From Clostridia bacterium (GTDB taxonomy: Bacteria > Bacillota > Clostridia > Christensenellales > CAG-138): a stretch of 33,202 nucleotides of DNA. Both the position numbers and the translations under genes were made by a program. The stretch is taken from NCBI GenBank assembly GCA_030530185.1, contig JAUMVL010000001.1, positions 1 to 33,202 of the forward strand, read 5' to 3'. The notes under the pieces were generated by a model that saw nothing but the letters and a program-made list of their open reading frames with translations, was not told where the DNA came from and ran no database searches. Positions 1 through 33,202 of the stretch are shown here, piece after piece (within the stretch, counting starts at the first letter, position 1; each line of letters opens with the position of its first letter).

Positions 1-315
1 GACAGTTTTTTTATAGGTATAGGAGAAGATTTCGCTCTTATACAGGCCGCCCTCGATGTTGTCGGACTTGGCTTTCTTGGCAAAGACCATCGGTACGCCG
101 AATTCCTCAGCCGTCGCTTCGCCGAGCGCAATACCGCTGGCTTCACAGGTCAAAATCGCCGTAATGCCGTCATCCGGGAACAGTCGGCGCATTTCCTTGG
201 CCAGTTCCTTCATCAGAACGGGATCCACGCGGTGGTTCAAAAATCCGTCCACCTTGATAATGCCGCCCGGCAGTACCCGACCCTCTTTGCGAATGCGATC
301 CTCTAAGAGCTTCAT
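1..315 (-). CDS. xpt: xanthine phosphoribosyltransferase, N-terminal 105 codons (3' end runs off the left window edge)
   Basis: Hand translation of the minus strand from ATG 315-313 gives MKLLEDRIRKEGRVLPGGIIKVDGFLNHRVDPVLMKELAKEMRRLFPDDGITAILTCEASGIALGEATAEEFGVPMVFAKK..., the conserved Xpt N-terminus. Purine-rich RBS (aaggggga) just upstream. Absent from the ORF track because there is no stop in the window. Confidence 0.85.
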   Translation of the reverse strand, partial: MKLLEDRIRKEGRVLPGGIIKVDGFLNHRVDPVLMKELAKEMRRLFPDDGITAILTCEASGIALGEATAEEFGVPMVFAKKAKSDNIEGGLYKSEIFSYTYKKTV

Positions 316-348
316 AGTTTCCCCCTTCGTGCACGTTTGATTACGTTC

Positions 349-377
349 ATGATAACGTGAAATATCGCCAAAATCAA
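349..377 (-). promoter_or_regulatory. sigma-70-like promoter candidate for xpt (TTGATT-17-TATCAT)
   Basis: Minus-strand read is ttgatt ttggcgatatttcacgt tatcat, about 35 nt upstream of the xpt ATG. Confidence 0.35.
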
Positions 378-429
378 GTTCTTTTCGACATTTTACGGAT
401 TACTTACCACGCTCGATAGAGCACCCGTT

Positions 430-1128
430 TCATTCAAAAAATGATCTCCACGGCAAAGCGTCGCGGAACACAAAAAAACGCTCGAACAACTTGGAAAACC
501 GACCGATTAAAAACCCGTTGATCAGCGCACAGACAAGGGTTCCGGCCTTGACTCCGACAAAGGTTCCGAACCCGAAAAAGCAGAAGGACAGCGCCACACC
601 GACGAGCATGCTGACGATATCGTAGCAGGTTTTGAACACATTGATGTTGACGCCGAACCGTTCGGAAACGAGCTTGACGAACAGCTCGTACGCTTCGGGC
701 GGCAGGTACGTATGGAACACGAGCGAAACCCCGACGGAGCAGAGCAATACGCCCGCGATGTAGAACACAAGCCGCAACGCAAACGTATCGTGCGGGATCG
801 GCGCAATCAAGGCCATGCAGCCATCGAGCAAAAACCCGTACAGCACCGCCGTCGCAAAGGTTAAAAACCATGAGAGGCGAAACCGCCGCACAAGCAGCAT
901 CGTCACGGCAAGCAGCACGGCCTGTAAACAGTACTCCGCCATACCGAACGTAACGAACGGCAGCGTCAGGCTGAGCTTTCGGTAGATCAGATACGCGGGC
1001 GCCACGACCATACTCACGCCGAAATCCGCCGCCTCCATCGCCGCCACGCCGAGCGCGATCGCCAGCAGCCCGACCAGATAGGCTGCCTCGGCATAAAAGA
1101 TGGGTTTGTTACGAGTCGACTGCTCCAA
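430..1128 (-). CDS. polytopic membrane protein, DUF6198 / YczE-YitT-like family
   Basis: 232-aa ORF that is hydrophobic throughout (about 6 TM segments). TTG start with AGGAG 6 nt upstream. The overall pattern resembles YczE/DUF6198 proteins. Confidence 0.65.
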   Translation of the reverse strand: MEQSTRNKPIFYAEAAYLVGLLAIALGVAAMEAADFGVSMVVAPAYLIYRKLSLTLPFVTFGMAEYCLQAVLLAVTMLLVRRFRLSWFLTFATAVLYGFLLDGCMALIAPIPHDTFALRLVFYIAGVLLCSVGVSLVFHTYLPPEAYELFVKLVSERFGVNINVFKTCYDIVSMLVGVALSFCFFGFGTFVGVKAGTLVCALINGFLIGRFSKLFERFFVFRDALPWRSFFE

Positions 1129-1212
1129 AATCTGCTCCTGTTCCGATTTCGATGGGTTCTATGCGGGCTGCGAAATTATACTGCCACGAAAGCAAGAACC
1201 GTTGGTTGTTCC

Positions 1213-3723
1213 TTATCGCCATTCATTGGAATAATACCAGCTCCCCAGCCCTGCACATAAAACGGTTCCGTCTGCCTTCAATCCGAATGTTACAAACTTA
1301 TCTCCCGTGATATCGATCACATCTTTCCATTCCGCGACGTTACATTGTCCGTGCTGATTGCCGTACTTATTGTCCGGATTAAATACAGAAACCAGTGTTC
1401 CGTCATTTTTTAAACCGATAATATGATCGCCGTTTGAGGACACAAGTATTTTTTTGATATTCAACCAGCTTGAAAGGATTGTTGGTAGCTGTGAAAATGG
1501 ATGTCCATTATAATTACTGTCCACGTGCTCCAACAACGACCCGTAATACTGATTGTTTGCGTCCACTTGATTCAGCTTCAATTTTCCATTTGAAAGAGTC
1601 ATGATGTCCGATGAGTCATCACCGTTTAAATCAACAGCGTCGGATCGTTGTCCCAGCTCCTCCCAAGGATATTTTCCCGTTGAAACCCACGAACCGCTCT
1701 TTGTTCTCCCGAATAATTTCAGGCCGATCTCTTTTACTTGGACAATATTGCCCCATTGCAGCGCCTCTTCGTTTTCTCCTGTGTGCCACGTATTCTGCCT
1801 TTCAGAATCAAAACATGCAGCAACAACCTTCCCGTTTTTATTCACTCCGTAAACCGTATAAGCGCCCGCTTCAATCGAAACAATATCTCTCCAACTTTGA
1901 AGTTCCTTCTCAAACGCCGTCGCCGAAGATCCGAAGTACCTATCTTTTTCACTCGATGGAATGCTGATGCATACGGTTCCATCGCTCTTCAATCCGAGAA
2001 CATAATGACAGGTTTGGCCGATATCAATTGCAACAATATCCGTCCAAGAGGAAAGATCTTGAAAATCATTCGCATAAAAGACTCGTTCCGCCTTGACTGT
2101 AACCGTTCCGTCTTCTCGCAACATAACTAGAAAAGCGTCTCCGTAGTGGAGCGATGCTTCTTGATTGACCGTCTTTTTCGGTACCGTCGTTGTCTGCGCC
2201 GCCTGCGGCGCGACTTCCGAGGCAAGCCGGAAGCTGCTCAGAATCCTGTAAAAGACTATTTCGGCGTCCCCGTGCATCTCGGAATCGATCAACGCCATAA
2301 GATAGGCGTGCTTTCCCGCCATCCAGACGGCAACCTCCACCCAATTGTCCTCGGTCCATTCGTCGGCCAAACTTGCAAGGTAACCGCCGTTCACTGCGAA
2401 TTTGCTGATCTTAAGACCGTTGGCAGCGGAAGGCGCAAGGGATTCCATAAAATCCGTGACAATGACATCGGGATCCTGCTCCCGGGCGGAAAGCTGCGCG
2501 ATCGGGATTGTCGTAACGAGGATGCGCCCCGTTTGGCCCTTGTTGTCGTCGGTAGGCTCAATGGTAACGCCGTCGTCAAAAAAGTCTGCTTTCCAGCCGG
2601 GATCGTTCAGCGTAAACGCAAAATCGAATTCATCCGCCGGACTGTAAACAAGCGTTCCGTCCAAAACAGGCGCGTTCGTTTGCGTCGGCACATCGGAGGC
2701 TTCCTGTAAACCTTGCGACGCTGCATCTTCTTGCGGCGTTCTTAGCGCAAAGCTGTTCAAAATGTCCTGATAAACCGCCTCCCCGTCCCGATCGAGACCG
2801 ACGCCATAGTATGCGATGGAAAACAGTCGATCTTCCACTTTCCATGCGGCCATTCGAGTGGTCCGGCTGTCGCGCTTTCCCTCGGCCCATACGCCCTTAT
2901 AGTTGCCGTTGACCGTAAGAGATTTCGGCTTACCGGAAACCGAATTCCTCTCGGTTTTCAACGCAAGTTCCACATATTCTTCCGGCGATTTCGAGTACTT
3001 TCTTCCAGTCGCCGACCCAGCCACCCAAATGCTGGTGGCAGGACCGCCTTCCCGCTCTTTTTCTGCCGCAGGACAAAAAACAAGTAGATTGTTCTGTTTT
3101 TCTGCCAACACCCAGTTATCGTTTCCGACGGCAACTTCAAAATCGTCTGCAGCGTACACCGTTCCACCCCGGATTTCCGCAAAGGTCTCCTCCTTCGGCG
3201 CCATGAGCGTTTCCAGATCGATGTTGTTTCCGATAAACGCAAGCAGCATAAAGATTCCTGCAATAATCAGTGCAGCGATGGAAAGACCTTTTTTGCGCGG
3301 CTGTGTGCGGCTCTTCACCAGATCGATAATCGCAAGGAGGATGCCGAGACCGGACAGAACAATCGTCAGCGAGCAGATGAAGGCGGCAATCGAAAGACCG
3401 GAGAATTTCTTCTTCGGCGCCGGTTCCGGTTTTTGTGAAGATTGGGGAGCGCTGCTTTGCGTTGGTCCATTTGCATTGCCCATCGGATGAGGCTCCGCAG
3501 TCCGAACCGGTTCTGCCTGCTTTCGGGGTTCCGGACGGGTCGCTTCGGCAGAGCATTCCTCTTGCGCAGGAGATTCCCACTCCCCGTCGTCCTCCAATTC
3601 ATATTCCGCTTCCGTATAAACGGGCTTTTTCGCCGGTTCTGTCACGGAAATCTTTTGTCCGCAATGCGGGCAGAACGATTCCCCTTCGCGCAGTTCGGCG
3701 CCGCAATTGGTGCAATATTTCAT
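1213..3723 (-). CDS. zinc-ribbon / 2-TM membrane protein with a duplicated ectodomain module and C-terminal RCC1-like beta-propeller repeats
   Basis: 836 aa. N-terminal CxxC-x11-CxxC (YCTNCGAELREGESFCPHCG), a Pro/Glu/Ala/Gln-rich linker and two hydrophobic helices (aa ~108-133 and 146-165). Two related ~145-aa modules follow, then repeated W-x-DIV-x-I-x-G...GLK-x-DGTV blades. RBS GAAGGAGAA upstream. Confidence 0.75.
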   Translation of the reverse strand: MKYCTNCGAELREGESFCPHCGQKISVTEPAKKPVYTEAEYELEDDGEWESPAQEECSAEATRPEPRKQAEPVRTAEPHPMGNANGPTQSSAPQSSQKPEPAPKKKFSGLSIAAFICSLTIVLSGLGILLAIIDLVKSRTQPRKKGLSIAALIIAGIFMLLAFIGNNIDLETLMAPKEETFAEIRGGTVYAADDFEVAVGNDNWVLAEKQNNLLVFCPAAEKEREGGPATSIWVAGSATGRKYSKSPEEYVELALKTERNSVSGKPKSLTVNGNYKGVWAEGKRDSRTTRMAAWKVEDRLFSIAYYGVGLDRDGEAVYQDILNSFALRTPQEDAASQGLQEASDVPTQTNAPVLDGTLVYSPADEFDFAFTLNDPGWKADFFDDGVTIEPTDDNKGQTGRILVTTIPIAQLSAREQDPDVIVTDFMESLAPSAANGLKISKFAVNGGYLASLADEWTEDNWVEVAVWMAGKHAYLMALIDSEMHGDAEIVFYRILSSFRLASEVAPQAAQTTTVPKKTVNQEASLHYGDAFLVMLREDGTVTVKAERVFYANDFQDLSSWTDIVAIDIGQTCHYVLGLKSDGTVCISIPSSEKDRYFGSSATAFEKELQSWRDIVSIEAGAYTVYGVNKNGKVVAACFDSERQNTWHTGENEEALQWGNIVQVKEIGLKLFGRTKSGSWVSTGKYPWEELGQRSDAVDLNGDDSSDIMTLSNGKLKLNQVDANNQYYGSLLEHVDSNYNGHPFSQLPTILSSWLNIKKILVSSNGDHIIGLKNDGTLVSVFNPDNKYGNQHGQCNVAEWKDVIDITGDKFVTFGLKADGTVLCAGLGSWYYSNEWR

Positions 3724-3754
3724 ACTGGTTCTCCTTCGTTGTTGTCCTTATATT

Positions 3755-3783
3755 ATTATAAATTCAAGCAAGCCGATTGTAAA
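3755..3783 (-). promoter_or_regulatory. promoter candidate TTTACA-17-TATAAT for the 1213-3723 gene
   Basis: Minus-strand read is tttaca atcggcttgcttgaatt tataat, about 30 nt upstream of the ATG at 3723. Confidence 0.45.
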
Positions 3784-3824
3784 GAAAAAACGATATAAAC
3801 GTCAAACCGCTGCAAAATCGAGAA

Positions 3825-3853
3825 TTGACAAGACCGGAACGGAATGATACGAT
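3825..3853 (+). promoter_or_regulatory. promoter candidate TTGACA-17-TACGAT for the 3897-5048 gene
   Basis: ttgaca agaccggaacggaatga tacgat. It lies back-to-back with the promoter at 3755-3783. Confidence 0.45.
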
Positions 3854-3896
3854 GAAAAAAACGGCATTGGAAAATGTCCGATCGGGAGGTTCATCG

Positions 3897-5048
3897 ATGT
3901 TTTGCCACAAGTGCGGAGCGAAGCTCGTCAACGGAGCGCTTTTCTGCTCCAAATGCGGTACGCGCGTACCGGAAGAAATTGTGAAGGAAATGGAAGGGAC
4001 GGCCGCTTCCTCAACGCCGGTTTCTGTTTCACCGTCTTCTTCCTTGCAGGAGCCTGAACCTGTTCCCACATCCGTATCGGAACCGGAGTCCGAACCCGAA
4101 CCAATGCCGGAACCGGAGCCGGAGCCCATGCCGGAGCCTGAGCCGAAGTCCGAACCAATGTCGGAACCGGAACCCGAACCCGCGCCGGAGCCTGCGCAGG
4201 AATCTGAACCGGAGCCGGAGCCCATGCCGGAGCCTGTTCCCGCACCTGCACCCGTACATGTCCCCACGCCGGTGCCGGAACCCGAACCCGCGCCGGAGCC
4301 TGAGCCGGAGTCCGAACCAACGCCGGAACCGGAACCCGGGCCAGCGCGTGAGTCGGAACCTGTGCCTGTCCCTGTCCCGGAGGAAAAAATCTACCTTCCC
4401 GTGACGGTTACCTATTCGCAATTGCAGCAGGAAGAAACCCTTCTGCTTCAGGATGAACAGTTGGCGGAACCGCTTCAGCTGACCCTGCGCAAAGGGATGA
4501 AGCACGGAATGCGGCTTCGTCTGACAAACGCAAAAACGGTGCCTGCCGCAAACGGTGCCAAGCGAATCGCGGTGGTAAAGCTGTTCGTTGTCGGCGGGCC
4601 GTCGGCCGCGGCAAAGACGGAGCCGACACCCGCACAACCGCCGGTTCGGCAAACACCGCCGCGCAAAACGGTCTCCTTTGCGCCGATCCATTCGGCGTGC
4701 AATTTTCAGCTTTGCGCCGAAGGTGCGTTGGTGACGGGCTACAAGTTCGGCGGTGCCGACGAAGGCGGGACCATTGACATCGCCCCGTCCGGCTTGACGC
4801 TGTACCGAAAGAGCATGGCGGTCGGCCTGGCGTTCGGCGCAATCGGAAGCGCAATCGAAGGGAAAGGAAAGCAGATTGCGACGATCCGTCCGGAGGATAT
4901 CAAATCCTTTGAAAAGAACACCAAGAACGGCCGGTTCCTCGATTATCGGATTCATCTGAAGGACGGGCGGGTTCTGAAGGTCAGTTTTGTTGCCGCGCAG
5001 CTGGATTCCGTGATTTCTGCGGCCGACAAGTTTTTATCGCAGATTTGA
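3897..5048 (+). CDS. zinc-ribbon protein with a long Pro/Glu-rich repeat linker and a globular C-terminal (possibly PH/GRAM-like) domain
   Basis: Start moved to ATG 3897 (GGGAGG 7 nt upstream). The upstream in-frame ATGs of the 3825 ORF overlap the predicted -10 box. N-terminus is [21 protein letters not shown] (CxxC-x10-CxxC), followed by about 110 aa of (E/S)PEP repeats. No TM segment. Confidence 0.7.
4050..4385 (+). repeat. in-frame imperfect tandem repeat encoding PEPEP low-complexity sequence
   Basis: Exact 31-nt copy gaaccggagccggagcccatgccggagcctg at 4110-4140 and 4206-4236 (offset 96). Exact 28-nt copy ccggaacccgaacccgcgccggagcctg at 4167-4194 and 4275-4302 (offset 108). Confidence 0.85.
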
Positions 5049-5114
5049 TCCGAGATCGTCCGCAAAAGCGGGTTTCAAAGCGATTCCCCGTTCTCAAACC
5101 GACAAACAAAAAAA

Positions 5115-5152
5115 CCCGGAGTGCGTTTCAAAGAACGTGCTCCGGGATTTTT
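5115..5152. terminator. bidirectional rho-independent terminator between the convergent zinc-ribbon gene and uvrA
   Basis: Arm cccggagtgcg (5115-5125) pairs with cgtgctccggg (5136-5146), 11 bp including 2 G-U pairs. An A-run precedes it and attttt follows. Confidence 0.6.
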
Positions 5153-5161
5153 GATATCACA

Positions 5162-8023
5162 TTACCAAGCAAGCGCTTTTTGCAGGAATTGGCCCGTATA
5201 ACTCTTTTCGCAGGCCGCGACTTCCTCCGGCGTACCGGTGCAGACGATTGTGCCGCCCTCGTCGCCGCCCTCCGGGCCGAGGTCGATGATGTAATCCGCG
5301 GTCTTGATCACGTCGAGATTGTGCTCGATCACCAGCACCGTGCTGCCCGAATCGGCAAGTCGGTTGAGGATCTCCAAAAGCCGCTTGACGTCGTGCGTAT
5401 GCAGTCCGGTGGTCGGCTCGTCTAAAATGTATATCGTACGGCCGGTGTCGCGACGGCTGAGCTCGGTTGCGAGCTTGACGCGCTGCGCTTCGCCGCCGGA
5501 AAGCTGCGTGCTCGGCTGTCCGAGCTTGACATAGCCAAGGCCGACGTCATACAGTGTCTGCAGCTTGCTCTTGATTTTCGGGTGCGCTGCAAAGAACGGA
5601 AGCGCTTCCTCGACGGTCATATCCAGTACTTCGTAGATGTTCTTGCCCTTATAGCGAACCTCGAGCGTCTCGCGGTTGTAACGCTTGCCGTGGCAGACCT
5701 CGCACGGAACGTAGACGTCGGGCAAAAAGTGCATTTCGATCTTGACAATGCCGTCGCCCTTGCACGCTTCGCAGCGGCCGCCCTTGACGTTGAAGCTGAA
5801 CCGTCCTGCATTGTAGCCGCGCAGCTTCGCGTCGGGTGTGGTTGCAAACAACTGGCGAATCAAATCGAACAAGCCGGTATACGTCGCAGGGTTGGAGCGC
5901 GGCGTTTTGCCGATCGGACTTTGGTCGATGTCGATGACCTTGTCCAGGTTTTCGATGCCCTCCATCGCCGCATGTTCCTTGGCGCGAACGCGCGCGCGGT
6001 TCAGATCGTGCAAAAGCCGCTTTTTGATGATTTCATTCACAAGGCTCGATTTGCCTGAGCCGGATACGCCGGTTACGCAAACGAACTTGCCGAGCGGAAT
6101 CGAAACGTCGATCTTCTTGAGGTTGTTTGCCGCTGCGCCGCGCACGGTGAGAAACTTACCGTTGCCGGGCCGCCGGGATTTGGGCACTTCGATCTTGCGC
6201 TTGCCGGACAGGTACTGTCCCGTCAAACTGTTTTCGCACGCCATAATTTCCTGCGGCGTGCCCGCCGCCATGACCTCGCCGCCGTGGATGCCTGCGCGCG
6301 GACCGATATCCACAATATAGTCGGCGTTCATCATCGTTTCCTCGTCGTGCTCAACGACGATCAGCGTATTGCCGAGATCGCGCAGGCGCTTTAAGGTATC
6401 GAGCAGCTTGGCATTGTCCCTCTGATGCAGACCGATGCTCGGCTCGTCGAGAATGTACAGCACGCCGACCAGTCCGCTGCCGATCTGCGTGGCAAGCCGG
6501 ATGCGCTGGCTTTCGCCGCCGGAAAGCGTGACCGCCCCGCGCGACAGCGTGAGATATCCGAGCCCGACGTTGACCAAAAATCCGAGACGCGCATCAAGCT
6601 CCTTCAAAATCGCTTCCGCAATCTTGCGGTGCGTCGGATTCAGCTCGAGGTTCTGCAAAAACGCGCGTGACGACTTCACATTGAGGTCGCACAGCTCCGC
6701 GATATTCAGTCCGCCGACCGTGACCGCAAGCGTTTCGGGCTTTAAGCGCTTTCCCTTGCAATCGGGGCAGACGACGTGCGCCATGCGCGATTCGATCTCG
6801 GCCTTGGTCCAATCGCTCGTCGTTTCGCGATAGCGGCGCTCCATGTTCGGAATGATTCCCTCGAACGCCGCCATGAACTTGCCGGAGGAATACGAGCTCG
6901 AATAGCTGACCTCCATCTTCTCCTTGGTACCGTACAGCAGCGCATCCTGCACGGACTTGGGCAGATCGCAAAACGGCGTGTCCATCGAGAAATTCAGATG
7001 TTTTGCCAGCGCGCGGTAATACATCTCCGCGATCGAATTCTGGCTGTCGCTGTTCCAGCCGGAGGCATGGATCGCACCCTCGTTCAGCGATTTTTCAGGA
7101 TTCGGCACGACGAGCACCGGGTCGATCTTCATGAGCTCGCCAAGGCCGGAGCAGGTCGGACATGCGCCAAACGGTGCATTGAATGAGAATGCGCGCGGGG
7201 CCAGCTCCTCGATACCGATGCCGCAGTCCGGACATGCGAAGTTCTGCGAAAAGAGTTGCTCCTCGCCGTCCACGACCGCCACGATCGCAAGGTTCTGCCC
7301 GAGCGCAAATGCGTGTTCGAGCGATTCGGAAAGGCGGCCCTCCACACCCTCCTTGATCACAAGGCGATCGATGACCGCTTCGATCGTGTGCTTGAATTTC
7401 TTATCGAGCTGCGGCGCCTCCTCGATCGGGTAGACCTCCCCGTCCACGCGCACGCGGACGTAGCCTTCCCGCCGGAGCTGTTCAAACAGCTTCGTAAACT
7501 CGCCCTTGCGCTTGCGTACGCACGGCGCAATGATCTGCACCTTGGTGCCCGGCTCCATCTCCATCACACGATCGACAACCATATCAATGCTCTGCTTTTC
7601 GATGACACGACCGCACTTCGGGCAATGCGGAATGCCGCAGCGCGCATACAGAAGACGCAGGTAGTCGTAAATTTCGGTAACGGTGCCGACCGTCGAACGC
7701 GGATTGTGTCCCGTACTCTTCTGGTCGATCGAGATCGCGGGGGAAAGGCCGTCGATCCGCTCGACATCCGGCTTGTCCATCTGTCCGATAAACATGCGCG
7801 CGTAGGACGAAAGGCTCTCCACATAGCGCCGCTGCCCCTCGGCATAAATCGTATCGAACGCGAGCGACGACTTGCCCGAGCCGGAAACGCCCGTCATAAC
7901 GACCAGCGAGTTGCGCGGGATCACAAGATCGATGTTTTTGAGGTTGTGCTCTTTGGCGCCATAGATCCGCAGGTCCCCATCGTTTCTGCGGTATTGCTGC
8001 TTAAAAATCTCTTTGCTTTCCAT
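5162..8023 (-). CDS. uvrA: excinuclease ABC subunit A
   Basis: 953 aa. Two ABC ATPase modules ([10 protein letters not shown] twice, LSGGE signatures) and the zinc-finger motifs CPKCG / CPDCG / CEACKGDG. Full-length colinear UvrA architecture. Confidence 0.97.
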
Positions 8024-8058
8024 AGGTATGTCGATTCTTTCCTCTTGGTGTAGATCCC

Positions 8059-8087
8059 ATTCTATCCAAATCTATTTTAAATGTCAA
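8059..8087 (-). promoter_or_regulatory. promoter candidate TTGACA-17-TAGAAT for uvrA
   Basis: Minus-strand read is ttgaca tttaaaatagatttgga tagaat, about 35 nt upstream of the uvrA ATG. Confidence 0.5.
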
Positions 8088-8140
8088 TAAGTTTTTATCG
8101 GTAAATGGCTCCGACTCCGTTTGAAAACCCAGATTCACCG

Positions 8141-9256
8141 TTATGCCATTCCCACAACCGTTGCGACCGCCTGCGCGGAAATGCAAAGCCCTTTGCCCTC
8201 GTCGTTCATGCCCTCGGTCGTCGTTGCCTTGACGGAGACGTTCTCGAGCGCAAGGCCGCAGTCCTCGGCAATATTTTGCCGCATCGTGTCAATGTATGGG
8301 CGCAGCTTCGGACGTTGGCAAAGGATCGTCGCATCAATTGAAGCGATTCGCATGTCCCGTTTTTGCACCAATTCGACCGTGCGGCGCAGCAGTACGCGGC
8401 TGTCAATGCCGCGATAGGCTTCATCGCTGTCCGGAAACAGTTTGCCGATGTCGCCCAGAGCCGCCGCACCCAAGACGGCGTCGATGATTGCGTGAATCAG
8501 AACATCGGCGTCGGAATGGCCCAAAAGCCCCTTTTCAAACGGGATTTCGACGCCGCCGAGGATCAGTTTTCGTCCCTCGGTGAGTCGATGTGTATCAAAA
8601 CCTGTCCCAATTTTGGGATATGTCATACAAAGCTCCTTTGCCCATGCCCAGTCCTCTGCGGTGGTTAATTTTCTCGCAAGCTCGCTGCCCGGCACAAGGT
8701 GCGGCGTGCCGATGACCTGTCGGTACAGCGCGGCGTCGTCGGTTGCCGCCCCATCCGCCTGTTCGTATGCCGTCAGGATCTCGTCATAGCGGAACGATTG
8801 CGGCGTCTGCGTGCGGTACAGATTCGAGCGGTCGAGCGTTTCATACGCGTCTCCGTTGGCGCGTACGACCGTATCGACGACCGGCACTGCAAGCACGCCG
8901 CTGCCGCATTGCCTTGCACTTTCGATGCTTGCCTTTACGCAGCTTGCGGGTGTAAAGCAGCGCGCCGCGTCATGAATCACGACGATTGACGCGCCCGCTG
9001 CGGCATGCAGGCCGCGAAAAACGGACTGCGTGCGCGTATCGCCGCCGCGTGTGACGAGCGCGGGAACGGAGCAGGGAAGCGCGCGTAAATATGCTTCGTG
9101 CGCTTCGCTCGTCACAAGGACGAGGCGTTCGCAGCCGCCTGCAATCAAAAGATCGCGCGAACGCTCGATCGCGTTCCGGCCCGCAAGCGGCGTCGTCAAC
9201 TTGTCAAAGCCCATGCGGCTCGCGCCGCCCGCGCAGAGCAAAATTCCGGTAATCAT
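8141..9256 (-). CDS. ispDF: bifunctional 2-C-methyl-D-erythritol 4-phosphate cytidylyltransferase / 2-C-methyl-D-erythritol 2,4-cyclodiphosphate synthase
   Basis: 371 aa. IspD N-terminus (ILLCAGGASRMG) and an IspF C-terminal half (IGTGFDTHRL...GHSDADVLIHAIIDAVLGAAALGDIGKLFPDSD). Confidence 0.92.
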   Translation of the reverse strand: MITGILLCAGGASRMGFDKLTTPLAGRNAIERSRDLLIAGGCERLVLVTSEAHEAYLRALPCSVPALVTRGGDTRTQSVFRGLHAAAGASIVVIHDAARCFTPASCVKASIESARQCGSGVLAVPVVDTVVRANGDAYETLDRSNLYRTQTPQSFRYDEILTAYEQADGAATDDAALYRQVIGTPHLVPGSELARKLTTAEDWAWAKELCMTYPKIGTGFDTHRLTEGRKLILGGVEIPFEKGLLGHSDADVLIHAIIDAVLGAAALGDIGKLFPDSDEAYRGIDSRVLLRRTVELVQKRDMRIASIDATILCQRPKLRPYIDTMRQNIAEDCGLALENVSVKATTTEGMNDEGKGLCISAQAVATVVGMA

Positions 9257-9498
9257 CCCTGGATCACCGTATAGAGCGAATCGGCATCCTCCTTGCGAAC
9301 GACCTCGGGCGTCTTTTCAACGCGGCAGAGGAAGTGCTTGCCGCCGAGCAGAATATCGAGCTCGTCGCCGACCTTAACCTCGGTCGAGGGCTTTGCGATC
9401 TTGCCGTTGATCGCAATGCGGCCCGCGCCTGCCGCCTCGTTGGCGACCGTGCGCCGCTTGATGATCCGCGAAACCTTCAGCCATTTATCCAAACGCAT
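9253..9498 (-). CDS. S4-domain RNA-binding protein (YabO/Hsp15-like)
   Basis: Start moved to ATG 9498 (GGAGGA 6 nt upstream). Sequence begins MRLDKWLKVSRIIKRRTVANEAAGAGRIAINGKIAKPS, a typical small S4 protein. Its stop overlaps the ispDF start by 4 nt. Confidence 0.8.
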   Translation of the reverse strand: MRLDKWLKVSRIIKRRTVANEAAGAGRIAINGKIAKPSTEVKVGDELDILLGGKHFLCRVEKTPEVVRKEDADSLYTVIQG

Positions 9499-9621
9499 GT
9501 CATTTCCTCCGTGACGGCGGTGTGTGCCCCAAGACACGAAATACCGCCGTTTATCCGATCATTTTTTGTTTCTATCATACAACGAAACCGCCTGCGATAC
9601 AATAGATAGAGGTGATTTTTC

Positions 9622-10644
9622 ATGTTTTTCTATTTCCCTGTCAAGCAAACGGACGGCACGGTGATCGGACGCGTCCGCGCCGAAAACGGTCGTGCGGTAT
9701 TGACACTTTCCCATCCGATCCAAGCGGATTTTTCCCTGTTTGCAGACGGCAATCCCGTCCCGCTGCTGCCGGACCAATCCGTTTCGGCGAATGTTCCAGA
9801 GGGGCTGATCGGCCTGAAGGACGGGGAGATCGTCTGCAGCGGGACCACGCCAAGCAGCAGCCTCAGTCCAAGGCAAATGCAGCAAGCTCTGTCCCGAATT
9901 CGCACCAGTCAAAGCAAGCAATCGACAGAATTCGCCAAAGAAGAACCGTCGAAACAAAAGGAAACCACGCAGCCTTTGCAAAACGAACCGAATTTCGTCG
10001 GCAATGCAATCCAAGATGGTGTATTTTTTTCGCAAGATAGGGAGGATCTTCGCTCAGACGCATTCGACACAAATCCAATTTGGGAGCAGCGGCCCAGCGA
10101 ACCGATCAACCGGGAAAATCCCCTTTATTTATGGGCAAAATCGGTTTTTTCCCGTTTGACACGCCGCTCCGATTCAAACGAGGAAAATGATTCTTTAGAC
10201 CCGAAAACGGTGCATAACGTGGATAATTCGGTGGATAACTCGTCGGAAATCTTTCAGCACATGAACCAAAAACAGGATACTCCTGTGTATTCGGACGGTC
10301 GAACCGTACCGAACCGGCAGGATACAGCGTCGGCTGCCCCGCAAAACGAGGGGAATTCGGGCGGGCGTTCAGACCCGCTGCTCGGATGGCGGGGCACCCC
10401 CCTGCAGCGAATCACGTTGTTCCCGCGAATTTTTCCGGGCGCAACGTGGCGATTCGTTGCAGATGACGGGATCGTGCCGCATTTTGAGGGGACCTGGCAG
10501 CACGGCGGCGAGCGGATTCGCATCCTTGCGGTGCGCGGCACCTATGCGCCGCAGCCGCCCGAGGGCTTGTCGGGGTTCACGCGCTATCTGCGCGCGGATG
10601 GAGCAGGCTACTGGGTGCGGCTGATTTCGCTCGGGCGGGTATAA
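9622..10644 (+). CDS. hypothetical protein (no family recognised)
   Basis: 340 aa with GAGGTG RBS 7 nt upstream. Structured N- and C-terminal parts flank a Ser/Gln/Glu/Asn-rich low-complexity middle. Ends at a terminator hairpin. Confidence 0.55.
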   Translation: MFFYFPVKQTDGTVIGRVRAENGRAVLTLSHPIQADFSLFADGNPVPLLPDQSVSANVPEGLIGLKDGEIVCSGTTPSSSLSPRQMQQALSRIRTSQSKQSTEFAKEEPSKQKETTQPLQNEPNFVGNAIQDGVFFSQDREDLRSDAFDTNPIWEQRPSEPINRENPLYLWAKSVFSRLTRRSDSNEENDSLDPKTVHNVDNSVDNSSEIFQHMNQKQDTPVYSDGRTVPNRQDTASAAPQNEGNSGGRSDPLLGWRGTPLQRITLFPRIFPGATWRFVADDGIVPHFEGTWQHGGERIRILAVRGTYAPQPPEGLSGFTRYLRADGAGYWVRLISLGRV

Positions 10645-10667
10645 AAAAGTCCGCTCTTGCGGACTTT
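10643..10667. terminator. terminator hairpin between convergent genes (better tail on the minus strand)
   Basis: Arm aaagtccgc (10646-10654), loop tctt, arm gcggacttt (10659-10667). The minus-strand tail is tttttt. Confidence 0.6.
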
Positions 10668-10726
10668 CGGCCAAAGGGGAGGGAAGCAACCATCGGTTCG
10701 GGCAACTGCCTGCTCTTCTGTGCGCG

Positions 10727-12973
10727 TTACGGCAGAACCTCCGGATCGGTCAAAAAAACGACTGCATCGGAAACGCCCGGCTTTACGCCGAACGTGCGTC
10801 CCTCAAGCGACAGCAGCGACAACTCCCTGCCGCGGTAAACGAGCGATGCCGCCGTATCGTCGGCGAGCGCGAACGCAAGCCGCGCCCCGCCGCGCCGCAT
10901 TGCCTCGGCAGCTTCGGACATTGTGAGCAGCAGATCAGGGTCGTGCAGCGATATGATCGCAAGATAATGGAACGGATCGGAGTAGCCGAATGCAACGCGT
11001 GCCGCCGAAACGGGCTTGGCCGCAACGACCGGTTTGATCTCCCCATGCTCCACCAGCAGCGGGCCCGGAGAGAAGCAGTTTTGCACGCCGGCCTCCTTCA
11101 GCGCTTCGGCGTTCGTTTCCCCGATCTGATACGCGCGGATCGTACCGTTCGGCAGCAGCGCATAGGACGGCGCCTCAAGCCGATCATAGTATACAACGCC
11201 GTTGCGGATCAGAATCCCCTTGCGTGCCGAAGTCAGACCGATATAATCGCCCGTAAAAGCGACAACCGCGTGCGCGCGCCGCGCAAGCGTTTCGGGCGAT
11301 TCCTTTTTCATTTGAATGTAACGGCCGCTTGCGTCCGGCGTCGAGACGCTGCCCTGCGGCAGCGCGTCCGAGCAGGCAAGCAGGTCAACCCGGAACAGCG
11401 GCTTCGGTTCGCTCTGATCGAGCCAGACGGTTGCCGCACCGAACGCATTCAGGTACATCCACGGTCCCTTCTCGGGATCAAGCTCATCCGAATAGGCCGC
11501 GGCGGCCGCCCGCCCCGCTGCAAACGTTGATTCTCCCGGGACAAGCCCGACCGTCATGATTTGATCGGTATAGGTCAGTCCGATCGTATGATACGCGCCC
11601 GCAGCGACCGCAGCGACGTTGACCCAGTTTGATACGTCGCACTGTCCCGCGGAATTGTCCCCGCAGGCGACAACGGTGCCGTCGGTTTTGACGCCCACCG
11701 TAAAGCATGCGCCGCAGTCGATCGCAACGATGTCCGTCCAATCGGAAACATCGCATTGATGATACGTATTGTCCCCGCAGGCAACAACTGTGCCGTCGGC
11801 CCTTAATCCGACCGTATGCCAAAGTCCCGCCGAAACGGCAATCATGCCTTCCCAATCGGAAACGTCGCACTGCGTTTTCGCATTGCTGCCGCAGGCGACG
11901 ACGTGTCCGCTCTTGGTCAGCCCAACCGAATGCCACAATCCCGCCGCGACCGCTGTGATATGGTTCCATCGCTGCACGTTCGTTCTGCCGCACACGTTCG
12001 CTCCGATTCCGGTCACGGAACCATTCTCATGCAAAAACAGCGCGTGCGTCAGCCCGGCGGACAGATCGGTCACGTCCGTGAACGCAGCGAGCGTATCCGG
12101 ATCGCCGAATGTTTCGTTCCACGGAATTACCTGTCCGTCGTTCAAGCTGAACGTGCTTGCAAAACCGGAGACGACCCGACCGGCATTTCCACCCGGAGCA
12201 GAAATGCGCGCATCGCCTTTGACCCACGGCAAACCGGATTGCGAGCACCCGGCCGAATGCCACAAACCCGCGCTGATGCGATTGTTTGCCTCGATGCGTG
12301 CCGCGGAAAACTCCTGTGCCTGCAATTTGACCAGCCGTTCCGCCTCCTGCCTGGCAGCTGACGTGCCGAGGGCGTTCAGCGAAGCGATGGTCTCGTCATA
12401 GTTGCGCCCTGTAAAGGCTGCAAGAATGGATTGGAACGACAACTGATCCGAGAGCGCTTTGGCACGCTGTTCAGCGTCCCGATAGCCGGCAATCATCGCA
12501 AAGCGCGCCTGCGCTTCCACGAGATTATCGTTTGCCTGCAGCGTCTCGGCCTCGCGATAGGCCAGCTCATTTCGCAGCTCCCTTGCACGAACCGGATCGC
12601 GATCGTCGAGCAAAGCCGCTGCCGTTTTGAGATCGTCGTTTTCAATCGCATCGGCGATCTGCCGTTCGATGGCCTGCTCAGCCGCCAACGTGCAGAGCCG
12701 CGCGTCCTCGGCCGCGCGGAGATCCTCCAGCAGTTCCGCAAGCTCCTTTGCGCGATCCGATCCGAGCGGGCGCCGCGAAAGCGTATCGATCGCCTCTTGC
12801 AGCATTGCTTCGGCCAAAGCGTAAGGCGCATTCGCTGCCGCTGCTTTTGTGTTCTCGTAGAGCGCCTCGTTTGAAAAAAACAGCACACCAAAGCCCGCCG
12901 CAGCTGCAAGGATGAGCGCGACGGGAATCAAAAGCAGCCATTTTTTGCGATTTTGGCGCGCAGGTTGTTCCAT
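10727..12973 (-). CDS. membrane-anchored protein with a coiled/helical region, RCC1-like repeats and a C-terminal phosphodiester glycosidase (DUF2233/NAGPA-like) domain
   Basis: 748 aa. N-terminal TM (WLLLIPVALILAAAAGFGVLFF). Blades such as AAGLWHSVGLTKSGHVVACGSNAKTQCDVSDW / SAGLWHTVGLRADGTVVACGDNTYHQCDVSDW. The C-terminal ~220 aa resemble phosphodiester glycosidase family proteins. Confidence 0.8.
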   Translation of the reverse strand: MEQPARQNRKKWLLLIPVALILAAAAGFGVLFFSNEALYENTKAAAANAPYALAEAMLQEAIDTLSRRPLGSDRAKELAELLEDLRAAEDARLCTLAAEQAIERQIADAIENDDLKTAAALLDDRDPVRARELRNELAYREAETLQANDNLVEAQARFAMIAGYRDAEQRAKALSDQLSFQSILAAFTGRNYDETIASLNALGTSAARQEAERLVKLQAQEFSAARIEANNRISAGLWHSAGCSQSGLPWVKGDARISAPGGNAGRVVSGFASTFSLNDGQVIPWNETFGDPDTLAAFTDVTDLSAGLTHALFLHENGSVTGIGANVCGRTNVQRWNHITAVAAGLWHSVGLTKSGHVVACGSNAKTQCDVSDWEGMIAVSAGLWHTVGLRADGTVVACGDNTYHQCDVSDWTDIVAIDCGACFTVGVKTDGTVVACGDNSAGQCDVSNWVNVAAVAAGAYHTIGLTYTDQIMTVGLVPGESTFAAGRAAAAAYSDELDPEKGPWMYLNAFGAATVWLDQSEPKPLFRVDLLACSDALPQGSVSTPDASGRYIQMKKESPETLARRAHAVVAFTGDYIGLTSARKGILIRNGVVYYDRLEAPSYALLPNGTIRAYQIGETNAEALKEAGVQNCFSPGPLLVEHGEIKPVVAAKPVSAARVAFGYSDPFHYLAIISLHDPDLLLTMSEAAEAMRRGGARLAFALADDTAASLVYRGRELSLLSLEGRTFGVKPGVSDAVVFLTDPEVLP

Positions 12974-15276
12974 CAGTCCTCCGTAATCACAAACAGCATT
13001 GCGGAAAAGTCGCCCTGCATGTGCATCTTGTCGGAATAGCCGGTCCCGATAAACGAACGGTGCAGCCGCACGCCCGTCCCAAGCTGTGCGCCCGAAGCGC
13101 GATATGACTCGGCGTAATCGTCCATCTTGAGACGCTTGTCCGCAGCCAGCAGCAGATGGCTGTAAGCGCGAAGCTTGACCGGTAAAATGTGCTTTAACAG
13201 CGTGCCGAAGCCGCCGACCAGCAGCGGGCTTTTTACCTGCCGAAGCGTGTAGGTCTTGTCGGGATCGAGCCCCGTTACGGTCAAAAGATCATTCGGCTGC
13301 GCCGCGGGTACGAGCGTTTTACACCGCATCACGACGGTCTGTTTCCCGGTCTGCGCCTGCCATTGAACGATGTGCGGATCGCCGGTTTCCACGCGGGAGA
13401 ACGTGCCGAACTGACAGGTGCGGCGGATCGTGCGGTACTCGGATAAAAGCGCCGTTAAAACTTTGCGCTCGATCGGCTTCAGGTCCATCGGATCGAGCTC
13501 GAGCCCAAACGCGCCGAACGCTGCGACCGCAAAGCGGGTGAACAGCGGCGTATTGCGCAGCGTCTGCTGATGCGGCGCCATTGAAACGTGCGCGCCCATC
13601 GTGCTGACCGGATAGAACAGCGACAGTCCGCCCTGAATCTTCAACCGCTCGATCGGATCGGTGTCGTCCGACGACCAGATCTGTTGGGCAAAACACAGGT
13701 GACCGAGATCGAACCGCCCGCCGCCCGATGCGCATCCCTCTAAGAGGATTTGCGGACGCGGCCCGAAGATGCGGGTCAGCACCTCGTAATAGCCGATCAT
13801 ATAGCGGTGCAAAAACGCGCCGTCCTCAAAATCGCTGACCTTGCGGTTCATGTCCCACTTGACATAGGCGATCGGGCAGGTGTCGAGGATGTGCGTCATG
13901 TTTTCGACGATGTAATCGCGCACCGCAGGCAGCGTCAGATTCAGCATCTTTTGGTGCCGCCCGAGCGAGGGCTTGCGATTCGGCCGCACAATCGCCCAAT
14001 CGGGATGCGCGCGATACAAATCGGAATCGTCGTTTACATTCTCCGGCTCAAACCACAGCCCGAATTGCATGCCGAGCGCATTGACCTTTTTCCCAAGTCC
14101 CTCTAATCCCTCAGGGAGCTTTTTTCGATTGACCGTATAATCCCCAAGCCCCGCCGAATCGGTGTTGCGCGCACCGAACCAGCCGTCATCCAGCACGAAC
14201 AGCTCACAGCCGAGACGCTTGCCGCGTTTCGCTAAGCGCAAGAGCGAGTTCTGCCGAAATTGAAAAAAATTCGCTTCCCAATTGTTGATCAGGATCGGTC
14301 GTTCCTTCGTTTGCCAGTCGCCGCGTACAATCCGTTTTTGAACGAATCGGTGGAAGTTTTGCGACATACCGTTTTTGCCGCGCGTCGAAACCGTCAAAAC
14401 CGCCTCGGGGGTCTCAAAAACTTCGCCCGGCTGCAGCTCCCAAAGGAAGCAGTATGGATTGATGCCGCCGGTGATGCGAACCAAGCCCACAGGGCTCAAC
14501 TCCGCAGCGGTCTGGTGATTGCCGCCGTAGACGAGATTGAAGCCGTACACCAAGCCGGTATCCTCAGTCGCCCCGCGCGAAACGAGCGCAAGCGCGGGAT
14601 TGTTCCGATGCTGGGAAAAGCTTGTGCTTTCGTTGACGATCGCGCCGGTTTTGAGCGGCCGCTCAATCACCTGCGCTTCGCGGATCCATCCGCCCGACAG
14701 CGTCACAACCGTATAGCCGCGATCCGGCAGATCGATCGAATAGCTCATCAGCTTTTTGATCAAAAGTGTACCTTCGGATTCGTTGCGCAGCACCGCACGC
14801 CGCGCAATTACATTTTCTTCCGCATACACCGTATAAAGAAGGTCGAGATACACTGCAAACGCTTTGTCCCTGAGCGTGACGATCAGCGTTTCGGCGCCCT
14901 CGCCGGTGCTTTGCGGCAGCGTATGCATCTTCGGCGCTCCCGTCTCGATTCGATACGAATCATACACAAAGTCGCAGGTAAAGCTGCCGTCCGGCAGTTT
15001 CAATTCGATCGGTGTCACGCGAAAATCGCCTTTGCCGACGCCCGACCATTCGAGGGGCAGCTCCTCGAGACAATAGGACGGATCGGCCTGCTCGTCATAC
15101 AGCACCGCGCTTCCGTGCGTCAATTCGTGCTTGTGCCGCAGCGATTCAATTTCGCCTGCGGGCAGCCGTGTGCCGTAATGCAGCTGTTCAAGATGCCCGA
15201 AAGCCGTCGTTCGGAACCAATAGCTCGATTCCGCCGTATCCAAACGGAATACTCCGTCCGAAACCTGAATACTCAT
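12973..15276 (-). CDS. alpha-galactosidase, glycoside hydrolase family 36
   Basis: 767 aa. Motifs FVLDDGWFGARN..GLGDY and YVKWDMNR. Length and order of regions are typical of AgaA-type GH36 enzymes. Confidence 0.92.
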   Translation of the reverse strand: MSIQVSDGVFRLDTAESSYWFRTTAFGHLEQLHYGTRLPAGEIESLRHKHELTHGSAVLYDEQADPSYCLEELPLEWSGVGKGDFRVTPIELKLPDGSFTCDFVYDSYRIETGAPKMHTLPQSTGEGAETLIVTLRDKAFAVYLDLLYTVYAEENVIARRAVLRNESEGTLLIKKLMSYSIDLPDRGYTVVTLSGGWIREAQVIERPLKTGAIVNESTSFSQHRNNPALALVSRGATEDTGLVYGFNLVYGGNHQTAAELSPVGLVRITGGINPYCFLWELQPGEVFETPEAVLTVSTRGKNGMSQNFHRFVQKRIVRGDWQTKERPILINNWEANFFQFRQNSLLRLAKRGKRLGCELFVLDDGWFGARNTDSAGLGDYTVNRKKLPEGLEGLGKKVNALGMQFGLWFEPENVNDDSDLYRAHPDWAIVRPNRKPSLGRHQKMLNLTLPAVRDYIVENMTHILDTCPIAYVKWDMNRKVSDFEDGAFLHRYMIGYYEVLTRIFGPRPQILLEGCASGGGRFDLGHLCFAQQIWSSDDTDPIERLKIQGGLSLFYPVSTMGAHVSMAPHQQTLRNTPLFTRFAVAAFGAFGLELDPMDLKPIERKVLTALLSEYRTIRRTCQFGTFSRVETGDPHIVQWQAQTGKQTVVMRCKTLVPAAQPNDLLTVTGLDPDKTYTLRQVKSPLLVGGFGTLLKHILPVKLRAYSHLLLAADKRLKMDDYAESYRASGAQLGTGVRLHRSFIGTGYSDKMHMQGDFSAMLFVITED

Positions 15277-15300
15277 GTTGTGTTCCTTTCGTTGTGTAAA

Positions 15301-16134
15301 TCAATAATGGATTTCCGGCGAATAATGCTGGAAGATGCGGCAGTCATAGCGCTTTTTCAGCGTCTCATGGTCGCTGCTCGGCTCCTCGGTCCAGTAGACC
15401 GTGAATGCGCCCATCGGCCGCGCAAGACGAAGCGCCAGCGGCTGCTTCATCGAGCCGTAGGCAATAAAGTGCGGTCGGGTCAGAACATTCGTCCAAAGAT
15501 GCGACATCGCAAGGGCCGGCAAGACCGGCAGCGAGTGCCGCCAGCCCGCATAGCTTTCGGTCAGCTGCCCGCGCATCAGATCGGGCGCATGCAGCCGGAA
15601 CCAGCGCACGATGCGCCAATCGAAGCTTTCGACACAGTACGGACCCTTACAGGTGCGTAAGATCTTCAGCGTCTTTTGGCAAAGTTCCTCGTAATTCTCG
15701 GTCGACTTCAGCTCGACAATCGTCGGACTCTTGCCGTCCAGAACCGCCATGACGTCGGTAAACAGCGGGATATTGAGCTTGTCGCCATGCGTACCGAACA
15801 GAGACATCGCCTGCAGTTCTTCCAGCGTAAAGCTGTCGACGCGGCCCTTGTATTCCGTCTCCCGATCGACGATATCGTCATGGAACACGACAACCTCACC
15901 GTCCTTGGTCAGCTGTACGTCGAGCTCCACGCCGTAGCCGTGCTCAACAGCGCGTTCAAATGCCCGTAGCGTGTTTTCGGGAACCGACTGGTCCTTTTCA
16001 TAAAATCCGCGGTGTGCACAGTTCAGGTTTTGAAACGGTGCGGTCTGCTCCTTGGAGGGCTTCGCACAGGCGATTAAAAACACGTAGCCGACGCAAAGAA
16101 GCGCCAAAATCACAAGAATCATACCGATGAGCAT
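15301..16134 (-). CDS. membrane-anchored glycerophosphodiester phosphodiesterase family protein
   Basis: Start moved to ATG 16134 (MLIGMILVILALLCVGYVFLIA, a TM anchor). GDPD motif AHRGF...PENTLRAFERAVEHGYGVELDVQLTKDGEVVVFHDD. Confidence 0.85.
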   Translation of the reverse strand: MLIGMILVILALLCVGYVFLIACAKPSKEQTAPFQNLNCAHRGFYEKDQSVPENTLRAFERAVEHGYGVELDVQLTKDGEVVVFHDDIVDRETEYKGRVDSFTLEELQAMSLFGTHGDKLNIPLFTDVMAVLDGKSPTIVELKSTENYEELCQKTLKILRTCKGPYCVESFDWRIVRWFRLHAPDLMRGQLTESYAGWRHSLPVLPALAMSHLWTNVLTRPHFIAYGSMKQPLALRLARPMGAFTVYWTEEPSSDHETLKKRYDCRIFQHYSPEIHY

Positions 16135-16164
16135 AAAAGCCTCAACTCCCTTCTTCTTTGGAAG

Positions 16165-16193
16165 ATTATACCGCACCTTGTCGCATTTGAAAA
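16165..16193 (-). promoter_or_regulatory. promoter candidate TTTTCA-17-TATAAT for the GDPD gene
   Basis: Minus-strand read is ttttca aatgcgacaaggtgcgg tataat. Confidence 0.35.
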
Positions 16194-16231
16194 GACTCTG
16201 CACCGGATTCCTTCCTGTTTTTTCGCGCAGC

Positions 16232-16260
16232 TTGCGCCGCCCGAACCGGTGTGCTATACT
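16232..16260 (+). promoter_or_regulatory. promoter candidate TTGCGC-17-TATACT with TGn extension
   Basis: ttgcgc cgcccgaaccggtgtgc tatact, 25 nt upstream of the GTG start at 16285. Confidence 0.45.
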
Positions 16261-16284
16261 TGATCCGAAAAAAAGGAGGCTGCC

Positions 16285-18444
16285 GTGCACAACAATCGAA
16301 ACCGAAAGAACCTGCTATTCGCCATGCTGCTTGGTGCGCTGCTGTGTGCATGCGCCGTCCGACCCGAACCGGAACTTCTTTCGGCAACGCGGACACCGAG
16401 CGAGATCGAGACGACCTTCATCGAGGTCGTTTCACCGTCACCGACGCCGCAGCCGCATCTCGATCTGGATGCGTACTGCATCGATGCGCAAAACGGTGTT
16501 TACGACATCCTGCCGCTGCTGGAGAAAAGCGAGCAGACGCTGCTGCATGCGGGCTTTTGTGCAAAAAACGAGCTGTTATTGTTTTCCACCGATCCGCAGG
16601 GCATACAGCTGATCGTGGAGCGATTCCGTCTGGATACCGGCACGCGCAGTCTTTGCTTTTCCGAAACACTCTCCGAACCGATTCGGGAGGCGGACGCCTT
16701 TTTATACTACGGCATGAATCCGCCCGCTTTGTATGACGCTGCCGCAGACGAGCTGCTGCTCTTTTCCTCCGACTGTACAGCGCTTACGCGGCTGCCCGTG
16801 AACGGACTCATCTTTTCCGAATGCCGGTGGGACGGACATTTCCTTTTGCTGTTTGACGAAGCCGACCGAACGTTGAAACGGTTTACGCCGGACGGTACCG
16901 AAACAGCGATCTTTCACCCCGGCTACCAATATCGCAACGGATCGCTGCTGTCTTTCGACCGGGACGGACGGTATGCGTCGATCACCGCAACCGATAACCG
17001 CACCGACGAGGACGGAACGCTCCTGATCGACCTGTCGAACGGTTCGATTCTCGGTTGGCAACCGGGCGAGGTTCGCCTTGCTTTCTCGGAAAACGGATAT
17101 GCGACGCTGACCCGCAACTATGAATGGAACGAAGCGGAAAGCCGAACCGAATTGGTCTTCAAATCCGCCGACAAATTGGATGCGGATACGGTCTACCTCG
17201 TTCGGCAGGAGCGCACGGACTATTATCCGACAATCTATCCGGCGGCAGGAAGCTATTTGTTCGAGGACTGGAACGGCGATTATACGCTGCGGGTCGCGGA
17301 GGCATCCGGACAGAACGCAATGCGTCTTATCGTCCCGCTCGATCCGTATCAGGCCATTGCCGATGCGATGCGTGAAGCCGCACCGACGCCGGATCCCGAC
17401 CGGGAGGAGGACGGAGACGACCTGTGGTTTCTTTACCCGCGGACAGAACGCGACGGCTTCGACGGGCATTATACGCTGACCTCGGTGCTGTGCGGAACCG
17501 AGCGGATCGGTATGCTGCTTTGGGATACATCGCGCGGTGAATCGGAAACGACTCCGGGCATTACAATGGCGGAGCCGCTGTTTGTCCCGATTCCGACCGT
17601 CTTGATCGACTGCGGCGACTTTGCGGAGCGAATTGCGCGCATCCATGACTCGTATGGAATTACCGTGCTGCTGGGGGAGGAAGCAAACCTTTCGATGGGA
17701 ACGCATAGCGCCGAGCCGCTGCCGATTGCCGCGAACCGGGACTTGCTTGATTCGGCGTTCGACATTTTGGAAAGCACGCTGTCCGACTACCCGCCGCAGT
17801 TTTTCCAAACGCTTTGCCAAGGCTCCCTTGATGGAATCGTCCTGGAATTCTGCGGCACGATCCGCTCCACGGACACCACGTCGCTCGACTTCCCGTCCGC
17901 GCTGACGCGCACGCTCGATCGCTACCGCGTGATCGTTTTGGATACGCATTTTCTCTCCGACATGCGATATACGATCTTTCACGAAGTCTCGCACATGATT
18001 GACACCAAGCTCGATGACGACCCGAATCTCGACGAAGCGATCTGGAGCAGCGAGGGATGGGACGCGCTGAACCCAAGCGGGTTTTCGTATTACTTTGCCT
18101 ATAACGAAGAGGATGGCGATCCGTATGACGTCGTCGGCTCCTCGGATTATACCGAATGGGACAGCGCGTATCAGGAGCACGGCAAGCAGGAAGCGGTGTA
18201 CTTTGTCGATATCTATTCCAAAACCTTCCCGACCGAGGATCGCGCGGTTCTGCTCGGAACGCTGCTGCGCGATGACGAAAACGATGCTCTTTTGCGCTGC
18301 CCGCATCTGTTTGAAAAGCTCTGCTACTATGCGCGCGCGATCCGCGCCTGCTTCGATCCGGGCGGAACGCTGTGGCCCGAGCCGACTGTTTGGGAACGTC
18401 GGATCGAATCGCTGCAAAATGATATTGGGGAGAATGCAGCGTAA
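16285..18444 (+). CDS. putative lipoprotein with a C-terminal HExxH (zinc metallopeptidase-like) motif
   Basis: 719 aa. GTG start with AGGAGG 6 nt upstream. Signal peptide with a lipobox-like LLGALLCAC. HEVSH encoded at 17980-17994. No family recognised by eye. Confidence 0.65.
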   Translation: MHNNRNRKNLLFAMLLGALLCACAVRPEPELLSATRTPSEIETTFIEVVSPSPTPQPHLDLDAYCIDAQNGVYDILPLLEKSEQTLLHAGFCAKNELLLFSTDPQGIQLIVERFRLDTGTRSLCFSETLSEPIREADAFLYYGMNPPALYDAAADELLLFSSDCTALTRLPVNGLIFSECRWDGHFLLLFDEADRTLKRFTPDGTETAIFHPGYQYRNGSLLSFDRDGRYASITATDNRTDEDGTLLIDLSNGSILGWQPGEVRLAFSENGYATLTRNYEWNEAESRTELVFKSADKLDADTVYLVRQERTDYYPTIYPAAGSYLFEDWNGDYTLRVAEASGQNAMRLIVPLDPYQAIADAMREAAPTPDPDREEDGDDLWFLYPRTERDGFDGHYTLTSVLCGTERIGMLLWDTSRGESETTPGITMAEPLFVPIPTVLIDCGDFAERIARIHDSYGITVLLGEEANLSMGTHSAEPLPIAANRDLLDSAFDILESTLSDYPPQFFQTLCQGSLDGIVLEFCGTIRSTDTTSLDFPSALTRTLDRYRVIVLDTHFLSDMRYTIFHEVSHMIDTKLDDDPNLDEAIWSSEGWDALNPSGFSYYFAYNEEDGDPYDVVGSSDYTEWDSAYQEHGKQEAVYFVDIYSKTFPTEDRAVLLGTLLRDDENDALLRCPHLFEKLCYYARAIRACFDPGGTLWPEPTVWERRIESLQNDIGENAA

Positions 18445-18494
18445 GTATCAAATACGCGGAACCGGCACATGCTACCGAAAAAGGAGGAATGTGC

Positions 18495-18659
18495 ATGTCT
18501 TACGGAACGCAAACGATCGGCTGTGAGGTGACCAGCTGCCTATTTCATCAAAAAGGCAACACCTGCCGGTTAAACAGCATCACGGTCCATCCCGCACCGG
18601 GCTGCTTTTCCGGCACCGAAGATGAGAGCCGCTGCGGCTCATATGCCAAAAGAAGCTGA
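18495..18659 (+). CDS. DUF1540 domain-containing small Cys-rich protein
   Basis: Hand-translated 54 aa: MSYGTQTIGCEVTSCLFHQKGNTCRLNSITVHPAPGCFSGTEDESRCGSYAKRS. AAGGAGG RBS 7 nt upstream. Below the ORF-track size cut-off. Confidence 0.75.
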   Translation: MSYGTQTIGCEVTSCLFHQKGNTCRLNSITVHPAPGCFSGTEDESRCGSYAKRS

Positions 18660-18684
18660 AGCCCTGATCTTCCCGCTATGTACA

Positions 18685-18716
18685 AAGAATCCCGCACAGC
18701 ACTGTGCGGGATTCTT
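18685..18716. terminator. shared terminator hairpin between the convergent DUF1540 and ferredoxin genes
   Basis: Perfect 14-bp stem aagaatcccgcaca / tgtgcgggattctt with a 4-nt loop, followed by ttgtgtt on the plus strand. Confidence 0.65.
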
Positions 18717-18738
18717 TTGTGTTCTGTGTGAAAACGGA

Positions 18739-18909
18739 TTAGTCCTGAGCCGGTGCGCCGACGGGGCAAACCTCTGCGCAGTTGCCGCACTCGATGCAGG
18801 TATCCGCGTCGATGACGTACTTATCCTCGCCCTCGGAAATCGCTTCGACCGGGCACTCTGCTGCGCATGCGCCGCACTGGATGCATTCATCGGAAATCTT
18901 GTATGCCAT
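18739..18909 (-). CDS. fdx: clostridial-type 2x[4Fe-4S] ferredoxin
   Basis: Hand-translated 56 aa: MAYKISDECIQCGACAAECPVEAISEGEDKYVIDADTCIECGNCAEVCPVGAPAQD, with two CxxCxxCxxxCP motifs. AGGAGG RBS. Below the ORF-track cut-off. Confidence 0.92.
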   Translation of the reverse strand: MAYKISDECIQCGACAAECPVEAISEGEDKYVIDADTCIECGNCAEVCPVGAPAQD

Positions 18910-18950
18910 AGTAAAATCCTCCTGTTTCTTAATAAATTGTATACGGTTTC

Positions 18951-18978
18951 ATTATAGCACACGTTTTTTGATTTGCAA
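18951..18978 (-). promoter_or_regulatory. promoter candidate TTGCAA-16-TATAAT with TGn extension for ferredoxin
   Basis: Minus-strand read is ttgcaa atcaaaaaacgtgtgc tataat. Confidence 0.5.
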
Positions 18979-19061
18979 CAACGTGCGACAAAGTTCACAA
19001 ACAGTTAGATGCACTTTACCAATCGGTCCGGATTCGCTCGGTTTCGCCGGATGCAGCAAGG

Positions 19062-19084
19062 ACGGACAAGTTTTGTCCGTTTTG
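19062..19084 (+). terminator. orphan terminator-like hairpin in the leader region of the Noc/ParB-like gene
   Basis: acggacaa gtt ttgtccgt followed by tttg. No plus-strand CDS ends nearby. Confidence 0.3.
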
Positions 19085-19209
19085 TTCGAGCTTTGTCACG
19101 CCTCTTTTTATCGACAATTGCTGCGTGATAGAGTGAGATTCGCAAAAACAAACGGGATTCGTCCGATCCCGCAAAGAAGATTTTGAAGGAACACCGAGGA
19201 GGTGATCGA

Positions 19210-20046
19210 ATGCCGTATTCCTTTCAACAGGGTCTGTTACAGATTCCGCCCAAACGGGATCCCGAACGAAGACTCGTGCTGCTGCCGATCCATTCCATTC
19301 TGCCGAATCCAAATCAGCCGCGCCACGAATTCGACAAAGCTGCGCTGTCCGAGCTGATGGTCAGCATCGCGCAGGTCGGGCTGATTCAGCCGCTGACTGT
19401 GCGGCGCGAGGGCGATGGCTATGAGCTGATCTCGGGCGAGCGGCGGCTTCGCGCCTGTCGGTCGCTCGGCATGACCGAGGTGCCGTGCATCATCTCCGAT
19501 TCCAGCGAAGAACGAAGCGCCTATATGGCCGTCGTCGAAAACATTCAGCGGCGCGATCTGCACTATCTCGACGAAGCGGAGTGTTACCACAACCTCCTCC
19601 ATACCTATGACCTGTCGCAGGAGCAGCTTGCGACGCGTCTCGGCAAGAGTCAATCGTTTCTGTCGAACAAGCTTCGCCTTTTACGCCTGCCCAAGGCCAT
19701 GCGCAAACAGATTCGGGAGCAGAACCTGTCCGAGCGTCATGCGCGGGCGCTTTTGCAGCTGCCCGATGAGGAAAGCCAATGGCGCGCGCTCGACGCCATT
19801 TTGAAGCGCGATCTGACCGTAAAGCAGACCGAAAAGCTGATCGCCGACTGGAAAGCCAAGCAAGGCCGCGCGCCGATCCGTGTGCTGCGCCTGCCTGCCG
19901 ACTGCCGCTTGTTTTTGAACAGCGTCAAAACCTGCCTCGAACGGTTGGAAGAAAGCGGAATGCAAACCGAAATGGAGGAGCAGCGCCGCAGCGACGGGTT
20001 CGATCTTGTCATCCGGGTGCGAACCAAGGAACGAACGCTGTTTTAA
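19210..20046 (+). CDS. ParB/Noc-family DNA-binding protein (nucleoid-occlusion-protein-like)
   Basis: Start moved to ATG 19210 (GGAGGTG RBS). ParB box LPNPNQPRHEFD...GLIQPLTVR...YELISGERRLRA. HTH region SQSFLSNKLRLLRLP. The C-terminal part is colinear with B. subtilis Noc as I remember it (...VKQTE...IRV at the end). Confidence 0.8.
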   Translation: MPYSFQQGLLQIPPKRDPERRLVLLPIHSILPNPNQPRHEFDKAALSELMVSIAQVGLIQPLTVRREGDGYELISGERRLRACRSLGMTEVPCIISDSSEERSAYMAVVENIQRRDLHYLDEAECYHNLLHTYDLSQEQLATRLGKSQSFLSNKLRLLRLPKAMRKQIREQNLSERHARALLQLPDEESQWRALDAILKRDLTVKQTEKLIADWKAKQGRAPIRVLRLPADCRLFLNSVKTCLERLEESGMQTEMEEQRRSDGFDLVIRVRTKERTLF

Positions 20047-20076
20047 GAAGAAGGGGCTGTTAAGAAAGGTATCAGG

Positions 20077-20134
20077 AGCCGTTTTCTCCGCTCGAAGCGT
20101 GTACTGACGCTGCCGCGAGAGCGGAAAAACGGCT
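20077..20134. other. long imperfect hairpin (16 bp with one bulge, and a nested 5-bp hairpin in the loop) in a convergent intergenic region
   Basis: agccgtttt(c)tccgctc at 20077-20093 pairs with gagcgga-aaaacggct at 20119-20134. The inner pair agcgt/acgct lies at about 20096-20111. Confidence 0.5.
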
Positions 20135-20155
20135 AATTTGCGGCTCAAAATCAAA

Positions 20156-20182
20156 CAGAAATGGCGTTTTGAGCCATTTCTG
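20156..20182. terminator. bidirectional terminator candidate between the Noc-like gene and the aldo/keto reductase gene
   Basis: cagaaatggc (20156-20165) and gccatttctg (20173-20182) with a 7-nt loop. T-rich tails on both strands. It overlaps an alternative stem ggctcaaaa (20142-20150) / ttttgagcc (20167-20175). Confidence 0.5.
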
Positions 20183-20251
20183 CCTACCGGTATTGTTTTC
20201 CGTTCTTTTGCCGCAAATGTCCTGGTACGTTTATTTAACAGCCCCTTTCGC

Positions 20252-21373
20252 TTATGCTTCAAACACGGCCGCGACTTGTTTCAGAAGATCGCGAATCGGC
20301 AGATGCTGCGGACAGATCATTTCGCACTGTCCGCATTCGATGCAGTCTTTCGCCTTGCCTCCGCGTCCGATCACATTCGCATAGCGACGGCGGATCAGTT
20401 TCTCCTGCTGCGCAAACTGGACCAACTCGTTTTTTCGTTTGAACAGCGCCGGAATGTTGATCGACTGCGGGCATCCCTCGGTGCAGTAGCGGCACGCTGT
20501 GCAGGGAATCAGATCCAGCCCGTGCAGGATTTCCACCACGCGGTGAACCGCCTCATGCTCGGTTTCGTTCAGCGGAACAAAGTCGGTCATGAACGAGAGA
20601 TTGTCGTCCATCTGCTGTACGTCGCTCATGCCGGAAAGCGTCATAAAGATGCCCTCGAACCCGGCGCAGAAGCGGATCGCATAGCTTGCCGGCGAACCGC
20701 CGCCGAGATCGGTCAGTACCCTGCCTGCCGCCTCGTTCAGCATTGCGAGGCTGCCGCCCTTGACCGGTTCCATGACGATGACCGGTTTTCCGTGTTTTCG
20801 GCAGACCTCATATACCCCGCGCGACTGAACCTCGGGGCTTTCGTAATCGAGATAGTTGAACTGAATCTGAACGGCTTCGATCTCGGGATGCTCCGAAAGG
20901 ATCCGGTCGAGCACCTCGGGGGTGTCATGAAACGACATGCAAAGATGCCGGATGCGCCCCTCCGCTAAAAAACGTTGAACCTTTTCATACGCGCCAAGCC
21001 GCTGGAATTTCCTGTCCATCTCATCATCATTTGCATGGAGCAGATAAAAGTCGAAATAATCGACGCCGCACGCCTGCAATTGATGTTCAAAGAACGGCTC
21101 GACCTCATCCGGATTCTCCATTGAAAACGCCGAAAGCTTGTTTGCCAGCACATATGCGTCGCGCGGGTACCGCTTCACAAGACATTCGCGAATCGCCAGC
21201 TCGCTCTTGCCGCCGAAATAGGGATTTGCCGTATCAAAATAGTTGAATCCGGCTGCTAAAAAGCGATCGACCATCTCGGTAAAGTTATCGAGATCGACCT
21301 CGCCCGATTCGGTCAGCTTCAGTCGCATGCATCCGAATCCGAAATTCTTTTTCACCTCGGGAAATCCGTTCAT
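20252..21373 (-). CDS. aldo/keto reductase family oxidoreductase with a C-terminal 2x[4Fe-4S]-binding domain
   Basis: Start moved to ATG 21373 (AAGGAG RBS). N-terminus MNGFPEVKKNFGFGCMRL... is AKR-like. The C-terminus has CTACRYCTEGCP and CIECGQCEMICP. Confidence 0.85.
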   Translation of the reverse strand: MNGFPEVKKNFGFGCMRLKLTESGEVDLDNFTEMVDRFLAAGFNYFDTANPYFGGKSELAIRECLVKRYPRDAYVLANKLSAFSMENPDEVEPFFEHQLQACGVDYFDFYLLHANDDEMDRKFQRLGAYEKVQRFLAEGRIRHLCMSFHDTPEVLDRILSEHPEIEAVQIQFNYLDYESPEVQSRGVYEVCRKHGKPVIVMEPVKGGSLAMLNEAAGRVLTDLGGGSPASYAIRFCAGFEGIFMTLSGMSDVQQMDDNLSFMTDFVPLNETEHEAVHRVVEILHGLDLIPCTACRYCTEGCPQSINIPALFKRKNELVQFAQQEKLIRRRYANVIGRGGKAKDCIECGQCEMICPQHLPIRDLLKQVAAVFEA

Positions 21374-21409
21374 ATCCTGCTCCTTTTGAGAATGTAATTT
21401 ATTTGATAT

Positions 21410-21436
21410 ATTATAGAAAAGCTCGAAAACTGTCAA
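21410..21436 (-). promoter_or_regulatory. promoter candidate TTGACA-15/17-TATAAT(AT) for the aldo/keto reductase gene
   Basis: Minus-strand read is ttgaca gttttcgagcttttc tataatat. Confidence 0.4.
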
Positions 21437-21498
21437 GCACACTTCCCTTTTGCGGCGGCGCATGAGGCAAAAATTTCCGAGCAATTCCCTTGCGCCGA

Positions 21499-21527
21499 TT
21501 GACAATTTGCGCATGCTCTGCTATCAT
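21499..21527 (+). promoter_or_regulatory. promoter candidate TTGACA-17-TATCAT with TGn extension for scfA
   Basis: ttgaca atttgcgcatgctctgc tatcat, 34 nt upstream of the scfA ATG. Confidence 0.55.
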
Positions 21528-21560
21528 ATATGAGATGAAATATGTTTGGAGGATTGTACC

Positions 21561-21707
21561 ATGACGCATATCAAAACGATCAAAACCCGCAATCTGTGCG
21601 AGAGCGCAAAGAACGGCGGCTGCGGCGAGTGCCAGACTTCCTGCCAGTCCGCTTGCAAGACCAGCTGCGGTATCGCAAATCAGAAGTGCGAAAAGTCGGC
21701 CAAATAA
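21561..21707 (+). CDS. scfA: SCIFF (six-cysteines-in-forty-five) ranthipeptide precursor
   Basis: Hand-translated 48 aa: MTHIKTIKTRNLCESAKNGGCGECQTSCQSACKTSCGIANQKCEKSAK. It carries the invariant GGCGECQTSCQSACKTSC core. GGAGGA RBS. It lies immediately upstream of the cognate radical-SAM maturase. The ORF track only shows a spurious 75-aa ORF in another frame. Confidence 0.92.
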   Translation: MTHIKTIKTRNLCESAKNGGCGECQTSCQSACKTSCGIANQKCEKSAK

Positions 21708-21732
21708 CCGACGTCAAGCAAACGTTACAGGG

Positions 21733-21760
21733 AATGCCGTCCTTTTCGGGCGGCATTTTT
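21733..21760 (+). terminator. intercistronic hairpin plus T-run between scfA and scfB (possible partial terminator)
   Basis: aatgccg(tcc) ttttc (ggg)cggcatt followed by ttt. It sits 26 nt after the scfA stop and 20 nt before the scfB ATG. Confidence 0.4.
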
Positions 21761-21779
21761 ACGGAATAGAGAGGTTTTT

Positions 21780-23171
21780 ATGATTCATGCCTATCAACTC
21801 GGCGGATACAACATCGTTCTCGATGTCTGCTCCGGCGCGGTGCACGCGGTGGACGAGGTCAGCTATGCGCTGATTACGCACTTTGAAGGCGTCGATCGCG
21901 AAAAGCTGATCGACGGGCTCCATGCGGCACACCCTGACGACCCGATGTATACCGTCGAGGAGCTGAACGCCTGCTACGATGAAATCCTTGCCCTGAAGGA
22001 GGCCGGCCAGCTGTTTTCGCCGGATACGTTCCGACCGATGGCAAATACGCTGAAAAGCCGCACCTCGGGCGTCGTCAAGGCGCTGTGCCTGCACGTTGCG
22101 CATACCTGCAACCTCAACTGCGCTTACTGCTTTGCAAGCCAGGGCAAATACAAGGGCGAGCGGGCGGTCATGTCCTTTGAAGTCGGCAAACAGGCATTGG
22201 ACTTTCTGGTCGCACATTCCGGCACGCGCAAGAATCTCGAAGTGGACTTTTTCGGCGGCGAACCGCTGATGAATTTCGACGTGGTCAAACAACTCGTTGC
22301 CTACGCCAGAACGCTCGAACCGAAATTTCATAAGACCTTCCGCTTTACCCTGACCACCAACGGCGTGCTGATCGACGACGACGTGATCGATTTCTGCAAC
22401 CGGGAAATGAGCAACGTCGTTTTGAGTCTTGACGGGCGCAAGGAAATCCACGACCGCTATCGCGTGGACTATGCGGGAAACGGCAGCTGGGAAAAAATCG
22501 TGCCGAAGTTTCAAAAGCTCGTTGCGGCGCGCGGCGGGAAGAATTACTATATGCGCGGCACATTCACGCATGCCAACCCCGATTTTCTCAAGGACATTCA
22601 GACGATGCTCGATCTCGGCTTTACCGAGCTTTCGATGGAGCCTGTCGTCTGTGCCGAGGACAGCCCCGATCGGCTGACTGAAACGGATCTTCCGATCGTC
22701 TGCGAACAGTATGAACAGCTTGCGGAATTGCTGATCCGGCGGCGCAGGGAGGGACGGCCGTTTACGTTCTATCATTATATGATCGACCTGACGGGCGGCC
22801 CATGCATCTATAAGCGCATTTCGGGCTGCGGATCCGGCACCGAATACATGGCAGTCACACCGTGGGGCGATCTGTACCCGTGCCACCAGTTTGTCGGCGA
22901 GGAGCGCTTCAAGCTCGGCGATATCTGGACCGGTGTGACGAATACCGCCGTACAGAATGAATTTGCCGGTTGCAACGTCTATGCGCACCCGGAATGCGGC
23001 GAATGCTGGGCACGGCTGTACTGCTCCGGCGGCTGCGCGGCAAACGCCTATCACGCAACCGGTTCAGTGACCGGTGTCTATCGCTATGGCTGCGAGCTGT
23101 TTCGAAAGCGCATGGAATGCGCGATCATGGCAGCGGTGGACGAACAGCTTGCGGAGAACGGCGATGTCTGA
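21780..23171 (+). CDS. scfB: radical SAM/SPASM thioether cross-link-forming SCIFF peptide maturase
   Basis: 463 aa. N-terminus MIHAYQLGGYNIVLDVCSGAVHAVDE is typical of ScfB. Radical-SAM motif CNLNCAYC. SPASM Cys clusters (CGSG...PCHQF, CGECWARLYCSGGCAANA). Adjacent to scfA. Confidence 0.93.
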   Translation: MIHAYQLGGYNIVLDVCSGAVHAVDEVSYALITHFEGVDREKLIDGLHAAHPDDPMYTVEELNACYDEILALKEAGQLFSPDTFRPMANTLKSRTSGVVKALCLHVAHTCNLNCAYCFASQGKYKGERAVMSFEVGKQALDFLVAHSGTRKNLEVDFFGGEPLMNFDVVKQLVAYARTLEPKFHKTFRFTLTTNGVLIDDDVIDFCNREMSNVVLSLDGRKEIHDRYRVDYAGNGSWEKIVPKFQKLVAARGGKNYYMRGTFTHANPDFLKDIQTMLDLGFTELSMEPVVCAEDSPDRLTETDLPIVCEQYEQLAELLIRRRREGRPFTFYHYMIDLTGGPCIYKRISGCGSGTEYMAVTPWGDLYPCHQFVGEERFKLGDIWTGVTNTAVQNEFAGCNVYAHPECGECWARLYCSGGCAANAYHATGSVTGVYRYGCELFRKRMECAIMAAVDEQLAENGDV

Positions 23172-24513
23172 ACGGACCCCGACGCCGATCTGTGATTTTG
23201 TCCGCGCCTATGCCGCACGCAATCCTGTCCGGCTGCATATGCCCGGCCATAAGGGGGGCGATGATCTCGGCCCGGAGCCGCTCGACATCACCGAAATCGA
23301 CGGCGCCGATACACTGTTTGAAGCAAGCGGAATCATCGCCGAAAGCGAGGCGTACGCTTCCCGGCACTTCGGCGCGCATACATTCTATTCAGTCGAAGGC
23401 TCTTCGCTCTGCATCCGCGCGATGCTGTTCCTTGCCGCACGGCGCGTTCCGAGCGGCCGCCGTGCACGCGTGCTGGCCGCGCGCAATGTGCACAAAGCCT
23501 TTTTGAGTGCGGCGGCGCTGCTCGATCTCGATGTATCGTGGCTCTATCCCGCATCGGACTGCGGCCTGCTTGCGTCTGACTGTACGCCCGCTTCGGTGGA
23601 AGATGCGCTGCAACAAAGCGACGAGCCGTTTTGCGCCGTCTATCTGACCGCGCCGGACTATCTTGGAAATGTGCCGGATGTTGCCGGGATCGCAACGGTG
23701 TGCCATCGTTATGGTGTGCCGCTGCTGGTGGACAATGCGCACGGCGCCTATCTGAAATTTTTACCGGTTTCGCGGCACCCGATCGACCTTGGCGCCGACC
23801 TATGCTGTGACTCGGCGCATAAAACATTGCCGGCCCTGACCGGAACGGCGTATCTGCATGCTGCACAGAACGACCGATACGGGTTTACGCAGAACGCCAA
23901 GGATGCGCTCGCCCTGTTCGGTTCGACCAGTCCTTCTTATTTGCTGCTGCAATCGCTCGATCGGCTGAACTGCACGCTGGACGACTGTCCCAAGCAGCTT
24001 TCTGCCTTTGTTCCCAAGATCGATGCGCTGAAAAACGAACTGCACACCATCGGATACCGGCTGCTCGGCGACGAACCGCTGAAACTCACGATCGACGCGA
24101 ACGCATACGGCTATACGGGATCCGCGCTAAAGGAGGCGCTTCGATCCTGCGGCATCGAGCCGGAGTTTGCCGATCCCGACTGGCTCGTTCTGATGCTGTC
24201 GCCCTGCAACTCTGACGAGGAGCTTGACCGGCTTTTGACCGCGCTGCGCAGCATCAAGAGACGGAAGGCAATCATCCGTTTGCAGACGCCGTATGCCGTC
24301 CCGCAGATCGCTTGCTCGATTCGCACGGCGATGCTCTCCGAATCCGAACGTCTGCCGGTCGAAAAAACCTGCGGCCGTGTGCTTGCGCAGCCATGCGTCA
24401 GCTGTCCGCCGGCGGTCCCGATCGTCATGTGCGGAGAGATCATCGACCAAAGCGCGATCGAACGATTCCGCTATTACGGAACAAAGCAGCTTACCGTTCT
24501 GAAAAAGGGATGA
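23164..24513 (+). CDS. PLP-dependent Orn/Lys/Arg decarboxylase family protein (YaaO/SpeA-like)
   Basis: Start moved to ATG 23164 (GGAGAA RBS 5 nt upstream). The motif LHMPGHKGG near the N-terminus, DSAHKTLPALTG (Lys for PLP) and overall size fit the OKR_DC_1 family. The ATG lies 8 nt inside scfB. Confidence 0.82.
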   Translation: MSERTPTPICDFVRAYAARNPVRLHMPGHKGGDDLGPEPLDITEIDGADTLFEASGIIAESEAYASRHFGAHTFYSVEGSSLCIRAMLFLAARRVPSGRRARVLAARNVHKAFLSAAALLDLDVSWLYPASDCGLLASDCTPASVEDALQQSDEPFCAVYLTAPDYLGNVPDVAGIATVCHRYGVPLLVDNAHGAYLKFLPVSRHPIDLGADLCCDSAHKTLPALTGTAYLHAAQNDRYGFTQNAKDALALFGSTSPSYLLLQSLDRLNCTLDDCPKQLSAFVPKIDALKNELHTIGYRLLGDEPLKLTIDANAYGYTGSALKEALRSCGIEPEFADPDWLVLMLSPCNSDEELDRLLTALRSIKRRKAIIRLQTPYAVPQIACSIRTAMLSESERLPVEKTCGRVLAQPCVSCPPAVPIVMCGEIIDQSAIERFRYYGTKQLTVLKKG

Positions 24514-24551
24514 AACCTTGCCCCCAAACGCGGATTTCTGCCCGATACCAC

Positions 24552-24581
24552 TTGAATTCTGTTTCTTGTTTGTGGTATGAT
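24552..24581 (+). promoter_or_regulatory. promoter candidate TTGAAT-18-TATGAT with TGn extension
   Basis: ttgaat tctgtttcttgtttgtgg tatgat, upstream of the lipoprotein gene. Confidence 0.45.
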
Positions 24582-24609
24582 ACACAAACAGGACAAAAAG
24601 GAGATTCCC

Positions 24610-25143
24610 ATGAAAAAATTCTGTTTGTATAGTTTCATCGTTTTGCTTGTTCTTGGCCTGATCGGCTGTGCACCGAGAAGCACGTCCACCGGCCCCGAAA
24701 ACCCGACGTTTGTCGTCGTGGCCGAAAACGCCGAGATTGCCGAGGTGCTGGCTTATTTTCAAGCGCACTCCGGGTACCTGCCCACCGTCGTTACGCTGAA
24801 CGAGGAGACGCTTGCGTCCCTTTCCGAACAGCTGAAAACGGATGGAGCATCCGCCGAACGCGCGGATGTGCTCAAAAAGGCTGCCGAAGGCGCAACCTGC
24901 CTCGTGCTCAAATCCGACGCGCTGATCGCCGAATACGAAGCGCTGGGCTTCCGCGTGGATAACGAAGAGCTCAAAGCCCTAACCTCCTCCTTCCGCATCG
25001 ACAATGCAGACCTGCTTGGTCTGAAGATCGTGCAGATGCCCGCCGGCAGCGAGCTGAACCTCGACGCGCTGAAGGCGCTCGCCTCCTGGATGACCGGCGC
25101 CGAGGCCAAATACCTTGCCGACAATCCCGATCTTTTGAAATAA
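24610..25143 (+). CDS. small lipoprotein of unknown function
   Basis: Start moved to ATG 24610 (AAAGGAG RBS). Signal peptide with lipobox MKKFCLYSFIVLLVLGLIGC. No family recognised. Confidence 0.6.
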   Translation: MKKFCLYSFIVLLVLGLIGCAPRSTSTGPENPTFVVVAENAEIAEVLAYFQAHSGYLPTVVTLNEETLASLSEQLKTDGASAERADVLKKAAEGATCLVLKSDALIAEYEALGFRVDNEELKALTSSFRIDNADLLGLKIVQMPAGSELNLDALKALASWMTGAEAKYLADNPDLLK

Positions 25144-25157
25144 ATACCGTATGCGAT

Positions 25158-25192
25158 CCGCACTTTGGCAATTTGCCGGAGTGCGGTTTTTT
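25158..25192 (+). terminator. rho-independent terminator
   Basis: ccgcact(ttggc) ... (gccgg)agtgcgg followed by tttttt. Confidence 0.65.
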
Positions 25193-25286
25193 CTACGCAG
25201 ATTTTTTCTTTCTTTAATGTAGATTTAAGGAACGGTCTGTATGATCGAAGAAAAACAAGCAAACCCTATGCGGAAAGGATAACGAT

Positions 25287-27413
25287 ATGAAACGGTTCTT
25301 TGCATTTCTTCTGATCGGCGCCCTGCTGTTTACCGCATGCGCGGCCCAGACGGCGAACGCCGAAAAACAACCCGCAACCGCCGCACCGGCCTCAACGCAG
25401 GCCGCGGCTTCTCAGGAAAGCACGCCGACGGCGGCTTTGACCGATCCGACGGATGCCGCCAGGGAGACGACCGATGCCTTTTCGATTACGACCGACAACG
25501 GCGCGGTGAGCGCATCCGGCTCGGTTTACACGATCACCGCAGCCGGGGAATACACGATCGGCGGCGCACTCTCGGACGGACAGATCGTTGTGGACGCGGG
25601 AGAGGAGGATGAGGTGAAGCTCCTTTTGAATAACGCCTCGGTCACCTGCACGACGGATGCGCCGATCCTTGTCAAAAATGCCGGCGAGGTCACCGTCAAG
25701 GCCGAAAAGAACACCTACAACACCGTAAGCGATCTCCGAACCGGCGACGCTTCCGCCGCGAGCGAGGAAAATTACGACGCTGCAATCTATGCGGCATGCG
25801 ATCTGAAACTGACCGGCTCCGGCACCCTGATCGTGACGAGCACATACGACAACGGCGTCAAATCGAAGGACGATCTGTCGGTCAAAAATATGACGTTAAA
25901 GGTCACCGCCGTCGGCAACGCGCTGAAAGGGAACGATTCGGTCGAGATCAAGTCCGGTGCGCTGATGCTGACCTCGACGGCATCGGATGGAATCAAAACC
26001 GAGAATACGGACGTTTCGTCGAAGGGCAATCAACGCGGCACGGTCACGATTTCAGGCGGACAGGTCGACATCTACGCCGCGTGCGACGCCATCCATGCGG
26101 CTTACAATGTGGAAATCTCCGATGAGGAAAGCTGTATCGTCAACCTCTATACGGCCTCATACGCCTCCGAAAGCACGGCTGCCGCGGGAGCGGAGCAATA
26201 CCTGATTGTTCCTTCGTCGCTGTACAGTGAGGACTACGAGTACTACGTTTACCTCTACAATGAGGACGATGCCGCGGGCGCATGGGTTAAGTGCACCTAT
26301 GACACGATGGTATACAGCGGGCGCACCGCCTATTACGGCCTTGCATACCGCACGACCGGCTCCTACCAGAACCTGCTTTGGAACCTGGTACCGGCCGGAA
26401 CGGCGCCGGATGGCACCAATTACGTCGCCGCAAGTACCGGCGAAACCGTCAATGGCTCGATGAACGCCTATCTGATCACATCCATTTCCTCCGGCGTGAT
26501 CGCGGGCGACTGGGTACAGCTGTCGAGCGGCTCCGGCAGCTCGAACAAGACGACGTATTCGGCAAAGGGCATCAAGGCTGCAAATGAAATTCTCATCACG
26601 GGCGGGACGATCAGCGTGTACGCGATGGACGACGGCCTCCACGCCAACGGCGGCGATGCGCTTGAAAACGGCGCTGCCGGCCTCGGCAACGTTACGATCA
26701 GCGGCGGAACCCTCTCAATCACCTCCGCGGATGATGGCATTCACGCGGATGGAGCGCTGACCATTGACGACGGAACGGTTGCGGTCGTCGATTCGCACGA
26801 GGGGCTCGAGGGCAACGTCATCACAATCAACGGTGGAACCATCTCGGTCTACGGCGATGACGACGGCATCAACGCCTGCTCGGGCAGCGCGACTCCGCTG
26901 CTGACGATCAACGGCGGCAGCCTGACTGTCACGACGCCCTCCGGCGATACCGATGCGATCGACTCGAACGGCAATTTGAGTATGACCGGCGGCGCCGTGC
27001 TTGTACGCGGCGGCACACAGATGGGCAATATGGCGGGCTCGGTGGATGTGGACGGTTCCATCACGGTCTCCGGCGGCACAATCGCAGCATTCGGCGGCAT
27101 CTGCCAGATTCCGTCCAACGGCTCGGTCAATACCTACGTTTCCAATGGAACGTCGTTTGCCGCAGGCGATTATCAGCTCAAAGACGCGAGCGGCAACGTG
27201 CTTTTCAGCTTTACACTCGATACCGGCTACTCCTCCTGCTGGATCGCGTCGGAGGCCTTTGCGCTCGGCAGCAGCTATACGCTGGAAAAGGACGGAACTA
27301 TTGTTCTGAACTGGACACAGTCGTCCAACACCGAGGGCGCAACCGGCAATTATGGTGGGTTCGGCGGCACGGGCGGCTTCGGCGGTCACGGCGGTTGGGG
27401 CGGCAGACGGTAA
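25287..27413 (+). CDS. carbohydrate-binding beta-helix lipoprotein, Cthe_2159-like family
   Basis: 708 aa. Signal peptide with lipobox-like LLFTAC. The characteristic opening ...YTITAAGEYTIGGALSDGQIVVDAGEEDEVKLLLNNASVTCTTDAPILVKNA. Many DDG(I/L)(H/N/K)A repeats typical of parallel beta-helix coils. Gly-rich C-terminal tail. Confidence 0.78.
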   Translation: MKRFFAFLLIGALLFTACAAQTANAEKQPATAAPASTQAAASQESTPTAALTDPTDAARETTDAFSITTDNGAVSASGSVYTITAAGEYTIGGALSDGQIVVDAGEEDEVKLLLNNASVTCTTDAPILVKNAGEVTVKAEKNTYNTVSDLRTGDASAASEENYDAAIYAACDLKLTGSGTLIVTSTYDNGVKSKDDLSVKNMTLKVTAVGNALKGNDSVEIKSGALMLTSTASDGIKTENTDVSSKGNQRGTVTISGGQVDIYAACDAIHAAYNVEISDEESCIVNLYTASYASESTAAAGAEQYLIVPSSLYSEDYEYYVYLYNEDDAAGAWVKCTYDTMVYSGRTAYYGLAYRTTGSYQNLLWNLVPAGTAPDGTNYVAASTGETVNGSMNAYLITSISSGVIAGDWVQLSSGSGSSNKTTYSAKGIKAANEILITGGTISVYAMDDGLHANGGDALENGAAGLGNVTISGGTLSITSADDGIHADGALTIDDGTVAVVDSHEGLEGNVITINGGTISVYGDDDGINACSGSATPLLTINGGSLTVTTPSGDTDAIDSNGNLSMTGGAVLVRGGTQMGNMAGSVDVDGSITVSGGTIAAFGGICQIPSNGSVNTYVSNGTSFAAGDYQLKDASGNVLFSFTLDTGYSSCWIASEAFALGSSYTLEKDGTIVLNWTQSSNTEGATGNYGGFGGTGGFGGHGGWGGRR

Positions 27414-27454
27414 ACGCCGAATCGGTTTTCCTCCATTTCTTCCCATACTACTAA

Positions 27455-27480
27455 ACGGCGGCGGAATCATCCGCCGCCGT
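27455..27480. terminator. perfect 10-bp GC-rich hairpin at the left edge of the AT-rich islet (terminator candidate)
   Basis: acggcggcgg aatcat ccgccgccgt. A T-rich but interrupted tail follows on the plus strand. It lies 3 nt from the stop of the convergent ligase gene. Confidence 0.45.
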
Positions 27481-27483
27481 TGG

Positions 27484-29292
27484 CTATCGCTTTGTTTGAT
27501 TTTGTCTATAAAAACGTCGAAGGGTTTCACGGTCTATTTTTCCTTCACTCGTATAAGGAATCTTTATAAGAACATAGTCTCCGTCATCCTTTGGTCTATC
27601 ACGAACCGGTATCCTATTCTCAACTGCAGCAATAATGTTTTTTAATGGTTCAGTAGTATTCTTGATATCTGGTCTTAATTCTATAAACGCTACAGGATAC
27701 TCTCCGATTATCGAAGAATCATCTTTTATACCAATAACAACACAGTTCTCTACTTGCTTGTTTTCTAAAATTACTCGTTCGATCTCTACCGGAAATACGT
27801 TGTGTCCGTCCGGTCTTACAATCATTTGTTTTTTTCTTGATGTTAGAATAAAGAACCCTTCTTGATCTACAAAACCCAGATCTCCGGAGCGGCCCCACTT
27901 TTTTCCATTCTCATCTATAAAAAAGAACGCTTCTGTTTCTGCATCATTATTTATATATCCTCGCATTTCCTGTGGAGACGAGAGGTAAATCTCCCCGATT
28001 TCATTATACTTGCATTCGGTATAATCGTCTTTCATAACCTTTGCATCGACGAGGGGAAGAGGAATTCCATATACTCCTGGTTTCTTTGTTTTATCAAATG
28101 GTGTTTCAAAAGCGCATGAAGAGTATTCTGCCATTCCGCCACCTTTTATTAAAGTTGAAAGCGAGTTGTGATTGTATAACCATTTATTGACTTTTTCTTC
28201 AAATTCTGGCGTCGTTCTATCTCCTCCAAAGATGATGCGTTTAATGAAAGACATATCCTCATGTTCAAGTAATTTGCTTTCAATCACATGACTAAACATT
28301 GACGGAACACATATAACATTATTCGGTTTGTGATCTAAAATCAATTTTGGAAAAGACTCAACAGTAAAATTGGGAATCAAGTGTAGTTCAAAGCCGGCGC
28401 AAAGGGACATGTGTATACCTGTAACAGCGCCGTAACTAATAAAAGGAGGCATAATACCAAGTAAGCTTTCTCCGCAAACCGTTTGGTTGATTTGAATTAG
28501 TTGAGCCGCAGTTACATTCATTCCTTTAGCTGTCAACTCTAGCCCTTTGGGGACTCCGGTTGTTCCGCTTGTATATTCAATAATTGATGTTTTTCCTTCC
28601 CGATAATCTGCTATTTTAAAATTTGAATGTGTTGCACCAGCATATACATCGAATGGCAAGATAGTATACGTCTGTTTATTAAAATGCAATCTGCTTTTGA
28701 AGAAGGAAACGCATCCCATCCAATTTTTCTGAGCGATTAATTCTGTCCTTTTGAGTATAGAATAATTATTTTTTAACCATCTTTTTTGTTCTGTCTTATT
28801 CATGCACGCTAAAGGAGAAACCGGTATTATTGTCTCCAGCATTGAATCTTTTGCCGCTTCAATCATTGTATTCAAATAAGGAGTGGTAATACATCCAACT
28901 TTCACCTCTGTTAAATTGATATAGAACCGCATGCGTTCCGTTGGAATTCTGGGATCTATCAGGTTTGCAACAGCCCCTATCTGATCTAGCCCATACATCA
29001 TAAAAACAGTATCTGGAGTCAAAGGCATCGCTAATGCAACAGATTCATTTTCTTTCACTCCTAAATTCTGAAAAAAGCGACTAAAACGATCTATATTTTC
29101 AAACAATTCCTGATATGTATAGGTTTTTCCATAAAAAGAAAGTGCTTTTAAAAAGAGATTATTTCTGTTACAATCACGCAAATATTGAGACAATGACATA
29201 TCTGGAACTTTTATTGCTAAATCTTTCTCAGAATAGTATTTCAGCCACGGTTTGTCGATGGACGGATAACCCGTCAGTTTTGTCTGCTCCAT
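27484..29292 (-). CDS. class I adenylate-forming enzyme (AMP-dependent synthetase/ligase, ANL superfamily), substrate unknown
   Basis: 602 aa. AMP-binding signature YTSGTTGVPKG at aa 240-250. Downstream GDLG and hinge/K motifs (GDLGFVDQEGFFILTSRKKQMIV, ...YTSEGKIDR). AAGGAGG RBS. Confidence 0.85.
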   Translation of the reverse strand: MEQTKLTGYPSIDKPWLKYYSEKDLAIKVPDMSLSQYLRDCNRNNLFLKALSFYGKTYTYQELFENIDRFSRFFQNLGVKENESVALAMPLTPDTVFMMYGLDQIGAVANLIDPRIPTERMRFYINLTEVKVGCITTPYLNTMIEAAKDSMLETIIPVSPLACMNKTEQKRWLKNNYSILKRTELIAQKNWMGCVSFFKSRLHFNKQTYTILPFDVYAGATHSNFKIADYREGKTSIIEYTSGTTGVPKGLELTAKGMNVTAAQLIQINQTVCGESLLGIMPPFISYGAVTGIHMSLCAGFELHLIPNFTVESFPKLILDHKPNNVICVPSMFSHVIESKLLEHEDMSFIKRIIFGGDRTTPEFEEKVNKWLYNHNSLSTLIKGGGMAEYSSCAFETPFDKTKKPGVYGIPLPLVDAKVMKDDYTECKYNEIGEIYLSSPQEMRGYINNDAETEAFFFIDENGKKWGRSGDLGFVDQEGFFILTSRKKQMIVRPDGHNVFPVEIERVILENKQVENCVVIGIKDDSSIIGEYPVAFIELRPDIKNTTEPLKNIIAAVENRIPVRDRPKDDGDYVLIKIPYTSEGKIDRETLRRFYRQNQTKR

Positions 29293-29313
29293 AATATAAA
29301 ACCTCCTTAATGA

Positions 29314-29892
29314 TTAGGTGTAGATTAGAATTAAGACAGCAAATAAAATCAACACCAAAAACATGACCGTTGTGATAATATAAGACATATTTATGCCTAA
29401 TATATAGTCTGCTTTCTTTTTCACTGTCATTTTATTAAAGGGAATATCTATCCTCAAATCTTCTTCCCGCAAATCTTCCGGGAGGTTGTGTATCATTTTC
29501 CGATAGATAGCACCGGTAATGCTAAACCGTCGCACATAACCCCACATCACAAAAATGAACAACAAGGATAAAACTATGCCTGCCACAGGGAACAGCTTAA
29601 AAGGTATTGATGCTGGAATGCAAACATGTAACGTCCATGTCGTCAGGTACGGGAATACAATAACGGCAAGCGTAAAAGTATAGTATGAAAAAGCCTGTTT
29701 CCATAGAGACGAATCTCTATGGTCCCATTCTGACAAGTATATCTCCATCAAGTGCAGAAACTGATCAGTATTCTCTATCGGTATCATTCCATCGAATTTG
29801 TTTCGTTCTTCCTTGTTGTCCGTACCGGTTTCCTTAATGGTTGTTTTCTCTTTGATGCTCTTTTCTGTTTCTTTAAAATACTCATATTCCAT
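29314..29892 (-). CDS. orphan membrane protein with three predicted TM helices and a charged N-terminal ~45 aa
   Basis: 192 aa with AGGAGG RBS. Hydrophobic segments FSYYTFTLAVIVFPYL, LFPVAGIVLSLLFIFVMWGY and MSYIITTVMFLVLILFAVLILIY. It ends 21 nt upstream of the ligase gene, so the two are probably one operon. Confidence 0.6.
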   Translation of the reverse strand: MEYEYFKETEKSIKEKTTIKETGTDNKEERNKFDGMIPIENTDQFLHLMEIYLSEWDHRDSSLWKQAFSYYTFTLAVIVFPYLTTWTLHVCIPASIPFKLFPVAGIVLSLLFIFVMWGYVRRFSITGAIYRKMIHNLPEDLREEDLRIDIPFNKMTVKKKADYILGINMSYIITTVMFLVLILFAVLILIYT

Positions 29893-29950
29893 AATGATGC
29901 CTCCTGTTATGGTTTTTCACGCATAAATGATTCTGCCACAGCCATATTTA

Positions 29951-30003
29951 GTCTATATATAGACTATTTTACCATATATGGTCCAAAAAGTCTATATATG
30001 GTC
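29951..30003. promoter_or_regulatory. array of three related 14-bp palindromic operator-like boxes
   Basis: GTCTATATATAGAC at 29951-29964 (perfect palindrome). tACCATATATGGTc at 29970-29983 (perfect 12-bp core). GTCTATATATGGTC at 29990-30003 (a hybrid of the two half-site types). Box centres are 19 and 20 bp apart. Confidence 0.55.
29966..29994 (-). promoter_or_regulatory. promoter candidate TAGACT-17-(TGg)TAAAAT for the membrane-protein/ligase operon
   Basis: Minus-strand read is tagact ttttggaccatatatgg taaaat. The boxes overlap the -35, fill the spacer and cover the start-site region. Confidence 0.45.
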
Positions 30004-30030
30004 TTTGTTGCAGAACGTTCCTGTTACGAT
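30002..30030 (+). promoter_or_regulatory. weak promoter candidate with an extended -10 (TGtTACGAT) for the XRE gene
   Basis: tgt tacgat at 30022-30030. The -35 is poor (tctttg) and overlaps operator box 3. Confidence 0.3.
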
Positions 30031-30058
30031 AAAACTAAGAATTAACAGGGAGTAGATT

Positions 30059-30301
30059 ATGAACACACGAGAATATGTAGTAAAAAGGATATTAGATCTG
30101 TGCAACGAGAAACGACTGACAATCAACGGACTTGCACGTCTATCTGCCTTGCCGCCATCAACACTAAAGAATATCATCAACGGCGCAAGTCAGAACCCTG
30201 GAGTTGTAACCTTAAAAAAGATATGTGATGGACTGGAGATCTCAATGATAGATTTCTTCGATACGGACGACTTTCGTGTAATTGAACAAGAAATACGATA
30301 G
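30059..30301 (+). CDS. XRE-family helix-turn-helix transcriptional regulator
   Basis: 80 aa. ...LCNEKRLTINGLARLSALPPSTLKNIINGASQNPGVVTLKKICDGLEISMIDFF is the classical Cro/CI-type HTH_3 pattern. AGGGAG RBS. Confidence 0.85.
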   Translation: MNTREYVVKRILDLCNEKRLTINGLARLSALPPSTLKNIINGASQNPGVVTLKKICDGLEISMIDFFDTDDFRVIEQEIR

Positions 30302-30427
30302 AGTCAACTTCATCCAATAATAATATCATAAAATACGCGCCTTTTCTTGTATTGGATAAGTGTGCTGAAGAATATTGAACCCTCCCTTGACAAATGCAGT
30401 CATAAGTGTGTTCTTCTGGAAAAAGAA

Positions 30428-30443
30428 ATTCCCCTTAAGGGGA
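30428..30443 (-). terminator. short hairpin plus T-run, possible terminator of the GH13/eIF-2B-like operon
   Basis: ttcccc ttaa ggggaa, followed on the minus strand by tttcttttt. It lies about 110 nt downstream of the stop at 30552. Confidence 0.35.
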
Positions 30444-30551
30444 AAAACTTTTGGATATATGTTTGAAGACTCCTTTATAGAGCAGCTCTTCTGCTATGTT
30501 TTACAGCAGTCTGCCTAGCTTGTCAAAAGCATTTTTGACAAACTGCTTTTC

Positions 30552-31616
30552 TTATACCACAACCTCATACTCGCCGGTGCTGCCGCTTTCGGCATATCGC
30601 CACAGATCGTACGGGCAAAAGATGCCCTGGTCGGTGACGACGCCGGAGACGAGCTCGGGCGGCGTAATGTCGAATGCGGGATAGTAACCCTTCACGCCGT
30701 CGCGCGCAGTTTTGACGCCCATGGCCTGCAGGACAAAGTCCGGATCGCGCATTTCGATCTTGACGTCCTTCACCGTGGGGTGCACAAGGTCCGGCGCGCC
30801 CGTTACAAAGTACGGAATACCCATATACTTGGCCGCGATCGCGATCTGGAACGTACCGACCTTGTTGATCACGTGTCCGTCCATGCAGATCGCATCCGCT
30901 GCGGAGGTAAACACATTGACGTTTTCGTTTTTCAGTACGAATGCGGGCATGTTGTCGGTGATGACCGTCACATCGAAGCCCATTTCATAGCAGACCGTGG
31001 CGGTCAGCCGTGCGCCCTGGAAATACGGACGCGTTTCGGGACAGAAGATGCGGAAGGTTTTGCCCTTTTGTTTGGCCTCCTTGAGCATCATGCCGACGAT
31101 CGTTTCCGCAAAGCACTGTGTCATAACGGTTCCGCCGTTTGGGATCTGTCCGACCAGATACGTTGCCATCTTGGCGATCTTGTGATAGCGGCTGTTGTTG
31201 GCCTCGATCGCCCGCGCCTTGATCGCCTCGGCAACGTCCACGCCGGAACCCCAAGCGGCTTCGGCCGCCTCCGTCATGGTTTTGCAGATCTGCGCCATGC
31301 GCTTGGCTGTCGTCGGTCGCGCGTTTGTGATGCAGTCCGCCGCTTCCCTCAGAAATTGCCGCTGCCTTGCTTCGCTCTCGTTTCGACACTCGTATGCCGC
31401 GAGCGCCATACCCATTGCCGCCGCCGTATACGGTCCGGCGCTTTGCGTCACCATATCTGTGACGGCCTTGGCGACTTCGGCATAGTGCGTGCACGTGACA
31501 AACGACACTTTACGCGGATAGCAGCGCCGGTCCAGAATACGCACCCTGCCGTCCTCGAACCACGCAATGTTCTCATATTGCAGCATGAATGCCAACTCTT
31601 TGTCCTGTCGTTCCAT
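30552..31616 (-). CDS. eIF-2B alpha/beta/delta-like (MtnA-type sugar-1-phosphate isomerase) family protein, divergent
   Basis: 354 aa, colinear with methylthioribose-1-phosphate isomerases (ETRPYFQGARLTA, NKVGT, PAFDITPPELVSGVVTDQG). AGGAG RBS inside the 3' end of the upstream GH13 gene, with a 4-nt gap. Confidence 0.78.
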   Translation of the reverse strand: MERQDKELAFMLQYENIAWFEDGRVRILDRRCYPRKVSFVTCTHYAEVAKAVTDMVTQSAGPYTAAAMGMALAAYECRNESEARQRQFLREAADCITNARPTTAKRMAQICKTMTEAAEAAWGSGVDVAEAIKARAIEANNSRYHKIAKMATYLVGQIPNGGTVMTQCFAETIVGMMLKEAKQKGKTFRIFCPETRPYFQGARLTATVCYEMGFDVTVITDNMPAFVLKNENVNVFTSAADAICMDGHVINKVGTFQIAIAAKYMGIPYFVTGAPDLVHPTVKDVKIEMRDPDFVLQAMGVKTARDGVKGYYPAFDITPPELVSGVVTDQGIFCPYDLWRYAESGSTGEYEVVV

Positions 31617-31620
31617 TCTC

Positions 31621-33202
31621 TTAACTCCTGTCTTGTTCAGAATTCGATTTTCGATAGATACGTGCCTCGTAGGGCTGCATCCGATCGGTCACGGCGGCGG
31701 GCTCGATCCGCGTATACCCATTTGCACGAAATACGGGCTTTCTCGGCTTTGCAGCAAGGTTACATTCGATTACGAACGTTTCCTCCGCAAGGCTGCGCCG
31801 GTAGACAAACGTGTTCTTCTTGCGCGAAAGCAGGGTAAAATCGCCGTAGATCAGCGCCGGATGCGCCTTGCGGAGCGCAATCAGCCTTTTGTACAGTGCG
31901 GTGATCGTCTGATCCGGCTCCTGCATAAGATGCGCGGGCAGCTGCCGCGCCTTTTCGTTCCACGGCAGCAGGACGCGGCTGTGGTCGCGCGTTCCTGCCT
32001 TGATGATGGCAAACGCCTTCTCGGGCGAGCATTGTTCGAGCAGCTCCGCATAGCGGTTGCGCGACTCGACATCGCTCAGCTCCGTGATCGAATGGAAATC
32101 ATAATTGACCAATCCCATCTCGTCGCCCTGAAAGATGAACGGTGTGCCCTTGAGCGTAAACTGCATCACGGCGAGCAGCGTCGCGATCGGTCTGCGATAG
32201 GCCGGGTTTTGACTGACCTTGCTGACCATGCGCGGGTTGTCGTGGTTGTTGTAAAACAGCGACATCCAGCAATTGTTGCCGTAATGCTCCATCCAATCGG
32301 TGATATAGTCACGATAATAGTTGAGATCGTACTCGTAGTCGTCGAACCGAATATGACCCGGCGTTTCGAGCTGATCGAACGAAAACACCATGTCGAGCTC
32401 TCCGCGCTCTTCGCCGGTGAGCAGCTTTGCCATTTCGCGTCCGACGCCCGGCGTCTCCCCGACCGAAAATGCTCCATGCGGGCGGAATGCCTTTTCCTGT
32501 ATCTCGTGCAGATATTCGTGCAGATGCGGACCGTAGTAATAATGCTCGATGCCGTAAAACAGCATCATCTTGCCGATCGTTTCGTTGCCGTCCGGCAGGC
32601 CTTCCGCTTTGGAGATATAATTGATGACGTCCATGCGGAATCCGTCCACACCCCGATCGAGCCACCAGTTGATCATATCGATCACATCGGCGCGTACCGC
32701 GGGATTGTCCCAGTTCAGATCCATCTGCTTTTTGGAAAACAGATGCAGTGCCCACGCGTCCTGTTCGGGATAGTGGTTCCATGCGGAACCGCCGAAAAAC
32801 GAATTCCAGTTATTCGGCTCCCTGCCGTTCTTTCCCTTGCAGAAGAAATAGTAATCCCGATACTTGGACGTCGGATCGGCAAGCGCCGTTTGAAACCAGG
32901 CATGCTCATCTGAGGTATGGTTGACCACCAGATCCATAATCAGCCGCATTCCGCGCGCATGAATGCCTGCGACCAGCGCGTTGAAGTCCTCCATCGTGCC
33001 GAACTCGGTCATGATCTTGCGGTAATCACGGATGTCGTACCCGTTGTCGTCGTTTGGGGAATCGTAGATCGGCGACAGCCACAGTGCGTCCACTCCGAGC
33101 GATTTGAGATAGTCGAGCTTTGAGAGAATGCCTTTCAGATCGCCGATTCCGTCGCCGTTCGCGTCCGCAAAGCTTCTCGGATAGATCTGGTAGATCACGG
33201 CT
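31621..33202 (-). CDS. GH13 alpha-glucosidase / oligo-1,6-glucosidase-like enzyme (5' end beyond the right window edge)
   Basis: ...AVIYQIYPRSFADANGDGIGDLKGILSKLDYLKSLGVDALWLSPIYDSPNDDNGYDIRDY, plus DLVVNHTSDEH, GFRMDVINYI and FYNNHDNPR, the canonical GH13 regions. The reading frame is still open at 33202; the track start at 33198 is an internal GTG (Val). Confidence 0.9.
   Translation of the reverse strand, partial: AVIYQIYPRSFADANGDGIGDLKGILSKLDYLKSLGVDALWLSPIYDSPNDDNGYDIRDYRKIMTEFGTMEDFNALVAGIHARGMRLIMDLVVNHTSDEHAWFQTALADPTSKYRDYYFFCKGKNGREPNNWNSFFGGSAWNHYPEQDAWALHLFSKKQMDLNWDNPAVRADVIDMINWWLDRGVDGFRMDVINYISKAEGLPDGNETIGKMMLFYGIEHYYYGPHLHEYLHEIQEKAFRPHGAFSVGETPGVGREMAKLLTGEERGELDMVFSFDQLETPGHIRFDDYEYDLNYYRDYITDWMEHYGNNCWMSLFYNNHDNPRMVSKVSQNPAYRRPIATLLAVMQFTLKGTPFIFQGDEMGLVNYDFHSITELSDVESRNRYAELLEQCSPEKAFAIIKAGTRDHSRVLLPWNEKARQLPAHLMQEPDQTITALYKRLIALRKAHPALIYGDFTLLSRKKNTFVYRRSLAEETFVIECNLAAKPRKPVFRANGYTRIEPAAVTDRMQPYEARIYRKSNSEQDRS

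What the first reader, a model, noticed from the sequence alone, without database searches (positions are those of the whole stretch)
21561..21707. SCIFF precursor with a non-canonical C-terminal core (Gly in place of the Thr after the fifth Cys) and a seventh Cys in the leader
The 48-aa peptide keeps the invariant GGCGECQTSCQSACKTSC block. It then reads GIANQKC where, as I remember the family consensus, SCIFF peptides read TVGNQxC.

To my recollection, the only experimentally mapped cross-link in this family is in the Clostridium thermocellum CteA/CteB pair. That link joins the fourth core Cys to the gamma carbon of the Thr immediately after the fifth Cys. Here that residue is Gly, so the maturase would need a different acceptor or cross-link pattern.

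An additional Cys (NLCES) lies in the leader region, which normally lacks Cys.
Basis: partly seen in the sequence, partly recalled or inferred. Interest (0 to 1): 0.6.

Follow-up and report, generated by a model that had tools for sequence, protein, structure and literature searches.

The report
SCIFF precursor from common Gly-variant clade
This is a normal, already-annotated gene for a small cysteine-rich peptide (SCIFF) next to its radical-SAM modifying enzyme, and the glycine and extra cysteine that looked odd are the standard signature of a large branch of the family in uncultured gut and rumen bacteria.

Summary
Window 21561-21707 (+) encodes a 48-aa peptide (P0001) with Gly at residue 37, directly after the fifth core Cys, and a seventh Cys at residue 13.

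It is a clear SCIFF. It scores 78.8 bits on TIGR03973 (cut-off 50), and a ScfB maturase lies 72 nt downstream (TIGR03974, 735.8 bits, cut-off 425).

Neither feature is a one-off:
- Gly37 occurs in about 3-4% of species genomes sampled across the phylum.
- On a ScfB tree, all 19 Gly-type systems form one clade, so a single Thr-to-Gly change is enough.
- The leader Cys defines one subclade inside it.
- The 80 closest species genomes all carry both features.
- The peptide's 90% cluster has 2064 members, some named SCIFF by NCBI.

Two reviews state that in vitro work mapped Cys32-Thr37, while the in vivo gamma-carbon work mapped Cys32-Thr34. Thr34 is invariant in every SCIFF examined. All six CteB active-site residues and all ten cluster-binding Cys are kept in this ScfB.

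Verdict: an ordinary member of a known family. The one useful point is that this clade is a natural Thr37 knock-out bearing on the Thr34/Thr37 discrepancy.

The parts
21499..21527 (+). Promoter-like site (TTGACA, 17 nt spacer, TATCAT, with TG before the second hexamer) upstream of scfA
   Evidence: 11 of 12 consensus matches. This is a consensus match only, not shown to be functional.
21549..21553 (+). Ribosome-binding site GGAGG, 7 nt before the ATG of scfA
   Evidence: Read directly from the sequence.
21561..21707 (+). scfA, the 48-aa SCIFF precursor (P0001)
   Evidence: TIGR03973 78.8 bits (cut-off 50) and PF13165 80.9 bits (cut-off 27). The exact sequence is already in NCBI nr, in a 2064-member cluster some of whose members are named 'six-cysteine ranthipeptide SCIFF'.
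21597..21599 (+). Cys13 codon (TGC), the seventh Cys, in the leader motif NLCES
   Evidence: Shared by all 80 nearest species genomes. It marks one ScfB subclade with SH-aLRT 97.
21660..21662 (+). Thr34 codon (ACC) in the motif CKTSC; the alternative mapped acceptor, retained here
   Evidence: Thr34 is invariant in 173 distinct SCIFF core segments. Reviews report Cys32-Thr34 for CteA in vivo.
21669..21671 (+). Gly37 codon (GGT), at the position that is Thr in most SCIFFs
   Evidence: It is the clade signature G[IV]ANQxC.
21730..21760 (+). Hairpin with a 13-bp stem and 5-nt loop, followed by UUUUUA, between scfA and scfB; possibly a partial terminator that sets the precursor-to-enzyme ratio (inferred)
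   Evidence: fold of 21705-21785 has an MFE of -24 kcal/mol, z = -3.2, and 0 of 200 shuffles fold as well. The consensus terminator scan did not call it.
21780..23171 (+). scfB, the 463-aa radical SAM/SPASM thioether-forming SCIFF maturase
   Evidence: TIGR03974 735.8 bits (cut-off 425). 537 bits to CteB (PDB 5WGG/5WHY) over the full length. All ten cluster-ligand Cys and all six CteB catalytic-site residues are present.

Best explanation
scfA and scfB form a canonical two-gene SCIFF (ranthipeptide) system.

The 48-aa precursor is most likely bound through its N-terminal leader by the N-terminal peptide-recognition (RRE) domain of ScfB, as in CteB. A core Cys thiolate is thought to bind auxiliary cluster 1. 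The SAM-derived radical abstracts a hydrogen atom from an acceptor side chain, and a thioether forms.

Gly37 and Cys13 are inherited signatures of a large monophyletic ScfA/ScfB subclade, not a local oddity. The Gly clade has the core G[IV]ANQxC; within it, the leader-Cys subclade has the leader [ND]LCxSAK. This subclade is abundant in uncultured gut and rumen Clostridia.

The enzyme's active-site shell is unchanged and Thr34 is invariant. The most likely cross-link here is therefore the one reported for CteA in vivo, Cys32 sulfur to the gamma carbon of Thr34. On that reading position 37 is not an essential acceptor.

Shown: family membership, clade structure, conservation, purifying selection.
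Inferred: the cross-link position, the role of the hairpin, and any role of Cys13.
The biological function of SCIFF peptides is unsettled. A review lists quorum sensing, citing Chen et al. 2020.
For: - HMM scores exceed the curated cut-offs for both genes.
- ScfB aligns end to end with CteB.
- The six CteB catalytic-site proximity residues (F112, F152, T186, S210, H363, Q364; PMC10288494) are identical in all 19 Gly-type ScfBs and in 37-38 of the 38 Thr-type ScfBs.
- The ten Fe-S ligand Cys are present (numbering from PMC10177961).
- On the ScfB tree, all 19 Gly-type systems form one clade (SH-aLRT 99), and the Gly/Thr state needs one change. The leader-Cys type forms one subclade (SH-aLRT 97).
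- Both features occur in all 118 parseable nearest protein clusters and in all 80 nearest species genomes.
- Thr34 and Ser35 are invariant in 173 distinct core segments. Thr26, Cys36 and residue 37 vary.
- Reviews report the in vivo link as Cys32-Thr34 at the gamma carbon.
- Synonymous codon differences outnumber non-synonymous ones.
Against: - No cross-link was measured for any Gly-type SCIFF.
- Two independent in vitro studies mapped Thr37 as the acceptor. If that is the physiological site, this clade must differ.
- Gly-type ScfBs carry clade-specific substitutions close to the auxiliary-cluster ligands. Window residue T354 replaces His four residues after the AC1 ligand Cys350. L413 replaces Phe/Tyr between AC2 and AC1 ligands. 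Y333 replaces Phe. These could reflect adaptation to a changed substrate.
- The primary papers (Hudson 2019, Grove 2017, Bruender 2016) are not held, so the Thr34 statement rests on two reviews.
Confidence: 0.78

Rival explanations
1. Changed cross-link topology. Thr37 is the true acceptor in canonical SCIFFs. The Gly clade lost it and now makes a different thioether pattern, using another acceptor such as Thr34, Thr26 or Asn40, and possibly the extra donor Cys13. ScfB would have co-adapted.
For: - In vitro mapping gave Cys32-Thr37 in two systems.
- The Thr-to-Gly change coincides with a distinct ScfB clade.
- That clade carries signature substitutions next to auxiliary-cluster ligands: T354, L413 and Y333.
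- The leader Cys is strictly conserved in at least 80 species.
Against: - The six catalytic-site residues do not differ between the clades.
- Thr34, the in vivo mapped acceptor according to two reviews, is invariant.
- Any old clade accumulates signature substitutions, so they are not specific evidence.
- 29 Gly-type cores among the representatives, and 9 of 11 Gly-type genomes in the phylum sample, lack the leader Cys. Cys13 therefore cannot be a compensation required by Gly37.
Confidence: 0.18
2. Decaying or non-functional precursor. The Gly and extra Cys are degenerative changes in a peptide that is no longer matured.
For: The scfA-scfB pair was not found in 17 of 27 other genomes of the genus, five of them 92-97% complete. 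The system is therefore dispensable in this genus.
Against: - Both genes are intact and score above their cut-offs.
- The core is identical across species despite 7-12 synonymous codon changes.
- The same peptide type is kept in at least 80 species, each with a ScfB match on the same locus.
Confidence: 0.02

Closest known systems
CteA/CteB (thermocellin) of Clostridium thermocellum; PDB 5WGG/5WHY
   Same: - Same family models apply: TIGR03973 and TIGR03974.
- ScfB aligns with CteB over its full length at 537 bits.
- RS, AC1 and AC2 ligand Cys and the six active-site residues are the same.
- The six-Cys spacing and the CKTSC motif with Thr34 are the same.
   Different: - Residue 37 is Gly instead of Thr, with GIANQ in place of the majority TVGNQ tail.
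- There is an extra Cys at leader position 13.
- ScfB has clade-specific residues near the auxiliary clusters: T354, L413 and Y333.
Tte1186a/Tte1186 of Caldanaerobacter subterraneus
   Same: It is the same SCIFF family. It forms a single Cys-Thr thioether in vitro, and the substrate Cys binds AC1 (PMC10177961).
   Different: The acceptor mapped in vitro, Thr37, does not exist in the window peptide. The regiochemistry of the Tte1186a link is itself stated to be unknown.
PapA/PapB (freyrasin) of Paenibacillus polymyxa
   Same: The maturase is a homologous radical SAM/SPASM enzyme; the NF047865 PapB model scores 271.9 bits, below its cut-off of 340. The chemistry is a thioether to a non-alpha carbon.
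   Different: PapB makes six Cys-X3-Asp beta-thioethers. The window peptide has no CX3D motifs.
NxxcA/NxxcB of Streptococcus orisratti
   Same: It is a ranthipeptide with a Cys-Asn beta-thioether in an NxxC motif (review PMC8326336). The near-invariant SCIFF tail NQxC, residues 40-43 here, has the same NxxC spacing. This is a resemblance only.
   Different: It is a different precursor family, and no SCIFF link to Asn has been reported. Not tested here.

Membership tests
SCIFF precursor (NCBIfam TIGR03973 / Pfam PF13165) | Score above the curated cut-off of the equivalog model | tested here: met
   TIGR03973 78.8 bits against a cut-off of 50. PF13165 80.9 bits against a cut-off of 27.
SCIFF precursor (NCBIfam TIGR03973 / Pfam PF13165) | Six Cys in about 45 residues with spacing C-x2-C-x3-C-x3-C-x3-C-x6-C | tested here: met
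   The six core Cys are at residues 21, 24, 28, 32, 36 and 43, and the peptide is 48 aa. There is also one extra Cys at residue 13.
SCIFF precursor (NCBIfam TIGR03973 / Pfam PF13165) | Encoded next to a ScfB-type radical SAM maturase | tested here: met
   scfB starts 72 nt after the scfA stop on the same strand.
SCIFF precursor (NCBIfam TIGR03973 / Pfam PF13165) | Thr directly after the fifth Cys (the in vitro mapped acceptor Thr37) | tested here: not met
   The residue is Gly37. This is not a defining feature of the models. A whole clade with Gly scores above the cut-off, and some other families even lack the fifth Cys.
SCIFF precursor (NCBIfam TIGR03973 / Pfam PF13165) | Thioether cross-link installed by the maturase | not testable with these tools
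   Requires co-expression and MS/NMR.
ScfB maturase (NCBIfam TIGR03974) | Score above the cut-off, and not the ScfB-related orphan type (NF040492) | tested here: met
   TIGR03974 735.8 bits against a cut-off of 425. NF040492 542.6 bits, below its cut-off of 855.
ScfB maturase (NCBIfam TIGR03974) | CxxxCxxC radical SAM motif plus the seven SPASM Cys that bind AC1 and AC2 | tested here: met
   Cys110/114/117 bind the RS cluster, Cys350/368/419 bind AC1, and Cys406/409/415/438 bind AC2. These align to CteB C104/108/111, C344/362/413 and C400/403/409/432.
ScfB maturase (NCBIfam TIGR03974) | The six CteB catalytic-site proximity residues (F112, F152, T186, S210, H363, Q364) | tested here: met
   They are identical at window positions 118, 158, 192, 216, 369 and 370, and in all 19 Gly-type ScfBs.

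The most novel reading that the evidence does not exclude
The Gly37 clade makes a ranthipeptide whose thioether topology differs from that of Thr-type SCIFFs. In the leader-Cys subclade, Cys13 might also act as an additional donor or as a ligand for a cluster. The clade would then be a chemically distinct SCIFF subclass. Its natural Thr37 knock-out would also resolve the Thr34 versus Thr37 discrepancy in the literature.
Probability: 0.18. Interest if true: 0.5.

Novelty: already known. Interest (0 to 1): 0.2.

Why it matters
As a gene it adds little. The exact peptide is in public databases, members of its cluster are annotated as SCIFF, and the odd residues are clade signatures.

The useful by-product is comparative:
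- Thr34 is the only invariant Thr of the SCIFF core.
- Thr37 is replaced by Gly in a whole, strongly conserved clade whose maturase keeps an unchanged active-site shell.

This argues that Thr37 is not a universally required acceptor. It also points to a simple experiment that could settle the published in vitro (Thr37) versus in vivo (Thr34) discrepancy. Members of this clade are abundant in gut and rumen metagenomes, so whatever SCIFF peptides do, this is a major natural form.

Tried and rejected
- The primary papers were not held: Hudson 2019, Grove 2017 and Bruender 2016. The acceptor positions are therefore taken from two reviews.
- A PDB sequence search with the peptide found no CteA chain, only chance hits at E > 0.7. 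Contacts of leader position 13 with the RRE could not be examined.
- The terminator scan did not call the scfA-scfB hairpin, whose T run is too short. Folding supports the stem.
- I considered that Gly37 and Cys13 might be coupled compensatory changes. I rejected this because many Gly-type SCIFFs lack the leader Cys (29 of the 129 Gly-type cores; 9 of 11 genomes). Thr-type SCIFFs of the same order also carry leader Cys at other positions.
- I considered a dedicated protease or exporter near the genes. None was found. The neighbours are a ParB-like protein, an aldo/keto reductase with an Fe-S domain, a PLP-dependent decarboxylase-like protein and a Cthe_2159-domain protein.
- Structure prediction was not run. 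The tool returns no coordinates, so it could not place the clade-specific ScfB residues.

Full report
**Observation.** The ATG follows a GGAGG ribosome-binding site. The six core Cys lie at residues 21, 24, 28, 32, 36 and 43. Residue 37, directly after the fifth Cys, is Gly (GGT, 21669-21671). A seventh Cys sits at residue 13 in the motif NLCES (TGC, 21597-21599). A 463-aa ORF starts 72 nt downstream on the same strand (21780-23171).

**Family membership.**
- The peptide scores 78.8 bits on TIGR03973 (cut-off 50) and 80.9 bits on PF13165 (cut-off 27).
- The downstream protein scores 735.8 bits on TIGR03974, the SCIFF maturase model (cut-off 425). It stays below the cut-off of the 'not_ScfB' orphan model.
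- It aligns over its full length with CteB (PDB 5WGG/5WHY) at 537 bits.
- The CxxxCxxC motif and the seven SPASM Cys that bind the two auxiliary clusters in CteB are all present (numbering from PMC10177961; residues checked).
- The genome holds one SCIFF gene.
- A promoter-like site precedes scfA. A stable 13-bp hairpin lies between scfA and scfB.
- The neighbours are a ParB-like protein, an aldo/keto reductase with an Fe-S domain, a PLP decarboxylase-like protein and a Cthe_2159-domain protein. No protease or exporter was seen.

**How unusual Gly37 is.** I sampled 401 species genomes spread over the phylum.
- 324 have a SCIFF by HMM.
- 288 match a degenerate DNA pattern for CKTSC-xxx-NQ-x-C.
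- 11 of these, including the window's genome, have Gly after the fifth Cys. Excluding the own genome, that is 10 of 287, or about 3.5%, spread over six GTDB families.

Gly is therefore a minority state at species level, but it is far from a singleton.
- All 118 parseable proteins among the 120 nearest 90%-identity clusters read G[IVL]ANQxC and carry the leader Cys. Some of these clusters have more than 2000 member sequences.
- Among 132 SCIFF cores parsed from the nearest 50%-identity representatives, 129 are Gly-type. Of these, 100 have the leader Cys and 29 do not.
- The 80 best loci from a scan of one genome per species all carry both features, with the leader motif [ND]LCxSAK[NK] in 76 of them. 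All are uncultured gut or rumen Clostridia, labelled Oscillospiraceae, Acutalibacteraceae, Ruminococcus sp., Christensenellales and similar.
- The exact 48-aa sequence is already in NCBI nr, JGI, ENA and Logan. Its cluster has 2064 members, and the named members read are annotated 'six-cysteine ranthipeptide SCIFF'.

**Evolution.** I built a maximum-likelihood tree of 57 ScfB proteins taken from loci with Gly-type and Thr-type precursors.
- All 19 Gly-type systems fall in one clade (SH-aLRT 99), so one Thr-to-Gly change suffices.
- Its sister group is a Thr-type group of the same class.
- The eight leader-Cys systems, from the window's genus and one other family, form one subclade (SH-aLRT 97).
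- Leader Cys at other positions occur in Thr-type SCIFFs of the same order, 7 to 10 residues before the first core Cys. One Thr-type peptide of the same class has one 4 residues before it. Overall the leader-Cys state needs five changes on the tree.

Gly37 and Cys13 are thus separate, inherited clade markers rather than a coupled pair.

**The maturase.** The six CteB catalytic-site proximity residues defined by Mitchell and co-workers are F112, F152, T186, S210, H363 and Q364 (PMC10288494). They are identical in the window's ScfB and in all 19 Gly-type ScfBs, and in 37-38 of the 38 Thr-type ScfBs aligned.

A few positions do separate the clades. They include T354 (His in most others, four residues after an AC1 ligand), L413 (Phe/Tyr, between AC2 and AC1 ligands) and Y333 (Phe). 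These could be substrate co-adaptation or simple clade history. I cannot tell which.

**The premise about the acceptor.** Two reviews give the same account (PMC8326336; PMC8172795).
- In vitro work on Tte1186a (2016) and CteA (2017) mapped a single Cys32-Thr37 link, then assumed to be at the alpha carbon.
- In vivo co-expression (Hudson 2019) showed a gamma-carbon link and mapped it to Cys32-Thr34.
- Both reviews call this an unresolved discrepancy.

CteA/CteB is also not the only mapped pair. I could not open the primary papers.

**Conservation bears on this.** In 173 distinct core segments collected here, Thr34 and Ser35 never vary. The set is enriched for relatives of the query.
- Thr26 is often Ala, Asn or Val.
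- The fifth Cys itself is Leu or Ile in two whole families, with cores CKTSLTVGNQ and CKTSITVSNQ.
- Residue 37 is Gly in the clade described.

The only invariant Thr is therefore Thr34, which this peptide keeps (ACC, 21660-21662).

**Conclusion.** This is an ordinary, already-annotated SCIFF system of a large Gly-type clade. It most likely receives the conserved Cys32-Thr34 thioether; that step is inferred, not shown. A changed topology in this clade is not excluded (about 0.18).

Noticed in passing
window 23074-24513 (+): A PLP-dependent Orn/Lys/Arg-decarboxylase-family gene (PF01276, 113 bits) directly follows scfB. tblastn finds it downstream of scfB in 62 of the 80 leader-Cys-type loci. 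It was not found within about 2.5 kb downstream in 16 Thr-type and 2 Gly-type (no leader Cys) genomes. It could be a functional partner or plain lineage synteny.
   Followed up: partly
genomes of the window's genus (G401-G439): The SCIFF system is patchy in this genus. scfA was found in only 10 of 27 other genomes. Five genomes that are 92-97% complete have neither scfA nor a ScfB above the cut-off; their best radical SAM hit scores about 130 bits. This contrasts with 324 of 401 genomes across the phylum.
   Followed up: partly
L043-L047 and L069-L071: Two whole families carry five-Cys SCIFFs in which the fifth Cys is Leu (CKTSLTVGNQ) or Ile (CKTSITVSNQ), together with CG[NKQR]C in place of CGEC. 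All still score above the TIGR03973 cut-off.
   Followed up: partly
L059, L061, L062, L064 (same order) and L049 (same class): Thr-type SCIFFs carry a leader Cys at other positions, 4 to 10 residues before the first core Cys. Extra leader Cys therefore arose repeatedly in this part of the tree, needing five changes on the ScfB tree.
   Followed up: partly
proteins P0122, P0123, P0002: Some metagenome ORFs encode two SCIFF units head to tail in one reading frame (92-108 aa), or a chimeric unit. These are either true tandem fusions or assembly artefacts.
   Followed up: no
window 21678-21689 (residues 40-43, NQKC): The near-invariant SCIFF tail N-Q-x-C has the same spacing as the NxxC motif that is cross-linked (Cys to the beta carbon of Asn) in the ranthipeptide NxxcA (review PMC8326336; conservation). 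No such link is reported for SCIFF.
   Followed up: no
window 16285-18444 (+) and 24577-25143 (+): A 719-aa ORF and a 188-aa ORF have no Pfam match at E <= 0.01. The 188-aa ORF also has no NCBIfam match. The 719-aa ORF is overlapped by a 571-aa ORF on the other strand.
   Followed up: no

Follow-up and report, generated by a model that had tools for sequence, protein, structure and literature searches.

A recently transferred AT-rich islet encoding a three-helix membrane protein and a FadD-like adenylating enzyme in a Clostridia species

Introduction

Several bacterial systems combine a membrane component with an adenylating enzyme for membrane lipid handling, including Escherichia coli lplT-aas, FadL/FadD vectorial acylation and dltX-dltA. 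In these systems, LplT is a 12-TM MFS flippase, Aas carries an acyltransferase domain, and the dlt system needs DltB and DltC. An islet in the window, i.e., the whole 33,202-nt stretch of Clostridia DNA analysed here, likewise has a membrane gene directly upstream of an adenylating enzyme, and by analogy this order suggests substrate delivery or membrane-localised acyl activation. Nevertheless, the extra partners and domains of lplT-aas and dlt are missing from the islet, with neither DltB (MBOAT) nor DltC (carrier protein) found beside its ligase, and the resemblance is one of possible working, not of membership. A dlt-type D-alanylation operon was rejected, as the islet contains only the ligase, membrane-protein and XRE genes, flanked by a Cthe_2159 gene and an MtnA-like gene.

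By analogy only, the islet can also be compared with CBASS and Pycsar systems having TM effectors. It pairs an ATP-consuming enzyme with a small, putatively oligomer-type membrane protein, lies on foreign DNA under predicted tight transcriptional control, and has some homologues in defence islands. However, it has no cyclase or nucleotidyltransferase, and neither the ligase nor the membrane protein is matched by PADLOC-DB v2. To our knowledge, ANL enzymes are not known as signal generators in immunity.

Composition and boundaries of the islet

The islet (27484..30551) has a GC content of 0.368, against 0.565 in the remaining contig. In 245 windows of 3,068 nt outside it, GC averaged 0.567 (sd 0.021, minimum 0.505), placing the islet about 9 sd beneath the mean of equal-sized windows. 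A windowed check of the kind proposed in an earlier note on this DNA thus put the islet outside the normal range of the contig, bearing out the sharp AT-rich drop described there. The edges are as abrupt as had been claimed, with GC shifting at ~27480-27500 and ~30540-30560 in a 100-nt profile. GC3 is concordant, being 0.31 in the ligase, 0.45 in the membrane gene and 0.40 in the XRE gene versus 0.70-0.74 in four flanking genes. The islet is low-GC foreign DNA in a ~57% GC Clostridia species. ORFs and domains were as described earlier, namely three genes and about 250 nt of non-coding DNA at the right end. A search for integrase or transposase ORFs, a tRNA gene and flanking direct repeats also detected none, in agreement with the earlier note, and the islet has no mobility functions of its own (integrase, transposase, att/direct repeats or tRNA target).

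Transfer among strains

The islet lies at an identical site in three independent assemblies: the window, GCA_045539355.1 (L004, a 119-kb contig) and a Logan contig (L005), the latter two reproducing both junctions. Between these assemblies the flanks are 98.6-98.7% identical, i.e., ~1.3% different, whereas the islet is 99.90-99.97% identical. Relative to the window, 1 and 3 differences were counted per 3,068 positions, where ~40 would be expected (Poisson P 1.6e-16 and 1.6e-14); one of the three in L005, at 29962, falls within palindrome O1. The tract of low divergence is delimited by mismatches at 27476 and 30639. The islet has recently been transferred between strains, and its movement at one site probably occurred by homologous recombination via the flanks. 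Composition and low strain divergence therefore agree with the foreign origin and compactness claimed earlier, and reveal a recent spread among strains of a gut or rumen Clostridia species.

An abrupt composition break in a MAG could also come from a low-GC fragment mis-joined into a high-GC contig during assembly or binning. The chance of such an artefact is negligible, because two more independent assemblies with ~1.3% flank difference share both junctions; an assembly chimera is refuted by L004 and L005.

At none of 78 related loci with the MtnA-like gene (53-90% identity) were the three islet genes found beside it. At one of the loci compared (L014), synteny on either side of the site is retained with just ~640 nt between, so the flank comparison suggested in the earlier note returned the absence of the islet from relatives. 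An exact empty site was not seen, because the relatives are only 75-81% identical in DNA. Separately, a native-GC ANL ligase gene was observed directly after the MtnA-like gene at L042.

The divergent regulator and the non-coding ends

An XRE/Cro-C1-type HTH regulator of 80 aa is encoded on the plus strand (30059..30301), divergent from the operon. Its Pfam matches to HTH_26 (33.7 bits, cut-off 22) and HTH_3 (26.6 bits, cut-off 23) establish the domain, and PADLOC gave only weak matches to control-protein and CapH-type regulators. The divergent layout reported earlier was confirmed, with a plausible operator region between the genes (29893..30058; GC 0.337). This region contains three palindromes overlapped by a minus-strand -35/-10 match with TG (TAGACT-17-TAAAAT, 29994..29966). 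Motif counts identified O1 (tAGTCTATATATAGACTa, 29949..29966) and O3 (AGTCTATATATGGTCT, 29989..30004), the latter composed of one O1-type and one O2-type half-site. Direct reading located O2 (ACCATATATGGT, 29971..29982), whose centre is 19 bp from O1 and 20 bp from O3. The motif AGWCYATATATRGWCT has two occurrences in the window, both in the divergent region, against 0.01 expected. The three spaced TATATA-core palindromes facing the XRE gene are statistically unexpected, and we infer from this arrangement that they are candidate operators to which the XRE repressor may bind.

Cro/C1-type switches and C-protein controllers similarly have a small HTH_26/HTH_3 protein divergent from its presumed target and three spaced palindromes over a promoter. 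Unlike in Cro/C1-type switches, the islet regulator is not conserved with its cargo in other lineages. No XRE gene occurs in the 640 nt upstream at L001, and XREs beside other ligases have no detectable relationship to that of the islet. The earlier view of the XRE protein as a component of the unit is therefore not upheld.

The non-coding right end (30302..30551, 250 nt, GC 0.364) falls within the low-divergence tract. A terminator scan found terminator-like hairpins at 30429-30445, followed by a T-run on the minus strand, and at 30517-30544. No Rfam family was matched in 30302-30551, and the folding z-scores are just -1.8 and -2.1. At the other end, a GC-rich hairpin (27455..27480) just outside the islet belongs to the host flank because a strain mismatch lies within it at 27476; it is probably a terminator shared by the Cthe_2159 gene and the ligase.

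The three-helix membrane protein

The first operon gene (29314..29892, minus strand) encodes a membrane protein of 192 aa, characterised by family alignment, an AlphaFold model and hydropathy. A charged N-terminal tail (residues 1-40) is followed by an amphipathic helix with the motif LMEIYLSEW(D/E)HRD, and hydropathy and charge place the hydrophobic helices at ~66-86, 100-121 and 168-191. The AlphaFold monomer model from an 80-sequence alignment (pLDDT 84.8, pTM 0.73) has helices at 42-86, 100-135 and 169-191. Neither structural neighbours in PDB and BFVD nor a transporter family match could be found. The earlier note regarded this protein as an orphan; on the contrary, it is a member of an uncharacterised family linked to mobile elements and comprising ~310 representative clusters at 50% identity. 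Most sampled members occur without a ligase. A conserved charged N-terminal extension (MDYEYSKETEK...) is unique to the ligase-linked subclade.

The protein is similar in size to Pfam 8xMP (PF24838, 'Octameric membrane protein family'), matching profile positions 4-133 of 136, though at 20.1 bits against a gathering score of 30. In the family, 20 of 140 members, the window protein among them, gave such nearly complete matches, all sub-threshold (best 24.9 bits versus 30, best E-value 2e-5), and the remaining 120 gave none. By these profile similarities the protein is related to 8xMP only remotely and below threshold; it is presumably an oligomer. As no paper describing 8xMP or its function was found in the searchable literature, no function can be transferred from it.

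The adenylating enzyme

The second operon gene (27484..29292, minus strand) encodes a FadD-like class I adenylate-forming (ANL) enzyme of 602 aa. Both Pfam domains, AMP-binding (PF00501, 191.1 bits, gathering score 29.9) and AMP-binding_C (PF13193, 30.1 bits, gathering score 24.5), together with the core catalytic motifs place it in the ANL superfamily. The motifs scored were the P-loop (T/S)SG(T/S)TGxPKG, A5 Glu, A7 Asp, A8 Arg and A10 Lys. In the islet ligase the P-loop reads YTSGTTGVPKG at 240-250 (T241-K249); 28 clade members (43-65% identity) share this loop, E389, D471, R486 and the A10 lysine K585 without exception. Judged by these motifs, the enzyme is predicted to be catalytically intact.

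The best NCBIfam models are long-chain-fatty-acid--CoA ligases. Nevertheless, the equivalog cut-off was reached for none of the 107 matching models, PRK06187 being the best (239 bits versus 476). The closest solved structures are luciferases, Archaeoglobus fulgidus FadD-1 and 4-coumarate-CoA ligase. Compared with FadD-type acyl-CoA synthetases (NCBIfam PRK06187/PRK05605, PDB 3g7s FadD-1, luciferases and 4-coumarate-CoA ligases), the islet ligase shares the full two-domain ANL architecture, all core catalytic motifs and a FadD-like N-terminus (PWLKYY). It differs in its score far below the cut-off, in an identity of at most ~29% to annotated enzymes, in ~45 additional N-terminal-domain residues ahead of the P-loop, and in being encoded on a mobile islet, directly after a membrane gene.

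Gut and rumen Firmicutes contain more than 2,700 homologues annotated as acyl-CoA ligases. Most of the close relatives (52-65% identity) lie in ordinary chromosomal contexts, often beside a hybrid histidine kinase; for instance, relatives at 53% identity adjoin DAG kinase and phosphatidylserine decarboxylase genes, and a tRNA methyltransferase gene is another such neighbour. The membrane gene is missing at all ten other ligase loci.

Recurrence of the gene pair

The membrane gene and the ligase are separated by 21 nt (29293..29313, minus strand), with the ribosome-binding site AAGGAGG located 8 nt ahead of the ligase ATG. The corresponding gaps are 18 nt in L001 and 14 nt in L002, and this spacing identifies the two genes, as read from their sequence, as a bicistronic operon. 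An ANL ligase lies 14-21 nt downstream of every membrane gene of the subclade for which downstream DNA is present (window/L004/L005, L001/L091 and L002). The co-localisation elsewhere that the earlier note had proposed to look for was thus found in L001/L091 and L002. This linkage is limited to the subclade of the window's membrane protein and is known from three lineages only, the partner contigs all being short (1.4-2.8 kb). In line with the earlier note, the pairing corresponds to no described system; no match to one was present in PADLOC, NCBIfam or PHROGs.

Across the lineages, identity is 54-66% among the membrane proteins and just 36-38% among the ligases, and each lineage's ligase has nearer relatives elsewhere, such as P0103, which is 74% identical to the L001 ligase. 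Moreover, GC3 of the membrane gene is steady at 0.40-0.47, versus 0.31, 0.37 and 0.73 for the ligases of the three lineages; the two genes differ most clearly in L002 (0.47 and 0.73). This pattern of identity and GC3 suggests repeated juxtaposition rather than shared descent of one block, and the different ligase clade in each lineage argues for a selected coupling. The first 22 ligase residues are identical between the window and L002. This N-terminus is found throughout the family and carries synonymous differences, so it does not mark a recent joint.

Mobile-element and defence surroundings

Distant members of the membrane-protein family occur as single genes in surroundings of prophage, plasmid or defence-island type. 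L092 adjoins a GmrSD_C/HEC-06-type gene, L098 and L103 are lone opposite-strand genes within blocks of strong PHROG matches, and L099-L102 lie beside a large serine recombinase. In the ligase clade, the L006 ligase is preceded by an HTH_26 gene and has PrimPol-helicase-PLD and SLFN-like genes in its neighbourhood, and an AbiD gene lies ~4 kb (three genes) upstream of the ligase at L094. In this small sample, the neighbourhoods of L006, L092 and L094 hint at an enrichment beside defence genes, and those of L008-L011, L093 and L095 do not. A PADLOC scan of 80 membrane-family members gave a single chance-level match, and with no PADLOC model matching, the parts belong to no known defence system. 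Searches of sequenced phages, IMG/VR contigs and plasmids recovered neither protein. The earlier suggestion of a defence, immunity or toxin-like module is thus a hypothesis drawn from a handful of neighbourhoods, not a result; a conflict or accessory membrane function is plausible.

Possible functions of the islet

Tentatively, and short of calling it probable, we favour the reading that the islet is a recently acquired, repressor-controlled operon whose membrane protein and ligase act as one unit with an accessory role in envelope conflict. An islet of low-GC origin would have recently entered the ~57% GC Clostridia species and then spread among strains without changing site, its flanks probably serving homologous recombination. 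The Cro/C1-type repressor would bind the three evenly spaced palindromes over the operon promoter, keeping the operon off. When expressed, the operon would yield a three-helix inner-membrane protein, presumably oligomeric, and a FadD-like enzyme forming a functional unit with it. At the membrane, the ligase may turn a carboxylic acid, with a fatty acid or another organic acid as the likeliest substrate, into an acyl-adenylate or thioester, and may dock to, or act on or through, the membrane oligomer. The most likely role would be accessory, in conflict at the membrane or envelope (exclusion, defence-like or immunity-like), rather than in core lipid metabolism. Against this reading stand the lack of PADLOC matches for the ligase and the membrane family, a pair seen in three lineages only, the ordinary chromosomal settings of most close ligase relatives and the absence of both proteins from phages, IMG/VR and plasmids, as well as an XRE gene not conserved with the pair and an 8xMP link below threshold.

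Alternatively, the pair may be a metabolic cassette scavenging or detoxifying acids by vectorial acylation, having no part in conflict, which we consider possible but doubtful. A fatty or organic acid from outside would be let in or presented by the membrane protein and then captured by the ligase, as acyl-CoA or acyl-AMP, to be used in lipid synthesis or detoxified; the XRE protein would be a local repressor of an ordinary kind and the islet a niche-adaptive metabolic acquisition. The long-chain-fatty-acid--CoA ligase models, the FadD-1 structure, the relatives beside DAG kinase and phosphatidylserine decarboxylase genes, the numerous annotated homologues, the L042 ligase and the gene order recalling lplT-aas and FadL/FadD all fit such a cassette. 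Nevertheless, lone ligase-free relatives in prophage, plasmid and defence-island settings would be odd for an uptake facilitator, the three-helix protein matches no transporter family, every ligase score is far beneath the equivalog cut-offs, and three different ligase clades imply different substrates for a single membrane partner. It is unlikely, in our estimate, that the two proteins are functionally uncoupled, the islet being a mosaic of cargo genes that are each useful or selfish in their own right. The membrane gene would then be a mobile-element 'moron' (e.g., superinfection-exclusion or holin-like) that merely lies upstream of an unrelated acyl-CoA ligase, owing to block ancestry with ligase gene conversion or to an insertion preference for the conserved ligase 5' end. 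Such a mosaic accords with the membrane gene standing alone in most sampled contexts and missing from the ten other ligase loci, with the GC3 difference within the pair (0.45/0.31 in the window, stronger in L002), and with a shared ligase 5' segment that could serve recombination. It is opposed by the operon-tight spacing with a ribosome-binding site in all three lineages, by the N-terminal extension confined to the ligase-linked subclade, and by the synonymous differences in the family-wide ligase N-terminus.

The islet is very unlikely to be a toxin-antitoxin or addiction module, in which a depolarising membrane toxin would be restrained by the XRE protein transcriptionally or by the ligase enzymatically, stabilising the islet. 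XRE proteins are common as antitoxins and regulators, small helical membrane proteins are common as toxins, and the promoter is apparently under tight operator control. However, the XRE gene is divergent rather than co-transcribed and is missing from the L001 lineage, an ANL enzyme of 602 aa would be an antitoxin without known precedent, and no islet protein matches a TA family. A type II module with an XRE antitoxin was rejected, as there is no co-directional bicistron and the XRE gene lies 166 nt away.

Returning to the favoured envelope-conflict reading, a bolder form of it, which we regard as improbable, is a new conflict system that joins an oligomeric membrane effector to an ANL adenylating enzyme as its catalytic partner. 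The conserved N-terminal tail of the effector might be a target for acylation or adenylation by the ligase; alternatively, an acyl-adenylate or dinucleotide-polyphosphate-type product might open or arm a pore. The enzyme would be swapped between ligase clades as specificity diversifies. If true, such a system would add the ANL superfamily to the enzymes of prokaryotic immunity or exclusion.

Composition and Gene Content of the Islet

Between about 27,480 and 30,550 of the window, a complete 33.2-kb contig from a MAG of an uncultured 'Clostridia bacterium', the GC content drops to 0.33-0.38 from 0.53-0.63. The islet (27484-30551) has a GC of 0.368, against a mean of 0.567 (sd 0.021; minimum 0.505) in the 245 segments of the same length (3,068 nt) that lie outside it, so the abrupt AT-rich interval described in an earlier note is borne out by computation. 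GC3 values of the ligase, membrane and XRE genes (0.31, 0.45 and 0.40, respectively) are set against 0.70-0.74 in the four neighbouring genes. The gene content is also as that note had it: an AMP-binding enzyme of the ANL superfamily (602 aa; 27484-29292, minus strand), a membrane protein (192 aa; 29314-29892, minus strand), an HTH_26 regulator of the XRE type (80 aa; 30059-30301, plus strand) and 250 nt of non-coding DNA ending at the stop codon of an MtnA/eIF-2B-like gene. Searches of the islet for mobility features returned no tRNA, no recombinase ORF and no flanking direct repeat or att site, in agreement with the earlier note, which saw no integrase, transposase, tRNA or convincing flanking repeat, and the compactness of the islet is likewise supported. 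Terminator-like hairpins are present in the 250-nt right end, in which a search for structured RNA found no Rfam family and folding z-scores of only about -2; the lone Rfam match, CsrC (20.8 bits vs 61), is simply the GC-rich terminator hairpin.

The remaining genes of the contig are housekeeping genes, such as those for UvrA, IspDF, melibiase and the SCIFF maturase. The SCIFF peptide gene and its radical-SAM maturase gene (21780-23171 and about 21,500-21,750; 16121-17731 in the related contig L004) lie about 4.3 kb left of the islet and are followed by an Orn/Lys/Arg decarboxylase gene, all of ordinary composition. The contig's second-lowest GC stretch (0.45-0.53) holds a gene at 1213-3723 (minus strand) for an 836-aa protein with an N-terminal zinc ribbon as its sole recognisable feature. 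Two further ORFs, at 9622-10644 (plus) and 16702-18417 (minus), have no Pfam match.

Recent Transfer at a Variable Site

Both islet junctions are reproduced in GCA_045539355.1 (L004, a 119-kb contig) and in a Logan contig (L005). Since two other assemblies show the same junctions, a chimera is ruled out, and an origin of the islet as an assembly or binning artefact is given virtually no credence. The flanks of L004 and L005 differ from the window at 1.31 and 1.34% of positions, whereas the islet differs at only 1 and 3 of 3,068 positions, where about 40 are expected (Poisson P 1.6e-16 and 1.6e-14). The near-identical tract ends at mismatches at 27476 and 30639, that is, at the compositional edges. 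The islet is therefore far younger than the divergence of these strains, between which it has moved at the same site. Homologous recombination through the flanks most likely carried it, because neither integrase nor repeats are present. Together with composition and GC3, these counts uphold the foreignness claimed by the earlier note, and the islet is firmly established as recently transferred foreign DNA.

Relatives were scanned with one genome per species, giving 78 loci with an MtnA-like gene at 53-90% identity, and in none of the 78 do the three islet genes lie beside it, again in keeping with the earlier reading. In L014 (MtnA-like protein 90% identical), the lipoprotein gene on one side and the MtnA-like gene on the other are still syntenic, and the gap between the two is about 640 nt of normal GC; the corresponding gap in the window is 5.4 kb and comprises the Cthe_2159 gene and the islet. 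Because the relatives are only 75-81% identical in DNA, these comparisons show that the islet is not conserved but do not amount to an exact empty site. Also missing at the syntenic site of the closest relative, L014 (7457-8104), is the gene for the Cthe_2159 beta-helix lipoprotein (25287-27413), thus the interval between the lipoprotein and MtnA-like genes is a variable hotspot beyond the AT-rich islet. At another locus (L042 2983-5765; MtnA 65% identical), a 574-aa ANL ligase of native GC begins at the MtnA-like stop codon, in the same position and orientation as the islet ligase, to which it is 29% identical. This adjacency may be coincidence, or a hint that the two types of gene are functionally connected. 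A phage or plasmid origin was rejected, as no relative was found when INPHARED phages were searched by tblastn with the membrane protein and two of its distant relatives, when PLSDB plasmids were searched in the same way with the membrane protein, or in pattern scans of IMG/VR with the ligase, the ligase-clade alignment and the membrane alignment.

The Operon and Its Predicted Operator

The stop codon of the membrane gene is 21 nt from the ligase start, with AAGGAGG 8 nt before the ligase ATG, and the two genes can be firmly regarded as a bicistronic operon. The 166-nt region between this operon and the divergent XRE gene contains three palindromes with centre spacings of 19 and 20 bp: O1 (29949-29966, tAGTCTATATATAGACTa), O2 (29971-29982, ACCATATATGGT) and O3 (29989-30004, AGTCTATATATGGTCT), the last combining one half-site of O1 with one of O2. 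The motif AGWCYATATATRGWCT has two matches against 0.01 expected, exclusively in this intergenic region, and overlaps a match to -35/-10 elements, with an extended TG, on the minus strand. It is firmly established that the repressor gene faces a statistically unexpected tripartite palindrome array; the XRE protein would bind this predicted tripartite operator and repress the operon, and the prediction of a three-site operator switch is directly testable. One of just three islet differences in L005 (29962; L005 region 938-953) falls within O1, leaving L005 with a single exact copy of the motif, and may represent a natural regulatory variant.

The ANL Ligase and Its Relatives

The ligase is a complete two-domain ANL enzyme, whose P-loop, E389, D471, R486 and A10 lysine K585 are invariant in its clade of 43-65% identity; its assignment as an intact FadD-like adenylating enzyme, predicted from these sequence features, is firm. 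The top-scoring models are long-chain-fatty-acid--CoA ligases, all far under their cut-offs (239 bits vs 476), and among solved structures luciferases, A. fulgidus FadD-1 and 4-coumarate-CoA ligases come closest. At E < 1e-30 the enzyme has over 2,700 homologues, chiefly in gut and rumen Firmicutes.

Near relatives of the ligase occur in heterogeneous contexts. P0010 (63% identity) is preceded by an HTH_26 gene and belongs to a defence island with PrimPol-helicase-PLD and SLFN/pAgo-associated-like genes; P0008 (65%) has no obvious partner gene; P0015, P0016 and P0026 (53-55%) all have a hybrid histidine kinase next downstream, joined in two cases by an Hpt-response regulator, and still further on one of these loci carries genes for DAG kinase and PS decarboxylase. 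A gene of the membrane family is absent from all of these loci. The pairing of ligase and phosphorelay recurs among the ligase relatives of 53-55% identity (L008 8001-13084; L011 4470-8999; L095 34-3604; L096 831-4401), in genomes of very low GC (0.26-0.29), and the kinase has a HisKA-HATPase_c-Response_reg architecture. At L006/L007, a 51-aa ORF (L007 2391-2546) overlaps the stop codon (ATGA) of a 63%-identical ligase that has no membrane gene upstream; it matches no family and may be a different small partner of the ligase. A conserved XRE plus ligase cassette was rejected, as the HTH genes upstream of the L007 and L011 ligases are not detectably related to the XRE gene of the window.

The Membrane Protein Family

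The membrane protein had been taken for an orphan, which is wrong. Close homologues are few, a word-indexed search giving 5 clusters; an exhaustive profile search recovered 310 representative clusters, 193 of them at an E of 1e-10 or better. Members are mostly 150-200 aa long and share the motif LxLMxIYLxEWxHRDxxLWxQ. An AlphaFold model from an 80-sequence alignment is confident (pLDDT 84.8, pTM 0.73), where an earlier one from 5 sequences was poor (pLDDT 65), and has a disordered charged N-terminus with helices at 42-86, 100-135 and 169-191. Judged by hydropathy and the positive-inside rule, the protein would have an N-in topology with three spans and a cytoplasmic loop at 121-167.

Foldseek found no structural neighbour of the membrane protein below E = 0.3 in the PDB or BFVD, profile searches of PDB sequences returned chance transmembrane matches only, and no family in NCBIfam, PHROG or PADLOC matches the protein. 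The sole lead was Pfam 8xMP, with near full-length matches in 20 of 140 family members, all sub-threshold (<30 bits); this identity was rejected, since the membrane family does not grade into 8xMP, of which no description was found in the literature searched. Among distant members, L092 adjoins a GmrSD_C/HEC-06-type gene, L098 and L103 are lone opposite-strand genes within blocks of strong PHROG matches, and L099-L102 adjoin a large serine recombinase, contexts that point to mobile elements and defence islands. Set against this, searches of sequenced phages, IMG/VR contigs and PLSDB plasmids brought up no member of the family. A few longer members have extra domains, one a cupin and one Cna_B (alignment A5), fusions that might point to binding of a ligand or to exposure at the surface.

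Recurrence of the Pair

Linkage to a ligase is limited to the membrane subclade of the window, in which an ANL ligase lies 14-21 nt downstream in all three lineages (the window, L001/L091 and L002); in P0005 (34% identity), the nearest relative beyond this subclade, a secreted acidic protein is encoded downstream instead. The ligase-linked subclade has a conserved charged N-terminal extension that other family members do not have. Across the three lineages, the membrane proteins are 54-66% identical and the ligases 36-38% identical to each other, and each partner ligase has closer relatives elsewhere: that of L001 is 74% identical to P0103, and that of the window shares 63-65% identity with P0008 and P0010, neither of which has the membrane partner. 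GC3 is 0.40-0.47 in the membrane genes and 0.31, 0.37 and 0.73 in the partner ligases. This pattern of identity and GC3 is best explained if the membrane gene was joined, probably more than once, to different ligases of one broad family, which speaks for selection of the pair; a preference in insertion or recombination could also account for it. That the pair recurs in three lineages with different ligase clades is firmly established, and the co-localisation elsewhere on which the earlier note had staked its module is thereby found in L001/L091 and L002. The XRE gene lies outside the conserved unit, and its inclusion in that module was mistaken.

Within 124-1385 of the 1.4-kb contig L002, a sharp composition step separates the membrane gene (GC3 0.47) from the ligase 14 nt downstream (0.73), which suggests that the membrane gene was placed before a resident ligase. 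The ligase N-termini of the window and L002 share 22 identical residues; the idea that recombination recently created a joint at the 5' end of the ligase gene was rejected, as these residues belong to a motif found throughout the family and synonymous sites differ between the two DNAs.

Possible Functions and Implications

The pair is rare, and the evidence that bears on its function is circumstantial. Our tentative preference is that the ligase acts at, on or through a putative membrane oligomer and that the module would serve an accessory or conflict function, a reading consistent with the recurrent close linkage and with the surroundings of distant family members. A cassette for vectorial acylation or detoxification, for which the FadD-like character of the enzyme may speak, is possible though rather doubtful. 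It is unlikely that the genes are unlinked cargo without functional coupling, a reading with which the unpartnered close relatives of the window ligase would agree. A toxin-antitoxin-like module seems very improbable. As to the more specific proposal of a new conflict system in which a membrane effector has the ANL enzyme as its catalytic partner, we regard it as a long shot. A known defence system was rejected, since PADLOC had no match for the ligase, the membrane protein or 80 family members, and the earlier note, which recognised no described system, was right in this respect. Its view is partly supported overall, and its defence reading is unproven. A literature search on ANL enzymes in defence found nothing relevant.

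Small, horizontally acquired, repressor-controlled accessory operons are of a well-known kind; the combination of cargo is one without description in the libraries queried. On the ordinary reading too, the locus offers a clear natural case of very recent integrase-free transfer in an uncultured gut or rumen lineage of Clostridia, its cargo having diverged 20-40 times less than the flanks. Should the two genes prove to work as a unit, they would constitute an undescribed two-component module of a mobile-element-type membrane oligomer and an acyl-activating enzyme. To our knowledge, ANL enzymes are not parts of defence, exclusion or addiction systems, and a confirmed conflict role would therefore be new biology. 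Such a unit would also provide the first functional handle on an unannotated membrane family of about 310 clusters.
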